This document shows positions 1 to 64,000 of a stretch of 64,000 nucleotides of DNA, in pieces. Origin of the DNA: a virus. Every line of letters begins with the position of its first letter. Within the stretch, counting starts at the first letter, position 1. The stretch is taken from the IMG/VR virus record IMGVR_UViG_3300007352_000013, positions 32,001 to 96,000 of that record; one strand, given 5' to 3'. The translations under genes and the position numbers were made by a program. Below the pieces are notes generated by a model, which was not told the DNA's origin, searched no databases, and saw only the letters and a list, made by a program, of their open reading frames with translations.

Positions 1-1221
1 GAAATTAAAGAACAATTAAGCCATGATGGAAAAACCATTATATTTCTTGGACCAGAGTTCGAAATTCCGAATTCGTTAAGACATGACATAACTCTAATAG
101 ATTTCTCTCTACCTGATAAAGAACAAATAAAAAATTCTATAATGTTTATATCAGAGGGAGTAGAAACTGGCAGTGATAAAAAATTCAAAATAGATGATTC
201 TATTATGGATGATCTAATAGTAAGTTGTCAAGGTATGACAGCTTGTGAAATAACAGACAGAGTAGCATTAGCAATTAGAAAACACAAAACCATAAATACC
301 GATGCAATTAAAACCATTTTAAGAGAAAAAGCTTCCGTTATTAAGTCATCTGGTCTTCTAACTTATATAGAACCACCGTCTGGTGGACTAAGTAATATAG
401 GTGGATATGAAATACTTAAAAGAACAATCCTTTTAGATAAACCATGCTTCTCTGATGAAGCGAGAGAATTTGGAATCGAAAATCCGAAAGGAATACTTGA
501 GGTAGGAATTCCCGGATGTGGCAAGACGGAAATAAGTAAATGTATTGCTTCCGAATTTAATAGACCACTTATAGGTTTGGATGTTGGATCTATAATGTCT
601 TCTTATGTTGGTTCTTCTGAAAACAATATGAGGCAAGCCATAAAAGTTATAGAGAGTGTAGCGCCGTGCGTTTTACAACTAGACGAAATAGAGAAGGGAT
701 TCGGCGGACAATCAGATCTTGATGGAGGATCATCTAAACGTGTGTTCGGAACCTTCCTCAAGTGGTTAAGCGAAAGAAAAAAGCCCGTTTATGTCGTAGC
801 AACGGCAAATGATATTTCAGGACTACCACCCGAATTTTTCCGGTCTGGCAGGTTTGATTCAGTATTCTTTTTGGATCTTCCTAACGAACAAGAAAGAAAA
901 ACTATACTAGAAATTCATCTTAATAGAAGAAACAGGGATGCCTCGTTATTTGATTTAAATTCATTATCAGAAATGACAAAGGATTATACTGGATCTGACT
1001 TAGAACAGATTGTTAAAGTTGCTCTAAAGATTGCTTTCTGTACAGATAAAAAATTAAAACAGGATCATTTAGAAATGGCAACACAATCGGTTATTCCTTT
1101 AGCTAAGATCGAACCGATTAGAATTCAATCTATTAGGGAATGGGGTCTGAAACATGCAAAACCAGCTAATAGTCAAATAGAAAAAGTGGCAGAAAAAAGG
1201 GGTAGAAAGGTCTCTGTATGA
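1..1221 (+). CDS. Ycf46-like AAA+ ATPase (5'-truncated by window edge)
   Basis: Frame open from base 1; Walker A GIPGCGKT, Walker B LQLDEIEK, SRH VATAN...PPEFFRSGRFD. Confidence 0.9.
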   Translation, partial: EIKEQLSHDGKTIIFLGPEFEIPNSLRHDITLIDFSLPDKEQIKNSIMFISEGVETGSDKKFKIDDSIMDDLIVSCQGMTACEITDRVALAIRKHKTINTDAIKTILREKASVIKSSGLLTYIEPPSGGLSNIGGYEILKRTILLDKPCFSDEAREFGIENPKGILEVGIPGCGKTEISKCIASEFNRPLIGLDVGSIMSSYVGSSENNMRQAIKVIESVAPCVLQLDEIEKGFGGQSDLDGGSSKRVFGTFLKWLSERKKPVYVVATANDISGLPPEFFRSGRFDSVFFLDLPNEQERKTILEIHLNRRNRDASLFDLNSLSEMTKDYTGSDLEQIVKVALKIAFCTDKKLKQDHLEMATQSVIPLAKIEPIRIQSIREWGLKHAKPANSQIEKVAEKRGRKVSV

Positions 1222-1493
1222 TTTTTGAATATAAATATAGCGTAGACAATGATTGTTATAAATTTACCTATAATTGCGAATTAAAATCTGAATTCCACAT
1301 TCCACATCTAAATGTATTGGCGCAAAAATGCGCTGAACATTATTTTAATAATTCTGATTCAGAATATCGTGAATGGCCAAAGGTATTTACTATATATAAT
1401 TCCGAGGGGGCTGAAGTTGGAAGGTTTGAAGTTGAAATGGAATTTGTCCCAAATTTTTATGCTTATGAGATAAAGGAAAATAAACATGGATAA
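1218..1493 (+). CDS. hypothetical protein
   Basis: 91-aa ORF overlapping both neighbours. Confidence 0.6.
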   Translation: MIFEYKYSVDNDCYKFTYNCELKSEFHIPHLNVLAQKCAEHYFNNSDSEYREWPKVFTIYNSEGAEVGRFEVEMEFVPNFYAYEIKENKHG

Positions 1494-2448
1494 TAGTGAG
1501 ACCATTAATTTATTTGATGTAGGCTGTCTCGTATCCCTCAAGATAGGTGCGTGGTCCGGACGACGAATGATTTCGCGTTCCGATCTAGTAAGTGTAGGAA
1601 TTGATCCATCTGCACTTCCTACAGAATTAGTAAATTATGGTAGAAAACTTCTTGTTTCAAAATCCGAAATTCAAGCCATCACCAAAACAGAACAAAGAGC
1701 AAGATATTATCTGACTCAGTATTCTGTTCCTTTCGGAATAGCTAATGCATTTTTTATTCCAAATAAATTAATACCAGATGTAGAACATAACTTAAAAGAA
1801 TACAAAAAAGAATTCTTTCAAACGGTAGATAGTTTTATAGTTAGATTTAATGATCTAAAGCAACAAGTAAAAGATAAACACCCAGAATTTTTCGAAAAAT
1901 GTCTTAAAAGATTTTATCCAGAAACACCAGAATCGTTGCGGTCACGCTTCTATTTTGACTGGCATCTCTTTAAGATTAGCGGTATAAATTCAATTGAAAA
2001 TACAACATCAGAAGAAATAAATGAAAAGAATAAAATTATCAAAGAAAAAATGCAAAAAGAAGCGAACCTATTCGTTTCAGAATACGTAGAAGGAATGCGA
2101 TCAGAAGTAATTCGGTTCTGTGATTTGATCAAGGCCAGGATTAACGGAACTCCATACGGAGAAGAATCCGAAGCCAAGAAACTCTCTCCTAAAACGCTTA
2201 CGTCATTTCGTAAATATATTGAAAAATTTAAAATGCTTAATATATTTGGCGACACCGAAATTGATACATTATTAAATCAATTTAAAGAACAATTTCTTGA
2301 TGCAGAATTTAATGGAAAAACATTAGAGAGTGGCGCTTTACAACAAGCTATTTTAAGTTCAACTTCTGTTATCAGGAAAGCGGCCTCTATGGAAAATGAA
2401 GCTACGAGTCAATTCATAAAAAGTCTGAAAAGAAAGGTCGTCATATGA
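1486..2448 (+). CDS. DUF3150-like protein
   Basis: 320 aa; W.G.R start, YSVPFG...FFIP, RF.F.W pattern typical of the family; next to AAA ATPase. Confidence 0.6.
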   Translation: MDNSETINLFDVGCLVSLKIGAWSGRRMISRSDLVSVGIDPSALPTELVNYGRKLLVSKSEIQAITKTEQRARYYLTQYSVPFGIANAFFIPNKLIPDVEHNLKEYKKEFFQTVDSFIVRFNDLKQQVKDKHPEFFEKCLKRFYPETPESLRSRFYFDWHLFKISGINSIENTTSEEINEKNKIIKEKMQKEANLFVSEYVEGMRSEVIRFCDLIKARINGTPYGEESEAKKLSPKTLTSFRKYIEKFKMLNIFGDTEIDTLLNQFKEQFLDAEFNGKTLESGALQQAILSSTSVIRKAASMENEATSQFIKSLKRKVVI

Positions 2449-2645
2449 GAATTGAAAAGACAGTAGAGTTTATTGATATGCCACATGACGCACAACAAGA
2501 ATGTTCCCAAGAAGCACACAACTATTCATACATCAGAGTTTATTTAAAGGGTCATAATGATTATTATCCAAAAACAATAAAATGGCTTTTAGAAAATGGT
2601 GCATGTTTAGAAGATAAGTCTGTATTAGTTTTAATTTCTTGGTAG
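2445..2645 (+). CDS. hypothetical protein
   Basis: ATGA overlap with upstream gene. Confidence 0.55.
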   Translation: MRIEKTVEFIDMPHDAQQECSQEAHNYSYIRVYLKGHNDYYPKTIKWLLENGACLEDKSVLVLISW

Positions 2646-2690
2646 AGGATTACATCGGAATGCGCCTGGAACTAACAGAAAGGATTTAAA

Positions 2691-2885
2691 ATGAGAACTG
2701 GATGGAATATTAATACTATATTAGAATTTAAAAAAATAAATAAATGCAATGAATGTTTTGATTTAATAATAACATATTGCAGTGCACATAATTCAGACTC
2801 AAAAATGCAAATACATATTCCATCTATAAATAATAAAGATCTATCTAACATAATAGAAGAAATATATAGAATAATGGGAGAATAA
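2691..2885 (+). CDS. hypothetical protein
   Basis: SD aagga upstream; 64 aa. Confidence 0.5.
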   Translation: MRTGWNINTILEFKKINKCNECFDLIITYCSAHNSDSKMQIHIPSINNKDLSNIIEEIYRIMGE

Positions 2886-2888
2886 ATT

Positions 2889-3308
2889 ATGAATTGGTGT
2901 ACCACAAAAGAATTAATTGAACAATTCGATGATTATTATGAAGTATTAAATAGAAAAGAAACTCAACAATCTTTAAAAGAATTTGTATTAAATAAAGAAA
3001 ATCCTCTAAAAGAAAGATTTAGAGTTTGGGAAGAATACTGTAAAAAAATAGATGATCCTTGGATTATCCATAGTGGGGAGTACGGGATTATAGGAGAAAT
3101 GATTGATAAATGTTACCCTTGTGAATATGACAGACATAGAGAATATAATTATGAAGTTTTTCTATCTTGGATAGTAGACGCTAATGAAGATGAATATGAA
3201 AGTGAATTATGGAAAGAAACAATGAAAAATACCGAACTCCCATCGGTTGATCAATTTAAAGAAATGTTAATTCAAACTAATTTTGGTAGCTTTAATATGG
3301 ATTGGTAA
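2889..3308 (+). CDS. hypothetical protein
   Basis: 139-aa acidic ORF with SD ggag. Confidence 0.65.
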   Translation: MNWCTTKELIEQFDDYYEVLNRKETQQSLKEFVLNKENPLKERFRVWEEYCKKIDDPWIIHSGEYGIIGEMIDKCYPCEYDRHREYNYEVFLSWIVDANEDEYESELWKETMKNTELPSVDQFKEMLIQTNFGSFNMDW

Positions 3309-3318
3309 GGAGGAATAA

Positions 3319-3576
3319 ATGAAATTGAATTTAAGAGATAAATCCAAATTAGTAACAATAGGATCATTAATGCCCGGAGAATGCTTCAAATATTGGCCAA
3401 ATCCCAAAACTTGCCCAGAAACATATTGTGTATGCATTAAGACCGATGGAAGATTTTGTTTAACGGATTGTAGAGATTTTTATCCATCAAGATATGTAGT
3501 ATTAACTACGGGTGAAGAGAATGGTTCTAAAAATGGAACTTTAGTTGAACCGTTAGATTTAACGGCTGGAGATTAA
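3319..3576 (+). CDS. hypothetical protein
   Basis: SD aggagg; 85 aa. Confidence 0.65.
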   Translation: MKLNLRDKSKLVTIGSLMPGECFKYWPNPKTCPETYCVCIKTDGRFCLTDCRDFYPSRYVVLTTGEENGSKNGTLVEPLDLTAGD

Positions 3577-3578
3577 TA

Positions 3579-3995
3579 ATGTCTAGTTACTGTAATGTTG
3601 AAACGCAATTTAAGAACCAAGAAGCATTAACCTTGGCTTTAATTGAAACCGGAAAATGGTCTAAAGATCAAATAGAGGTTCATTCTGAACCAAAAAACCT
3701 TTATGGTTATCATAATGATATTAGATCTGATAAAGCACATATAATAATTAGAAGAAAATATATAGGTGGATCATCTAATGATATTGGTTTTCTTAAAACA
3801 GAAGAAGGAACATATACAGCTATTATATCAGAATTCGATAAACGATCTATGGGATATAATGATAAATGGTTGGCTTCCCTGAAAGGGAACTATGCGTATC
3901 ATACTATAAAACAGCAACAAGAAAGCAGGGGTCGTATGGTAACTCGTGAACATATAGGCAATAAACAAAGAATATCTATAAAAGGATATAGATAA
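3579..3995 (+). CDS. DUF1257 (Ycf35-like) protein
   Basis: MSSY..VETQFKNQEAL..AL, LYGY, AHIIIRR, SNDIGF, Y.AIISEFD. Confidence 0.8.
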   Translation: MSSYCNVETQFKNQEALTLALIETGKWSKDQIEVHSEPKNLYGYHNDIRSDKAHIIIRRKYIGGSSNDIGFLKTEEGTYTAIISEFDKRSMGYNDKWLASLKGNYAYHTIKQQQESRGRMVTREHIGNKQRISIKGYR

Positions 3996-4276
3996 TGAGA
4001 TTGCAAATTAAAAATTGGTCATTAGAAATAATGTATGAAAAAATTTCTACATTAAAAATGATTTTTATATTATTGGGTCACGATAAATGGAGAAGCAAAA
4101 AAACTTATACTTTTTTTAGGCATAATGAATATACAAAAAATAGTCCTCTTAAAGAATACAAAAGCGTAAAAATATTAAGATGGCCAAAATGGTTTAATTT
4201 ATCATCTTTTTATATAGATTTAAATAAACATAATATTCCATTCATGTTTCATTTCATATTTGATAAGGGGGATTAA
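3995..4276 (+). CDS. hypothetical protein
   Basis: 93-aa coupled ORF. Confidence 0.5.
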   Translation: MRLQIKNWSLEIMYEKISTLKMIFILLGHDKWRSKKTYTFFRHNEYTKNSPLKEYKSVKILRWPKWFNLSSFYIDLNKHNIPFMFHFIFDKGD

Positions 4277-5253
4277 TGTTTTACCAATCATATGGTTTCT
4301 CTGATGTAGCAATAAAACAAAAGATGAACGTTTGTTCATCTAGGCAAGACGTTAAAATAGAGAGTGAGATAATTAGGGGAATAATTAGACCGATTCCCAT
4401 TATAGCTTCAAATATGTCTACTGTAACCAACCCCGAATTTTGCATAAAATTGTACAAATGCGGTGCGATGGGAGTTTTACATAGGGCTTTCGAAGATAAT
4501 TCTGAATATATAAGAGAGGTAACAAGAATTGCAAAAGAAATACCAATAGTATCCGTCTCTGTAGGGGTTAAAGATAGTGATTATTTGTTATTAGATCAAT
4601 TAGTTAGGGCTGGTGCCAACTGCATAGTCGTAGATATAGCAAATGGATTTTGTGAGAATGTATTACAAATATGTAAACACATAAGAACTCTATATCCATT
4701 AGTTAGGATTGTTGCAGGAAATACAGTTAATCCTAATGCGATAGAATTTTTTGGTGATAATATTGACGCATTAAAATGTGGTATAGCATCCGGGTTTGTA
4801 TGTGAAACCAAAAACACTAGCGGTTGTTATAAACCTCAGTTTAGCGCCGTTTATGATATGAAAGAAAAGGCTCATAAATACGGAATGCCAATTATATCTG
4901 ATGGTGGAATTCGCGAGCCTGCCGATTTTTCCAAAAGTATTGGCGCTGGAGCATCATCAGTAATGGCCGGATCAATCTTCGCTAGATGTCCAGAAAGTGC
5001 TGGAGAAATTGTAGAAATAGATGGTCTTAAAAAGAAGATATATTCGGGCATGAGTAGCAGAAAAGTTCAAGAAAAATGGAGGGGTAAAGTACATAATAAT
5101 TGTCCAGAAGGAAAAACCGTTTTTCTCGATGTTGGAGAATCTGTTGAAAATTTATTAGCTAGATATGCTGGCGCTTTACGGTCTGGCATTTCATATGCTG
5201 GATTCAATAATATAGAAGATTTTAAGAATGAATGTGAATTTATTTTGATTTGA
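4276..5253 (+). CDS. IMPDH/GMP reductase family oxidoreductase (GMPR-like, no CBS domains)
   Basis: PIIASNM, GVLHR, VDIANG, AGN, catalytic-Cys loop GIASGFVCETK, IISDGGI, MAGS, YSGMSS, PEGK. Confidence 0.85.
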   Translation: MFYQSYGFSDVAIKQKMNVCSSRQDVKIESEIIRGIIRPIPIIASNMSTVTNPEFCIKLYKCGAMGVLHRAFEDNSEYIREVTRIAKEIPIVSVSVGVKDSDYLLLDQLVRAGANCIVVDIANGFCENVLQICKHIRTLYPLVRIVAGNTVNPNAIEFFGDNIDALKCGIASGFVCETKNTSGCYKPQFSAVYDMKEKAHKYGMPIISDGGIREPADFSKSIGAGASSVMAGSIFARCPESAGEIVEIDGLKKKIYSGMSSRKVQEKWRGKVHNNCPEGKTVFLDVGESVENLLARYAGALRSGISYAGFNNIEDFKNECEFILI

Positions 5254-5263
5254 AAGGATTAAT

Positions 5264-5482
5264 ATGAAAATAGAAATTTTATCAGAAAAAGAAGCCAGAC
5301 GTATTGGCTCTATTAATTTTGGTTCATGTGTTGCTTTAGATGGTTCATATTATATTATATCGGAACTTGCAATAGATACAAATAACGTATATATCATTGA
5401 TTTATCTTCTGGCTTAAAAAGAATTATATCACTTGATACTAAAGTACGTGTAATGGATAATGCCAAAATTGTTATTCCATAA
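5264..5482 (+). CDS. hypothetical protein
   Basis: SD aagga; 72 aa. Confidence 0.55.
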   Translation: MKIEILSEKEARRIGSINFGSCVALDGSYYIISELAIDTNNVYIIDLSSGLKRIISLDTKVRVMDNAKIVIP

Positions 5483-5496
5483 TAACGAGAACAAAA

Positions 5497-5832
5497 ATGT
5501 TAAATAAAAATATGGTATTTTGTTTTACAGGAAAGGGGCCAATGCCCCGTAGCCAAATGGAGGCTATGGCTATTAATGCTGGCGCATCAGTTACAAAATC
5601 TGTAAACAACAGAACAACTATATTGGTTATAATGGATATGGATAGCCAATCAACAAAAGCAAGAAAAGCTCGCGAGAATGGAATAGATTTGATTGGCCCA
5701 GAAACATTTATTTCAATGTGCAATTCTCATATAAAAAATAATGTGTCTTCTGAAAACAAAGTTAAGATTGAAAAGAAGATTATTGCAGAACAAGTTAAAA
5801 AACAACCTCTAATAAGGAAAATAATTCTATGA
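5497..5832 (+). CDS. stand-alone BRCT domain protein
   Basis: FCFTGK..MPRSQMEAMAINAGA.V..SV...TT.LV...S.K..KARE.GI.LI, resembling the LigA C-terminal BRCT. Confidence 0.85.
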   Translation: MLNKNMVFCFTGKGPMPRSQMEAMAINAGASVTKSVNNRTTILVIMDMDSQSTKARKARENGIDLIGPETFISMCNSHIKNNVSSENKVKIEKKIIAEQVKKQPLIRKIIL

Positions 5833-6020
5833 AGAAAAGAATGGCTGGCAAAAGAATAAATGGAAAATGGACACCCGAACCTTGCTCGTCTTGCCAAAAA
5901 ATCCCCGCCTTTGTAAAAGTGGGTGGAATATTCTGTAAAAAGTGCGGAAAAGGGAAAGCCGATGTTGGATCAGTTAAATCACCAATTCCAGAACCGTTTG
6001 TAGAATTGTTCCCTGTATAA
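5829..6020 (+). CDS. small zinc-finger-like protein
   Basis: CSSC and CKKC pairs. Confidence 0.5.
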   Translation: MKKRMAGKRINGKWTPEPCSSCQKIPAFVKVGGIFCKKCGKGKADVGSVKSPIPEPFVELFPV

Positions 6021-6292
6021 TGGAGATCTATATGATTCCGTGTATCGAAATTGACGAAAATGGAAATATTTCTACTTTATATAATGACTTTGTAGACCTT
6101 TACGAAGTCGGTAGAGTCCATAATGTTCGTAAAGCCAGCTATGTCGAATTTGCAGAAGAAAAACAAGAATGGCAAATAATTTCTGCTAAAACTAGCGAAG
6201 TTTTAGCTTCTGACAAAAATAGAGAAAAAGCTATTGACAAGGAAATTGAGATGTTCCAGCCCGGTGGGGTTATGTATGACAACAATAATTAG
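6020..6292 (+). CDS. conserved hypothetical protein associated with DUF1257/DUF2997/AAA loci
   Basis: I.IDENG.I.TLY.D.VDL..VG.....RKASYVEF...W...R..A...E. Confidence 0.55.
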   Translation: MEIYMIPCIEIDENGNISTLYNDFVDLYEVGRVHNVRKASYVEFAEEKQEWQIISAKTSEVLASDKNREKAIDKEIEMFQPGGVMYDNNN

Positions 6293-6440
6293 TATATTAT
6301 TTTTATTATCGGTATCATGTTTTGCCGCTTCATTCGTATTCGGCGGGAAATACAGGCTTTTTGAACCCATTCTCATGGTATTAGGGGTCTTTCTTTTGTT
6401 AGCCATGTGTATAGGTGGTATTCTTTATTATTGGAATTAA
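6276..6440 (+). CDS. small two-TM membrane protein
   Basis: Two hydrophobic stretches; ATG at 6276 preferred over track start 6234. Confidence 0.55.
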   Translation: MTTIISILFLLSVSCFAASFVFGGKYRLFEPILMVLGVFLLLAMCIGGILYYWN

Positions 6441-6444
6441 AATT

Positions 6445-6741
6445 ATGAAAACAACTGATGGATTTAAAGTTAAAAAGGAAAATACCTATTTTATAGTTAA
6501 ACCCTTTGAAATAATTGAAACTAAGTGCGAAACTGTGCATTATAGTAAGTTATTCGGAAATTATGTTTGTTATTTTCATGATTCTTATGACTCATTTTCT
6601 CCAGTAATGTTGAAAGGAATGGTATATAAATCCAAAGAAAAAGCGATAGAGAGACTTAAGAAAATACTAAAAAATAATATAAAAAGTCATGAAAAATCTA
6701 TAAAAGAATCCAAAGAAAAATTGGAGGCATTAAATGCATGA
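6445..6741 (+). CDS. hypothetical protein
   Basis: ATG at 6445; coiled-coil-like C-terminus. Confidence 0.55.
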   Translation: MKTTDGFKVKKENTYFIVKPFEIIETKCETVHYSKLFGNYVCYFHDSYDSFSPVMLKGMVYKSKEKAIERLKKILKNNIKSHEKSIKESKEKLEALNA

Positions 6742-7093
6742 ATCTAATTCTTACGCAAAAATAGATAAAGAAAAATTAATTAGTTTTTGTAAAGATTTTA
6801 TAGAGATAATAGAAAAACATCAAAAAGATAAAAATGAAGAAATTTTATCCGATTTTATCGAAAAATATAATAAAAGATGGTATAGACGTAAAAAGAATAT
6901 AACTAGAGATCAAGCACATAAAAAAATAATAACTAGTAGTATGTATTCGTGGATGTATTATCCTTGTCATGACTATGATAATCAAAAGAAATTGGCAGAA
7001 AAAATATTGAATTTATGTAATTGTTCTATTGAAGATACTGTTAATGTTACAGCAGAAGATTTGAATTTTATTCATTATAAAGAAAATGATTAA
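6734..7093 (+). CDS. hypothetical protein
   Basis: 119-aa coupled ORF. Confidence 0.6.
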   Translation: MHESNSYAKIDKEKLISFCKDFIEIIEKHQKDKNEEILSDFIEKYNKRWYRRKKNITRDQAHKKIITSSMYSWMYYPCHDYDNQKKLAEKILNLCNCSIEDTVNVTAEDLNFIHYKEND

Positions 7094-7323
7094 TGACAAC
7101 TAAAGAAAAAATGGATGGTTATTTTTCGATGTTCAATTGTCATGTAAATAATGCTTTTGATAAAGCATCAATTTCTTTTATTGAAAAATTTGGAGCAATA
7201 AGATATTGCGAAACTATTGCTAAATATTGGAATCAAGGTATTATGTCTATTTTTCATGATCCTCCAACAGAAGAAACAAAGTTCTTTGTTGACACAATAA
7301 ATGGAGTAGTAAATGAAAGATAA
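7093..7323 (+). CDS. hypothetical protein
   Basis: 76-aa coupled ORF. Confidence 0.55.
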   Translation: MTTKEKMDGYFSMFNCHVNNAFDKASISFIEKFGAIRYCETIAKYWNQGIMSIFHDPPTEETKFFVDTINGVVNER

Positions 7324-7558
7324 AATAATATATGGTGCAGCCATTAATCTTGTTGGAATTTGGGGTCCAAAAAAGATGGTATGGCATAATAGGTGTAAAC
7401 AATATTATGATAATTCTGGAAATTTTAGTATTGACAAATTGGGTCTAAATGAAAAAGATGGCATAACAGAATTTTCTTCAACAAATAAAAAAGAAGTAGA
7501 GTTGTGGGTTGAAGGTGCAAAGGCAGCGTTTAAAAGAATAAATATACTTACCAAATAG
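7313..7558 (+). CDS. hypothetical protein
   Basis: SD ggag; 81 aa. Confidence 0.55.
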   Translation: MKDKIIYGAAINLVGIWGPKKMVWHNRCKQYYDNSGNFSIDKLGLNEKDGITEFSSTNKKEVELWVEGAKAAFKRINILTK

Positions 7559-7568
7559 GAGAAAGTAA

Positions 7569-7751
7569 ATGCCTAAATTTAAAATTAAGTGGCACGGCGT
7601 ACAAAATGTGAATGGTGAAGTAATTGTGCAAGCAAAAGACGAAGAAGAAGCTATCGAAGTGGTTCAAGACGACCCGGAAGCAGGAGAACCAGAAATTGAA
7701 TGTTTTGGTCTAGACGATATAGAAGTAGATGAATGCGAAGAAATTAAGTAG
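7569..7751 (+). CDS. small highly acidic protein (DpnD/PcfM-like pattern)
   Basis: 19/60 residues D/E; K.KIKW...V.VQA.DEEEA. Confidence 0.6.
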   Translation: MPKFKIKWHGVQNVNGEVIVQAKDEEEAIEVVQDDPEAGEPEIECFGLDDIEVDECEEIK

Positions 7752-7796
7752 AAATTTATAACCAACTTATCAAACTCTCTACTATAGGGGTGCTAA

Positions 7797-7976
7797 ATGA
7801 AAAGATTTAGGATTGAATGGTCAGCAACAATACATGGAACAACTCATGTTCAAGCCGAAAATGAAGACGAAGTATATGATATGACTGATGATTTAGATAC
7901 ATCAGAAATAAATGATACAAAAGATATTTGTATAGATTACGTAGAAGAACTAGAAGTAGAAGAAGGAGATGCTTAA
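7797..7976 (+). CDS. small highly acidic protein, paralog of 7569-7751 (not in ORF track)
   Basis: MKRFRIEWSATIHGTTHVQAENEDEVYD...EVEEGDA; 19/59 D/E; SD gggg. Confidence 0.6.
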   Translation: MKRFRIEWSATIHGTTHVQAENEDEVYDMTDDLDTSEINDTKDICIDYVEELEVEEGDA

Positions 7977-8309
7977 ATGGCCCTATTAACATCAAAATAT
8001 AAAGTTATGTTTTATCATAAAACTCTTGCTACAGAAGATCTATATGATATTCATGGAATCCAAGGTCTTCCGTGGGAAGAATCTAGAAGATGTACTATAG
8101 CAAAATTATTTGATATTAAAACTAATGAACAATGCAACGAATATATTGCAATATGCAATCCATTGGATAATTTTAGTAAATCGTTAGGAAGAAAATCTTC
8201 CTTACAAGGTTTGCTTTGTACAATAACAAATAAAAAAGAACGTAAAGAAATATGGAATGAATACTATAAACAATTCCCAAGGAGAAATACATGCTATCAA
8301 AAGAAATAA
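7977..8309 (+). CDS. hypothetical protein
   Basis: 110 aa; AICNPLDNFSKSLGRK.SL conserved-looking core. Confidence 0.6.
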   Translation: MALLTSKYKVMFYHKTLATEDLYDIHGIQGLPWEESRRCTIAKLFDIKTNEQCNEYIAICNPLDNFSKSLGRKSSLQGLLCTITNKKERKEIWNEYYKQFPRRNTCYQKK

Positions 8310-8488
8310 TTATTGAGATTGATGAAAATGGTAATTGTTCGCTAGACGGCAAAGGTTTTATTGGTCCAGAATGTGAAAAGGCTATGGCAGAAATAGAATC
8401 GGTTCTTGGTAGAACTGTTAATAAAGTTCATAAGCCAGAATATTCTATGATTAATAGAACAAACGTTAGGAATAAAGAAAGGGCTTAA
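8291..8488 (+). CDS. DUF2997 protein
   Basis: IIIEIDENG.C.LDGKGF.G..C...MAEIE..LG......KPEY. Confidence 0.8.
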   Translation: MLSKEIIIEIDENGNCSLDGKGFIGPECEKAMAEIESVLGRTVNKVHKPEYSMINRTNVRNKERA

Positions 8489-8490
8489 TA

Positions 8491-8787
8491 ATGAAAGAAT
8501 TGATCGGATATATAGGAGTAGATGCTGGTTGTGTCTGGGTGGGAGATCCGTGCTATTGTGTCACGCCAGATTGCGATAGTCATCCAGCAAAAACTTGGTC
8601 AGAATTTTGTAAAAAACTAGAAGATGGTAATTTTTTTGAAAAAGATTTTAAATCTTTCGGTAACGATAATGTTTCAGAAGGAATTGGAATATGTATCGCA
8701 ACCGCACACGGAGATGGTGAATATCCCGTTTATTTAAAAAGAAATAAGGATGGAAGACCATCTCGATTAATTATTAATCTTGAATAG
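8491..8787 (+). CDS. conserved hypothetical protein (DUF4241-like motif)
   Basis: GYIGVDAG.VWVGDPCY...GDGEYPVY. Confidence 0.55.
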   Translation: MKELIGYIGVDAGCVWVGDPCYCVTPDCDSHPAKTWSEFCKKLEDGNFFEKDFKSFGNDNVSEGIGICIATAHGDGEYPVYLKRNKDGRPSRLIINLE

Positions 8788-8795
8788 GGGGATTT

Positions 8796-9065
8796 ATGAT
8801 TAATGCCGAAAATATATGGAATGTAATAATTCAAAATAATCTATGCCATCCAGATGGCAAAGATGTATTTTTTGATTTCTATAATTCTCAAAATAAAAAT
8901 AAAACATTCTCGTATAGGCTTAATTGCCAATTTTTAGGTAGGGGATGTAAGCTTTGGCAAGACAGTAATAGATTATGGATTGATATGTATAGGGAGGATG
9001 TGACTGACGCTAAACAGGCCCTTATAGATAAAGTTAATAAAGAATTAGAATCATTGAAAGGTTAG
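8796..9065 (+). CDS. hypothetical protein
   Basis: SD ggggga; 89 aa. Confidence 0.55.
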   Translation: MINAENIWNVIIQNNLCHPDGKDVFFDFYNSQNKNKTFSYRLNCQFLGRGCKLWQDSNRLWIDMYREDVTDAKQALIDKVNKELESLKG

Positions 9066-9068
9066 TGT

Positions 9069-9263
9069 ATGTCGAGTCTTTTGAATAGAAGTGCTTTAAA
9101 AAAATTCATTCTAGCTAAAATAGCCGCGTTGCGTCCCGGAATGGAAAAAAGAATCACTAGAGTTTCTTCTGAAGCATTAGATAATTATGAGGCTAAGTTA
9201 AAAAATTCTATAGAAATAGATATACATAAACACCCAAGTATCGGAAAAACTTTCAAGCCTTAA
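9069..9263 (+). CDS. hypothetical protein
   Basis: 64 aa, last + gene before terminator. Confidence 0.55.
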   Translation: MSSLLNRSALKKFILAKIAALRPGMEKRITRVSSEALDNYEAKLKNSIEIDIHKHPSIGKTFKP

Positions 9264-9272
9264 AAATAAAGA

Positions 9273-9292
9273 CCGCAGGGAATATCCTGCGG
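9273..9292 (-). terminator. intrinsic terminator between convergent genes
   Basis: ccgcagg-gaatat-cctgcgg 7-bp GC stem; A-tract at 9262-9270 gives a U-tail on the minus strand. Confidence 0.8.
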
Positions 9293-9317
9293 CCTATTAA
9301 AGTATTCGATTTATTTA

Positions 9318-9878
9318 TTAGTTTGTTGGTGCTGGTGTCGGTGCTGGATTTTGATTAAAAATACCTTTGAGTTTTTCGAACAAGGCATTTTTCTGTTCTG
9401 GTGTAAGTGAATTGAATATAGACATAACATTTTCTAGTGGTCCACCAGAGTCTGAACCAGAATTAGATTTTAATGCACCGACTGTTCCGGGAATAATTTG
9501 TGTTATACTTTCGAACGCCTTTTGCCAAGCTTGTGCCTGTGCTATTCCTAGTGCCGTCATGTTATCAGAATATTTATTATATGCATTTTCCATTGCTTTA
9601 ATTTTTTCTACTTGTGATTCTGTAACAGTTGATGCGTCAGAGTTAACATGTGCCTCTAATCTTCCTTTGAAATTCTTATCATCTTTGTCATACTCGCCAT
9701 CAAAAAGTAGGTCGCCTGTAAAATTAGAGCTAGCAGAAGCTTCTAGAGAAGTTCTTGTTTTCTTAAAATGTATTTTTGGTTGTTCTACTCCCATCGCCTG
9801 TGATGGAGGTAGAAATCCAGTAACGCATCCAGATAGAAAGCTTATAAGAACAAAAGATATCAAAGTAAGTTTAATCAT
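9318..9878 (-). CDS. lipoprotein; only minus-strand gene in window
   Basis: MIKLTLISFVLISFLSG-C lipobox; Pro/Thr/Ala tail; own terminator. Confidence 0.8.
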   Translation of the reverse strand: MIKLTLISFVLISFLSGCVTGFLPPSQAMGVEQPKIHFKKTRTSLEASASSNFTGDLLFDGEYDKDDKNFKGRLEAHVNSDASTVTESQVEKIKAMENAYNKYSDNMTALGIAQAQAWQKAFESITQIIPGTVGALKSNSGSDSGGPLENVMSIFNSLTPEQKNALFEKLKGIFNQNPAPTPAPTN

Positions 9879-9914
9879 TTTTAAATTCCTTAAACAAATA
9901 ACTCATCACAATGT

Positions 9915-9924
9915 ATTATACACA
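9915..9924 (-). promoter_or_regulatory. extended -10 promoter for the minus-strand lipoprotein
   Basis: Minus strand reads TGTGTATAAT about 37 nt upstream of the ATG at 9878. Confidence 0.5.
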
Positions 9925-9966
9925 AATACAAATTTAAAGTTTTAATTTAATTTTAAAAGGAACGCT

Positions 9967-11079
9967 ATGATAACAACCTTCGACACTCTTTATTCTTTGA
10001 ATTCAAATGGATCAATCCAAGAGTGGACTATACTTGTAAAAGATAATATTATAATCAAGAGGTATGGTCAATCAAATGGCAAGATACAAGAAACATCAGA
10101 TGTTATTGAAAAAGGTAAAAACATCGGTAAGGCAAATGCAACTACACCGGAACAACAAGCTCTAAAAGAAGCGCAAAGCCAATGGGAGAAAAAACTTAAA
10201 AGTGGATATGTTCTATCCATAGACGATGCAATAAAAGGAAAAGTAAATAAAGAATTCGTAGTCGGAGGTGTTGAGCCAATGCTAGCTAAATCCTTTAAAG
10301 ATTACGAGAATAAAATAGTATATCCTTGTTATTCACAGCCGAAACTAGATGGTCATAGGTGTATTTGTATAGTTAACAATGGAATATGCTCACTTTGGTC
10401 TAGGACAAGAAAGATCATTACAAGCGTCCCACATATTATAGAGACAATTGAAAAAACATTCCCAAATAAAAATATTATCTTGGATGGTGAATTGTATAAC
10501 CATGATTATAAAAATAAATTTGAAGAAATTACTTCATTTATAAGACAACAAACACCAAAAGTTGGATATGAAGTAGTTAAATTTTTCGTATATGATATAG
10601 TAAGCTCAGATAACTTTGAACAAAGAATATTAAATTTAAATAAAATAAAATTTACTAATGATAATATAATAAAAGTAGAAACACGAAAAGTTAATAACTC
10701 AGAAGAATTGATGGATTATTTTATAGAAGATAGAAAAAATGGCTATGAAGGTAGTATGTGTCGAAACGCCATTGGCCCTTATGAACATAAAAGATCTTAT
10801 AATTTACAAAAAATTAAAGATATGCAAGATGATGAATTTGAAATTATAGGAATTGAAAATGGTAGAGGTCGAATGAGCGAGTGTGCAATCTTCGTATGCA
10901 AGACCGTAGAAGGAAAAGAATTTTCTTGTAAAATGCAGGGTAGTTTAGAGGCTTTAAAAATATATTTAGCTAATCCGAAAACTGTAATAGGGAAATTATT
11001 GACTATACAATTTCAGGGATACACGAACGGATCTTTACCTAGATTTCCGATAGGATTAAGAATCAGGAAAGATATTTGA
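9967..11079 (+). CDS. lig: ATP-dependent DNA ligase with WGR-like N-terminal domain
   Basis: EPMLA, SQPKLDG.R, LDGELY, YEG.M, KIK, OB-fold P.FP. Confidence 0.92.
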   Translation: MITTFDTLYSLNSNGSIQEWTILVKDNIIIKRYGQSNGKIQETSDVIEKGKNIGKANATTPEQQALKEAQSQWEKKLKSGYVLSIDDAIKGKVNKEFVVGGVEPMLAKSFKDYENKIVYPCYSQPKLDGHRCICIVNNGICSLWSRTRKIITSVPHIIETIEKTFPNKNIILDGELYNHDYKNKFEEITSFIRQQTPKVGYEVVKFFVYDIVSSDNFEQRILNLNKIKFTNDNIIKVETRKVNNSEELMDYFIEDRKNGYEGSMCRNAIGPYEHKRSYNLQKIKDMQDDEFEIIGIENGRGRMSECAIFVCKTVEGKEFSCKMQGSLEALKIYLANPKTVIGKLLTIQFQGYTNGSLPRFPIGLRIRKDI

Positions 11080-11080
11080 C

Positions 11081-11734
11081 ATGAGTAAATTTTTAGATTT
11101 AACTGGACAAAAGTTTAATAGATTAACAGTCAAGCGTAGAGTAATTAATTCGAAAAATGGAAGATCTATGTGGTCGTGTATGTGTAACTGTGGTGAAGAA
11201 AAAATAGTTAGCGGCCATGATCTTAAATGCGGAGATACCAAAAGTTGCGGTTGTCTGAAAAAAGAATCTACAATCATAAATAATAAAGTTCGCAAAACAA
11301 TACATGGACATTGTAAATATAATGTGGAATCTAGAACCTATAGAATATGGTCCAGTATGCTCAATAGATGTTATAATAAGAAAAATATAGGTTATAAAAA
11401 TTATGGTCAAAGAGGAATAACGGTATGTGATAGGTGGAATCCTAAGACTGGTGGTTCTTTTGAAAATTTTCTTAAAGACATTGGAGAAATCCCAAAAGCA
11501 TTAACATTAGACAGAAAGAATAATAACATTGGGTATTCCCCAGAAAATTGTAAGTTATCAACTCCAAAAGAACAAAACAGAAATATGAGAACTAATGTAA
11601 ATTATACTTACAATAATAAAACTCAGTGTCGTATAGATTGGGCTAATGAATATGGAATGAGTTATCAAACTCTGACATACAGATTAGATGTATTGGGCTG
11701 GTCGATAGAAAAGACATTAACAACCCCCAGTTAG
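11081..11734 (+). CDS. free-standing HNH-type homing endonuclease
   Basis: DLTGQKFNRLTV, C.C.CG, TKSCGC, W..M..RC, LTLDRKNNN.GYSPENC. Confidence 0.75.
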   Translation: MSKFLDLTGQKFNRLTVKRRVINSKNGRSMWSCMCNCGEEKIVSGHDLKCGDTKSCGCLKKESTIINNKVRKTIHGHCKYNVESRTYRIWSSMLNRCYNKKNIGYKNYGQRGITVCDRWNPKTGGSFENFLKDIGEIPKALTLDRKNNNIGYSPENCKLSTPKEQNRNMRTNVNYTYNNKTQCRIDWANEYGMSYQTLTYRLDVLGWSIEKTLTTPS

Positions 11735-11764
11735 AAAACATAAAAAATATAGAAAGAATAAAAT

Positions 11765-12001
11765 ATGAACTGGAAAAAGAAAATACAATTAAAACACATA
11801 ATATGTTCAAGACCAGAATTAATGCCAGAAGATGATGTTCCGACTAATATTATAGAAGAAATTTGTGAAATATTGGAAAAAGAAGATGAATTAAAAATAT
11901 TCTGTGATGATCTGAGATATTGTAATTTGGTTTGTGAGTTTAATGATGTACTAGAAGATATATATGATTATTGTGATAATAATGGAATTTGGTTAGGATA
12001 A
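11765..12001 (+). CDS. hypothetical acidic protein
   Basis: 78 aa; FN..L..IYDYCD...IWLG. Confidence 0.6.
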   Translation: MNWKKKIQLKHIICSRPELMPEDDVPTNIIEEICEILEKEDELKIFCDDLRYCNLVCEFNDVLEDIYDYCDNNGIWLG

Positions 12002-12004
12002 AAT

Positions 12005-12187
12005 ATGAATAAAATAAGAATGAAAGTCACTATAACTGGTTTTTATGATGCCGACCCACGATGGTATCCTGAGAATTCTTCGCCAGAAGACATGTGTAAA
12101 GTTGATGTAAACAATGGCATAGATGCAATATTAGATTGTGTAGATCAAAATACATTAGAACTTAAAATTGAACCAGTTGGAGAATAA
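12005..12187 (+). CDS. hypothetical protein
   Basis: 60 aa coupled ORF. Confidence 0.55.
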   Translation: MNKIRMKVTITGFYDADPRWYPENSSPEDMCKVDVNNGIDAILDCVDQNTLELKIEPVGE

Positions 12188-12188
12188 T

Positions 12189-12437
12189 ATGAAAGCATAC
12201 ATAGCAACAGTAATAATAGAAATGCCAATATACGCAGAAAATGAAAAAGAAGCAACAAAAGTAGCAGAAAAATTCTTTATAGAAGAAGTAAAGGCATGTC
12301 CTCCCGCTGACTTAGATTTTTCTATAAAACCAATGAATAGATGCCCAGATGGATCAAACCATTCAGAATCTTGTTGGTCTAGCAAAGAAGATGAAACAAT
12401 AAGTATTTTAGAAGGAATTAATTTAAATGGTGCTTGA
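12189..12437 (+). CDS. hypothetical protein
   Basis: SD ggag before ATG 12189. Confidence 0.55.
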   Translation: MKAYIATVIIEMPIYAENEKEATKVAEKFFIEEVKACPPADLDFSIKPMNRCPDGSNHSESCWSSKEDETISILEGINLNGA

Positions 12438-12861
12438 AATAATTAAATATCCCCATAAGATTTTGAGTGCAAAATGCGAGTCTGTAGAATTTCCATTAAC
12501 TGATGAAATAGAGCAACTATGCAAAGATTTAAAAGAAACTTGCATCCATCATAATGGTCTTGGATTAGCAGCCCCACAAGTTGGATACGATTTAAGAATT
12601 TTTGTATTCAATAAAGAAGAAATAATTATCAATCCTATAATAATAGCGGGATCGAGTAAGATATGGTCAGAAGAATCTTGCTTATCTATTCCGAATGCAT
12701 CCTTTAAGGTTAGAAGATGGGAAGAAATAACTGTTGCATATTATAATATTGAAGGTAAGATTATAAACGATTTAATCCTTAAAGGGTTAGAATCTGTTAT
12801 TTTCCAGCATGAATTTGATCATCTTAAAGGGATTCTTATAAAGGATAAAGAGATTAAATAA
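12427..12861 (+). CDS. def: peptide deformylase
   Basis: GLAAPQVG, EESCLS, QHEFDHL. Confidence 0.93.
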   Translation: MVLEIIKYPHKILSAKCESVEFPLTDEIEQLCKDLKETCIHHNGLGLAAPQVGYDLRIFVFNKEEIIINPIIIAGSSKIWSEESCLSIPNASFKVRRWEEITVAYYNIEGKIINDLILKGLESVIFQHEFDHLKGILIKDKEIK

Positions 12862-13058
12862 TGGAAACTAAAAAATAAATAAAAAAACGTGTTAATAAAG
12901 AAAATAAATTGCGTAGAAAAAAATCGAATGATATTTACAAAAAACAAATAAAATGCTTCTGGACGTGGCCGTTTGGTCATATCTATATATATGGTAGTTT
13001 TGGACTCGGCAAATGTACTATTTGTAAAAAAGAAAAATATTCAGGAAGATATATATAG
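12861..13058 (+). pseudogene. interrupted ORF with CFWxWPFGH...CxxC motif, paralog of 29248-29481
   Basis: METKK*IKKRVNK...KCFWTWPFGHIY...KCTIC; in-frame TAA at 12876 between A-runs. Confidence 0.45.
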
Positions 13059-13064
13059 GTTAAA

Positions 13065-13568
13065 ATGCCAAAGAAAAATAAAAAAATAAGGCAGAAAATA
13101 AAACAAGAGAAAGAACAAAAACACGAAAAGACATTTGCGCCACAACCGAAAGTCTTAGCTATCCTAATAGGACTTCCGGGTTCTGGTAAATCTTATTACG
13201 CACAACATTGTTTAAATAATTATTATAGAATATCTCAAGATGAATTTGGTAGGTTTCCGCATTATAAAAAATTTCTTCAACTTCTAATAGAAGGATGCTC
13301 TAGGATTTGTATAGATAGAGTTAATTTTGATAGATTTCAAAGATTAAGATACGTTCTACCGGCAGAATATTTCAGATATAAAATAGTATATTATCATTTT
13401 ATGGCATCTGAAGAACAATGTTTGAAAAGAATGGCCACTAGACAAAATCATCCTACAATCAATCCAAGAGATACTGAAAAACATAAAGAAATAATAAATA
13501 GATTCAAAAAAGAATTTCATCCCATAGAAGATTTTGAGTGTGACGAATATATAGAGGTAAAGACATAA
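13065..13568 (+). CDS. P-loop kinase (AAA_33, polynucleotide-kinase-like)
   Basis: LIGLPGSGKSYYA, ISQD, IDRVN...R, RxxxR lid CLKRMATR. Confidence 0.8.
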   Translation: MPKKNKKIRQKIKQEKEQKHEKTFAPQPKVLAILIGLPGSGKSYYAQHCLNNYYRISQDEFGRFPHYKKFLQLLIEGCSRICIDRVNFDRFQRLRYVLPAEYFRYKIVYYHFMASEEQCLKRMATRQNHPTINPRDTEKHKEIINRFKKEFHPIEDFECDEYIEVKT

Positions 13569-13573
13569 GAATG

Positions 13574-13729
13574 ATATTTGGGTTATCCGATCTATTTTTA
13601 GATAAATCGAAAGAGTATTTTTCACCCCTAAAAGGGAGTTGGATCAATAGGCTGACTCAGTTACTCTTAGATTTGCTGTACGTCACAGGGTACTAAGTGC
13701 GTCTGCCAACAGCCGGATAACTCAAATAT
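13574..13729 (+). ncRNA. unassigned structured element with a four-way junction
   Basis: 16-bp closing stem 13574-89/13714-29 plus three abutting arms (13590-603, 13604-674, 13675-713); strand favoured only by a G-U pair. Confidence 0.6.
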
Positions 13730-13743
13730 TTTTTGGAGAATAT

Positions 13744-13932
13744 ATGTATAAAAATTGTGATTTCCCGACAGATTTGTTAAATCGTATAAAAGATTTAGAC
13801 TCACATGCACCAGATGCATCGTGGAATGAGCAAATTAAAACACAAAAGATCAATAGTATAGGTTTCCTAGAAAACGCAAGAATCCTTATACCACAAATTA
13901 TAAGATCAATTGATCCAAATTATAGAAAATAA
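13744..13932 (+). CDS. hypothetical protein
   Basis: SD ggag; 62 aa. Confidence 0.55.
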   Translation: MYKNCDFPTDLLNRIKDLDSHAPDASWNEQIKTQKINSIGFLENARILIPQIIRSIDPNYRK

Positions 13933-13942
13933 GGAGCTAAAA

Positions 13943-14155
13943 ATGATATTGGGTGGATCGTTATGGGTTGCTGCCGCTCTTATGTGGCAATGTTGGACTG
14001 GACCATTAGTTAGACCAGACTGGGAAAGACCCAAAACTCCAAAAGATCCGGAGTGGGAATGCTGGTTTCATACAGATTATCACGATGATGGAGATACAGA
14101 TTTGAGAGATTGGTCTTATTTTCAAAATGACACAAAAAGATTTGATACAAAATAA
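13943..14155 (+). CDS. small membrane/secreted protein with dockerin/EF-hand-like DxxDDGDxDLxD motif
   Basis: SD aaggag; hydrophobic N-terminus; DYHDDGDTDLRDWSYFQN. Confidence 0.6.
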   Translation: MILGGSLWVAAALMWQCWTGPLVRPDWERPKTPKDPEWECWFHTDYHDDGDTDLRDWSYFQNDTKRFDTK

Positions 14156-14249
14156 TATATGATATATTATGTAGTAAAATTATTTTGTACCAATTCACAA
14201 TATAAAGGATGAGAATTACAGAAATTAGAAACTTTGAAAGGATTTTCGC

Positions 14250-14564
14250 GTGCCTAATTATAAAAAAGAAATTGAAACATATCGCTGTGGAGATTTATTT
14301 AAATTTGGAAATCATAAAGAAATTTATATTTTATCCCAAACTGGATATGGTTGTGGAATGATGGTTGGACTATATGATAGTTCTAATAGAATAGCTATTA
14401 CAGGAGAACGTCCAATCTTTTTTAAAAAGGGGTTGAATGAAATTTCTCAAGAAGAAATAAATAATCTTGTAGAATCTGCGGAAAACACATTTGGAAAAAT
14501 TCAGTGCATTGGAAATATTAGTGAATTTGAATTAATAAAGAAAGAGAATATTAATGTTAACTAA
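14250..14564 (+). CDS. hypothetical protein
   Basis: GTG start after aagga. Confidence 0.55.
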   Translation: MPNYKKEIETYRCGDLFKFGNHKEIYILSQTGYGCGMMVGLYDSSNRIAITGERPIFFKKGLNEISQEEINNLVESAENTFGKIQCIGNISEFELIKKENINVN

Positions 14565-14757
14565 AGAAATTTTAATTATCTTGGATGAATTAAAAACAGA
14601 TATTCCAGAATTTGAAGCATTAGAAAGTATATCTCCAAGATTGGTAACAGATATAGCATATTGGATTAATGAGGATAGAATACATCATTCAAAGAAAGTC
14701 AGAAAAATAGGGGTCTTCAATAATGCAAGAACTAAAATTAGTAGAACAGCAAGATAA
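14554..14757 (+). CDS. hypothetical protein
   Basis: 67-aa coupled ORF. Confidence 0.45.
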   Translation: MLTKEILIILDELKTDIPEFEALESISPRLVTDIAYWINEDRIHHSKKVRKIGVFNNARTKISRTAR

Positions 14758-15136
14758 ATATGGTTGTACTATAGCTTGTATGGCGATGGTTTTAGGTAAA
14801 AAGTATTTCGAAATGAGACAATTGCTTCTGGAAAACGGTTTTTTAAAAATAAGTATCGAACCAGAATATATTGGTTACTTCGAGGATGAAATCCCAATAA
14901 TATTATCTAAATTTGAAATTAAATCAAAATATATTCCATTCGACGGATTAAATAAATTACAAAATAATTGTATATTATCGTTAATTAGAAGTGAACCAGA
15001 CAATAGAGGATATCCATTATGGAAACATTCAGTTGTATATGATACCAAAAACAAGAAAATACTAGATCCTGCAAATCAGATTAATAATTTGGAAAAATGG
15101 CGAATAAACGTAGAATATTGTTTGGAAATAGCATGA
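14723..15136 (+). CDS. C39-like cysteine peptidase
   Basis: QQDKYGC..ACMAM, HSVVYD, ILDP. Confidence 0.75.
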   Translation: MQELKLVEQQDKYGCTIACMAMVLGKKYFEMRQLLLENGFLKISIEPEYIGYFEDEIPIILSKFEIKSKYIPFDGLNKLQNNCILSLIRSEPDNRGYPLWKHSVVYDTKNKKILDPANQINNLEKWRINVEYCLEIA

Positions 15137-17019
15137 GAAAACTAGCTAATATTTTAGACTTATCACATATTAAAAATAAAAGATTCATAATCATTGGAGA
15201 CCAACATGGCTGTTACGATCAATTATTAAATCTTCTCACTAAATGCAATTACAATAAAAAAACTGATGTAATAGTTGGTTGTGGTGATATGGTTGACCGT
15301 GGCGATAAGTCATACGAAGTTATTAAGTTCTTTCAACCAGATAATCCTCATGAAGAACACAATATTTTTACTGTCATGGGGAATCATGACGATAAATTTA
15401 AACGATATTTACTGGGAAATAAGATAACCATCGGCAAAGCACTGCAAAAGAGTGTCGATGAATTTTCAATTAAGTGTCCCGATTTAATAGAAAGAGCGTC
15501 AATAGCTCTATGGCTCAGTAATTTGCCACACATAATACGTTTACCAGATTTATTAGATAGGCCATGCTATATTGTCCACGCTGGTATTGATACTAGATAT
15601 CCAATTGATCAACAATCTCAAGAAACATGCATTTACATAAGAGGAATAAATCCTAAAAATTTCTTTGATGAAAGTGCTGGCCTTTGGTATGATACTCTTG
15701 ATGGATCATATTATATCTTGAGTGGTCACATAAGTTCTAAGGTAGTAAATCCCGTTCCTTGGAACTTTTCTCTAGACGCGGGTTGCGCATCTGGAGGTAA
15801 GTTAAGAGCGATGGTTATAGAAAATAACAAATATGAGATAGTAGAGGTTGATGGATTTATGAGAAATTGTCAAATTCCAAAAGAATTTAGAGTTCAAGAA
15901 GGAATAGATGGAGAAAGATTAATTACTCCGGGTTTCGCAGTTTCTAACTCTGCATGGAAAGCAGAAGAACATCTTTGGTTGCGTTCGCTTCATATAGATA
16001 AAAATGACGAAGTTATTTCTTGTGGATTCCCTAAGTTTTTTAACATGGGGGATGGACCTAGAGAATTCCAAATAACGCAAGATAATTTGCTTGACCAGAT
16101 AGATAGGGGTAAGCCGTTGCTTGCGACTCTAAAAATAGACGGCTCCCTTCTTATAAGGTTCGTCCATAATGGAAAAGTTAGATTTAGGACAAGGGGTTCA
16201 ATGGAAGTTGGCCTAGACAATAAAGACGAAATAGAGGAATTTCTTATAAAATATCCTAAACTAGCCGATCCAACTTATTATCCAACTATGTCTTTATTAT
16301 TTGAATGGACCAGCCCAAAAAATCAAATAGTTATAAAATACGATATACCAGAACTTACACTAGTAGGTGCTGTTCTTCACGGCAAAGGCATAAAATGGTA
16401 TGATACCGAATTTGATTTAATAGACATTAATGGTCTTAAAAAGATATCAGAAGATACAGGAATATCTTGTGTCCAGCATTTTAATTTGAAAAATAGAGTA
16501 GATGTATTAGATCTAATAGAAAAGTTAAAAGCAGAAAAAGAGATTGAAGGTTATGTAATAAGAATGAATAATGACCAAGATATGGTTAAGGTTAAAAGTG
16601 ATAATTATTTTATTCTGCATGCGTTGAAATCGAATCTGAACACAGAATCTCTTATTGATCTAATTTTATCTTGGAATTTAGGACATGACTATAATTTATT
16701 TAAAGAAAAATTCATAGCGTCATATGATTATGAAACTTGGACAGTTGCTTTACCCGCTGTTTCTTCAATATTCGATGGATTTAAGCATGCATCTAATATA
16801 GGATTACATATAAATAGATTCGTCGATGAAAATAGAGATAAACCAAGAAAAGAATTTGCTTTATTAGCGCAGCAAAAATATTCTGGAGAAAAGTTATCGG
16901 CATGTTTCTCTTTACTTGACAATAAACCAATACATAAAAATGCTTTCAAGACGTGGGTGCTTCAGAATTGTAAACAGTACGAATTTAGTATGTTTAAAAA
17001 GGAAATTAAAAATGACTAA
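15133..17019 (+). CDS. metallophosphoesterase-RNA ligase (Rnl1-like) fusion
   Basis: GDQHG, GDMVDRG, GNHD, HAG, GH, LDAGC; then TLKIDGSLL, LFEW, EGYV, VKVK; ATG 15133 gives ATGA overlap. Confidence 0.85.
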   Translation: MRKLANILDLSHIKNKRFIIIGDQHGCYDQLLNLLTKCNYNKKTDVIVGCGDMVDRGDKSYEVIKFFQPDNPHEEHNIFTVMGNHDDKFKRYLLGNKITIGKALQKSVDEFSIKCPDLIERASIALWLSNLPHIIRLPDLLDRPCYIVHAGIDTRYPIDQQSQETCIYIRGINPKNFFDESAGLWYDTLDGSYYILSGHISSKVVNPVPWNFSLDAGCASGGKLRAMVIENNKYEIVEVDGFMRNCQIPKEFRVQEGIDGERLITPGFAVSNSAWKAEEHLWLRSLHIDKNDEVISCGFPKFFNMGDGPREFQITQDNLLDQIDRGKPLLATLKIDGSLLIRFVHNGKVRFRTRGSMEVGLDNKDEIEEFLIKYPKLADPTYYPTMSLLFEWTSPKNQIVIKYDIPELTLVGAVLHGKGIKWYDTEFDLIDINGLKKISEDTGISCVQHFNLKNRVDVLDLIEKLKAEKEIEGYVIRMNNDQDMVKVKSDNYFILHALKSNLNTESLIDLILSWNLGHDYNLFKEKFIASYDYETWTVALPAVSSIFDGFKHASNIGLHINRFVDENRDKPRKEFALLAQQKYSGEKLSACFSLLDNKPIHKNAFKTWVLQNCKQYEFSMFKKEIKND

Positions 17020-17209
17020 GAAAGATTTTATATCATTAGCTGATACATTCAAGCAATGTCCAGAATTACATAACACAAAATATTTGCTAAACATGGCTGA
17101 TGATCTTGAAAAGAGATATTCAAAATTCAATAAAAAATTATGGCTTGCCTATATACGTGGTGAATGTGGATCAAATGGTGGTAAGATAAAAAATGAAAAT
17201 AAGTCGTAA
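17012..17209 (+). CDS. hypothetical protein
   Basis: ATG 17012 after aagga. Confidence 0.5.
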   Translation: MTKKDFISLADTFKQCPELHNTKYLLNMADDLEKRYSKFNKKLWLAYIRGECGSNGGKIKNENKS

Positions 17210-17576
17210 ATTTGCAATAGAAATAGAAAGATTCGAAAGATTTTCTACCGTACAACCATTTACTAGAACAGAAGAAGGATTACGACAATTTTTCTTTAAA
17301 GAGAGCAGAGGAATTATTCCTGAGAATCCCGATCCATATTACGAAATTTTACTAGACGGTAAAAGATGGTGGGAATGGACATTAAATTATATAGCAGAAC
17401 AATATACAAGCAAAGATATGTGGTTTGGATGGGCTATCTTAAAAGAAGATTATAAAAATGATCCAAACGGATATAAACAAATAAGGCAAAGAGTCAAGCC
17501 AATAGCTAAAAAATACTCTTTAAGATTTAATATCAAAGATGAAGATTTTGAAAAAATCTGGAGAGAAAATGATTAA
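17193..17576 (+). CDS. hypothetical protein
   Basis: 127 aa. Confidence 0.6.
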   Translation: MKISRKFAIEIERFERFSTVQPFTRTEEGLRQFFFKESRGIIPENPDPYYEILLDGKRWWEWTLNYIAEQYTSKDMWFGWAILKEDYKNDPNGYKQIRQRVKPIAKKYSLRFNIKDEDFEKIWREND

Positions 17577-17757
17577 GTGTAAAAAACATCCAAAGTATAA
17601 GGCTAAATATAAGCCAAGAGCAAAATGTCCAACATGTGAAAGAATCTTTAGAGAGAAGATTGTATCCATAATAATGCAAAGATGTTTAGAGATACCAAAC
17701 TTTGAAACTAAAAAGTTTATGATACCGGATGATTTATTGCGATATATTCCAAAATAA
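17569..17757 (+). CDS. small Cys/His protein
   Basis: CKKHPKY...CPTC. Confidence 0.5.
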   Translation: MIKCKKHPKYKAKYKPRAKCPTCERIFREKIVSIIMQRCLEIPNFETKKFMIPDDLLRYIPK

Positions 17758-17849
17758 GAAATGCTGTAGAATTAACTTATAGAGTAGCTAAGTCTGATTT
17801 AAGTAATACTTCATTTAATGAATTTTGGATTAATAAGGATTAAAGTAAA

Positions 17850-18152
17850 ATGAGACTAAAACTTAAGAAGAATTCATCAATTAGAAAAAATGGACTTTAT
17901 GATTTAGAAAATATTTTTGGAGATTGTAGTGGTCACGGATATGGATTCGGAGGGGAAGATATAGAGTGGTATATTGAACATAATAATAAGTTTTATAAAA
18001 CTTTACAAATATATAGAGAAGAAGATGAACTTTCAATATACGTGCAAGAAATCTATAGAAACGGAATTGTAAAAAATCTAAACAAGAATAATATACCCAA
18101 AGTTTGGCAAAATAAATTTAATAAATTTGTTAAAGAACATTGTCTTAAATAA
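17850..18152 (+). CDS. hypothetical protein
   Basis: 100 aa; SD aagga. Confidence 0.55.
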   Translation: MRLKLKKNSSIRKNGLYDLENIFGDCSGHGYGFGGEDIEWYIEHNNKFYKTLQIYREEDELSIYVQEIYRNGIVKNLNKNNIPKVWQNKFNKFVKEHCLK

Positions 18153-18204
18153 AGTGAAAATGTATAAAATACAGATACAAAACATAGTCTATTAAAATTC
18201 AGTA

Positions 18205-18745
18205 AATTGCGCAGGTTGAACGATGAAACAAAAAGCTGTAATATCACAAAACCGACAGAATAAATTAATGGCGCAATTGTTTGGAATTTTTAGAACCCTT
18301 AAAAAGCTAGTGGCGTATAAGTAGGTAACATATTGTACGAAAGTTTATGCATTACTAAGAAGGATCAAAATGCATGACAAGGAATGGAAACACTTGAGCT
18401 ATTCAAGAAGAACGAGTCCTGTAAAATTTCAACAGCAGAAAGGATTGCGCGATTTATCGCCCTGTGTGCCAGTTGAGCCGCTTGTAATGGGCGGCGATAG
18501 GTGCAGGATAAGCCAACTCGTCAGCGACGAAAAATCCATAGGTACTGTATCCCGCTCAGTACGTTGGTCCGAGAAAGCAAGGAATAGCGTAGGCAAGTTC
18601 GTACAAGATAATTATAGTATATCTTTCTATATATAAGAAAGAAAATACTAAACTTAATAGGATATTAAGTTTGATAGGTAAAAGAGGCGGGTTGCGCGCT
18701 AAATTAAAAAAATAAATTCAAATACGTGCTGATGCACGTTAGCAA
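18205..18745 (+). ncRNA. large (about 540 nt) structured non-coding RNA, family unassigned
   Basis: GC-richer gap of about 640 nt; stems 18205-12/18271-78, 18333-41/18598-606, 18542-47/18557-62, 18622-28/18636-42, 18650-59/18663-72, 18724-29/18734-39; boundaries and strand approximate. Confidence 0.6.
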
Positions 18746-18788
18746 GACAGAAAACATTTTATTTGGATTAATTATAATAGGAGATAAA

Positions 18789-18860
18789 ATTTTATTTTTG
18801 TGTTTTGTTTGTTGGGTATTTTTCTTAGTAATTTCTTATCGTAATAAAGGTGCCAAATGA
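18789..18860 (+). CDS. 23-codon hydrophobic peptide with apparent ATT start
   Basis: SD aggag, 5-nt spacer, ATT; ILFLCFVCWVFFLVISYRNKGAK*; stop overlaps next ATG. Confidence 0.4.
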   Translation: MLFLCFVCWVFFLVISYRNKGAK

Positions 18861-19051
18861 AAAAACTATCTGCTAATTATAAAAGAAAGATTGTAATGAT
18901 ACCAGAATTAAGTAATTTGGATTTGATTCAACAGTATCAAAGTTCATCTTATGATTTAGATCGTAACATGACAGAAACTGGTTTACCTTTCGATGATATA
19001 TTAAAATATAATATAGAACTAGAAGAAGAAATTCTTAGGAGAATGAATTAA
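18857..19051 (+). CDS. hypothetical protein
   Basis: 64 aa. Confidence 0.5.
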   Translation: MKKLSANYKRKIVMIPELSNLDLIQQYQSSSYDLDRNMTETGLPFDDILKYNIELEEEILRRMN

Positions 19052-19052
19052 G

Positions 19053-19235
19053 ATGGATAGAGGAATGAAGACGGTCAATATACAAAAACAAAAAGATATT
19101 CATTTCGAACTTTCTGATCGTGAAATATTATTATCTTTTGTTAACGATGATGATTCTATATTATTTGAAGAATGGTGGAAAGTAGAAGGTTCTTCTATAT
19201 TTGAAGATTATCTTCAAAATCAAAAAGAGTTATAA
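19053..19235 (+). CDS. hypothetical protein
   Basis: 60 aa; LSF.ND.....F..WW. Confidence 0.5.
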   Translation: MDRGMKTVNIQKQKDIHFELSDREILLSFVNDDDSILFEEWWKVEGSSIFEDYLQNQKEL

Positions 19236-19236
19236 A

Positions 19237-19452
19237 ATGAAATGTTGTTTTTGTTTTGATAATATAAATAAATCTGAAGTGTTTTATAAATTAATTCCAT
19301 GTTACATAAAAAATGATGAAACACAATATATAAATTGCAATAATGATATAGCATGTCACGAAAAATGTATTGCGAATAACAATAATGATAAAAAACAAAC
19401 ACAAGATAATTCGGTTAAAAGAAATACTATATTAGATTCTTTGGTAAATTAG
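19237..19452 (+). CDS. small Cys-containing protein
   Basis: CCFC...CHEKC; ATG 19237. Confidence 0.5.
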   Translation: MKCCFCFDNINKSEVFYKLIPCYIKNDETQYINCNNDIACHEKCIANNNNDKKQTQDNSVKRNTILDSLVN

Positions 19453-19453
19453 A

Positions 19454-20863
19454 ATGAATAAATTAAAAAATATTTTCAATGAAAATGGTTTGGTTATAGA
19501 TAAATCATTTGCAACTATTTCTAACAATTTTAGAAAACTCCCCAATTTCGTTTTCGATTATTTGTCATCTCAATTAATTCATGATTCAAATCCCGAAATT
19601 GGTATATCAAAAATAAATAAAATAATAGAAGAAAATTTTGTAGACTCCGATAAAAAAGAATTAGTTAAAAGTAGAATTAAGGAATTGGGAAGATATTCTT
19701 TTTTGGGAAATATTAGTTGCAGATTTGATCAAAATAAAAATGAATATTTTGCATCTGTAAATGTTTTGGAAGATAATAATATTAGAATAAGTCCTGATGT
19801 TTTAGAAAAATATGGAGATATACTATTAACAACAGGGTGTTATGGAAGTTTATTAATTGCTTTTGAACCATTTACATTAACTAAAAAGAAGAATTATCCA
19901 TTTATTATAATAGATTTTGTTCCATTTCAAATAATAGATATAAATATAGATTCATATATAGAAAAAAGAAAGAATTTTTCGACAGATGAATGGATAGACA
20001 TTATAATAAACAGTATCGGATTTAATCCAAATCTTCTAAATAGAGAACAAAAATTATTGTACATATGCAGACTAACTCCTTTTGTAGAATCTAATCTTAA
20101 TACGATAGAATTGGGAGGAACAGAAACTGCTAAGACACATATATACAGAAATCTTAGCCAATATGGTATATTGCTTTCAGGTTCTAATCCATCTATGGCA
20201 AGTCTATTTTATAATAAACTAAGAAGAACGGTCGGTATCCTTTGTAAAAAGGATTGCGTTATATTTGACGAGATATCTGGGACTAAATTCAACGATGAAG
20301 AATTGATAAATTCTCTTAAAGACTTTATGAATAGTGGAAAATTCTCAAGGGATAAAGTAGAATTAACTTCTGGATGTTCCGTTGTATTTATAGGAAATAT
20401 TGATACCGACACAAATAAACAAGAAGTAAAAAATTATTATCATCACCTATTTGTTCCTCTACCAGTTAAAATAAGGAATGATCGCGCCTTTCTAGATAGA
20501 ATTCATGCATTCTTACCCGGATGGAAACTACCAAGAATCTCTGTGTCTAGCCTATCTTCAGATTATGGATTCATGGCAGATTACATAAGTGAAATATTTC
20601 ATAGATTTAGAGATAAAGATTATTCTAGTATTATTAAATCTAAGATTAAATTTGATAACTCAAGTTTTAGAAATCAACAAGCTGTAACCAAACTTTGTTC
20701 TGCTCTCATTAAAATAATTTATCCAGATAAAAATATGACTGATGATGAATTAAAAGAAATTCTAAATATTTCTATTGACTTGAGGCAAAGGGTTGTTGAT
20801 CAATTAGGAATCATAGCACCTAGTGAATTCAAGGATATCAAAATAAAATGTTCAATAATTTAA
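19454..20863 (+). CDS. BrxL-like AAA+ ATPase without Lon protease domain (TIGR02688-type)
   Basis: RLTPFVESNLNTIELG...AKTHIY, LFYN, VG......V.FDEI, LKDFMNSGKFSR, FIGNI, DRAFLDRIH..LPGW..P, DYGF..DY.SE.FH, R.Q.AV.KL. Confidence 0.82.
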   Translation: MNKLKNIFNENGLVIDKSFATISNNFRKLPNFVFDYLSSQLIHDSNPEIGISKINKIIEENFVDSDKKELVKSRIKELGRYSFLGNISCRFDQNKNEYFASVNVLEDNNIRISPDVLEKYGDILLTTGCYGSLLIAFEPFTLTKKKNYPFIIIDFVPFQIIDINIDSYIEKRKNFSTDEWIDIIINSIGFNPNLLNREQKLLYICRLTPFVESNLNTIELGGTETAKTHIYRNLSQYGILLSGSNPSMASLFYNKLRRTVGILCKKDCVIFDEISGTKFNDEELINSLKDFMNSGKFSRDKVELTSGCSVVFIGNIDTDTNKQEVKNYYHHLFVPLPVKIRNDRAFLDRIHAFLPGWKLPRISVSSLSSDYGFMADYISEIFHRFRDKDYSSIIKSKIKFDNSSFRNQQAVTKLCSALIKIIYPDKNMTDDELKEILNISIDLRQRVVDQLGIIAPSEFKDIKIKCSII

Positions 20864-21243
20864 ATGATATCAATAAGGCTATAATGGATTTTAGATTACA
20901 CAATGGAAGATATCCAAACGTAATCTTTATATCTAAAGAAAATAAAGCCAGTTTTTTTAAAATTATTGATAATCATTATTACTATTCCAACCCATCTCAA
21001 GGTTTTAATGAAATGGAATTACTTGGATTAAAGGTAAAATTTACACAATCTTTAGATGGATTAGATTATGTAGCAGAATTTGATAAATCATCTTCTCTTG
21101 AAAATTTTAATTCAGAATATTTAAATTATCCATCACTACCAGAATATATGAAAAAAATATTTGTTGAAAGACCATATAATGGAGAGAAAACAAAAATACC
21201 AGAGAAACCAAAACAAAAGAAAAAAAGGAGAATAATTTTATGA
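20848..21243 (+). CDS. hypothetical protein with basic KRRIIL tail
   Basis: 131 aa. Confidence 0.6.
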   Translation: MFNNLNDINKAIMDFRLHNGRYPNVIFISKENKASFFKIIDNHYYYSNPSQGFNEMELLGLKVKFTQSLDGLDYVAEFDKSSSLENFNSEYLNYPSLPEYMKKIFVERPYNGEKTKIPEKPKQKKKRRIIL

Positions 21244-21345
21244 AAAACAAAACATCTAATGTAATTTGTATCATTCTTTCACTTATAACCATTGGTTGTA
21301 TAAGTGGCATTGTTGTTACAACTCCCGGTTGTAAAAATATAATAA

Positions 21346-21864
21346 ATGGAAGTTGGAGATAAAGTGATAGAAGAATGGAAAGATATTAAAGAATATGAGG
21401 GATTGTATCAGATATCTAATTATGGATTAGTAAAATCCTTTATTTCAAATAAAATATTAAAATATGATATAAAATATGATGGCCATAAAAGGGTAACTCT
21501 TTGTAGAAAAGGTAAAACTAAAAAATTTAATGTCCACAGATTAGTTTTAGAGACTTTCGTTGGTTCATGTCCAGAAGGAATGGAATGTCGTCACTTAGAT
21601 AATGATGCATCAAACAATAAAGTGTCAAATCTAGAGTGGTCAACGCATTATGAAAATATGCAAGATAAATATAAATTTAAAACAATAATAAGAGAAAAAT
21701 GTATAAGAAAAAATTGTAAATTAAACGTAATACAAATTAGAATTATAAGATATTTATTAAAAACAAAAGTATTATTACAAAAAGAAATTGCAAAAATATT
21801 TGATGTCGCAGATTCTCAAATATCAGAAATTAAAAATAATAATCAATGGAGTCATATACGATGA
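21346..21864 (+). CDS. NUMOD4-HNH homing endonuclease
   Basis: EEWKDIKEYEGLYQISNYG, VHRLVLETF, CRHLDND..NN..SNLEW.T..EN, C-terminal HTH. Confidence 0.88.
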   Translation: MEVGDKVIEEWKDIKEYEGLYQISNYGLVKSFISNKILKYDIKYDGHKRVTLCRKGKTKKFNVHRLVLETFVGSCPEGMECRHLDNDASNNKVSNLEWSTHYENMQDKYKFKTIIREKCIRKNCKLNVIQIRIIRYLLKTKVLLQKEIAKIFDVADSQISEIKNNNQWSHIR

Positions 21865-22592
21865 GGTATTGTGGAGGAAAATTTAGAATAGCCAAGTCAC
21901 TTACCAATTTTTTAAAATATGTTAGAAAACAAAATCAAGTATTTGTTGATGGAATGGTTGGAGGTGGAAGTATAATAAGATTTATTGATGGAAATAGGAT
22001 AGCAAATGATAAATGCCCATATCTTATAGAATTTTATAAGGCAATCCAAAATGGCTGGAGACCAAAAGAAAATCTTTCTGAACAAGATTATAAAAGATTA
22101 CAGAAATTATATAAAGATGGGGTATGTAACGGAGAAATAGGATTCGGGCTATATTTTTGTTCTTGGGGTGGTAAATTTAATGGTGGTTATGCTAGAAATT
22201 CTAAATTTGATAAATCCTTCAAATTAGTTAACGGTCAACTTAAAGATTGCTATAAATTATCAGATTCAATAAATGACGTTAAATTTATATGTTCAGATTA
22301 TGAAGATTTATTAAAATATCATTTAAAAGTTTTTCAAGATATAAAGTCTAGGTGCTTAATATATTTTGATATTCCATATTTTGGAACTACAGAATACAGA
22401 TTTAAATTCGATCATATTCGTTTTTGGGAAGTAATTAGAGAGTATTCAACTATACACGATATTTATATTAGTGAATACGTAGCGCCAGAAGATTTTGAAT
22501 GTGTATGGAGTATGGAAAGAAAAACTAATTTAAATACTAAAGATGCATGTAAGTCAGACAGGATAGAAAAATTGTTTAAATACATGGGATAA
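21861..22592 (+). CDS. DNA adenine methyltransferase (D12/Dam family)
   Basis: MRYCGGK, FVDGMVGGGS, IAND, catalytic IYFDIPY (DPPY variant), ISEY. Confidence 0.82.
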   Translation: MRYCGGKFRIAKSLTNFLKYVRKQNQVFVDGMVGGGSIIRFIDGNRIANDKCPYLIEFYKAIQNGWRPKENLSEQDYKRLQKLYKDGVCNGEIGFGLYFCSWGGKFNGGYARNSKFDKSFKLVNGQLKDCYKLSDSINDVKFICSDYEDLLKYHLKVFQDIKSRCLIYFDIPYFGTTEYRFKFDHIRFWEVIREYSTIHDIYISEYVAPEDFECVWSMERKTNLNTKDACKSDRIEKLFKYMG

Positions 22593-22593
22593 T

Positions 22594-22806
22594 ATGAAAA
22601 AATATAGAGTCAGATATAGTGAAGTGTTAAATTATAGAGTAGACATCATTGCTAATGATCAAGAAGAGGCTAAAAAGACTTTAAAAAATATTTCTAAAGA
22701 TAAAAGGTATAGTCCAGAACTAATTTCTTCTAGTGGAGAATCCCTTGACTATATGATGGAAGTAGATGAAAATGGGGAAGATATAGAAGGGACAGATTGG
22801 TGTTAA
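22594..22806 (+). CDS. small acidic protein (DpnD/PcfM-like pattern)
   Basis: KKYRVRYSE......I.ANDQEEA. Confidence 0.55.
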   Translation: MKKYRVRYSEVLNYRVDIIANDQEEAKKTLKNISKDKRYSPELISSSGESLDYMMEVDENGEDIEGTDWC

Positions 22807-22807
22807 G

Positions 22808-23053
22808 ATGAAAAAAGAGCTAAGTCGTAGCCCACAAAATATAAATGGAAATACTTGGTATTACGAAGAAAATGATGGTATACATATAATTCATTCTTTC
22901 AACGGTCCCAATTTACCTATGGTAGTTCAAATTAAAATTCCTTATAAAAAACTTAGGGCGACTATGAAAAGATTAAATAAAACTAGACCGAATAGGTCTC
23001 CTGTAGTAGAAAGGGTTAAGAAAAATGGACGGAATGCAAAGATTCATAAATAA
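22808..23053 (+). CDS. hypothetical protein
   Basis: 81 aa; WYYEE...I.I. Confidence 0.55.
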   Translation: MKKELSRSPQNINGNTWYYEENDGIHIIHSFNGPNLPMVVQIKIPYKKLRATMKRLNKTRPNRSPVVERVKKNGRNAKIHK

Positions 23054-23261
23054 GATGTGGGAATGGGGTTGCGAAGTAAAACCAAAAGAGATAATTGCAA
23101 AAGAACAGCAAATAGAAAAGCAAGTCAAAAAATTACTAGAAAGACTTCACAGAATAAAAAAAACTAGACAATATAAAGATATGATTATGTTAGAATCTGA
23201 TGTATATAAGATATACAAACTGATTGAAAGATATGACGATTATATTATGAACGGGGAATAA
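23025..23261 (+). CDS. hypothetical protein
   Basis: 78 aa; start uncertain. Confidence 0.45.
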   Translation: MDGMQRFINKMWEWGCEVKPKEIIAKEQQIEKQVKKLLERLHRIKKTRQYKDMIMLESDVYKIYKLIERYDDYIMNGE

Positions 23262-23262
23262 A

Positions 23263-23511
23263 ATGAAAAGAGCAATTTGTGTATTAATGTGTTTTATTGT
23301 TGGTTGCAACCCATTTAATTCAACTCCATGTAAAAAATGTTCAAATAATGGTTCATTTATTAGAATGAAATTAGATGGAAGAAAATGTCAATATATATGC
23401 CATATTCATGTGTTTCGTGGAAATAAAGATAATCATATAAGATGTATTTATAATAATCTGTATCAAGAATTAGATGTTAGTTCAGATGAATTTATTTTTA
23501 TAGAGGATTAA
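23263..23511 (+). CDS. small lipoprotein
   Basis: MKRAICVLMCFIVG-C lipobox. Confidence 0.55.
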   Translation: MKRAICVLMCFIVGCNPFNSTPCKKCSNNGSFIRMKLDGRKCQYICHIHVFRGNKDNHIRCIYNNLYQELDVSSDEFIFIED

Positions 23512-23663
23512 ATGAAAAAAGTTAAATTAATATTAGAATATGATGCTGGTGATTACCATCAAAATCAATGGATATCTATCAATCCAAAAGATTGGGAAGA
23601 GTATATACAGCAGTGCGATCTATTAGCTTGCGATCTGAAGATCTTAGAAGTAAAGGTTGAACA

Positions 23664-24026
23664 ATGTTAAAATTTGGAACAGCACCATTTCTTGAATGTA
23701 GCTCTAAAGGAGATAAAAGATTTAGTGCGTTCTATGCCAGACTGGAAAGATATGGTGGTAAAAGTATAGAAGAAATCTATCAAGCCAGAAAAATATTTGA
23801 GGATGGGTCTAGTGGTCTTTCATGGAAAGAAGCCAAGGGTCGTGAGCCAGTTAATAAAGAAGACGTAAGATTACTGTACGAATATCTATGGGTTGTTTAT
23901 TTTGAAGAGAATCCTTATTTATTAGAAGTTATAAAACAATTTAATGGGTTCTCAGACGTATTCGGACAACCTAATCATTGCTGTCAAGCTGAAGAAATTT
24001 ACAAGATTTGGAGTAAGTTTAGATGA
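23664..24026 (+). CDS. NADAR-like protein
   Basis: FSAFY...SIEEIYQARKIF...FEENPYLL, recalling NADAR FSNFY...EH.YQA.KF...F.QNP.L. Confidence 0.5.
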   Translation: MLKFGTAPFLECSSKGDKRFSAFYARLERYGGKSIEEIYQARKIFEDGSSGLSWKEAKGREPVNKEDVRLLYEYLWVVYFEENPYLLEVIKQFNGFSDVFGQPNHCCQAEEIYKIWSKFR

Positions 24027-24238
24027 AGACAAAACTTGATATAGAAATTCCAGATGAGTTAATAAACCAAAAAATAGATTCTTTAACCAAAGAGAATATT
24101 AGATTAAAGAGTGAAAATACTCGATTGAAGAATAAATTGGCAATAGCAAAAACTATATCGGAAAAAGCTAATCGTATTATAGAAGCCGTGCGAGAAGCTG
24201 GTGGATTTTGCGATGATGGTTGTTACGGAGATCATTAA
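24023..24238 (+). CDS. hypothetical coiled-coil protein
   Basis: ATGA overlap; heptad pattern. Confidence 0.55.
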   Translation: MKTKLDIEIPDELINQKIDSLTKENIRLKSENTRLKNKLAIAKTISEKANRIIEAVREAGGFCDDGCYGDH

Positions 24239-24241
24239 TAA

Positions 24242-24526
24242 ATGAATAACATTTGTTATATATGTAATATTAATCCGGGAGTGGAGTGTCCGGGTAGAAA
24301 ACCAAATGAAAGAACAAAATGTTTATCTTGTTTAAGAAAATATTTGATAGTAGAAAATATACATAATTCAATATATCAATTAGAATGTATGATAATTATA
24401 ATAAAACATAAAAATGATTGGGAAGAGCAGATAAGAGAAATCATTGAGTTTTATAAAAACAAAGAAAGAAATATTCCAAAATCTGAATTTTACAAAAGTT
24501 TATTAGAGATTAATAATGAAGAATAA
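24242..24526 (+). CDS. hypothetical protein
   Basis: CYIC...CLSC. Confidence 0.5.
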   Translation: MNNICYICNINPGVECPGRKPNERTKCLSCLRKYLIVENIHNSIYQLECMIIIIKHKNDWEEQIREIIEFYKNKERNIPKSEFYKSLLEINNEE

Positions 24527-25106
24527 AAAAACGATTTTTTTGGATATGGACGGGGTTTTAGTAGATCTTTTCTCTGGAATAGAAAAACAATTTAATATTA
24601 AAAAAGGATTTTTAGAAAGTAAACCCTACCCATGTCTCCCAGACTCTATAGATATAGCAAATAAACTATTAATGACAGAAGAATGTCTTTGGGGAAATAA
24701 AGTTAATGATGTAAAATTTTGGGAAAGCTTACCTAAATATCCTTGGTCCGATGATCTAATAATAGCTTGTTTAAATGCCAACGTAGAAGACGTGTTAATC
24801 TTAACCTCTCCATCAAAAACATGCATGTATTGTTCTAGTGGAAAAGTGGCTTGGTTGAGTAAACATTATCCATTTTTTGTTGCTTATGGGAAAATTGTAA
24901 TAGCAAATAAAAAATATTTGCTTGCTGCAAAAAATCGCGTACTTATTGATGATACAATTGAAAAATGCAAACAGTTTCGTGATGCTGGTGGAGAAGCAAT
25001 ACTTTTCCCACATCCTTACAACAAGAACTATTTCCCTAGTACAGAAAAAGGAGTTTATCAACCCAAAAACGTGGATGAAGTTATAGATATGATAAAGGAA
25101 TTATAA
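24516..25106 (+). CDS. HAD-family 5'(3')-deoxyribonucleotidase
   Basis: FLDMDGVLVD, ILTSP, GKVAWL, LIDD. Confidence 0.88.
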   Translation: MKNKKTIFLDMDGVLVDLFSGIEKQFNIKKGFLESKPYPCLPDSIDIANKLLMTEECLWGNKVNDVKFWESLPKYPWSDDLIIACLNANVEDVLILTSPSKTCMYCSSGKVAWLSKHYPFFVAYGKIVIANKKYLLAAKNRVLIDDTIEKCKQFRDAGGEAILFPHPYNKNYFPSTEKGVYQPKNVDEVIDMIKEL

Positions 25107-25487
25107 ATGGAATTCTTAGATAAAGTCAAGCAACTATCTCAATTAAATTCTGAAGTTTTAGAGTATCTTAAACCATTTATGGAAATATACAAAAAATATG
25201 AGACAGGACTTGCTAGTCGTAATTGCATTACAGAAATAAAAATAGAAGATGGTCTAGTGTATCTTGTAGGCGAAGAATGGTATTGTGGTGGTACTGATTA
25301 TCATGGTGATAGTTTTAATCCAGAATTATTTAGTAAAGATTTACAATACTTTGAAGACTATTTAATTTTAGAAAAAAATAAAAAATTAGAACAAGAAAGA
25401 CTTAAGAAAGAAGAAAATGAAAGACAAGCCGAAGAATATCAAAGAAAACAATATGAATTATTAAAGAAAAAATTTGAAAAGGAGTAA
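25107..25487 (+). CDS. hypothetical protein
   Basis: 126 aa; coiled-coil C-terminus. Confidence 0.6.
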   Translation: MEFLDKVKQLSQLNSEVLEYLKPFMEIYKKYETGLASRNCITEIKIEDGLVYLVGEEWYCGGTDYHGDSFNPELFSKDLQYFEDYLILEKNKKLEQERLKKEENERQAEEYQRKQYELLKKKFEKE

Positions 25488-25490
25488 TAA

Positions 25491-25787
25491 ATGCGTGAAA
25501 ATACAAGGGTAGCTATTGTGACAATATTGATTCTTTCATTTATTTTTACTGTTGTCGGATATCTAGGATATCATTTAAGATATGAACAAATGCATCCATG
25601 CCGACCTTATTATCCCTATCAAATTATAGGAGGAACCATAGAAACTGGAGGTAATGCATTTCACTCATATTCATTACATTTAATATATGTTAAAGGAAAG
25701 ATAAAAGATCTTGATGAAGAATGTACTGTTTCTATAAGAGTAACAGAACAAAAATATTACGATTTAATAGAGAAAAAGTTAAAATAG
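25491..25787 (+). CDS. membrane-anchored hypothetical protein
   Basis: N-terminal TM helix; SD ggag. Confidence 0.6.
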   Translation: MRENTRVAIVTILILSFIFTVVGYLGYHLRYEQMHPCRPYYPYQIIGGTIETGGNAFHSYSLHLIYVKGKIKDLDEECTVSIRVTEQKYYDLIEKKLK

Positions 25788-25796
25788 GAGTTGTAC

Positions 25797-26804
25797 ATGT
25801 CTACATATGAATGTCCGGTGATCAAAATAAAGCTAGAGCCGCATCCAGATGCTAATTCTCTAAGCCTTGTTAAATATGGAAATTTTACTCTAGTTGTTAA
25901 GACGGCACAATGGAAAGACGGAGATCTTGCCGTTCATATTCCCGAAGACTATTGTGTTCCTGACACAGAGCAATTTGCTTTTCTTGGAAATAGTAAGAGA
26001 ATAAAACCGAAGAAATTCAGAGGAATTTGGTCTGATGGAATTTTAATAAAAGCACCAGACGGATTAGGTATTGGCGAAAATGCTATGGAAATTCTTGGTA
26101 TCAAAAGATATGATCCAGAAATTGAAATATCATTCAATAATGATAATGAGGCCGAACCTATTGGTAACTGGCCTAGGTATGATGTAGAAGGTTATAAGAA
26201 GTATGCTGATTGGTTTAATCTTGGAGAACAAGTAGTTTGTACCGAAAAAATTCATGGTGCTAGTGCGAGATTTGTTTATATTGAAAGTTATCATCATTTT
26301 CCAGAGCCAGACCCAAGAGATGGTAGTTCACCGATTGTCACTGGTAGGATGTATTGTGGTTCAAGAACTAATTGGAAGAAACAATCAGAAAAAGATCCTT
26401 GGTGGAAGGCTTTACAACAGAATCCTTGGATAGAAATATGGTGTAAAGCTAATCCGGGCTATGCGCTATATGGGGAAATATTTGGGCAAGTTCAAAACCT
26501 AAAATATGGTTGCGAACCGAATCAAATAAGGTTTGCTATCTTCGATATAAGACATGATAGGATTTGGCTAAATCACGATATAGCGAGAGATATGGGCCAC
26601 GGACTATTTTGGGTTCCAGAAATATACAGAGGTCCATTAGATCTTAATAGAATTTCTGAACTAATAGAGTGCGATAGCGTAGTAGGTGGTAAGGGTCATA
26701 TTATGGAAGGTTGTGTGATAAAGCCATTAATAGAAAGAGAATTACACGGCGGCGATAGAGTTCAGCTTAAACTTATAAGTAAGAGATATTTTAATGAAAA
26801 GTGA
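25797..26804 (+). CDS. RNA ligase, DRB0094/Rnl2-like family
   Basis: HP.A..L N-domain, FRG.WS.GIL, TEKIHG.SARF, YGEIFG, FDI, EGCVIK, LKLIS. Confidence 0.88.
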   Translation: MSTYECPVIKIKLEPHPDANSLSLVKYGNFTLVVKTAQWKDGDLAVHIPEDYCVPDTEQFAFLGNSKRIKPKKFRGIWSDGILIKAPDGLGIGENAMEILGIKRYDPEIEISFNNDNEAEPIGNWPRYDVEGYKKYADWFNLGEQVVCTEKIHGASARFVYIESYHHFPEPDPRDGSSPIVTGRMYCGSRTNWKKQSEKDPWWKALQQNPWIEIWCKANPGYALYGEIFGQVQNLKYGCEPNQIRFAIFDIRHDRIWLNHDIARDMGHGLFWVPEIYRGPLDLNRISELIECDSVVGGKGHIMEGCVIKPLIERELHGGDRVQLKLISKRYFNEK

Positions 26805-26997
26805 TAAAGAAACATCGTGTAAGACATGCGGTAAAATATATCCAAGATGGAAATTGAATTACTCGCAAGTATGCTTAAAATGCGAGGATGAAAGTATTCC
26901 TTATAGCAATAATAGAGAAAAATGTTCTTTTTCAAATTTATTTTTCAAGCCTTTTATATATATCGGTGAAACCGTATTTAGGATTTTAAGTAAATAA
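26794..26997 (+). CDS. hypothetical protein
   Basis: CKTC...CLKC. Confidence 0.5.
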   Translation: MKSDKETSCKTCGKIYPRWKLNYSQVCLKCEDESIPYSNNREKCSFSNLFFKPFIYIGETVFRILSK

Positions 26998-27000
26998 ATT

Positions 27001-27792
27001 ATGGAATTTCTAATAGAAGATTTGGTTTTTGAAGACGATATAAAAACTTTAATATCTACTCTTAAATCGAGAAATATTAAATATAAAATTTATAATAAAA
27101 ATGTTATTAATTCATCATATACAAATTTAGATATATATAAATATAAAACTTTTTGTTACGGATCATTAGAATTTATAAAAAAAATAAAGGAATTAAACAA
27201 CCCAAACCTAATTACTTCTTGTACAATAGAAAATTATGATTGTAGAATATATTATCCGCATTTTGCAGCATATAGCAGGATGAAATTCTTATTTAATCAT
27301 AATCCACAGATTGTAAAAGCTAAAGATATTAAGAAATATTTAGATTCATCTAATTTTCTTCGTCCAGCAGTAGGTTATAAACCTAACGGATTCACTGGTG
27401 GAGTATATGAATTAAAAGATCTTGAATATATTAAAAAATGTTTTAATAAAAATGATGAAATTCTCGTATGTAATAGAAAACATATAGATAATGAATACAG
27501 AATTATAGCTAGTAATAACAAATACGTTACTGGCTGTCGGTACAAAACTTCTTGTAAAGAAACTAATAAATTAGGATTTGATCCCGATCCAGTTGTTCCA
27601 GAAAATGTTATGGATTTTATTTATTTTTATCTAAAAAATATTTATTGGTATCCAGATGAAATATATATTATGGATTTTGCTCAATCTGGTCATGAAACAA
27701 AATTATTAGAAATTAATGCGCTCTCAACTTCTGGATGGTACGATTGTGATTATAATAAAATAGTTGATGAAATACTTTTATTGGAGAATTAA
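27001..27792 (+). CDS. ATP-grasp domain protein (DUF4343-like)
   Basis: F.RP...K..FTG.V, NEYR, YIMDFA......LLEINA.S.SG.Y. Confidence 0.8.
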   Translation: MEFLIEDLVFEDDIKTLISTLKSRNIKYKIYNKNVINSSYTNLDIYKYKTFCYGSLEFIKKIKELNNPNLITSCTIENYDCRIYYPHFAAYSRMKFLFNHNPQIVKAKDIKKYLDSSNFLRPAVGYKPNGFTGGVYELKDLEYIKKCFNKNDEILVCNRKHIDNEYRIIASNNKYVTGCRYKTSCKETNKLGFDPDPVVPENVMDFIYFYLKNIYWYPDEIYIMDFAQSGHETKLLEINALSTSGWYDCDYNKIVDEILLLEN

Positions 27793-28626
27793 ATGAGTGA
27801 TTTTATATTAGAGCCTATGGTGAAATTATTAAGTCGTCCTGTGATAGATATAGATGGGCTAATGAAGTTTTTAGAAGATCATAATTCTTCATGGCCCGAA
27901 TTTCAAAAGAAGTTAGATAGTAATTTGGATTTGGGGGATAAAGACGCGGAATATATTCCAGAATTAGCTGGAAGAGTTTGTTATATGAGTTTCCCCAAAA
28001 AAGATGGTCAATCCAAGGGGAGAACGCACGAAGAGCATGTAAAACACCTTATTGAAGTTGGACATTTTTCTGTAATAGAGCATTGTAATTTTGGATTTCA
28101 AATCTGGGGAGTTTCAAGATCGTTGACTCACGAATTAGTTAGGCATCGTCATGCATCATATAGCCAATTGTCTCAAAGATATGTTGATAGCAGTGAAGTT
28201 AGATTTATCATCCCTCCAGCTATCCAAGAATTAGAAAAGCAAGACCCCAATCATCCAGTTATAAATAAATGGAAAGAATCTTGTCTAAATTCTAGATTGT
28301 TATATGAAGAAATAACCGAAAGTTTGTCAGAACTTTACAAAGATATAGAAGACAAAACAGAAAGAAGAAAAAAGGCTAGAGAAGCTGCTAGGTCTGTTTT
28401 GGGTAATGCAACAGAAACCAAGATTTTTATAACCATGAATGCTCGCGCGTTAAGACATTTCTTAACATTAAGAGCTAGTGCCGCAGCAGATAGAGAAATT
28501 CGAAATCTTGCAGTTAAGATATTTAAAATAATGGAATTAGAATTTCCTTTATTAATGCATGGTATTGAATTAATTAATTTACCAGATGGTTCTCAAGCTG
28601 TAAAAAACAATTTTAGAGAGTCTTAA
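27793..28626 (+). CDS. thyX: FAD-dependent thymidylate synthase
   Basis: GH.SV.EH, SRS.THELVRHRHAS.SQLSQRYV, ARSVL.NATET, EIR. Confidence 0.95.
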   Translation: MSDFILEPMVKLLSRPVIDIDGLMKFLEDHNSSWPEFQKKLDSNLDLGDKDAEYIPELAGRVCYMSFPKKDGQSKGRTHEEHVKHLIEVGHFSVIEHCNFGFQIWGVSRSLTHELVRHRHASYSQLSQRYVDSSEVRFIIPPAIQELEKQDPNHPVINKWKESCLNSRLLYEEITESLSELYKDIEDKTERRKKAREAARSVLGNATETKIFITMNARALRHFLTLRASAAADREIRNLAVKIFKIMELEFPLLMHGIELINLPDGSQAVKNNFRES

Positions 28627-28627
28627 A

Positions 28628-29236
28628 ATGGCAATATTTATAGATTTAACTGGTAATAAATACAACAGATTAACAGTTATAAGGCGATTAGATAATAAAA
28701 AGAGAGCAACTATTTGGTTGTGCAGATGTGATTGTGGCAATCGAGTTGATGTTTTCGCACAACATTTAAAGAACGGTCATACAAAAAGTTGTGGTTGTTT
28801 TAAAATAGAGAAAGTCACGAAATATGGACACACAACCCATAAAACAAAATCAAAAATATACGGGAAATGGGTTGATATGCACCAAAGATGTAATAATTCA
28901 AACCACAAACACTACAAGTCGTATGGTGGTCGCGGAATAACTGTATGCGAACGATGGTCGAAATTTGAAAACTTTCTTGAAGATATGGGAATTCCTAAGA
29001 ACAAAGATGAGTTAGACAGAGTAGATGTTGATAGTAACTATGAGCCGAATAATTGCAAATGGTCCACAAGAAGAGAGCAATGCAGAAACAAAAGAAATAC
29101 ATTGTACGTAAACTATAAAGGCGAAAGTATAAAATTAATATCATTGGCAGAAAAATATAATATACAATATCATCGTTTATACAATAGGGTAGTAAGACAA
29201 AGTATGTCAATAGACAATGCTTTATCACTAAATTAG
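28628..29236 (+). CDS. free-standing HNH-type homing endonuclease
   Basis: DLTG.KYNRLTV, CRCDCG, TKSCGC, YGGRGITVC.RW..FENF..DMG, LDR.D...NYEP.NC. Confidence 0.75.
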   Translation: MAIFIDLTGNKYNRLTVIRRLDNKKRATIWLCRCDCGNRVDVFAQHLKNGHTKSCGCFKIEKVTKYGHTTHKTKSKIYGKWVDMHQRCNNSNHKHYKSYGGRGITVCERWSKFENFLEDMGIPKNKDELDRVDVDSNYEPNNCKWSTRREQCRNKRNTLYVNYKGESIKLISLAEKYNIQYHRLYNRVVRQSMSIDNALSLN

Positions 29237-29247
29237 AAAGGTTTAAA

Positions 29248-29481
29248 ATGAAAAATTGTTTTTGGATATGGCCATTTGGCCATATATGGGGTGTCAATGA
29301 AAACAATTCACATCGTAGAAAATGTGTTTTATGTGGCACAGAAAGTATAAGGGGGGTTTATGATGCGGATTGGCATTTTGATATTTCTCCTTATGTAAAA
29401 TCATTGGATATTAAAAGATTTAATAAAAGTATATTAGCTTTAAAAAAGAAGAGAAGAAAATATAATGAGAAGAATAACTAG
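29248..29481 (+). CDS. small Cys/His protein
   Basis: CFWIWPFGH...KCVLC. Confidence 0.55.
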   Translation: MKNCFWIWPFGHIWGVNENNSHRRKCVLCGTESIRGVYDADWHFDISPYVKSLDIKRFNKSILALKKKRRKYNEKNN

Positions 29482-29947
29482 TTCTTATTATAATTATTAT
29501 TATAAAAATAAGATTAAACTGATAATGAAAATTATATCTAAATTTAGATATATAAATCCAGAAGAGTTAGAATCTATAGCTAGATCAGAATTATTGTATA
29601 GTATGATTTATTTTAATCAATCTTTAGGATCATTTAACACATATCTTTATATAAGAATAAGAGGAAATATTCTTAGATATATTAGGGATGAAAAAGAATG
29701 GTGTAGAAATGATGATATAGATCCAAATTTATTATTTGGTGAAAAAGATCATTGTTCTAGGAATATTTTTGTGAACGAAATACTATCATCCCTTAATCCA
29801 AGAGAAAAACAAATATTAGAACTATATTATTTAGAAAATAATACATTGAGAGAAATATCTGAAAAATTGTGTATATCAACAAATTGTGTTTTTGTTACAA
29901 AAAATAAAGCATTAAATAGAATAAAGGATACATTCTCTTGTCTTTAA
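29465..29947 (+). CDS. sigma-70-family (ECF-like) RNA polymerase sigma factor
   Basis: Region 2 (EELES.A...L.....F.......F.TY...RIRG.I) and region 4 (L..REK.IL.LYY....TLREIS..L.IS...V......AL..IK). Confidence 0.85.
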   Translation: MRRITSSYYNYYYKNKIKLIMKIISKFRYINPEELESIARSELLYSMIYFNQSLGSFNTYLYIRIRGNILRYIRDEKEWCRNDDIDPNLLFGEKDHCSRNIFVNEILSSLNPREKQILELYYLENNTLREISEKLCISTNCVFVTKNKALNRIKDTFSCL

Positions 29948-30141
29948 AAGATAAAATATTTGATAATTTAATTCGTATCTTGGAAAAATCCAAAGCTTTT
30001 ATAAGAAAGGATGGTCCATCAGATAAACCGTATTGCGTGTATGGTGAAGAAAGCGGAAAAAATTTTGGATGTTATTCAACTAAGGATGCGGCAGAAAAAA
30101 GATTAAAACAAATAAAGATGTTCAAACACATAAACAAATAA
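29938..30141 (+). CDS. hypothetical protein
   Basis: TTG start; YCVY...GKNFGCY.TK..A.KRL.QI..FK. Confidence 0.55.
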   Translation: MSLKDKIFDNLIRILEKSKAFIRKDGPSDKPYCVYGEESGKNFGCYSTKDAAEKRLKQIKMFKHINK

Positions 30142-30160
30142 TACTAATTGGAGAAAAAAA

Positions 30161-30598
30161 ATGAATAAGATTATATGTTCTTTATTACTTATGTTTATTT
30201 CTATGAATATTATCGGATGTAATTCTACTAAAAAAGTAATTGTTCAAGCAGCTACAACATATGTTGTAGAAAATAGCCCAGAACAAATATCTGTTGTGGT
30301 TAAACAGATAGTTAAAATAGCAATAAGAGAAACAGAACCCTCTAAAGAAGAAATAGCGAAAACTATAGAATTCGTTAATGAGTGTAAGACAATAGCAAAT
30401 GATCCAAAAGAATATACAATCAATAAGCTAAAAGAACTTGCACAAAAACTACCAGACAATAAATCAAAACTTGTTGCCCTAGCATTTATAGATTTTGCAG
30501 AAAGATATGTTAATGTAATAGATAAAAGTCCAAATGCTCGCAAAATAATGATAATCGTATGCGATGCAGCGCTGGAGGTTTTAAACAATGAAAAATAA
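30161..30598 (+). CDS. lipoprotein
   Basis: Signal peptide with IIG-C lipobox; helical body. Confidence 0.65.
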   Translation: MNKIICSLLLMFISMNIIGCNSTKKVIVQAATTYVVENSPEQISVVVKQIVKIAIRETEPSKEEIAKTIEFVNECKTIANDPKEYTINKLKELAQKLPDNKSKLVALAFIDFAERYVNVIDKSPNARKIMIIVCDAALEVLNNEK

Positions 30599-31394
30599 AT
30601 TTCTTTCACTATATTTAAGTATTTCTTGTGTTGTTTTAATACCTGTTTTGTCTGTAGTTTTAATGCATGATTTAAACAAACCAGTTGCAAAAAATGTTTC
30701 AAAAACAAATATGGAATTACAGAAAGAACAATTAATTTCTACTACAGTAAGAATATTTACGAGTAATAAAATATATGGATCTGGAACGATAATCAAAAAA
30801 GAAAATATTTCATCTGATGATTTATATACATATTATATTTTAACAGCTAAACATATTACATCAGATAGATTTGTGTTTGGTGATTTAAAAGTTAACAGTA
30901 TAACCGGAGAAATATCTCGCGAAACAAAACAACAAAATTTTAATATAGTTACTTTTAAGGAAGACGGAAGTATAGAGAATACTTATGAAGCAGAATTCTT
31001 AAACGAAACCGATGATGATTATTTAGATTGTGGATTATTAATTTTTAATTCAAAAAATGTTTATCCAGTAGCTAATCTAGCAACGAATGAAATTTTAAAT
31101 AATATAAAAATTTTAACAGAAGTATATGCTGTTGGATGTGCATTAAAGCATTCACCAATTATAACAACCGGAATTATTTCAGAATTTAATGAAGAAAATA
31201 ACTATATTCTTTCAACAGCAAATATTGCATTTGGATCTAGTGGAGGTGGTTTATTTATAAAACTAGAAGATAAATATTATTTAATAGGAATATTATTTCA
31301 AATAGAAGGTTATCGTGATTATCTATTTAGCTTCCTATCACGTTCATGTCCAATTAAATCTTTGGATTGTTTTCTAATAGAAAATGGAATTTAA
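30588..31394 (+). CDS. membrane-anchored trypsin-like serine protease
   Basis: N-terminal TM; GSGTII, ILTAKH, D.GLL, GSSGGGLF. Confidence 0.88.
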   Translation: MKNKFLSLYLSISCVVLIPVLSVVLMHDLNKPVAKNVSKTNMELQKEQLISTTVRIFTSNKIYGSGTIIKKENISSDDLYTYYILTAKHITSDRFVFGDLKVNSITGEISRETKQQNFNIVTFKEDGSIENTYEAEFLNETDDDYLDCGLLIFNSKNVYPVANLATNEILNNIKILTEVYAVGCALKHSPIITTGIISEFNEENNYILSTANIAFGSSGGGLFIKLEDKYYLIGILFQIEGYRDYLFSFLSRSCPIKSLDCFLIENGI

Positions 31395-31396
31395 GG

Positions 31397-31402
31397 TATA
31401 AT
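31397..31402 (+). promoter_or_regulatory. -10 box TATAAT 5 nt before dCMP deaminase ATG (possible leaderless transcript)
   Basis: ggTATAATatagtATG in short intergenic gap. Confidence 0.3.
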
Positions 31403-31407
31403 ATAGT

Positions 31408-31920
31408 ATGGAAAGAATTTCATGGGATGACTATTTCATGGTCATGGCATTTTGGGTATCTAGGCGTAGCCCGGACGAAAGTACGAAATGCGGTTGCGTA
31501 TTAGTGAATAAGAATAATCAAATAGTTGGATTAGGATATAATGGTTATCCAAGAAAAGTAGACGAAACAAAAATGCCAAAGACACGTCCAGAAAAATATC
31601 CGCCCATTTTACATAGCGAAGAAAATGCTATACTTAATTGTTCTTCTAATTTAGAAGGAGCAACGGCATATATAACTGGCCCGCCATGTACCCATTGTTG
31701 GGCGCATATAATCCAAAAAGGAATTAAAAGAGTAGTGTACGGACCAATTACAACATCTAAGAATGGTATTTATGCTGATATCAGAACAGATTCGTTTCCA
31801 GATGTAGTTTGTAATATGTTAGATGGTCAAAATATTGAAATAGTCAGATGGGATTCTAACAATAAAAAATTTCTATCTGATGAAATTGATTTAGTTAAAA
31901 ATTTCTTAGGAAATTATTAA
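31408..31920 (+). CDS. dCMP deaminase
   Basis: RSPD..TKCG.VLV, GYNG, HSEENA, PC..C. Confidence 0.92.
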   Translation: MERISWDDYFMVMAFWVSRRSPDESTKCGCVLVNKNNQIVGLGYNGYPRKVDETKMPKTRPEKYPPILHSEENAILNCSSNLEGATAYITGPPCTHCWAHIIQKGIKRVVYGPITTSKNGIYADIRTDSFPDVVCNMLDGQNIEIVRWDSNNKKFLSDEIDLVKNFLGNY

Positions 31921-33684
31921 ATGACATTAGAGAAATATGAACCGAAAGGTTTTGCTCTACAAATATTTAAAGATAGATATGCTATTAGTGAAAATGAATC
32001 TTTTTCTGATGCATGCCGTAGAGTTGGTAATTTCATAGCAAGTGCAGAAGACGGTGAAAAAATAAGAAAATTTGATGATAGATTTTTCGAAATTCTAAAC
32101 ACAAATAGATTTAGTCCGGGTGGAAGAATTTGGCGTGGTGCGGGACGTAAAAAATCGGCAATGCTAAACTGCTTTGTGTGTCCAGCAGAAGATAGCAGGG
32201 AGGGTTGGGGCCAATTACTAAGCGATGTAACCGTTATAAGTGGGCTTGGTGGTGGAATAGGAATTTCATTTGACAATATACGCCCAAGGGGTACAGAAAT
32301 AAAAGGAACCGGAGGAATCGCAACCGGCGCAGTTTCTTTAATGAAAATTGTAAACAGTGTTTGTAATGAATTAAGAGAAGGCGGTGGAAGGCGTTCTGCT
32401 TTAATGTTTTGTTTATCATATAATCATCCAGATATCGAAGAGTTTTTGCATGTTAAACTAGATAAAAAAGAATTGAATAATGCAAATATAAGTATTTTAG
32501 TAGATAATGAATTTTTTGATCTAGTTAAAAAAGATGAAGATATATATTTAAGATGGCAGGGGAAAATTATTAAAACAATCAAAGCCAAATGGTTATATGA
32601 TAAGGCCGTAGAAAATTCTTTGATAACTGGCGATCCCGGTTTTTTGAATATAGGAAATGCAGAAGAATATAACAACCTTTATTATTGTAGAAATTTTAGT
32701 TCTACAAATCCTTGTGGAGAACAATTCCTTCCGCCATATTCTGTTTGTTGTTTAGGTAACATTGTTTTGTCCAGTCATGTAAATAAACAGAATGGAATAG
32801 ATTGGTCTCTTTTGGATGATACCATTAGATTAGGTGTAAGATTTTTAGACAACGTTTTAGACAAGAATGAATTTCCATTACCAATAATTAAAGATATTTC
32901 CCAAAAAGAGAGGCGAATTGGCTTAGGAGTAATGGGTCTGCACGATACTTTATTAAAGATGGGAATAAAATATTCTTCAGAAAAAGCCTTAGAAATAACT
33001 GATTCATTAATGAGTTTTATTAAGAAAAAAGCATATGAAGCAAGTATATTTTTGTCGGTTGAAAAGGGTCAATTTCCAATATTAGATAGAGACAAATTTA
33101 TAGAAAGTGGTTTTTGTAAAAAGGCTTTAACTCCAAGTATAAGAAAAAAAATTTTAGAATATGGTATAAGAAACTGTTTCATACTGACATGTCCTCCAAC
33201 AGGAACCACTAGTATAGTAGCTGGTTGTAGCTCTGGATTGGAACCAATGTTTGCTCCTGTTTATAAGAGAAACTATAATACTCATAAAGATTTTCATTCA
33301 GAGATGACTAACCAAACAAGCGAGGTTGTTATCCATCCTTTATTGAAAGAATTCATAGAAAGCGGAAAAGACTACTCTCATTTTGAGGGGGCTCACGAAA
33401 TAACGCCAGAGCAACATTGTAAAATTCAAGAAGTCTGCCAGAAACATATTGATAACGCTGTAAGTAAAACTATAAATCTTCCATCAACAGCAACAGAAAA
33501 AGATTTATCAGAAATGATTTTAAAACATATAAAATATTTAAAGGGTATGACGATATATAAAGATGGATCAAAAGGAGAGAGTCCAGTGATGCCATTAAAG
33601 ATTGAAGATGCAAAAAAATATATAGATAAATGTAAATCAGAGATAACAGATAATAGTTGTCCAACTGGAAAGTGTGAATTATAA
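31921..33684 (+). CDS. nrdJ: class II (adenosylcobalamin) ribonucleotide reductase
   Basis: F.PGGR, NCFV, GGG.G, RR.A.M, GDPG, TNPCGEQ.L, CCLG, RRIGLG.MG, PTGT.S, IDNA.SKT.N; no small subunit nearby. Confidence 0.9.
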   Translation: MTLEKYEPKGFALQIFKDRYAISENESFSDACRRVGNFIASAEDGEKIRKFDDRFFEILNTNRFSPGGRIWRGAGRKKSAMLNCFVCPAEDSREGWGQLLSDVTVISGLGGGIGISFDNIRPRGTEIKGTGGIATGAVSLMKIVNSVCNELREGGGRRSALMFCLSYNHPDIEEFLHVKLDKKELNNANISILVDNEFFDLVKKDEDIYLRWQGKIIKTIKAKWLYDKAVENSLITGDPGFLNIGNAEEYNNLYYCRNFSSTNPCGEQFLPPYSVCCLGNIVLSSHVNKQNGIDWSLLDDTIRLGVRFLDNVLDKNEFPLPIIKDISQKERRIGLGVMGLHDTLLKMGIKYSSEKALEITDSLMSFIKKKAYEASIFLSVEKGQFPILDRDKFIESGFCKKALTPSIRKKILEYGIRNCFILTCPPTGTTSIVAGCSSGLEPMFAPVYKRNYNTHKDFHSEMTNQTSEVVIHPLLKEFIESGKDYSHFEGAHEITPEQHCKIQEVCQKHIDNAVSKTINLPSTATEKDLSEMILKHIKYLKGMTIYKDGSKGESPVMPLKIEDAKKYIDKCKSEITDNSCPTGKCEL

Positions 33685-33685
33685 A

Positions 33686-34864
33686 ATGAGTAATGAACGA
33701 AAAAAATTACAAGAAGCTATAGATGTAGTTGGAAAATATGGGTCTATAGCTAGCGCGGCTAGAGAATTGGGGATACCAAGAAAAACCTTGAGTTCAAGAT
33801 ATAATAAAGCGTTAGACAAAGGTTTTGTGTCTGGCGCACCAATGCTTAGTCCAGATCAAGAAATAGGACTTGATAGTAAATTAAAATCAATCTCCAAAGA
33901 AAAGAGAGAATTACAGAAAAAATACGATGAGTTATTAAAAGTTCTTGAAAATAAAACAGGAGAATTAGATGCTGTAAGTAGATTCGCAACTATTGCTAAT
34001 TCACTAGAATTTGATAAAATAAAAATAGTATCCGACAATAAACCGTCAGAAAGCACTGCCGTAATACTTTGTAGTGATCTTCATTATGAAGAAACTGTAG
34101 ATCCAAAAACAGTAGATGGACTAAATGAATATAATATTAAAATAGCCAAAGAAAGATTTAACAAGGTATTCCAGAATGGATTAAAGCTTGTAGATATGTC
34201 TAGAAGTAAATCAAATATAGATAATCTGGTATTGTGGCTGGGGGGAGATTTAATAACAGGATATATTCATGAAGAACTCATGGAAAATAACGCCATGAGT
34301 CCAATTGAAGCTTCTATAGACGTATATAAGTTATGCGTATCTGCTATAGATTTCTTAGTAGAAAATGGCGGATTCAAAAAAATAACCATTGTTACAAGCG
34401 TAGGAAACCATTCTCGCACGACAGAAAAGATGAGGGTATCTACAGCAGTAGAAAACAATTTTGAGTGGCTGATATATAACTTCTTGGTCACGCACTATGA
34501 AAAATCTGATACTGTTCGGTTTAAGCTTTCAAGAGGATACTTCAATTATCTAGATGTATATGGTTATTCTATACGATTTCATCATGGCAATTATATCCGT
34601 TACGCTGGTGGTGTTGGCGGTATTAGTGTGCCTATTAATAAGGCAATAGCTCAATGGAATCAGGGAAAAACCGCCTCTATAGATGTATTTGGTCACTGGC
34701 ACCAAAGATTATCCAGTAAAAATTTTGTTGTTAATGGTTCTATTATAGGTTACAATCCGTATGCTATGTCTATTAAGGCGGCATTTGAAAAACCGCAGCA
34801 ATCCTTTTTCTTGATCCATCCAGTATGGGGTAAAACAGTAGAGGCCCCAATCTTTGTAGATTAA
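33686..34864 (+). CDS. HTH-coiled-coil-calcineurin-like metallophosphoesterase
   Basis: N-terminal GSI.SAARELGIPRKTL; SDLH, GGDLI, GNH, FHHG, FGHWH, VNGS. Confidence 0.8.
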   Translation: MSNERKKLQEAIDVVGKYGSIASAARELGIPRKTLSSRYNKALDKGFVSGAPMLSPDQEIGLDSKLKSISKEKRELQKKYDELLKVLENKTGELDAVSRFATIANSLEFDKIKIVSDNKPSESTAVILCSDLHYEETVDPKTVDGLNEYNIKIAKERFNKVFQNGLKLVDMSRSKSNIDNLVLWLGGDLITGYIHEELMENNAMSPIEASIDVYKLCVSAIDFLVENGGFKKITIVTSVGNHSRTTEKMRVSTAVENNFEWLIYNFLVTHYEKSDTVRFKLSRGYFNYLDVYGYSIRFHHGNYIRYAGGVGGISVPINKAIAQWNQGKTASIDVFGHWHQRLSSKNFVVNGSIIGYNPYAMSIKAAFEKPQQSFFLIHPVWGKTVEAPIFVD

Positions 34865-34867
34865 AAT

Positions 34868-35002
34868 ATGAAAGAACCATATATAATAGAACCAAAAATC
34901 AAAAAGCCTGAAGATTTTATCAGATATATAATGAACTATAAAAAAGAAAGTACTCCTATCAAAGAAACAAAAACTATAAAGAAGAGGAAGATTGTATTGT
35001 AA
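34868..35002 (+). CDS. 44-aa basic peptide ending RKIVL (not in ORF track)
   Basis: MKEPYIIEPKIKKPEDFIRYIMNYKKESTPIKETKTIKKRKIVL*; fills the gap between genes. Confidence 0.45.
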   Translation: MKEPYIIEPKIKKPEDFIRYIMNYKKESTPIKETKTIKKRKIVL

Positions 35003-35006
35003 TTGT

Positions 35007-35732
35007 ATGTTTAACATAATTACTTATTGCTCAAAAAACTATCATATAAAATTAAAAAGAACAATAAATTCTTGGTACAATCAAGATTCTGTTAAAAATA
35101 TATTTGTTTATACAGATTTTTTGATAACTCAAAAAAGTAATAAAATAATTTATCAAAAGTTATTTGAAGGATCAGAGGATTTCGGGGAAAATTGTTCACG
35201 TAAAGTTCAATGTATATTACATTATTTCAATAATTTTATAACAAAAGATAAGCAAAACGACAATATATTATTTTTGGATATAGATTGTTTTATAGTTAAA
35301 GATATATCGAATCTATTTGATAAAGATTTCTATGTAGGTGTAACCGTATATCCAGAAATTAAAGAAAAATATAAAACAAATAATATTAGTTCTGGATTTA
35401 TAGCTATTAAAAATAATGTAAAATCATTAGATCTTATTCTTAAATGGAAGAAAAAACAAGATTTATTAAGCAAAGAAAGTCCATGCAGGGATCAAAAATC
35501 ATTGTCAGAATCTATAACATCCATTAAAAAAGATCCATCATATAAATTATTATTATTAGATTCTAACGTATGGAATTTGCATCCGAGTACAGGTAATATC
35601 GGACACATCAAAGAATGGTATAAAAAAATAGAAACCAACAACCCAAATATACTCCATTTTTCGTCTGGTGCAATAGATCATCAAGAAATAATTGATAATG
35701 CTTTGGAGGCTTGTAATGTTCAAAAGATATAA
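35007..35732 (+). CDS. GT-A fold glycosyltransferase
   Basis: LFLDID.F (DxD), SSGF, DQ..L, WN, ILHF. Confidence 0.75.
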   Translation: MFNIITYCSKNYHIKLKRTINSWYNQDSVKNIFVYTDFLITQKSNKIIYQKLFEGSEDFGENCSRKVQCILHYFNNFITKDKQNDNILFLDIDCFIVKDISNLFDKDFYVGVTVYPEIKEKYKTNNISSGFIAIKNNVKSLDLILKWKKKQDLLSKESPCRDQKSLSESITSIKKDPSYKLLLLDSNVWNLHPSTGNIGHIKEWYKKIETNNPNILHFSSGAIDHQEIIDNALEACNVQKI

Positions 35733-35837
35733 AATTCCAGACGACGTAGGTTGGTTAGGGTGGTTCGAAGATATTTATGGTGATTGCATAGCTTTTGTTG
35801 GATTAGATAGAAAAATTATTTTTATGAAAGAATTAAA

Positions 35838-36047
35838 ATGTTAAATAACAATAGTCTTCAAGACATAGAAGAAATGGCGCACGATTTATATGGGTGTATG
35901 TGTCCCAACCTCATGATATTACTTGGTAAAATAGGAAATCAGCATCCAAATAATCCTATTACTTTAATGGGGGTTGATGCTGAAACATATTCTGCAATGT
36001 TAAACTTCGCTAATCATGTATTGGATAAATTGAGAGAATCAAAATAA
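35838..36047 (+). CDS. hypothetical protein
   Basis: 69 aa coupled ORF. Confidence 0.5.
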   Translation: MLNNNSLQDIEEMAHDLYGCMCPNLMILLGKIGNQHPNNPITLMGVDAETYSAMLNFANHVLDKLRESK

Positions 36048-36583
36048 TGTTAGATTGTTGTAGAAATAATAATGAATGTGATTGTAGTTGTCATGAAAGT
36101 AATGGTTCTATAATGCATTGTGTTCCATGTTGTTATAAATGTCCTTCTTGTAAAATTAATATTCCAACTTATATGTTCGATAAGCATAAAAAGGTGTGTA
36201 ATCAGAAAGGGTACGCTATTTTCGATAAAATTGGTGTAGTTGGTTCAAGAACATTCAATAATTATCAATATATGAAAAATATATTAGATAAATTATTTTC
36301 ATGTAATAAAATAATAAGTGGTGGTGCTATTGGTGCCGATTCTTTGGCCGCTAGATATGCTAAAGAAAATAACATTGAACTGGAAGAATTTTTACCAGAC
36401 TGGAACAGATATGGTAAGTCCGCTGGTTTTAAAAGAAATAAACAAATAGTTGATGCATCAGACATAATCGTGGCATTTTGGGATGGAGAATCTAGGGGAA
36501 CAGCAAATACTATATCTTTAGCACATAAACAAAATAAAACTGTTTATAGATATTGGCCAAAGGATAATCATATTTATGAGTAA
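36047..36583 (+). CDS. SLOG (YspA/DUF2493-like) protein with Cys-rich N-terminus
   Basis: VVGSRTF.NY, IISGGA.GAD.LA..YA, DW.RYGKSAG..RN, AFWDG.S.GT. Confidence 0.82.
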   Translation: MLDCCRNNNECDCSCHESNGSIMHCVPCCYKCPSCKINIPTYMFDKHKKVCNQKGYAIFDKIGVVGSRTFNNYQYMKNILDKLFSCNKIISGGAIGADSLAARYAKENNIELEEFLPDWNRYGKSAGFKRNKQIVDASDIIVAFWDGESRGTANTISLAHKQNKTVYRYWPKDNHIYE

Positions 36584-36812
36584 TGCAAGTAAAAGCTATA
36601 TGATGTGCAGAATTTGCAATAACGATATTAATACCATAAGACTTTTATGGACAGATTATTATCCAGAGGGCCATAGGCATTATGATGATCATGTTTGTTT
36701 GAAATGCGGAGCATATGCTAGTCAACCGGGAAGTAGTTTGTGTAAAAAATCTCTTATAGAGTATAGAAGAAAATATATAGGAATTATTAAAGGTGATACA
36801 TGTCAAATTTAG
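36576..36812 (+). CDS. zinc-finger-like hypothetical protein
   Basis: CRIC...CLKC. Confidence 0.5.
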   Translation: MSNASKSYMMCRICNNDINTIRLLWTDYYPEGHRHYDDHVCLKCGAYASQPGSSLCKKSLIEYRRKYIGIIKGDTCQI

Positions 36813-37729
36813 AAATTCAATTCGCTTGGAGCGAATCAAGAGTCAAGACACTAAGGGAGTGTGCTAGAAAATACTATCTGAACTACTTTCTTAGTTGGGA
36901 AGGTTGGTTAAAAAATTCTACCGAACAACAAAAACAAGCTTATAGACTTAAAAATTTAACAACATTCCCTATGTTTGTTGGTACTGTTGTTCATAATGTT
37001 ATAGAATGTGCGATAAAGGAATTCAGAACAAATAATAAATGGCCTTCATTAAATACTTCTAAAGAAAAAGTGATTGAAGCATTAAGAAATGGGTGGATAG
37101 AATCAACAAATAAGGAATGGAAAACTAATGCTAAGAAGATAAACTTTTTTGAACACTATTATAATGAACCACCAACAAAACAAAAATTACAAGAATATAA
37201 AGAAAAATCAATTAGATGTATAGAAGCTTTTTATAAATGTTATATATTCGATATTATGTCTAAATTAGATAAAAATGATTGGATAGAAGCAGAAGAATTT
37301 CAAAAGTTTTCTATGAAAACCGGAGAAGAAGTATCAGTTAAACTTGACTGTGCATTTAAGCATGACGGTAAAGTGTATATTATTGATTGGAAAACTGGAA
37401 AACCAAATAAAGATATTGTAGATCAAGTTGTTACATACAGCATGTATGCTCTTAAAAGGGGTTGGATAAAAGGGGTTAAAGACCTAATAATTATTCCAGT
37501 ATTTCTTGGATTTTTTAATGACGATCCTGTTGGATCGTTACCGATTATTGAGATAACAAAATCACATATAGAAAAACAAGTAAAAATAATTCAATCAGAA
37601 TATCCTATGCTTACCGAGGCCCATAAAAATAGAGATAATATAGATTTTTTTGAAAAAAGACAAGATACAAAAAAATGTAATTGGTGTCAATTCAAAGAGA
37701 TTTGCCATCCAAAAGGAGTCAGACAATAA
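36800..37729 (+). CDS. PD-(D/E)XK Cas4/RecB-like nuclease
   Basis: S.SR...L..C.R.YY, G..VH, E..F, LD......IIDWKTG, Q...Y, C-terminal C.WC.F..IC. Confidence 0.85.
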   Translation: MSNLEIQFAWSESRVKTLRECARKYYLNYFLSWEGWLKNSTEQQKQAYRLKNLTTFPMFVGTVVHNVIECAIKEFRTNNKWPSLNTSKEKVIEALRNGWIESTNKEWKTNAKKINFFEHYYNEPPTKQKLQEYKEKSIRCIEAFYKCYIFDIMSKLDKNDWIEAEEFQKFSMKTGEEVSVKLDCAFKHDGKVYIIDWKTGKPNKDIVDQVVTYSMYALKRGWIKGVKDLIIIPVFLGFFNDDPVGSLPIIEITKSHIEKQVKIIQSEYPMLTEAHKNRDNIDFFEKRQDTKKCNWCQFKEICHPKGVRQ

Positions 37730-38151
37730 TGGATGAAGTATTGCTTCGTACTGACGGCGGAATAAGAGTTGGTAAAATGGCACTAGGATATGTTGCATTT
37801 AATCCAAACAACGAAAATGAAATTTATTTTCAAGGTTCTAAAAGATGCGGATCTAATGGAACATCGAACATAAGTGAATATAGGGCATTAATAGAGGGTT
37901 TAGACAGATGTATCAAGGAAAAAGTTAAGATTGTTCATATAATACTTGATAGTCAATTGGTGGTTAAACAAGTAAATGGAAGTTTTAAAGTAACCAATCC
38001 AGAATTGAAGAAGCATAGAGATAAAGTATTGGAATTATTGAATCAATTTGAAAATTATAGTATTAAATGGGAGCCGAGAAGTCACAATAAATTGGCTGAT
38101 AGATTGGTAAATAATGTATTTGAAAATAAAAGAGGTAAAAATGATAAATAA
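37729..38151 (+). CDS. rnhA: ribonuclease HI
   Basis: TDGG, T.N.SEY.ALI.GL, DSQLVV.QVNG.FKV, W.PRS.NK.AD.L. Confidence 0.9.
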   Translation: MDEVLLRTDGGIRVGKMALGYVAFNPNNENEIYFQGSKRCGSNGTSNISEYRALIEGLDRCIKEKVKIVHIILDSQLVVKQVNGSFKVTNPELKKHRDKVLELLNQFENYSIKWEPRSHNKLADRLVNNVFENKRGKNDK

Positions 38152-38659
38152 GTTTATGTTTTCAGAAATATTATTATCTATTCTAATTCTTTTGGGTTTG
38201 GTTGGATGTGTTGGGAAAGAAGCGGTTAAAGCAGAAGCAAAAATTGCTGCTGTAGAAAACAACCTAAATAGGTTAGAAAAAGTATTAGATGCTAAAGTAG
38301 ATATAGCTCAATTAGATAGAGTAGAACAAAATATATTAAAATTAGATAAGACAATTAACAATTCTGGTGTTATTAAATACGGAGGCGCTGGTTGGGTTGT
38401 TATAGGTATGAGCATAATGGCCCTAATATTTGTTATAGTAATAGCTGGACTAATAAAATTCTATCTAAAATCAAGGGATAGGACTAATTTACTTTCTTTG
38501 GTTACAAAAGCTATAAGTAAAGTAGACCCAAATACACAAACGAAAATAAAAGAAATGATAGAATACGAGACGTTATATGGAGGCCCTTTTGGTGTCAAGC
38601 ACAAAAAGATGTTATCGGACTTCACTCGCCAAAATGGTACATTTGTAAACAAAAAATAA
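38141..38659 (+). CDS. lipoprotein/membrane protein with coiled coil and internal TM
   Basis: LVG-C lipobox; TM GWVVIGMSIMALIFVIVIAGLI. Confidence 0.65.
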   Translation: MINKFMFSEILLSILILLGLVGCVGKEAVKAEAKIAAVENNLNRLEKVLDAKVDIAQLDRVEQNILKLDKTINNSGVIKYGGAGWVVIGMSIMALIFVIVIAGLIKFYLKSRDRTNLLSLVTKAISKVDPNTQTKIKEMIEYETLYGGPFGVKHKKMLSDFTRQNGTFVNKK

Positions 38660-38669
38660 AACGTAAAAT

Positions 38670-38678
38670 TGGTATAAT
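38670..38678 (+). promoter_or_regulatory. extended -10 (TGnTATAAT) upstream of the recombination/replication block
   Basis: tggtataat in intergenic gap. Confidence 0.35.
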
Positions 38679-38873
38679 ATGGCAGAATTCATTCAGTACG
38701 ATTCGAATTGTAGATATTGTAAAGGTACTGGAATGGTGGATTTAGTTATATCAAGCAAGCCGTGCTTGGATTGTAAAAAAGAAATGAATTATACAAATAA
38801 TACAAATGATATTGATAATATGATTAAAATGACAGATTGTGAATTTGAACAATCGGATGGACAAAATATATGA
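38679..38873 (+). CDS. small zinc-finger-like protein
   Basis: CRYC.G.G...PC.DC. Confidence 0.55.
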   Translation: MAEFIQYDSNCRYCKGTGMVDLVISSKPCLDCKKEMNYTNNTNDIDNMIKMTDCEFEQSDGQNI

Positions 38874-39190
38874 TAGATTTTAATGTAGATAGTAATAGAG
38901 ATAGAGAAATCCTTGGACTTAAGGATCGTGGAATAATAAGTGTTTGTTGCAATAAATGTAAAAATAATTTGGTAGATTTTCAAGTTACTAAAAACAATAT
39001 AGATTTAGTAGAGGAAAATATAAATCCAATAAGCACTAACGCATTAATTATTTGCGATATGTGTAAAACCAATAATTCAATTAATATAAAAGGCCAATTC
39101 TATATTGGTGCTGGACAAGAAAATATATCTCTGGAAACAAAAGATAGCGACCGAGATTATGATCTTATTATTTTGGCAAGATTAAAATAA
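38870..39190 (+). CDS. zinc-ribbon-like hypothetical protein
   Basis: CNKC...CDMC. Confidence 0.55.
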   Translation: MIDFNVDSNRDREILGLKDRGIISVCCNKCKNNLVDFQVTKNNIDLVEENINPISTNALIICDMCKTNNSINIKGQFYIGAGQENISLETKDSDRDYDLIILARLK

Positions 39191-39191
39191 T

Positions 39192-39506
39192 ATGAATAAA
39201 AATGATATAAATATTGATATCAATGGAACACCGCATAAATGGAATAAAAAAAGAACACTTAATGAAAAATGGTTAGCGCAAAAGAAAGGTTGTTCTTATT
39301 GGGTAACGGTATCTAGCGAGGGTTTTCTTTTTAATCCATTAGATTTGAGTGAAAATATAGATAAAATAGATAAAGAAAGAGGAAAAAGATTTTATTCATT
39401 GCAAAAATGCGGCCCATTATGTTACAATTATTACGTTAATTTTCTTAGAACGAAACAAAGAACTCATTTGATATTGGCACAAAGAAGTTTTCAAGGGGGA
39501 GAATAA
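39192..39506 (+). CDS. hypothetical protein
   Basis: 104 aa; Y..FL.T.....L..AQR. Confidence 0.6.
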   Translation: MNKNDINIDINGTPHKWNKKRTLNEKWLAQKKGCSYWVTVSSEGFLFNPLDLSENIDKIDKERGKRFYSLQKCGPLCYNYYVNFLRTKQRTHLILAQRSFQGGE

Positions 39507-39925
39507 TGGAAAAAGAACATTTAGTATCTTTTACAAAACCGGATAATTTGGATGGCATATATTTTGAAGCCAAGTTGTCTAATGGTAAAACAATTTTTCA
39601 AGATAAAAGAGAAAATGAGCCACATGCTTGGGTAAGATTGTCACAATTTATTAGATCTAATCCACAATTAAAAATAGAATCATATAAAGTAATGAAGCGA
39701 AACGGAAAAATTTTTAATCTTCCAGATAATCAAATGGGCTATGTATTTGGTTTGAAAAAAACAAAAGTATATTTAGCACCGGGAGGAGAATTAGATTTGG
39801 TTTGTTTTGGTCATTATGACGGAAAATTTTGTCATATGATTTGGATAAATAATAATGCTAAAGAAGTTTTAAGAGAAAAAAGAACTAAAGAAAGTGCGGG
39901 ATTTTTTTTGATAGAAAATAATTAA
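39506..39925 (+). CDS. hypothetical protein
   Basis: 139 aa; LSNG..I.QD......AW.RL. Confidence 0.6.
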   Translation: MEKEHLVSFTKPDNLDGIYFEAKLSNGKTIFQDKRENEPHAWVRLSQFIRSNPQLKIESYKVMKRNGKIFNLPDNQMGYVFGLKKTKVYLAPGGELDLVCFGHYDGKFCHMIWINNNAKEVLREKRTKESAGFFLIENN

Positions 39926-39926
39926 T

Positions 39927-40370
39927 ATGCATAAAGATTATAAATCACCAACAACTCCCGGTCTTGATATAGATTTCAAAAACTACGTTATAGAACTAGT
40001 ATGTTTAAACGTAGATAAAAAATTGGGTCCAAAATTTTGGAAGAATAATACGTATTGGTCTAATAAATATAAAAGAGAAATTAAAGGGTTTCATAATCTA
40101 AAAGAACATTTGATATTTTCTCTAGATAATCCACTAGTCCAAAAAATATTGATACAGATTATAAAATCAAAAAATATAAAATCATTATCAGCTACAAAGA
40201 CAATAGAAAAGATAAGATATCATTTGAAAAACCATTATACAAATGAAGTTAATGAAAGATCACAGATTGATATAGAAGAAAATATAAAAATAAATATGAA
40301 TAAAAATTCTAAATTTATAGATGGAAACAAAAAAAATAAAATATCATCAATAAGAGATATGGAAAAATAA
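39927..40370 (+). CDS. hypothetical protein
   Basis: 147 aa immediately upstream of recA. Confidence 0.6.
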   Translation: MHKDYKSPTTPGLDIDFKNYVIELVCLNVDKKLGPKFWKNNTYWSNKYKREIKGFHNLKEHLIFSLDNPLVQKILIQIIKSKNIKSLSATKTIEKIRYHLKNHYTNEVNERSQIDIEENIKINMNKNSKFIDGNKKNKISSIRDMEK

Positions 40371-41405
40371 ATGGCAAAAAGAAAAAATATAGAATCTGAA
40401 AGTTTTGAGGACTTTTTAAGTAGACAATATGGCAAAGGTGTATTGAGTACAGCTAGTGATATAGTAGAAAGAAAAAGAGAAATACTTCCAACTATTTTAT
40501 CTTTAGATATAGCTCTATCCGGAGGAATCCCGTTTGGGGTTACATCTCTTATTTCTGGCAAACCAAAAGTTGGTAAAACATCTATATGTCTTCAAATTCT
40601 TAAAAATGCTATAGATAGAGGTAAACCCGCATTTTATTTTGATATAGAAAGAAGATGTTCAAAATCTCTTATACAAACAATAAATGGATTGGACGCATCT
40701 AAATTAAATATAATTAAATCTACAGAAGATAAAATATTGAATGCTGAAGATTATCTTAATATCTTAGAAAGAACAATAAAAGACAACAAATATGCTGTTA
40801 TAGTAGTTGATTCATTGGCTATGTTAAGCACTATGGCAGAACAGTCAGAAGATATAGGCAGCAATAAAGATATGAGTGGCCCACCAAAATTGTTATCATC
40901 ATTTTTTAGAAGAACACAACAAATAATAGATAACAATAATATTATATTGATTTTTATATCACAACTTATAACAAATAGAGATCCTAATGGTAAAAAATTT
41001 ATAGAAAAAGGTGGAATGGGAATTCAATATGCAACAAGCGTTTGGTTAAATTGCACATGGGCAAAAACTTGGGACAAAGATTCAAACACTAACGCCCCAT
41101 TAGGACAGGATGTTCAAATAAGTGTGGTTTGTTCTGCATTGGGTCAACCATTTTTACCATGCAGTGTACCAATAAGATTTGGATTTGGTCCAGATGTTAT
41201 AAAAGATATAGTTATAAATGCAGAAAACATTGGACTTATAGAAAAATCAGGAAGTTGGTATATACTACCAATGTTTAAAGATGAAAATGGAGAAAAAATT
41301 AAATTACAAGGAATAAACCAAGTTTGTGAATATTTATCTGAAAATATAGATAAGTCAGAAATCCTAGATAAAGAAATCAGAAATATGTTAATACCAAATA
41401 TATAA
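40371..41405 (+). CDS. recA: RecA/UvsX-like recombinase
   Basis: SLDIALSGGIP.G, GKPKVGKT, FDIE, IVVDSLA, FISQ, GG....Y.TS. Confidence 0.9.
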   Translation: MAKRKNIESESFEDFLSRQYGKGVLSTASDIVERKREILPTILSLDIALSGGIPFGVTSLISGKPKVGKTSICLQILKNAIDRGKPAFYFDIERRCSKSLIQTINGLDASKLNIIKSTEDKILNAEDYLNILERTIKDNKYAVIVVDSLAMLSTMAEQSEDIGSNKDMSGPPKLLSSFFRRTQQIIDNNNIILIFISQLITNRDPNGKKFIEKGGMGIQYATSVWLNCTWAKTWDKDSNTNAPLGQDVQISVVCSALGQPFLPCSVPIRFGFGPDVIKDIVINAENIGLIEKSGSWYILPMFKDENGEKIKLQGINQVCEYLSENIDKSEILDKEIRNMLIPNI

Positions 41406-41764
41406 TGAAAATAAGATTATTAAACGGATCAGAAGAGAACATAAATCTTAAAAACTATATAATAGACAGGGATGGATTTTGTAAATCTAAATTTCAAAAA
41501 GATATCCGTGATCAATTAATAAAAAAATATCCCAACGATATTATATGTGAAGAAGTTTATATAAGAGGTGAAAAATTTTATTTAGATTTTTTTATACCAT
41601 CTTTAAAATTAATAATAGAAGTTAATGGCAGGCAGCACAAACAACATGTTAAATTTTTTCACAAAACAAAAAGGGATTTTCATGAACAGTTATCAACCGA
41701 TAAACGTAAAAAGGATTGGGCTGATATAAACAATTTTAGAATACAAGAGATCAACTATGAATAG
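41405..41764 (+). CDS. DUF559-like PD-(D/E)XK endonuclease
   Basis: EE......YLDFFIP...L.IEVNG.QH, D..K..W. Confidence 0.75.
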   Translation: MKIRLLNGSEENINLKNYIIDRDGFCKSKFQKDIRDQLIKKYPNDIICEEVYIRGEKFYLDFFIPSLKLIIEVNGRQHKQHVKFFHKTKRDFHEQLSTDKRKKDWADINNFRIQEINYE

Positions 41765-42173
41765 TTTTGATGCAGAATATAATAAGTATAATGATGATTT
41801 GATTAAATGGGAAAAATCCATTTGTTTATCAAGTAAAGAACCAGATAGAAATAAAGTAGAAGATATTTTAGGATACGATATATCAGATATAAGAAAATCT
41901 GATACTATGACATTAACAGAATATGTATTTATAATATCACAATATCTTATATTTCTTCAAAAAAAGAGTAATGAATGTGATACATTTCTAAAATGGATTA
42001 AAAATAATATATCCAAATTTTTTGGAGACGATAAGGCTAGAGCAGCAAGATTAGCTAATAAAGTAGAATTAAGACAGTCAAGAATAGCCTATCTCTCGCG
42101 TAGAATTGAATTTTATTGTCAAGCTATACAAGGAATAGTTAGACAACGTAATGTGGAGCATAAAAATGGCTAA
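41757..42173 (+). CDS. helical protein, possible UvsY-like recombination mediator
   Basis: 138 aa predicted all-alpha, between recA and dnaB; function inferred from size and position only. Confidence 0.35.
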   Translation: MNSFDAEYNKYNDDLIKWEKSICLSSKEPDRNKVEDILGYDISDIRKSDTMTLTEYVFIISQYLIFLQKKSNECDTFLKWIKNNISKFFGDDKARAARLANKVELRQSRIAYLSRRIEFYCQAIQGIVRQRNVEHKNG

Positions 42174-42696
42174 TGCGATAGAAAAAATAAGGAATGGTAT
42201 AATAAAAACCGATTGGGGTTTAATTTGTTCTGCTTATAAAGATTTAACAGGAGAAGTTTTAGAACCGCCTAATTCTAATGCAGATCATTACCGTAATACA
42301 ATAAACAAAATAAAAGAAATATGTTTATCATATGATTCACAAGAACCTTTTGTTTCAGAACAACAGCCCAGAAAACAGAAAAAGAAAACAATTCCCAAAC
42401 CACCACCACCACCAGAAAACGAAACAACGACTAATGGGGAACCTATTCCACCCCAATCAAATAAAACTAATATTTTTGGTAATAAGACTAATTTTATAAC
42501 AGAAGAAGTTTCAGATGAAGAAATTAAAGAAACAAGAAAGAATTTCAAACAAAAAGAACATAGACCTCCTGTAACCATGTACGATATTATTTGTTGTATA
42601 TGCGATAATCCATTTAAGAGTTTTATTCCATCGTCTGATGAAATAGGACAAAGATGTGGTAAATGCTTAAAGGATACAATTAAAAATGCAAAATAA
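42166..42696 (+). CDS. hypothetical protein with Pro-rich linker and C-terminal Zn ribbon
   Basis: PPPPP linker; CCIC...C.KC. Confidence 0.6.
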   Translation: MANAIEKIRNGIIKTDWGLICSAYKDLTGEVLEPPNSNADHYRNTINKIKEICLSYDSQEPFVSEQQPRKQKKKTIPKPPPPPENETTTNGEPIPPQSNKTNIFGNKTNFITEEVSDEEIKETRKNFKQKEHRPPVTMYDIICCICDNPFKSFIPSSDEIGQRCGKCLKDTIKNAK

Positions 42697-44113
42697 AAAT
42701 TTATTGAATGATTCTGGTTTAGAAAGATCTGTATTGTCCGGAATATTAAATCATGGATCTGATTTATTTATAGATATAGAAGATATTTTAGATACAAAAG
42801 ATTTTTTTTATACCATTAATCAAAAAATATATTCTATAATAAAATATCTTGTACATGATAAAGCAATTGAAAAATTTGATATCCCAACAATATTGGCTGG
42901 GGCAAAATTTATAAATGTTGATAAATTTGACGGCGATAATAAAGCGTCAGAATATCTTGAGGCACTTTTCGACGGTTCTCCTACACAAGAAAATACAAAA
43001 TCAATTGCAGTATATATATATAAGCTATCTTTAGCAAGACAGGCAAATAAATGTCTTAATAATATAATAGATGATGTTAATACAATAAACGGTAGTGAAA
43101 AAATAGATGATATATTAAAGAAAATAGAAGAACCGATATTCGAATTTACTGATAAATTGAACTCTAATGATAATAGCCTAGTTCTTATTCATGATAATTT
43201 GAGCGAAAGATTACAGGAATTATCAAAAGAACCAAAAGATATAGTTGGATTACCTACTGGATTTTCAAATTGGGATTATTGTATAGGTGGTGGATTTCGT
43301 AGGGGTACAGTTAATGTTGTTGGTGCAAGAGCTAAAGTTGGTAAAAGTCATTTCTGTTTAAATATAGCAAGAAATATCGGCACCCTTGGGATTCCAGTTC
43401 TTTATCTCGATACAGAAATGAATCAAACAGAACAACAAGACAGACTTACATCCCTTATATCTGGAATTGATTTCAATCTAATAGAAACTGGAAAATTTTC
43501 TACTATGGAAGAAGAAAGTAAAATTGTATGGGATTCTGTAGATTATATAAAAAAAATACCAATAACGCACACAAATATAGCCGGTGTTTCTATGGAACAG
43601 ATTCTGTCATTAACCAGAAGATGGTTGGTAAAAAGTGTTGGTTTAAATGATAATGGATTAGCGAAACCGTGTATAGTAATTTATGATTATCTAAAATTAA
43701 TGAATTCTAATGATCTAAAGGGTAATATACAAGAAACTCAATTGTTAGGCTTTTTAATAACGGCACTTCATAATTTTGCTGTAAAATATGGTATACCGAT
43801 ATTGGCTACAGTACAATTAAATAGAGACGGAGTAGAAAAAGAAGGATCAGAGGTAATATCTGGATCTGATAGGATATTGTGGTTATGTAGTAATTTTTCA
43901 ATTTTGAAACATAAATCACAAGAAGATTTTATAGAAGATCCGCCATCTAATGGAAGAATGAAATTGATAGTGTGTGATACAAGATTTGGTTCGGGTTTAG
44001 AAAAGGGTAATTATATAAACATTAAAGAAGATTTGTCTAAGGCAAAAATGGAAGAAGGAAGCCTATTTTCACAAATAGTATCTAAATCATTTAAAAATGA
44101 AAAAATAAAATGA
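42686..44113 (+). CDS. dnaB: replicative DNA helicase
   Basis: ERSVLSG N-domain, GLPTGF, GARAKVGKS, DTEM, YDYL, QLNR, SDR. Confidence 0.92.
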   Translation: MQNKNLLNDSGLERSVLSGILNHGSDLFIDIEDILDTKDFFYTINQKIYSIIKYLVHDKAIEKFDIPTILAGAKFINVDKFDGDNKASEYLEALFDGSPTQENTKSIAVYIYKLSLARQANKCLNNIIDDVNTINGSEKIDDILKKIEEPIFEFTDKLNSNDNSLVLIHDNLSERLQELSKEPKDIVGLPTGFSNWDYCIGGGFRRGTVNVVGARAKVGKSHFCLNIARNIGTLGIPVLYLDTEMNQTEQQDRLTSLISGIDFNLIETGKFSTMEEESKIVWDSVDYIKKIPITHTNIAGVSMEQILSLTRRWLVKSVGLNDNGLAKPCIVIYDYLKLMNSNDLKGNIQETQLLGFLITALHNFAVKYGIPILATVQLNRDGVEKEGSEVISGSDRILWLCSNFSILKHKSQEDFIEDPPSNGRMKLIVCDTRFGSGLEKGNYINIKEDLSKAKMEEGSLFSQIVSKSFKNEKIK

Positions 44114-45273
44114 CTAGAAGATTTAATGATAAAGAAGTAGCATATATTCAGGACCGTGCCAATGAAAGAGTTGCAGAAATTTTAGATGCATTGGGCATAG
44201 AATATTCTGAAAGAGGAGATTATTTACAAGGCAAATGCCCATGTCATGACGGAGATAATCCAAGATCATTTTATTGGGCAATAAGAACGAATCACTGGAG
44301 ATGTAATACAAAGCATTGCGAAAAAGATGCAATATCTGGAAAATCTTCAAGTATATTTGGATTAATACGCGGTGCAATGTCTAATAAAATACATGAAAAA
44401 TTTTATTTTAATCAGGCCGTATTTTTTGCAGGCAAAATACTTGGCATAGGTGATATAAAATTTGATAAATCAACAAAAGAAGATATTGAAGTAAATAAAA
44501 TAATAAAACAATATAAAAGAAAAAAAAATAAGGCAGTTGGATTAAATTTGACACCATTATCCAATGTTATTGAAGTTCTTGAAAAAGATGATTTTTATTA
44601 TATACGCAGGGGGGTAACACAAGAAATAATAGATAGATATAATATATCGTATTGTAATAATAAATACAAAAGATTCTACAAAAGAGCATTTTTCCCGATT
44701 CTTGACGAAACTGGAAAATTCGTTGCTGGATTTTCTGCAAGAAGCATATATGATAAATGTCCTGAATGTAAACATTATCATGATACAAGATTTTCTTGCC
44801 CACAAAAAGAAAAATTATGCCATTATGTTAAATGGATACATTCAAAAGGATTTAAATCTGAATTATATTTATATAATTATTGGTATGCAAAATATCACAT
44901 AGCAAAATCTGGAACAGCAATAATATGCGAAGGGCCGGGTAATGTATGGGCGCTAGAAATGGCCGGAATAAATAATAGTGTGTCAATAATGGGTTCTAGC
45001 ATGTCAAAGACACAAAGACAATTGCTGCAAAAAGCTGGTGCATTAACATTAATACCTGTATTCGATAATGACAAGGCCGGGGAAAATGCAAGAGATAAAA
45101 TGCTTAAAGAATTAAATTATTATTTCAGAATAATACCAGTAAATCTAACAGAAGTCAACGATGTAGCAGAAATGGAAAAATCTGATATAATAAATAAAAT
45201 AGGATCTGTTTTAAAAAGTGAATCAAAAAAATTTCTATTAGAAGATGGAGAAGAATTATGTCAAACCCATTAA
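44110..45273 (+). CDS. dnaG: DNA primase (CHC2-like Zn finger + TOPRIM)
   Basis: CPCH.GDN...W.C...C, RA.FPI, GF.AR, LYN, ICEG, FDND.AG. Confidence 0.88.
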   Translation: MTRRFNDKEVAYIQDRANERVAEILDALGIEYSERGDYLQGKCPCHDGDNPRSFYWAIRTNHWRCNTKHCEKDAISGKSSSIFGLIRGAMSNKIHEKFYFNQAVFFAGKILGIGDIKFDKSTKEDIEVNKIIKQYKRKKNKAVGLNLTPLSNVIEVLEKDDFYYIRRGVTQEIIDRYNISYCNNKYKRFYKRAFFPILDETGKFVAGFSARSIYDKCPECKHYHDTRFSCPQKEKLCHYVKWIHSKGFKSELYLYNYWYAKYHIAKSGTAIICEGPGNVWALEMAGINNSVSIMGSSMSKTQRQLLQKAGALTLIPVFDNDKAGENARDKMLKELNYYFRIIPVNLTEVNDVAEMEKSDIINKIGSVLKSESKKFLLEDGEELCQTH

Positions 45274-46028
45274 TTATTTGTTTGTCTGGTAAAAAGCAAT
45301 CTGGTAAAAACACTGCGGCAAATTATATTCTTGGTTCCTATTTATTATCAATGAGGCAAATAACTTGTTTTAGATTAGATAAATTTGGAATATTGCATTG
45401 TAATGCTAATAGTCATGAATTCGAAGTTAAAGAAGGTGAATTTAATACAATATTCAAAGACCTGAAGATTAAGGTTTACAGTTTCGCCGATTATTTAAAA
45501 GAATTTTGTATTGATGTGTATGGTCTTACATATGAACAATGCTATGGAACAGATCAACAGAAAAATAGTCCAACAAATCTTAAATGGAGAGATATGCCAA
45601 CCTATAACGAGAAACATGATACGAAATTTAGAGAATATATGAATATGGACCCGCTTCCAGAATTTATGACAGCACGCCAAGTTTTACAATATTTTGGAAC
45701 AGATATAGTAAGAAAAATGTTTAGCGATGCTTGGGTACGAGCTACTATAAATAAGATTAACAGAGAAAAACCAAAAATTGCTATTATAACAGATGGAAGA
45801 TTTCCGAATGAAATAAGTGGTATAAATAGTGCTGGTGGAAAAACATTAAGATTGCTAAGAAATGTCAATAAAGATAATGATCAACATAAGTCTGAAATTG
45901 CTTTAGACGATTTTCCTCTTAACAAATACACTTTAGTTGTAGACAATCAAAATATGAGCATAGAGCAACAATGCGAGGCTTTAAAACCAGTAGTAAACGA
46001 ATGGTTTAAAGAAATAGGAATTAAATGA
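45258..46028 (+). CDS. deoxynucleoside monophosphate kinase
   Basis: LSGKKQSGKNT, SFAD.LKE, TARQVLQYFGTD.VR, DAWV, ITDGRFPNE, H.SE. Confidence 0.9.
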   Translation: MSNPLIICLSGKKQSGKNTAANYILGSYLLSMRQITCFRLDKFGILHCNANSHEFEVKEGEFNTIFKDLKIKVYSFADYLKEFCIDVYGLTYEQCYGTDQQKNSPTNLKWRDMPTYNEKHDTKFREYMNMDPLPEFMTARQVLQYFGTDIVRKMFSDAWVRATINKINREKPKIAIITDGRFPNEISGINSAGGKTLRLLRNVNKDNDQHKSEIALDDFPLNKYTLVVDNQNMSIEQQCEALKPVVNEWFKEIGIK

Positions 46029-46885
46029 AAATTACTACTTGTAGTCCAAATTCAATAAATATATATAGATCATGTTCATTTAAATATTATTTGAACTATA
46101 TACTCGGCATTAAGATTCCTTCTGGTAAAGCCGCTGTGCTAGGAACAATAGTGCATCAAGTTTTTGAATGGATGGCTAGACTCAAAAAAGCTGGTAAAAC
46201 ACATATAGATTACGACTGGTTATTTGAACGCGCTTGGGAAGAAAATAAACATATAGAATTAAGAAAATTTACTAGTAGGGGTATAAGCGCAGATTTTAAA
46301 AAATGCAAAGAATCCATAAAAAAAGTAGTTGAAGATAAATATTATAATCCATATAATATGAATATACTCGATATTGAAAAATGGTTTGAATTGGACATGG
46401 AAGGTGAAGAATGGTTTACTATAGATAATAAACCATTCAAAATACGTGGATTTATTGATGCAATTAATATTATAGATGACAATACCATAGAAATAGTAGA
46501 CTGGAAAAATGGACAACAAAAAGATCTTTCTAATATGGAAGAAATAAATTTTGATAATATATCAAAAAAAATACAACCAAGAATATATCATTTGGCAGCG
46601 AGCATTCTTTATCCTCAATATAAGAATATTATTATTACATTCTATTATATTAATGGGGATGGACCAATCAGTATAAGTTTATCGGAAGAAGATCTTGTTA
46701 ATACTTTAACTGGTTTATATACTTTTTTTACTACGGTTAAAAAAGATAATCTAATAAAAAGAAATAGAAGCTGGCGTTGTAAAATGTGTCCATACAATAA
46801 AAATGATCTTTGTACAAGTATATGGTCGGATTTGAATACATTCGGAGAACAATTCATTAAGGAAAAGTACGGCAAAAATGAATAA
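46025..46885 (+). CDS. Cas4-like PD-(D/E)XK exonuclease
   Basis: S.....Y..C..KY, G..VH, IRGFID, IVDWK.G, Q..IY, W.C.MC.Y...C. Confidence 0.85.
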   Translation: MKITTCSPNSINIYRSCSFKYYLNYILGIKIPSGKAAVLGTIVHQVFEWMARLKKAGKTHIDYDWLFERAWEENKHIELRKFTSRGISADFKKCKESIKKVVEDKYYNPYNMNILDIEKWFELDMEGEEWFTIDNKPFKIRGFIDAINIIDDNTIEIVDWKNGQQKDLSNMEEINFDNISKKIQPRIYHLAASILYPQYKNIIITFYYINGDGPISISLSEEDLVNTLTGLYTFFTTVKKDNLIKRNRSWRCKMCPYNKNDLCTSIWSDLNTFGEQFIKEKYGKNE

Positions 46886-49196
46886 CATTTATGTACCATT
46901 GCACTGTCACTCTCATTACAGTTTATTAGATGGTTTATCTACACCAACAAAGATAGCAGAAAGATGTAAAGAAATAGGATCTCCATGCGCAACATTAACG
47001 GATCATGGTGGAATAGCCGGATGGGTAGAACTTCAAAAATCATGTAAAAAATTTGGTATTAAACCAATATTCGGAAGCGAATTATATCTTTGTGAAAAAG
47101 ATCCATCAATAAAAAATAAAGAAAATAATAAAAGATATCATCTTACTGTCTTAGCAAGAAATCAGAATGGTATAGAAGATTTGATGAAACTTATTAGTGA
47201 AAGTAATCGTCCCGATTATTTTTACAGAAAACCCAGATTAGATCTTAAGAATATATATAATTTCACTAAAAATAGAAACATAATATGTCTTTCTGGCTGT
47301 TTAGCTGGTGAACTTTCTGAAAATATATTCTCTGATATGAAGCAGGCGTGTATATATGGAGCGGATATAAAAAATATAGAGAGTGTAAGAAAATTATTGA
47401 AACCAAATTGGAAAGATATAGCCGAAAAAATAGTAGATAAATATATAAAAATATTTGGTAAAGAAAATTATTTCATAGAACTTCAGTCGGAAGGTATGAT
47501 TTCTCAAATAGTAACTGTTGAATGTCTAAGGGAACTTGCAAAAGCTTTGAACATACCAACAGTAGCAACTTTAGATAGTCATTATACGTGCAAAGGTGAT
47601 GCAGACGATCAAAGAATATTATTATATTCCCAAATGAGAACAACACAAGAAGAACAAGATAGATTACGTAAAAGTGGCGAAGATTCTATGGCATTTTTCT
47701 ATCTTGATAATTTTTATATATTCTCATATGATGAAATGAAAGAATTTTATGCAGATCATGAAATAGAACAAACATTAATAATATCTGATATGATTAAAAC
47801 ATCGTCATTAGGAAGGCAACCTTGCTTACCTAAATATAATACAGAAGAAAATATTACATCAGACAAACTTATAGAATCATTATGTATAAATGAAGCGAAA
47901 GAAAGATTTGCCAATTTTACACAAGATAAAAAGAGAGTATATTGGGAAAGACTCAAGAAAGAATTGTCTGTAATAGAAGAAGCAAAGTTGGCAGATTACT
48001 TCTTGATAGTATATGATGCTTGTAAATTTATAGACGCACATAATGCACCAAGAGGTAAGGGCAGAGGGTCTGGCGCTGGAAGCTTGGTCAATTATCTATT
48101 AAATATAACGCAGATAGATCCTATAGAATATAATCTTTATTTCGAAAGATTCTATAACGTATCAAGATCAATCCCACCACATTTTGATGTCGGGCCAATA
48201 AAATTTACTCAATGGTTATCAGATAATTATGGCAAAATAAATAAACAACAAATAGAAGAAGCTAGATGTTATATTATAAACAGAATAAGAGATAATATAA
48301 GAAATCATAAACTTAGTGTAAATAATAAATTGTTAAAAGAAGAAAGAGACTGGATAGACAAAAATAATCCTAAAATGTGGTTGTATATATCATATTGTTC
48401 TAAACAATTAGAACCACCAAATCCTAATAATTCACACATAACAGAATTTTATAATTCAAAAATAGAAAAACTGGATGGTAAATATAAAGTTGAAATAAAA
48501 ATAGATATTAATAAACCTGTGAAAATTAATGATGGCCATATAAGTCTACCGGATATAGATACTGATATAGGAGTTGAATTCAGAGAAAGGGTTGTTGAAT
48601 ATCTAATTAATAAATGGGGAGAAAATAAAGTTTCTCAAATGATAACATTTGGAAAATTAATGGGTAAGGCAGCTTTGAAAGAAGTGTTTAGAGCACAACC
48701 CGATCTCGTTAAACATCTGATGAAAGTTAAAGCAGAAAAAGAAGGAAAAGATCCTAATGATATAAATATTACACCATTGGATCTATGTAATGAAATAACG
48801 TCACTTATTCCGGACGAAGCAAGTATTATAGATGAATTACAACATATGAGAGATGAAACCGACGAAGATTATACCATACTTAATTGGGCTATAGATAATA
48901 TAGATAAAATGAAAGAATATTACCAATGGTATAAGCCATTATTCGATACTGCTATACGATTAGAAGGAACTAAAAAGAGTCAATCAAAACATCCTGCTGG
49001 ACTTGTTATATCCGATGTTCCAATAAATCAATTAGTTCCAATGGTTTATGAACCTAAGAATAAAACTAGAGTGGTTGGTTTTGAAATGGGCGCAGCAGAG
49101 TATATGGGATGCGTTAAGTTTGATTTCTTGGGTGTTGTAGCCTTAGACAAAATGTGGTACGCACAAAGTTTAATAAATGGCGTTACAAATGGGTAA
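46878..49196 (+). CDS. dnaE: DNA polymerase III alpha, N-terminal half (PHP + palm)
   Basis: LHCHSHYSLLDG, TDHG, DSHY, GRGSGAGSLV.YLL.IT..DP, PDIDTD, HPAG, KFDFLG then stop. Confidence 0.93.
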   Translation: MNNIYVPLHCHSHYSLLDGLSTPTKIAERCKEIGSPCATLTDHGGIAGWVELQKSCKKFGIKPIFGSELYLCEKDPSIKNKENNKRYHLTVLARNQNGIEDLMKLISESNRPDYFYRKPRLDLKNIYNFTKNRNIICLSGCLAGELSENIFSDMKQACIYGADIKNIESVRKLLKPNWKDIAEKIVDKYIKIFGKENYFIELQSEGMISQIVTVECLRELAKALNIPTVATLDSHYTCKGDADDQRILLYSQMRTTQEEQDRLRKSGEDSMAFFYLDNFYIFSYDEMKEFYADHEIEQTLIISDMIKTSSLGRQPCLPKYNTEENITSDKLIESLCINEAKERFANFTQDKKRVYWERLKKELSVIEEAKLADYFLIVYDACKFIDAHNAPRGKGRGSGAGSLVNYLLNITQIDPIEYNLYFERFYNVSRSIPPHFDVGPIKFTQWLSDNYGKINKQQIEEARCYIINRIRDNIRNHKLSVNNKLLKEERDWIDKNNPKMWLYISYCSKQLEPPNPNNSHITEFYNSKIEKLDGKYKVEIKIDINKPVKINDGHISLPDIDTDIGVEFRERVVEYLINKWGENKVSQMITFGKLMGKAALKEVFRAQPDLVKHLMKVKAEKEGKDPNDINITPLDLCNEITSLIPDEASIIDELQHMRDETDEDYTILNWAIDNIDKMKEYYQWYKPLFDTAIRLEGTKKSQSKHPAGLVISDVPINQLVPMVYEPKNKTRVVGFEMGAAEYMGCVKFDFLGVVALDKMWYAQSLINGVTNG

Positions 49197-49800
49197 AATA
49201 ATTGATTTAACAGGTAAAATATTCGGCAGATTAAAAGTTATAAAATTCTTTGGTAAAGATAAACAAAATCATGCTATTTGGACTTGTAAATGTGTATGTG
49301 GGAATACAAGGATGATACTTTCTAATAGTTTAAAAAGTGGCAAAACAAAAAGTTGTGGATGTCTATCTTCGGAAATAGCTTCTAAAAATATGACAAAACA
49401 CGGATTGAGTTGTATTAAAACATACCATATATGGAAAGGTATAAAAAATAGATGTAATAATCCAAATAATCCATCTTATTATAATTATGGAGGACGTGGT
49501 ATCAAGGTTTGTGAAAGATGGATGAAATTTGAAAATTTCTTTGAAGACATGGGAGAACCACCAACAAATAGGCACAGTATAGATAGAATAAATAATAATA
49601 AAGGTTATTCCAAGTCAAATTGTAGATGGACAACAAAAGATAAGCAAGTCAGAAATACAAGACACAATTATAATATAAAATATAAGGGAAAAACCAAATG
49701 TCTAAAAGATTGGGCGAATGAATTGAATATTCCATATGTGACAATATGGTATAGATTGCGCAAATTTAATTGGACAGTAAAAAGAGCTTTTGTTAAATAA
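49189..49800 (+). CDS. free-standing HNH-type homing endonuclease
   Basis: DLTGK.FGRL.V, C.C.CG, TKSCGC, YGGRGIKVC, SIDRINNNKGY..SNCRW. Confidence 0.78.
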   Translation: MGKIIDLTGKIFGRLKVIKFFGKDKQNHAIWTCKCVCGNTRMILSNSLKSGKTKSCGCLSSEIASKNMTKHGLSCIKTYHIWKGIKNRCNNPNNPSYYNYGGRGIKVCERWMKFENFFEDMGEPPTNRHSIDRINNNKGYSKSNCRWTTKDKQVRNTRHNYNIKYKGKTKCLKDWANELNIPYVTIWYRLRKFNWTVKRAFVK

Positions 49801-49826
49801 TAGTAAATTTTATAGGTAATTATTAT

Positions 49827-50429
49827 ATGAATAGAATGCAACAATTAGTAATGGAATTTCACAAAAAATTCGGACATACTAATAATAATAAACCAACATT
49901 AACAAACAAAGAACTTAATAAATTTAGAGAGAATTTGCTAGACGAAGAAATTCAGGAGCTTAAGGATGCAATAAATGCCGGTGATTTAGTTGAGATTGCC
50001 GATGCTTTGGGGGATGCACTATATGTTATATTCGGCACTTGTTGTTCACATGGTATAGATATAGAACCAATTTTTGAAGAAGTGCATAGATCTAATATGA
50101 GCAAAAGTTCTTCTGGAAGCAATTGTATAAAACAAAAAAAGGGTAAGAATTATTTTAAACCAAATATAAAATTAGTTCTTAATAAACAATTAATGAAGTG
50201 TAAAAATTGTAAATCAAATAATCTTATTCCTGATCATGCATGTCTATATATTGATGCTGTTGATTTAGATCATCGTCCATATTATTGTTATGACTGTTGT
50301 AATAGCAGTATTAAAAGGGCAGGGATAAAATCGCCAATATATTGTGAACATACTAATCAAATGCCCGCAAATTGTCCGTGCTTAAACGATTGTTATTGCA
50401 AAAATCATTCGTGTAAACAAATTGGATAA
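49827..50429 (+). CDS. MazG-like (PRA-PH) nucleotide pyrophosphohydrolase with Cys-rich tail
   Basis: FH.KFG, L.EE..EL, EIADALGDALYV..G, F.EVHRSNMSK. Confidence 0.85.
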   Translation: MNRMQQLVMEFHKKFGHTNNNKPTLTNKELNKFRENLLDEEIQELKDAINAGDLVEIADALGDALYVIFGTCCSHGIDIEPIFEEVHRSNMSKSSSGSNCIKQKKGKNYFKPNIKLVLNKQLMKCKNCKSNNLIPDHACLYIDAVDLDHRPYYCYDCCNSSIKRAGIKSPIYCEHTNQMPANCPCLNDCYCKNHSCKQIG

Positions 50430-51213
50430 TATAATGAATCAATTTAATTTTAATTGGAATTGTACTAATAAAGAATTGGTAATTTATGTTCCTAACTTTG
50501 GTCGTAAGCATCTACTAATTCCTACATTGAAAAGATTTAAAACTATCGTGCCATATACCAAATGGATGTGGCTGGTAGTTAACGATGGTATTGACGAAGA
50601 TATGTCTGATCTTGATAAGGAATTTAATCTTAAATGGTTTACTTTTCAAAGAGAACCAGCCAATGAACGAAATGGATGTATGATTAGAAATATGTGTATA
50701 AAGAACTGTATGAGTAAATGGCTTTGTACTAAAGACCCGGAAATAATCATAGAAGGCGATATTATATCTAAAATTTTAGATATTAAAGATGATATAGTTT
50801 ATAGACCAAGAGGAATGATTGAATTGTTTGAACAAAACACCCAACAAATAATAGATAATCCATTTTTAGATTTAACTGAATTACCAATATTGAGACAGTG
50901 GGAAGCTAATGATAAAAGGAATCAGGCTTTCCATGCTGGTTGTGCTATAAGAACACAAAGACTGAAAGATATGCGAGGATATGACGAGGGATATAGTGCA
51001 GGATATGGTTTTGAGGATTGGTCAATGCTTGAAAGACTTAAAAAATCAACAAGAGTTATTATAGATAATGATATACAAACTTATCATATCGGTCATCCAA
51101 TTATAAGAAAGTTCCACAAGACTATAGTAAATAATGAATCTATCTATAAAAAAGATTTACAAAATTTAAATATTATAGCCAATAAAAATGTTGAATGGGG
51201 TTATGGAGAATAA
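50422..51213 (+). CDS. glycosyltransferase (GT2/GT7-C-like)
   Basis: VVNDG, RN, KDPE, GYDE.Y..GYG.ED. Confidence 0.8.
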   Translation: MDNIMNQFNFNWNCTNKELVIYVPNFGRKHLLIPTLKRFKTIVPYTKWMWLVVNDGIDEDMSDLDKEFNLKWFTFQREPANERNGCMIRNMCIKNCMSKWLCTKDPEIIIEGDIISKILDIKDDIVYRPRGMIELFEQNTQQIIDNPFLDLTELPILRQWEANDKRNQAFHAGCAIRTQRLKDMRGYDEGYSAGYGFEDWSMLERLKKSTRVIIDNDIQTYHIGHPIIRKFHKTIVNNESIYKKDLQNLNIIANKNVEWGYGE

Positions 51214-51219
51214 AAATAA

Positions 51220-51858
51220 ATGCTAAATTTGTCTGGATTAAAATTTGGAAGATTAATAGCAAAAAATATAGTTGGATTAACAAAAGATAAAAGATGTCTT
51301 TGGCTGTGTGTTTGCGATTGCGGCAATACTAAAATATGTACATCTAAAAATTTAAAGGATGGATGCACTAAAAGTTGTGGTTGCTTAAAAAAGGAAACTG
51401 ATATAAAAAATGGAAAAGCAAATAAAAAACATGGATATAAAGGCACTAGAACATATAACATATGGAGAGATATGCTTGATAGATGTAAAAATGAAAAAAA
51501 TATAAGTTATAAAAACTACGGTGGTAGAGGAATTAAAGTTTGCGATAGATGGGATATTTCTGAAGGAGGTTCTTTCGAGAATTTTATTAAAGATATGGGT
51601 GAAATTCCAAAAGGATTGACTATTGATAGAATTGACAACAACGGGAATTATTGTCCAGAAAATTGTAAATTATCTACAAGAAAACAGCAAAGTAGGAATA
51701 CTAGAAAAAATCATTTAATAACTTTTGGCGGTAAAACTCAATGCTTATCTGCTTGGGCAGAAGAATACAACATATGTTTACAAACATTATGGTATAGAAT
51801 AAAAAGGGGATTATCAATTAAAGATGCTATTAATATCCGGAAAGATAATTATGAATAA
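51220..51858 (+). CDS. free-standing HNH-type homing endonuclease
   Basis: G.KFGRL, C.CDCG, TKSCGC, LTIDRIDNNGNYCPENC. Confidence 0.78.
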   Translation: MLNLSGLKFGRLIAKNIVGLTKDKRCLWLCVCDCGNTKICTSKNLKDGCTKSCGCLKKETDIKNGKANKKHGYKGTRTYNIWRDMLDRCKNEKNISYKNYGGRGIKVCDRWDISEGGSFENFIKDMGEIPKGLTIDRIDNNGNYCPENCKLSTRKQQSRNTRKNHLITFGGKTQCLSAWAEEYNICLQTLWYRIKRGLSIKDAINIRKDNYE

Positions 51859-52453
51859 AAATATAATAATAGGATTAGGAACGGGACGATGCGGCACCGT
51901 TACTTTAGCACATTTGTTAAATAAACAGCCAAATTTTAGTGTCACGCATGAATTTAATCCTACTTTTTGGGAATTTGATTACGGGTCTTTGATATTCCTT
52001 TTGAATAAACTAGAAAAAAGAACGCAGAATAATATTGGTGATATAGCCTATTATCATCTTAATTATTGTGAGCATATATTAGATAAAATTAATAATGTTA
52101 AATTTCCTATAATGATTAGGAACAAAGAAGATGTTGTTAAAAGTTACATGAAGTGGACTAACGGACGTAATCATTGGTCAAAAGAAAGATCTAGAAATGA
52201 AAAAGAAGACAAATATTGGGATAAAACTTATCCAAAGTATAATTTACCAAAAATAGAAGCACTTAATAAATATTATGACGATTACTACACAAAGTGCAAT
52301 GATTTAATAAATAAGTATCCAAATAAATTCAAGTTATTTGAAATGCTTGAAACATTTAATACTGAATCTGGACAAAATAATTTATTAGATTTTATTGGTA
52401 TAAATGAGAATGACAGGATATTAGATATTGGAATTAGGAAAAATGCTTCTTGA
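51851..52453 (+). CDS. sulfotransferase-family protein
   Basis: PAPS-binding-like loop IGLGTGRCGT.TL..LL, .THE, R....VV.S. Confidence 0.65.
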   Translation: MNKNIIIGLGTGRCGTVTLAHLLNKQPNFSVTHEFNPTFWEFDYGSLIFLLNKLEKRTQNNIGDIAYYHLNYCEHILDKINNVKFPIMIRNKEDVVKSYMKWTNGRNHWSKERSRNEKEDKYWDKTYPKYNLPKIEALNKYYDDYYTKCNDLINKYPNKFKLFEMLETFNTESGQNNLLDFIGINENDRILDIGIRKNAS

Positions 52454-53165
52454 TAAAGTAACATTATTAATAAAAACATTTGAAAGACCAGACTGTTTAA
52501 AAAAATTGCTTAATAGCATATATAAATATTATAAAAATATTCCAATAATAGTAGTAAACGATGGCGTTCCAATAAATGACATTCCAAATGTATTTCAAAT
52601 CAATGTTGACTTCGATATGGGCGCTTCATATTGTAGAAATCTGGGATTATCAATGGTTAATACACCCTATGTTGTCACGCTCGATGACGATTTTATATTT
52701 AATGAAAGAACCAAATTAGAGACATGGTTAGATATACTTGAAAATACTTCTATTGATTTGATTTCTGGCGACGTAACAAATACGAGATATGAAGCTTGTT
52801 TTAAATTAGAAAATAAAATTTTACAATTTGTTAGAAAAAATAAAGGTATAGAATCTGGTTATCCGTTATATGATATAGTTCTTCAGTTTTGGATGGCAAG
52901 AACAGAAAAAATAAGATCTTTTGGTGGATGGTGCAATGAATTTAAAACAATAGATCATATGCCCTTTTTTATAAATGCTTTTAACAAAATTAAGATAGCG
53001 TATTGTAATAGCGTATACGTAGACCATAAACAAGAAAGAACAAAAGAATATAATAGATTTAGACAAGATAGATCTCAAATGTATTTTGATTTGATTTTAG
53101 ATAAATTTAATTTAAATAAAATAATAGGATATTGGGGCAATGTTGTTTCGGAAAAAAGAAAATGA
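52443..53165 (+). CDS. GT2 glycosyltransferase
   Basis: IKTFERP.CL..L, VVNDG, G.S..RN.G, TPY...LDDD. Confidence 0.85.
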   Translation: MLLDKVTLLIKTFERPDCLKKLLNSIYKYYKNIPIIVVNDGVPINDIPNVFQINVDFDMGASYCRNLGLSMVNTPYVVTLDDDFIFNERTKLETWLDILENTSIDLISGDVTNTRYEACFKLENKILQFVRKNKGIESGYPLYDIVLQFWMARTEKIRSFGGWCNEFKTIDHMPFFINAFNKIKIAYCNSVYVDHKQERTKEYNRFRQDRSQMYFDLILDKFNLNKIIGYWGNVVSEKRK

Positions 53166-53977
53166 TATCATTTAAAAATTTCGATTGGAAACAAACAAAT
53201 AAAGAACTTGTATTATTAATCCCAAATTTTGGTCGTGGAAAATATGTAAGACAAACATTAAATAATCTTATAGAAACTTCTATTTCAAAAGACAGATGGG
53301 TAATTTTGCTTATTAATGATTCTATACATGAAGATTTTAGCGATTTAGAAAATGAAAATATTTTATATTTTACTGTAGAAAGAAATAGTAAACATGAAAG
53401 GGGTGATGCTTTCATGAGAAATATTTGTATTAAATATTCACAATCAAAATTGCTGGCACAAAAAGACCCTGAAATTTTTTATACTAATGATTTTATAAAA
53501 GGATGTTTTAACAATCAGGGTGTATTGTATAGATGTGGTGGTATGGCACATTTAGCCAAAGAACAAGACACACATAATTATCTTGATAATAATATTGATG
53601 TTAATAAATTGATTAAAAATTCTGATAAATATCCAATAACAGAAAGATTTGTTTATTGGCATTTCGGTCATTGCGCACCAATAGAATGTTTTAGAAAATT
53701 AAATGGATACGATGAAGATTTTAAATATTATGGATATGTAGATACGAATATGTGGGATAGACTAATGAAGTCCGGATTAAAACAACGTATTGATCCAACC
53801 TGTAACCCCATACACTTATGGCATCCAAAACCCCATTTTAAAACTCACGAAAGAGACATAAAGAGATACGAAGCTATGGGTAAGCTTTATAATAACAAAA
53901 TAAATCAAGATATAGTTGCTAATATTAATGTCGAATGGGGCGAGGGCGATACCTTATATTTACCGGAGATAATATAA
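53162..53977 (+). CDS. glycosyltransferase (GT2/GT7-C-like), paralog of 50422-51213
   Basis: W..TNKELV...PNFGR, KDPE, GYDEDF.YYG..D, HLWH, AN.NVEWG. Confidence 0.8.
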   Translation: MISFKNFDWKQTNKELVLLIPNFGRGKYVRQTLNNLIETSISKDRWVILLINDSIHEDFSDLENENILYFTVERNSKHERGDAFMRNICIKYSQSKLLAQKDPEIFYTNDFIKGCFNNQGVLYRCGGMAHLAKEQDTHNYLDNNIDVNKLIKNSDKYPITERFVYWHFGHCAPIECFRKLNGYDEDFKYYGYVDTNMWDRLMKSGLKQRIDPTCNPIHLWHPKPHFKTHERDIKRYEAMGKLYNNKINQDIVANINVEWGEGDTLYLPEII

Positions 53978-54711
53978 TGAATAATGTAATAATACTTGGA
54001 GCCGGTAGAAGCGGAACAAGTGCAATAGCCGGTTCTTTTCTTGGTGACTTTAATCGTGGAGGCACTTTGCATTTACCGAATGATGCAAATCCAAGGGGCT
54101 TTTTTGAATCAAACAATGTTAATAGAATAAACGACGATTTACTCTGGATGTGTAAAGCAGTTAGAACAACAAGGGGTTTAAAACAAGGATGGTTGACGGC
54201 ACTTGATAAAAGCCATTTACTTTGTGAAACAACAAAAAACATAGAAGATAGAATAGAAAATACGATAGAAAACAAACCCGTATTATTAAAAGATCCAAGA
54301 TTTTCTTACACTCTTCCTGTATGGTTAAGATATTTATCAAATTTGAAGATTGTGTGCGTATTCAGAAATCCTCAACAATTTCTATCAAGTTTATTATATC
54401 ATTGTAAAACACAACAATATCTTAAAGAAATAGTTGTTGATCCAGAATTTTTCCAAGAAGTTTGGATTTCTATGTACAAATATATTTTAAAGTATTACAT
54501 TAGATTAAATATTTTATTTATAAATTATTCAGAAATATTATATGGAGATGGGCTTAAAAAGTTATCGGACTTTACCGGATACAAAACGAATTGCAATTTT
54601 CCAGAAAAAACTCTACAAAGATCGAACAATAATCAACAAGTAGCGTATAATTTATTAGAAGTTTACGAAGAACTTTGTAATCTTGCTAATTGTCCAGAAG
54701 TTTTGAGATAA
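53977..54711 (+). CDS. sulfotransferase-family protein
   Basis: ILGAGRSGTS, NPRGFFE, LKDPR...L, VFRNP....SSL. Confidence 0.8.
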   Translation: MNNVIILGAGRSGTSAIAGSFLGDFNRGGTLHLPNDANPRGFFESNNVNRINDDLLWMCKAVRTTRGLKQGWLTALDKSHLLCETTKNIEDRIENTIENKPVLLKDPRFSYTLPVWLRYLSNLKIVCVFRNPQQFLSSLLYHCKTQQYLKEIVVDPEFFQEVWISMYKYILKYYIRLNILFINYSEILYGDGLKKLSDFTGYKTNCNFPEKTLQRSNNNQQVAYNLLEVYEELCNLANCPEVLR

Positions 54712-54714
54712 AAT

Positions 54715-55791
54715 ATGTTTATAAAAACTATACCTCAATTCCAACCATTGAATAGACGTAAAGATGCTAAAGCTGTTTATAAAGCTATACGTAAAGGGAA
54801 TTTAGGTCCGGGTGCCGTTTGTTTAAAATTAGAAGAACGGATTAAACAATTAACGGGGGCAAAACATTGCCTAACAACCACGAGCGGAACAACAGCCCTT
54901 ATAATGGCCATAGAAGCCCTAGATTTGCCCAGGGGTTCAACGATCTTGTTTCCAAGCTATACTTTCCTTGCCGGAGCTAATGCGGCCCGTTTTATGGGTT
55001 ATAAAGTAAAGCTTATAGATATACATCCAGACACGATATGTATGAGCGCACTAGAATTAGAAGAAAAAATTAATAAAAATGTCAGTTGTGTAATATTTGT
55101 AAATCATAACGCCAGATCGCGTTATCATGGATTTGGCATAGATTACGCTAAATCAATATGTGAGAAACATAATATTCCAATAATAGAAGATTCGTGTCAG
55201 TCTATTGGGGTTAAAAATGCTGGTAGGACCGGAAATATAGGGGTGTTCTCTTTCAGTGTTCCAAAACTTATTACGGGCGGACAAGGTGGAGCTATTATAA
55301 CTGATGACGATAAACTTGCTAAGAGACTTTCTGAAATAAGAGATCATGGTGACAATTGGCGAAAAAATCGTATTCATAAAAATATTGGTGTTAACTTTCG
55401 TTATAATGATATCCAAGCGAGTTACGTATTATCTCAATTGAATGATATTCAGGAATTATTAACTAAAAGGTGGATGCTATGCAATGAGTATAGTAAATAC
55501 ATAAATATAGAAAGTTTTGATTGTATAACATTTTCTAATGAAACCCCTTGGATGGTAATATATAAATCTAAGAATGCTGATAAAATAATAGAAGCATTAG
55601 CCGAAAAGAAAATACAAGCAGTTAAATATTACAGACCAATTAATGAGAATAAACCATATAAAACAAGATTAAAATTTCCAGTGGCCGAACAGATGGCACA
55701 CGAATTAGTATATTTGCCGTCAAGCTTAAATTTATCAAAGAAACAAATAAGAAAAATATGTAATATTATTTTAAAAGTAGAAAGGAATTAA
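54715..55791 (+). CDS. DegT/DnrJ/EryC1/StrS PLP aminotransferase
   Basis: SGT.AL, PSYTF.A.ANA, IEDSCQ, FSF...KLIT.GQGG, G.N.R. Confidence 0.92.
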   Translation: MFIKTIPQFQPLNRRKDAKAVYKAIRKGNLGPGAVCLKLEERIKQLTGAKHCLTTTSGTTALIMAIEALDLPRGSTILFPSYTFLAGANAARFMGYKVKLIDIHPDTICMSALELEEKINKNVSCVIFVNHNARSRYHGFGIDYAKSICEKHNIPIIEDSCQSIGVKNAGRTGNIGVFSFSVPKLITGGQGGAIITDDDKLAKRLSEIRDHGDNWRKNRIHKNIGVNFRYNDIQASYVLSQLNDIQELLTKRWMLCNEYSKYINIESFDCITFSNETPWMVIYKSKNADKIIEALAEKKIQAVKYYRPINENKPYKTRLKFPVAEQMAHELVYLPSSLNLSKKQIRKICNIILKVERN

Positions 55792-55793
55792 TA

Positions 55794-56018
55794 ATGAATG
55801 TTTTGGCGATAGTTGTTTTTTGGATATTATCTTTTTGTTCACCAATTTTGATTGCACACCCATGTTATTGTCCAGATAGTGATCTACAAGCATCTTTCCC
55901 CTGTGATTGTAGTAGAGTCAGAGATGAAATGAATGAGTGTGGTGAATGTTTTATGGATATAGGTATATGTGGCGATGTTACAGATGAAGAATGCGGTTGG
56001 TATTTATTAGCCTATTAA
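55794..56018 (+). CDS. small secreted Cys-rich acidic protein
   Basis: Hydrophobic N-terminus; nine Cys in total. Confidence 0.5.
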   Translation: MNVLAIVVFWILSFCSPILIAHPCYCPDSDLQASFPCDCSRVRDEMNECGECFMDIGICGDVTDEECGWYLLAY

Positions 56019-56031
56019 TAAGAGGAAGATT

Positions 56032-57018
56032 ATGGGTAAGAAAAGGGCATTAATATTCGGTATAACTGGTCAAGACGGTTCTTATTTAGCTGAACATTTG
56101 CTTGAATTGAATTATGACATATTTGGAACAGTGAGGCGGAATTCTGTTCCGGAAAGCCAAGGTACTAGAATAGACCATCTTTCTGGTTTAATAACAACAT
56201 CATATGCAGATTTAAGCGACAATTCATCTATAGAAAGAATTATTAAAGATTGTCATCCAGATGAAATATATAATTTAGCAGCACAATCACATGTAAGAAT
56301 AGGTGCCGATATTCCATTATATACAGTACAGACCAACGCTCTTGGAGTGGCTAACATTTTAGAAGCTTATAGAAAATTCGCACCAAATGCCAAGTTCTAT
56401 CAGGCATCTTCTAGTGAAATGTTCGGTAACAATGTTGATAAAGATGGATTCCAAAGAGAAACAACGCCTATGGAACCAGTTTCAGTTTATGGATGCACCA
56501 AATTATTCGCATTCAATCTCGTTAAATATTATCGTCGAGCATTTAATCTATTCGCTTGCAATGGCATTCTGTTCAATCACGAATCGCCACGTAGAGGAAG
56601 TAATTTTGTTACATCTAAAGTAGTTAAAACGGCAGTAGAAATTTCATTGGGTATTAGTGATAAATTAATTCTTGGAAATCTTGATAGCTATAGGGATTGG
56701 GGTCATAGCTATGATTACGTCAGAGCTATGAAATTGATTCTTGATGAAAATGGACCAAATGATTTTGTTGTTGCAACAGGAGAAACGCATTCTGTTAGAG
56801 AAATGTGCGAATATGTTTTTAATAGATTAGATTTAGATTATAGAGATTATATTGAAATAAATCCGGCATTTTATAGACCAGAAGAATTAAAATATTTAAA
56901 GGGTGATAGCACAAGAGCCAGAAATATTCTTGGATGGAAACCAAAATTTACTTTCCAAACTATGTTGGATGATATGATCTATCATTGGCAAAAAGAATTA
57001 GTTACCAAAAGGAATTAA
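56032..57018 (+). CDS. gmd: GDP-mannose 4,6-dehydratase
   Basis: GITGQDGSYLAE, YNLAAQSHV, YQASSSE.FG, P.S.YG..K, GILFNHESPRRG.NFVT.K, RDWG. Confidence 0.96.
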   Translation: MGKKRALIFGITGQDGSYLAEHLLELNYDIFGTVRRNSVPESQGTRIDHLSGLITTSYADLSDNSSIERIIKDCHPDEIYNLAAQSHVRIGADIPLYTVQTNALGVANILEAYRKFAPNAKFYQASSSEMFGNNVDKDGFQRETTPMEPVSVYGCTKLFAFNLVKYYRRAFNLFACNGILFNHESPRRGSNFVTSKVVKTAVEISLGISDKLILGNLDSYRDWGHSYDYVRAMKLILDENGPNDFVVATGETHSVREMCEYVFNRLDLDYRDYIEINPAFYRPEELKYLKGDSTRARNILGWKPKFTFQTMLDDMIYHWQKELVTKRN

Positions 57019-57019
57019 T

Positions 57020-57310
57020 ATGTCTAAAATTAGAGTATATGATCGTGAAATAAATAATATAGTTAATTACCTTAATAAGCTTTTAGAATTAGATCGTGCA
57101 GCTATTAATAAATTATTTTTAGATAATTATGTTGTAGTTAATAAAAATATAATGAATCATAAATATGCCCAAGTAAGAATGGATGGTAAATTTGGAATCC
57201 TCGGTTTAATAAATGGAATTATTATTCCGCACAATAGAGTTATTTATATGGATTTGGACGAAAAAGAAAATATAATAAAATTTAGATCGAGTAAATACAA
57301 AAATGATTAA
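57020..57310 (+). CDS. hypothetical protein
   Basis: 96 aa; L..LLELD..A...L, G.LGLING. Confidence 0.55.
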   Translation: MSKIRVYDREINNIVNYLNKLLELDRAAINKLFLDNYVVVNKNIMNHKYAQVRMDGKFGILGLINGIIIPHNRVIYMDLDEKENIIKFRSSKYKND

Positions 57311-57336
57311 TAGAATTATCACAAAAGGAAAATATA

Positions 57337-57711
57337 ATGGCTGGGAAAGGCGATAGATATAGACCAGTTAATAAAGAAGTTTATGATAAAAATTTTGAAT
57401 GTGTATTTGGTATTAAAAAATTAAATATTATGTCCAATGAAGATCGTGAAGAATTAATTTATGACAGAGATGGAAAAATTGGTAGAAATATATCTTCGGA
57501 CGGATATGACAGTAGAAACATTCATGAAGCGAGCCAAATTGCTTCGGGCAAAAAGAGACGCCGTAAAGCAAAAACATTCTGGATCGGCCCCGGCTACAGA
57601 GGCGAATATAGTTGTCCACACGGAGTAGGACACGGAAATCATATTCATGGATGCTGTCAAGAACGATGTTGCACAAGAGAAGACTTTCCATTGAGGAATA
57701 AAAATGGCTAG
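57337..57711 (+). CDS. hypothetical protein with GKGD.YRPV N-terminus and His/Cys-rich C-terminus
   Basis: CPHGVGHGNHIHGCC...CC. Confidence 0.55.
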   Translation: MAGKGDRYRPVNKEVYDKNFECVFGIKKLNIMSNEDREELIYDRDGKIGRNISSDGYDSRNIHEASQIASGKKRRRKAKTFWIGPGYRGEYSCPHGVGHGNHIHGCCQERCCTREDFPLRNKNG

Positions 57712-58117
57712 ATATATTTATTCTAAGGTTGATCCAACTAAACTTTTACATATTATACATGACATAACAGAAACAAAAGAACAAAGAGAAGATCTTGTTC
57801 CACCCAATAATTTTCTTCAAATAGCAACTATACCATTAAAAGCAAATCAAACATTTAAGGCTCACAAACATATATGGAATAACTTTAATGGTCCCAAAAT
57901 CGCGCAAGAATCGTGGATAGTTATTCGCGGAAGAGTTGAAGCTACTTTATACGACATAGATAATACTATATTGGAAAAAGTTATACTACACGAGGGTCAT
58001 TTATCTATTACATTAGAAGGCGGTCATAATTATATGGCTTCACCTGAAGGTGCATTTGTTTATGAAGTAAAAACAGGGCCGTATCAAGGAATAGAGTTGG
58101 ATAAGGAATTTATTTAA
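57704..58117 (+). CDS. cupin-fold (WbuC-like) protein
   Basis: F.AHKH, QESW.V..G, G......GGH, EVK.GPY. Confidence 0.75.
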   Translation: MARYIYSKVDPTKLLHIIHDITETKEQREDLVPPNNFLQIATIPLKANQTFKAHKHIWNNFNGPKIAQESWIVIRGRVEATLYDIDNTILEKVILHEGHLSITLEGGHNYMASPEGAFVYEVKTGPYQGIELDKEFI

Positions 58118-58497
58118 TGAAAATTTATATAGCAACTAAAAAACAAGATGCAGCCGTAGCATTAAGAAGAAAATTAAAAGAAATTTTTCAAGATAAAGTT
58201 AGTTTTGTTAGTTCATGGATAGATCAAGAAAGCTATGGAAATACTCCTATATGCCAAAAAATGGCTATTGCCGAAAGATGTGAAAACGATGTTAAACAAT
58301 GCGATTTATTAATAAACATAGCTGATGAAGTAAATACGCACGGAGGAAAGCACGTAGAACTAGGAATAGCTCTGGCTTTAGGGAAAAAAATAATGGTTTT
58401 GGGTAGAAAAGAGAATATCTTCCATCATCATAAATCTGTTATATTTTTCGAAACAGATGATAAATTGATTGATAAAATGAAAGAAATGATTCACTAA
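58117..58497 (+). CDS. nucleoside 2-deoxyribosyltransferase-like protein
   Basis: DV..CD.LI, GG..VE.G.A.A.GK. Confidence 0.75.
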   Translation: MKIYIATKKQDAAVALRRKLKEIFQDKVSFVSSWIDQESYGNTPICQKMAIAERCENDVKQCDLLINIADEVNTHGGKHVELGIALALGKKIMVLGRKENIFHHHKSVIFFETDDKLIDKMKEMIH

Positions 58498-58526
58498 ATG
58501 GCTTAAGATATCTGCGAGAAAAAGAA

Positions 58527-59066
58527 ATGCTAAAATTACATTTAGGCGCTGGAAAACGAGATTTTGGAGAAGGATGGTTCAATGTTGATATAGCCGATTT
58601 TCCTCATATTCATCACAAAGATATAACTAAACTTCCATTCGAAGACAATTCTGTCGATCTTATCTATTCTGCACATACCATAGAATACTTTGATAGACAA
58701 GAGATTATCCCAATTTTACAAGAATGGAAACGTACTCTCAAACCAAATGGAATACTTCGTCTAGCTGTACCAGATTTTGAAACTATGTGTATGCTTTATT
58801 TTTCACAAATGTATCCAATAGAAAATTTCTTGGGTCCATTATACGGAAAAATGGATGTAGGTGATAAAAAAATATATCATAAAACATGTTATGATTTCAA
58901 AAGTTTATCGACATTATTAATGTCTATTGGAATGAAAAATATAAGAAGATATAAGTGGAGAAATACTGAACACGCACAATTTGACGATCATTCTCAAGCA
59001 TATCTTCCGCATATGGATAAAGTAAATGGGGTGTGTTTAAGTCTAAATGTTGAATGTGAAAAATAA
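58527..59066 (+). CDS. class I SAM methyltransferase (Methyltransf_11-like)
   Basis: KLHLGAG, NVD, D...LPF.D.SVD.IY..H..E, W.R.LKP.G.L...VPD. Confidence 0.85.
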   Translation: MLKLHLGAGKRDFGEGWFNVDIADFPHIHHKDITKLPFEDNSVDLIYSAHTIEYFDRQEIIPILQEWKRTLKPNGILRLAVPDFETMCMLYFSQMYPIENFLGPLYGKMDVGDKKIYHKTCYDFKSLSTLLMSIGMKNIRRYKWRNTEHAQFDDHSQAYLPHMDKVNGVCLSLNVECEK

Positions 59067-59695
59067 TGGAAATAATTCAGAGATTAAAAGACATAATAAA
59101 AAAGCCAAATCCACTAATTATAGAAATAGGATGCTGGAATGGTAGAGACACAGAATTATTTTTGAATATATTCCCTGAATGTAAGATATTTGGATTTGAA
59201 CCAGACCCAAGGAACATAGAAAAAATAAAAAAAAGAATAAATAATCGAAGATTCGAATTAATAGAAGAAGCTATAAGTGATAAAGATGGGATTATAACTT
59301 TTTATGAAAGTCATGGAATAGCTAATGGGGAAAGTGATTGGAGCGCTTCTAGCTCTTTGAATAAACCCAAAAAACATTTAGATATAAATCCCCATATTAC
59401 TTTTGGAAATGGAGTTAAAGTTTTTGGAAGAAAATTAGATAATTTCATAGAAAAAAAACAAATAAAAAATATAGACTTAATTTGGGCCGACGTTAATGGT
59501 GCAGAATATAAGATGATAAATGGTGCTTTAGAAACCATGAAAATAACAAAATTTCTATATACCGAATTCAGCGAAAAGGAAATATACGAAGAAAGCATCA
59601 CTAAAGAAAAAATTAAAAGCATGTTACCTAATTTCAAAGAAATATTTACCCACAAAAATAACGTATTATTGGAGAATAAATTATTATCTACATAA
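59066..59695 (+). CDS. FkbM-family methyltransferase
   Basis: IEIGC..G, GFEPD, SSSL.KP, LD, ID..W.DV.GAE. Confidence 0.85.
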   Translation: MEIIQRLKDIIKKPNPLIIEIGCWNGRDTELFLNIFPECKIFGFEPDPRNIEKIKKRINNRRFELIEEAISDKDGIITFYESHGIANGESDWSASSSLNKPKKHLDINPHITFGNGVKVFGRKLDNFIEKKQIKNIDLIWADVNGAEYKMINGALETMKITKFLYTEFSEKEIYEESITKEKIKSMLPNFKEIFTHKNNVLLENKLLST

Positions 59696-60630
59696 CAACA
59701 CAACATGAACGGGGTGTCAAAAATCGTTACAATAGTGATGGCGCTATTGGTCATCATTTCTTAAATTGGTTAAAGGGTCCGGTTTTGGCGCAAAGATATG
59801 GTTTAAGATATGTATATAATAATATAGTTCCAGATTATATGGGTACGCAATGGAACGAATTCTTGGGTTTAGATAAAAGAGTTCCTTCCAAACTTAATGA
59901 ATTAGGAGTTCCGGTTTACTCCATTAGTGACATAAAAAATTGTCAAATAGTAGATATCCCACAAATAGAATGGAACGCATCATATACCCATCCAATAATT
60001 ATTGAATATATTAATAAATACAAATATGCATCAATAAATGAAGATGAAAATATTTTATTAAGAACATCACCCGGACGTGGATTTTATATAGATTGGCAAT
60101 ATTGGCTTAATAATGATTTAAGAGAAAAATATGATTTTGCTAGACAAGAAAATCCTGTTGAGCTACATAATGCTGATGATTTTTATATGGTTTGTATTCA
60201 TTGGAGAAGGGGAGATATAAATAATAAAGATCAGCCGGAAAGATGGATCACTAATGAACGATATTATAAATTAATAAATAATATTAAAAATACATTAGAT
60301 AATTTATATATAAGATATAAGATACAAATAATTTCAGAAGGTGAACAAAAAGATTTTGGATGCGTAAATGATATAGACAATATAGAATTCGTATTAAATG
60401 AAAACCCGATAATATCATTCCATAGAATGATTATATCCGATATTCTTATTAATGCAAAATCTGCATTTTCTGTTTGTGCAGCATATTTTCATAAGGGTCC
60501 AAAGCTTTGTATTCCATTTAGTATATATTGGCAGCAAACTCATCCAGATAATGATAACTTTAAAGATCTTATATGGATAAATGAGAGTATGGATTTTCAT
60601 ATTAAAACATTGGATATATTGTTAGGATGA
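59680..60630 (+). CDS. fucosyltransferase-like GT-B enzyme (GT11/NodZ-like); true start appears to be ATT at 59680
   Basis: IYIT...G.IGH.FLNWL...LAQRYGL, HWRRGD, ISEG, FH.MI..DIL..AKS.FS; N-terminus matches paralog 61210. Confidence 0.75.
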   Translation: MIIYITTQHERGVKNRYNSDGAIGHHFLNWLKGPVLAQRYGLRYVYNNIVPDYMGTQWNEFLGLDKRVPSKLNELGVPVYSISDIKNCQIVDIPQIEWNASYTHPIIIEYINKYKYASINEDENILLRTSPGRGFYIDWQYWLNNDLREKYDFARQENPVELHNADDFYMVCIHWRRGDINNKDQPERWITNERYYKLINNIKNTLDNLYIRYKIQIISEGEQKDFGCVNDIDNIEFVLNENPIISFHRMIISDILINAKSAFSVCAAYFHKGPKLCIPFSIYWQQTHPDNDNFKDLIWINESMDFHIKTLDILLG

Positions 60631-61208
60631 AAATATTAGTGGGCTGTGAATTTTCTGGAGTCGTTCGTAGTGCTTTTGCAGCAAAGGGTCACGATGCTTG
60701 GTCTTGTGATTTGCTAGATACAGAAGTTAATGGTAATCATATAAGGGGTGATCTTTTAAAGATACTAGATAACGGTTGGGATTTGGCTATATTCCATCCA
60801 CCATGCACATATTTGTGTAGTAGTGGTTTGCATTGGAACAAAAGAAAACCAGAAAGACAAAAATTAACAGAAGAAGCTTTAGAATTTGTTAGAAAATTAT
60901 TGAATGCGCCTATAGAAAAAATAGCGTTAGAAAACCCAATAGGTTGTATTTCGACAAGAATAAGAAAGCCGGATCAAATTATACAACCGTTTCAATTCGG
61001 CCATTCGGAGAGTAAATCAACTTGTTTATGGTTAAAAAATCTACCATTATTAAAACCCACTAAAATATTGGATACACCAGAATGTGGATATTGGAACAAC
61101 CAAACTCCTTCTAGACAAAATAAGTTAGGACCATCTGATAATAGGTGGAAATTAAGATCAATAACCTATCAGGGTTTTGCCGACGCTATGGCGAATCAAT
61201 GGGGATAA
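60627..61208 (+). CDS. phage DNA cytosine methyltransferase-like protein
   Basis: ILVGCE.SG.V..AF, SCDL, HPPCTYL, ALENP.G, QP.QFGH, K.T.LWL. Confidence 0.75.
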   Translation: MKILVGCEFSGVVRSAFAAKGHDAWSCDLLDTEVNGNHIRGDLLKILDNGWDLAIFHPPCTYLCSSGLHWNKRKPERQKLTEEALEFVRKLLNAPIEKIALENPIGCISTRIRKPDQIIQPFQFGHSESKSTCLWLKNLPLLKPTKILDTPECGYWNNQTPSRQNKLGPSDNRWKLRSITYQGFADAMANQWG

Positions 61209-61209
61209 A

Positions 61210-62178
61210 ATGAATAGATATATAACTGTTAAACCACATGGTGGATTTGCGGGAATTGGTCATCAATTTCTGAATTGGTTAGTTCCTTACGTGCTTGCGC
61301 AAAGATATGGTCTTAAATTCGTTCATCAAAATTTCGTTGGAGAAACAGACGGTACTTTTGCTCCAAGGGGTTCTAACGCTAATCAAATAACTAGACCAGT
61401 AAAAGAATGGAATAATTTTCTAAATTTAGGAGAAGGTGAAATAACATTACAAGATTTAAATATACATAGCTTAACAGAAATAAATCTACCGTATATAGAT
61501 CAAGAAAAAGCAACTTGGAATAATATAGAATTTTCGTCTTTATTAGAAAATGATCTTCGTACAATTGGCAAATTTTGTGGAACATTGTATAGAGTATCGG
61601 AAGATATAGATGGACAATTTGTACACATAGATTGGGATTTTTATAAAAGTAATAATCTAAAGAAAAAATATAATAACTCACAACAGGTAAAGAATTTCAA
61701 ATGTTATTTTGATGAAGGATGTACAAATGTAGCCATACATATCAGAAGAGGTGACGTTACAGAGAATACACCGTACAGAAGATGGCAAAATCTAGGTTAT
61801 TATCTTGGAATAATAGATAATTTATCAAATATAAAAGAACTAAAGAATGTAGTTTTTCATATCTATTCTTGGGATATGTCTAAGGAAGAAAGAGATGTAT
61901 TGTTTTTGCATAGTATTTTCGGGAAAAGAGAGATAGAATTACATATAGACGAAGATGTTTTTTCAACATTCTACCATATGACAAAAGCAGATATATTTGT
62001 GTCTGGCCAAGGTGCATTTTCTTTAATGGCTAATTACTTGACCGATGCAGTGAAATTAACAACACCATTTTATATGCATTGGAAAGATTTTCCAGAAGAT
62101 ATTCATGATATAATAGAAGTTAGACCAGATAGTTCTTTTAATCAAAAAAAACTTTTAAAAGCATTGGGAAATAAATGA
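61210..62178 (+). CDS. fucosyltransferase-like GT-B enzyme, paralog of 59680-60630
   Basis: GIGHQFLNWL...LAQRYGL, HIRRGD, TFYHM..ADIFV.G...FS. Confidence 0.78.
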   Translation: MNRYITVKPHGGFAGIGHQFLNWLVPYVLAQRYGLKFVHQNFVGETDGTFAPRGSNANQITRPVKEWNNFLNLGEGEITLQDLNIHSLTEINLPYIDQEKATWNNIEFSSLLENDLRTIGKFCGTLYRVSEDIDGQFVHIDWDFYKSNNLKKKYNNSQQVKNFKCYFDEGCTNVAIHIRRGDVTENTPYRRWQNLGYYLGIIDNLSNIKELKNVVFHIYSWDMSKEERDVLFLHSIFGKREIELHIDEDVFSTFYHMTKADIFVSGQGAFSLMANYLTDAVKLTTPFYMHWKDFPEDIHDIIEVRPDSSFNQKKLLKALGNK

Positions 62179-62747
62179 AAAAATTAGACTGGAGAGAGGT
62201 TGAGGGTTGGTTTTCTGAAGCTGACGCCGCTTTCGTATCAGATATATTGAAAGATACTCGCAACGGAACCGTAGTAGAAATAGGATTATTTTATGGTCGA
62301 GCTAGTGCTGTTATGATGCCACTGGCCCTTGATAATGGAAATCAGTATTATGCAATCGATAATTTTTATGGTGGTGTAGACGAAACAACACCAGCTTCAA
62401 AAATTCAAAGATCAGACGGCGCTAAAGTTATGGCAAAATTTATATCTAATATGAAGGCTTTAGGAATAAATCGTTCCGATTACGCTTTATATAAATCCAA
62501 TAGTATTGAAGCTTCAGTTTATTTACCCGACGAATCTGTAGATTTTTGTTTTATAGATTCGGATCATGCTTATGAATCGGTGAAACTAGATTTAGAAACT
62601 TGGTGGAAAAAAATCAAAATTAATGGTATATTAGGGGGCCATGATTACAACAATCCGGATGTTAGAAGAGCTTTGGACGAATTCGTTAAAGACAAAAATG
62701 TGACCGTACAAACCGGGGGAAATTGTTGGAATCTTATAAAAAAATAA
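62175..62747 (+). CDS. class I SAM methyltransferase (Methyltransf_24-like)
   Basis: VEIG.F.GR.S, AID.F.G, S..A, D..FIDSDH.YE.V..D...W, G..LGGHDY. Confidence 0.88.
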   Translation: MKKLDWREVEGWFSEADAAFVSDILKDTRNGTVVEIGLFYGRASAVMMPLALDNGNQYYAIDNFYGGVDETTPASKIQRSDGAKVMAKFISNMKALGINRSDYALYKSNSIEASVYLPDESVDFCFIDSDHAYESVKLDLETWWKKIKINGILGGHDYNNPDVRRALDEFVKDKNVTVQTGGNCWNLIKK

Positions 62748-62908
62748 ATAGACTATTCGATGATGCTCCTAGTAATAAAGAGGTTTTAGAAATAAAAAGA
62801 AGGAATAAAAACGGAGAATCTGTCGCTAAAATTAAAAAAGATATGAATATACATCCAAAATTTATAACAGATATAATAAAGAAGTATAAATGGAAAAAAC
62901 TAAAATAA
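62723..62908 (+). CDS. small HTH-like protein
   Basis: EV.EIK.R...GES...I.K..NI....I..I.K...WK. Confidence 0.45.
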   Translation: MLESYKKINRLFDDAPSNKEVLEIKRRNKNGESVAKIKKDMNIHPKFITDIIKKYKWKKLK

Positions 62909-64000
62909 AATTTGCTAATTGTGACTGTATCGTTGAACCGGGAAAATTTGATGTAAATAAAATTCCAACAAATTGCCCAGCTACTTTTGCGCTCATTTCT
63001 TCTGGTTTTACAACTGGAATTTTTCAACTCGAAAGTAGATTGGGAATGGATTGGGCTAAGAAGGTACAGCCACAGAATATAGAAGAGATTGCAGCTTTAT
63101 CTGCATTATTAAGGCCCGGCGCTTTAGAGAGTGGACAATCCGAGGAATATGTAGATATAAAATTTGGTAGAAAACAACCTTCGTATTTACATCCGGCATT
63201 AAAAGATATTTTGTCAAGTACATATAATTCTATGATTTATCAAGAACAGGCATTGGCCATAGCGAAAGAAATAGCCGGATTTACTATGGAAGAAGCAGAT
63301 AATTTAAGAAAAGCTGTTGGAAAAAAGATTCCAGAATTGATGGCTTCTTTAAAACAAAAATTCATAGACGGAGCATTAAATAATAAGGTAACTAAAAATG
63401 TTGCAGAACAAATATTCGATTGGATTGAGAAAAGTCAGCGATATTCGTTTAATAAATCTCATGCAATTGCTTATGGAATATTAAGTTATAATACGGCTTG
63501 GATGAAATGTCATTTCCCATTAGAATTTTTTACAAGCTATTTAACGTATTCGGATTATAAAGCTGATACGATGGATGAAATTTATAGATTGGTTCAGGAT
63601 GCTCGTTTATTTGGAATAGAAGTTTTGCAACCGGATATAAAAGAATGTAATGTAAAATTTAAGATGACAGATGATAAAATAAAATTTGGATTATCTAATA
63701 TAAAGGGGGTTGGTCCATCTGCAATAGAAAAAATTATAAAGAACGGAAAAGAATCATTATCAACTTGGCAAGGATTTTTAAAATCTTTACCAGCATTACA
63801 TAGAAATGTTGGAATAGCACTTATAAAATCTGGATCTTGTGATTGTTATAATAAATCAAGATCACAAATGATCAAAGAACTAGAATGTATATTTGGCACT
63901 CAGATTAAAGATGAAAATGGCAAAACAAAAGAAATCAGAGGTTTAACAGAAAGAGAAAGAAAATGGTTTTTTCATAAACTTGGTGATGAAAAGTCTGTTA
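62890..64000 (+). CDS. dnaE: DNA polymerase III alpha, C-terminal half (3'-truncated by window; absent from ORF track)
   Basis: T.GIFQLES, IAALSALLRPG, IYQEQ, AD.LRKAVGKK, Y.FNKSHA.AY, KCH.P.EF, PDI, I.FGL..IKGVG. Confidence 0.93.
   Translation, partial: MEKTKIKFANCDCIVEPGKFDVNKIPTNCPATFALISSGFTTGIFQLESRLGMDWAKKVQPQNIEEIAALSALLRPGALESGQSEEYVDIKFGRKQPSYLHPALKDILSSTYNSMIYQEQALAIAKEIAGFTMEEADNLRKAVGKKIPELMASLKQKFIDGALNNKVTKNVAEQIFDWIEKSQRYSFNKSHAIAYGILSYNTAWMKCHFPLEFFTSYLTYSDYKADTMDEIYRLVQDARLFGIEVLQPDIKECNVKFKMTDDKIKFGLSNIKGVGPSAIEKIIKNGKESLSTWQGFLKSLPALHRNVGIALIKSGSCDCYNKSRSQMIKELECIFGTQIKDENGKTKEIRGLTERERKWFFHKLGDEKSV

Follow-up and report, generated by a model that had tools for sequence, protein, structure and literature searches.

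The window analysed here, 64,000 nt in length, comprised bases 32001-96000 of a 129-kb IMG/VR virus record (IMGVR_UViG_3300007352_000013). The genome had a G+C content of about 30%, and all of its genes were carried on the + strand. The locus under study lay between a gene for a metallophosphatase fused to a T4 Rnl1-type RNA ligase (15097-17019, +) and a gene for a BrxL-like, MCM-like ATPase (19454-20863, +), an interval that otherwise held small + strand ORFs of no family. An AAA_33 kinase-like gene (13065-13568, +) was located further upstream, and genes for an HNH endonuclease (21346-21864, +) and a Dam methylase (21846-22592, +) were located downstream. The kinase-like gene and the fusion gene made up a T4-like RNA repair set. 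In two relatives (L015 and L016), the fusion was split into a 233-aa Metallophos gene and a 404-aa gene, which flanked a GIY-YIG endonuclease gene; the 404-aa gene, presumed to be the ligase part, had no Pfam match on record.

No close cultured phage was found; the best tblastn match of the BrxL-like protein among GenBank phages was 32.5% identical, and none exceeded 33%. The phage belongs to a clade of uncultured large phages that has no cultured relative. Identical products of the ORFs at 18370-18636 and 18857-19051 were on record on a 172,525-base contig, so this phage has also been assembled to a greater length than in the 129-kb record.

Once an 88-aa ORF was discounted, positions 18153-18856 formed a stretch of 704 nt without a + strand ORF of at least 50 aa, whereas the other such gaps in the window measured 225 nt or less. 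A preliminary description made from the sequence had named this the longest intergenic gap of the window and richer in G+C than its flanks, and both statements were correct: G+C was 0.41-0.485 at 18300-18600 versus 0.22-0.30 in the flanks. The G+C island of the region was the third highest 150-nt island in the 129-kb genome, and the locus was present as a single copy. It was flanked by a 100-aa ORF upstream and a 64-aa ORF downstream, both complete and both kept as such in the relative L002. No gene is interrupted by the region, which rules out an intron of the usual kind. More G+C islands were recorded at G000 22415-22564, 22996-23145, 24297-24446, and 17661-17810. The five tRNA genes of the genome were more than 30 kb away from the locus (G000 5188-17007, outside the window); these were Glu-UUC, Leu-CAA, Lys-UUU, Ile-UAU, and Arg-UCU, all of which read A/U-rich codons.

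Relatives were gathered by using the neighbouring proteins as anchors and collecting the contigs that encode their homologs, and the candidate RNA was searched for with an nhmmer profile. About 15 related phage lineages had a common gene order (kinase, phosphatase-ligase, variable small ORFs or homing endonucleases, BrxL-like gene, and Dam). The profile search detected the RNA in three other lineages only, four in all with the window: L003 (L003:2455-3055 in IMGVR_UViG_3300012232_000010; 70% identity), L021 (L021:1-456, a Logan contig with the 5' end cut off), and L092 (L092:2116-2716, identical in L093 and L094). The syntenic contigs L010-L020, L023-L027, and L099-L101 gave no match, about ten relatives being without the RNA, and blastn against GenBank phages gave none either. 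When IMG/VR, JGI metagenomes, and GTDB genomes were scanned with patterns, the L003 phage was returned again together with chance matches; L028, L029, L097, and L098 were discarded as chance matches, and L064 was discarded with a match that falls inside an ORF. The pattern used for the JGI metagenomes missed L093 by one mismatch, and further members may therefore exist there. The RNA family occurs in four related phage lineages and is rare.

Two other features of the relatives were recorded. A ribosome recycling factor gene (PF01765) was located 400-600 nt upstream of the RNA in L003 (L003:1355-1837) and L092 (L092:1268-1732); a link between this gene and the RNA was rejected, as the genome of the window has no ribosome recycling factor. 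In another sublineage, four contigs had a 396-nt gene-free gap upstream of a 104-aa gene (L015:3484-3879, L016:4733-5128, L099:182-577, and L100:1980-2375), with a G+C content of 0.32 and no similarity to the RNA.

The closest relative was L002/L004, whose BrxL-like protein was 91% identical. In L002, a 5' domain and a terminal hairpin of the locus were kept, and the sequence corresponding to 18291-18712 was missing. Its place was taken by an unrelated, purine-rich sequence of about 230 nt and by a 242-aa ORF (L002:2666-3394; IMGVR_UViG_3300037424_000503) with a C-terminal DUF559 (Vsr-like endonuclease) domain (Pfam E 5e-10). This ORF looks like a free-standing homing endonuclease, and it may target the RNA gene. 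Across the relatives, HNH, GIY-YIG, and other small genes made a mosaic of the interval from the ligase to the BrxL-like gene. The presence of the RNA in four lineages, its absence from about ten, and the replacement of its core in L002 showed that it is an optional (accessory) cassette, lying in a hypervariable region that homing endonucleases have shaped.

Covariation was scored on three sequences, those of the window, L003, and L021. The consensus fold consisted of 99 pairs in 14 helices, with 95.6% of cells paired. Both sides had changed with pairing maintained in 24 of the 99 pairs, compared with 9.6 ± 2.3 in shuffles (0 of 500 reached 24), a kind of control that related sequences can inflate; slid controls gave 1-4 compensatory pairs. 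At least one double change was seen in 11 of the 14 helices. With four lineages, of which L003 and L092 were close to each other in the core, a formal test of the R-scape type is low in power, and this rarity limits both the statistical strength and the breadth of the case. Against shuffles, folding of single sequences gave z values of -2.2 (whole gap), -2.6 (core), and -1.9 (L021 core); these are modest and the sequence alone is not convincing, so the case rests on the comparison of homologs, which the preliminary description had put forward as a check and which came out in favour of a folded RNA. Covariation backed the long-range helices 18333-41/18598-606 and 18398-404/18582-88, the P5-P7 unit, P9, and the two 3' hairpins. 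No variation was seen in the purine-rich junctions and some of the loops, and the peripheral hairpins varied in length and sequence.

The whole conserved module, which is the candidate RNA gene, extended over about 18200-18765 (+); conservation with L003 and L092 began about 10 nt before 18207 and ended shortly past the terminal hairpin. The 5' domain (18200-18330) was closed by 18207-12/18271-76 and had a small hairpin at about 18296-18315. The arms of its closing pairing (6-8 bp) were invariant in the window, L002, L003, and L092, and the domain was conserved in sequence, with an interior that differed among lineages and had no consistent fold or covariation support; L002, as stated, has this domain and no core. 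A 33-aa frame at 18224-18325 was open in several lineages and had no clear coding signature when the aligned codons were read by eye, and in L017 its conserved nucleotides were read in another frame.

The core domain (18333-18606) was closed by the 9-bp helix 18333-41/18598-606, which was predicted independently in the window and in L021 and had two compensatory pairs and one change from G-C to G-U in L021. The first hairpin inside it, P2 (18345-18377), had 10 pairs, one of them compensatory, a loop of lineage-variable length with a Shine-Dalgarno-like AGGA, and a 3' arm containing the AUG of the 88-aa ORF. The P2 loop (18351-61) was perfectly complementary over 11 nt to part of the 5' UTR of the 64-aa gene (18822-32), a match that was judged to be due to chance because the loop was not conserved in the relatives. 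The long-range helix P4 (18398-404/18582-88) had 7 pairs, with a U-A pair replaced by C-G in L021, and enclosed an inner domain. The local hairpin 18393-97/18403-07 named in the preliminary description was present, but it was less well supported than P4 and the pairing 18378-81/18393-96. The other pairings that it named were found as described, at 18205-12/18271-78, 18333-41/18598-606, 18478-83/18491-96, 18542-47/18557-62, 18623-28/18638-43, 18650-59/18663-72, and 18724-29/18734-39, and in the 18347/18369 hairpin.

The inner three-helix unit (18416-18509) consisted of P5 (18416-23/18502-09; four compensatory pairs), P6 (18429-37/18468-77; three), and P7 (18478-83/18491-96; one). P6 carried a variable distal hairpin (18440-65), whose sequence was different in each lineage and whose hairpin form was kept. 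P7 carried in L003 and L092 a 39-nt extension capped by a UUCG tetraloop. Two hairpins followed, P8 (18518-22/18526-30), whose loop was 9 nt longer in L021, and P9 (18536-38/18565-67 enclosing 18542-47/18557-62), which had two compensatory pairs; the A-rich junction between them (18529-18539) was invariant in all four lineages.

Beyond the core, P10 (18616-21/18646-51, with an inner segment 18623-28/18638-43) had four compensatory pairs over its two segments, and P11 (18650-59/18663-72) had five and an invariant loop. The tail (18673-18704), a purine-rich element followed by a G+C-rich one, was largely invariant in the four lineages and may pair with 18269-74 or 18533-37, pairings that showed no variation. 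The terminal hairpin (18724-18739) had 6 pairs, with A-U replaced by G-C in L021, and was followed by a conserved A-rich stretch; in L002, the stop codon of the endonuclease ORF fell in its loop. This hairpin was not followed by a U-tract on the + strand and thus does not qualify as a canonical terminator in that orientation, and neither a promoter nor a + strand terminator could be assigned to the RNA. A purine-rich word of 6-7 nt was present twice, at 18498-18504 and 18675-18681, and both copies were changed alike in L021; the two may be equivalent binding sites or contacts.

The gap would be explained differently if the 88-aa ORF (18370-18636, +) were translated, with the G+C richness reflecting recent acquisition. 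The frame was open in the window and in L003 (88 and 103 aa, respectively), an AGGA stood 5 nt ahead of its ATG, and gene callers predicted it. However, substitutions at the three codon positions were 24/18/18 versus L003 and 27/26/24 versus L021, showing no third-position bias, indels of 1 and 2 nt put its conserved nucleotide blocks into different frames, and in L021 the frame stopped after 8 codons. The ORF had no Pfam or PHROG match and no protein homolog, and a long minus-strand ORF of L003 had no protein homolog either. Codon-level conservation of the ORF, which the preliminary description had named as a finding that would refute the RNA, was looked for and not seen. From these comparisons the coding reading appears largely refuted already, the ORF was judged to be no gene, and a protein encoded here is extremely improbable.

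A motif of 15-23 nt beginning at the AUG of the false ORF (18371-18385 in the window) was kept in all RNA-bearing lineages, and was also present in L002 (about 2625-2647) and L017 (about 3665-3687), both of which are without the core; in these two it reads as a 6-codon mini-frame. It was considered as a repeated phage promoter and rejected, since it was not repeated in the genome, and it could be an RNA remnant or an endonuclease recognition site.

The RNA strand is the + strand. The + strand consensus contained 22 G.U pairs and one A.C, with a consensus fold energy of -82.5 kcal/mol (covariation term -6.2), versus -75.1 (-1.2) for the minus strand, whose consensus fold had about ten A.C mismatches. 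This asymmetry bears on the possibility that the locus acts as DNA, as an origin of replication, a site of packaging or recombination, or a homing-endonuclease target, whose hairpins would form in the DNA. Such an element would suit a position in a replication module beside the ligase, BrxL/MCM-like ATPase, and Dam genes, and an endonuclease gene does occupy the same site in L002. However, G.U was tolerated on one strand only, a UUCG tetraloop capped one extension, and compensatory changes occurred in nested long-range helices up to 270 nt apart. The absence of iterons and tandem repeats is evidence against an origin at the DNA level, and the region contained no A+T-rich unwinding block. A DNA-level role is consequently quite unlikely.

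Known RNA families were searched with cmscan and Rfam 15, for the whole window at the gathering score and for the RNAs of the window, L021, and L003 at E<=10. At the gathering score, the window gave no match; at E<=10, the three RNAs gave unrelated chance matches only, far below the gathering scores. The GOLLD, ROOL, and OLE covariance models, the group I intron models, and the RNase P models (bacterial, archaeal, and other) gave no match at E<=10 to the three homologs, and ARAGORN found no tRNA or tmRNA in the window. The preliminary description had been unable to assign a family, and these searches, which covered the tmRNA and intron models as well, agree with it. A CsrB/RsmZ-type sponge was rejected: GGA occurred 8 times in 541 nt, compared with 10.2 ± 2.6 in shuffles, at the density of the rest of the window. 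The HEARO or omega RNA of an IscB/TnpB system was also rejected, with no Rfam match and no IscB or TnpB among the ten neighbouring ORFs scanned; the sole HNH protein among these was a 172-aa NUMOD4/HNH_3 protein without a RuvC domain match.

A divergent RNA of a known catalytic or mobile class, such as an ORF-less group I or II intron, an RNase P RNA, or a tmRNA, might be missed by Rfam. These genomes are rich in homing endonucleases and inteins, and the way in which the RNA is present in some lineages and absent from others, with an endonuclease gene in its place in one of them, is reminiscent of intron dynamics. The RNA is also like ORF-less phage group I introns in its core of 280-300 nt, its closing long-range helix, and its sister genome with an endonuclease gene at the same site. 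Unlike group I introns, it lies outside genes, matches no model, and has no splice-site features that could be found. A scan for conserved non-nested pairings, including a P3/P7-type pseudoknot, found none with convincing covariation among the four sequences, which give little power. The ORFs on either side are complete, leaving no host gene interrupted, and nothing homologous to the core surrounds the endonuclease gene of L002. Membership of a known class is therefore very unlikely.

It is also unlikely that the RNA acts in cis, as a leader or a processing element, on the downstream operon, which runs from the 64-aa gene through the BrxL-like gene. In favour of such an element, the RNA and its neighbours share a strand, neither a promoter nor a terminator could be detected, and even L002 keeps the terminal hairpin together with the A-rich sequence that follows. 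Against a leader, L002 has the same downstream genes without the core, L003 and L092 have another gene between the RNA and the 64-aa gene, and the downstream genes of L021 differ. A length of about 400 nt with 12-14 helices also far exceeds known leaders.

The comparisons make it probable that the locus encodes a stable structured non-coding RNA of a new family. The preliminary description, which had proposed a structured non-coding RNA of about 540 nt in the size class of ROOL and GOLLD, is supported by the covariation among homologs and by the noncoding character of the ORF. The well-supported part is 18333-18739, and with the whole conserved module the RNA would measure roughly 450-560 bases. 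It would be the product of a free-standing gene for a highly structured RNA of an undescribed family, read from the + strand as are the neighbouring replication and RNA-repair genes, and it may have its own signals or be cut from a longer transcript. In the proposed fold, the 9-bp helix would close a second long-range helix that in turn closes the three-helix unit and two hairpins, and two more hairpins and the conserved tail would lie 3' of the core.

We infer that the RNA works as a folded molecule. It would act in trans, with invariant junctions and loops that would make tertiary contacts or serve as binding sites for a protein or RNA partner, and not via a peptide or simple antisense pairing. 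No neighbouring gene showed strict co-occurrence with the RNA, and the relatives without it keep the ligase and the ATPase. The nearby RNA repair, replication, and ribosome recycling factor genes could be candidate partners, and any partner or function named from them would be pure conjecture.

By analogy, the role may be of the same kind as those of GOLLD, ROOL, and OLE. GOLLD and ROOL are large ornate RNAs, often borne by phages or prophages, that cryo-EM showed to form homo-oligomeric RNA-only assemblies (PMC12286853). The RNA described here resembles them in being phage-borne, in its several hundred nucleotides with many helices and long-range closing pairings, in its conserved junctions and variable peripheral hairpins, and in its patchy accessory distribution. 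Unlike them, it matches neither Rfam model at E<=10 and is not beside tRNA genes, and it is smaller than GOLLD. OLE RNA, of about 610 nt, forms a ribonucleoprotein with OapA/B/C in extremophilic Firmicutes. The present RNA falls in the same size class as OLE, has a similarly ornate fold, and is likewise presumed to function in folded form together with partners; it is unlike OLE in having no Rfam match, a phage rather than a chromosomal context, and no conserved neighbouring partner gene that was found. The pRNA of phi29, about 120-170 nt, is part of the packaging motor; it is essential to small podoviruses, which encode it at the end of the genome. Both RNAs are phage-encoded, and pRNA is a folded machine part rather than a base-pairing regulator; the present RNA is, however, 3-4 times larger, is encoded among replication genes, and is dispensable in the clade.

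Intricately folded RNAs of large size are rare in nature, and to our knowledge every class so far (RNase P, introns, OLE, GOLLD, and ROOL) has been biologically or structurally instructive. With its compact, well-defined core of about 280-400 nt, the present RNA lends itself to structural work. Its dispensability in the clade and its exchange for a homing-endonuclease gene point to an accessory role, for example in host takeover or counter-defence, and the genome of the window and L002 are a natural pair with and without the RNA. A bolder proposal, in which a new large phage RNA class carries out catalysis or RNA-only self-assembly and is the homing target of the DUF559 endonuclease, the cassettes competing in co-infection, has a small chance of being correct. 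The relative L017 had a ThyX gene with an intein (L017:9652-11562; Intein_splicing, weak match) and 840 nt without a called gene (L017:3405-4245) that weakly resembled the 5' domain of the RNA locus.
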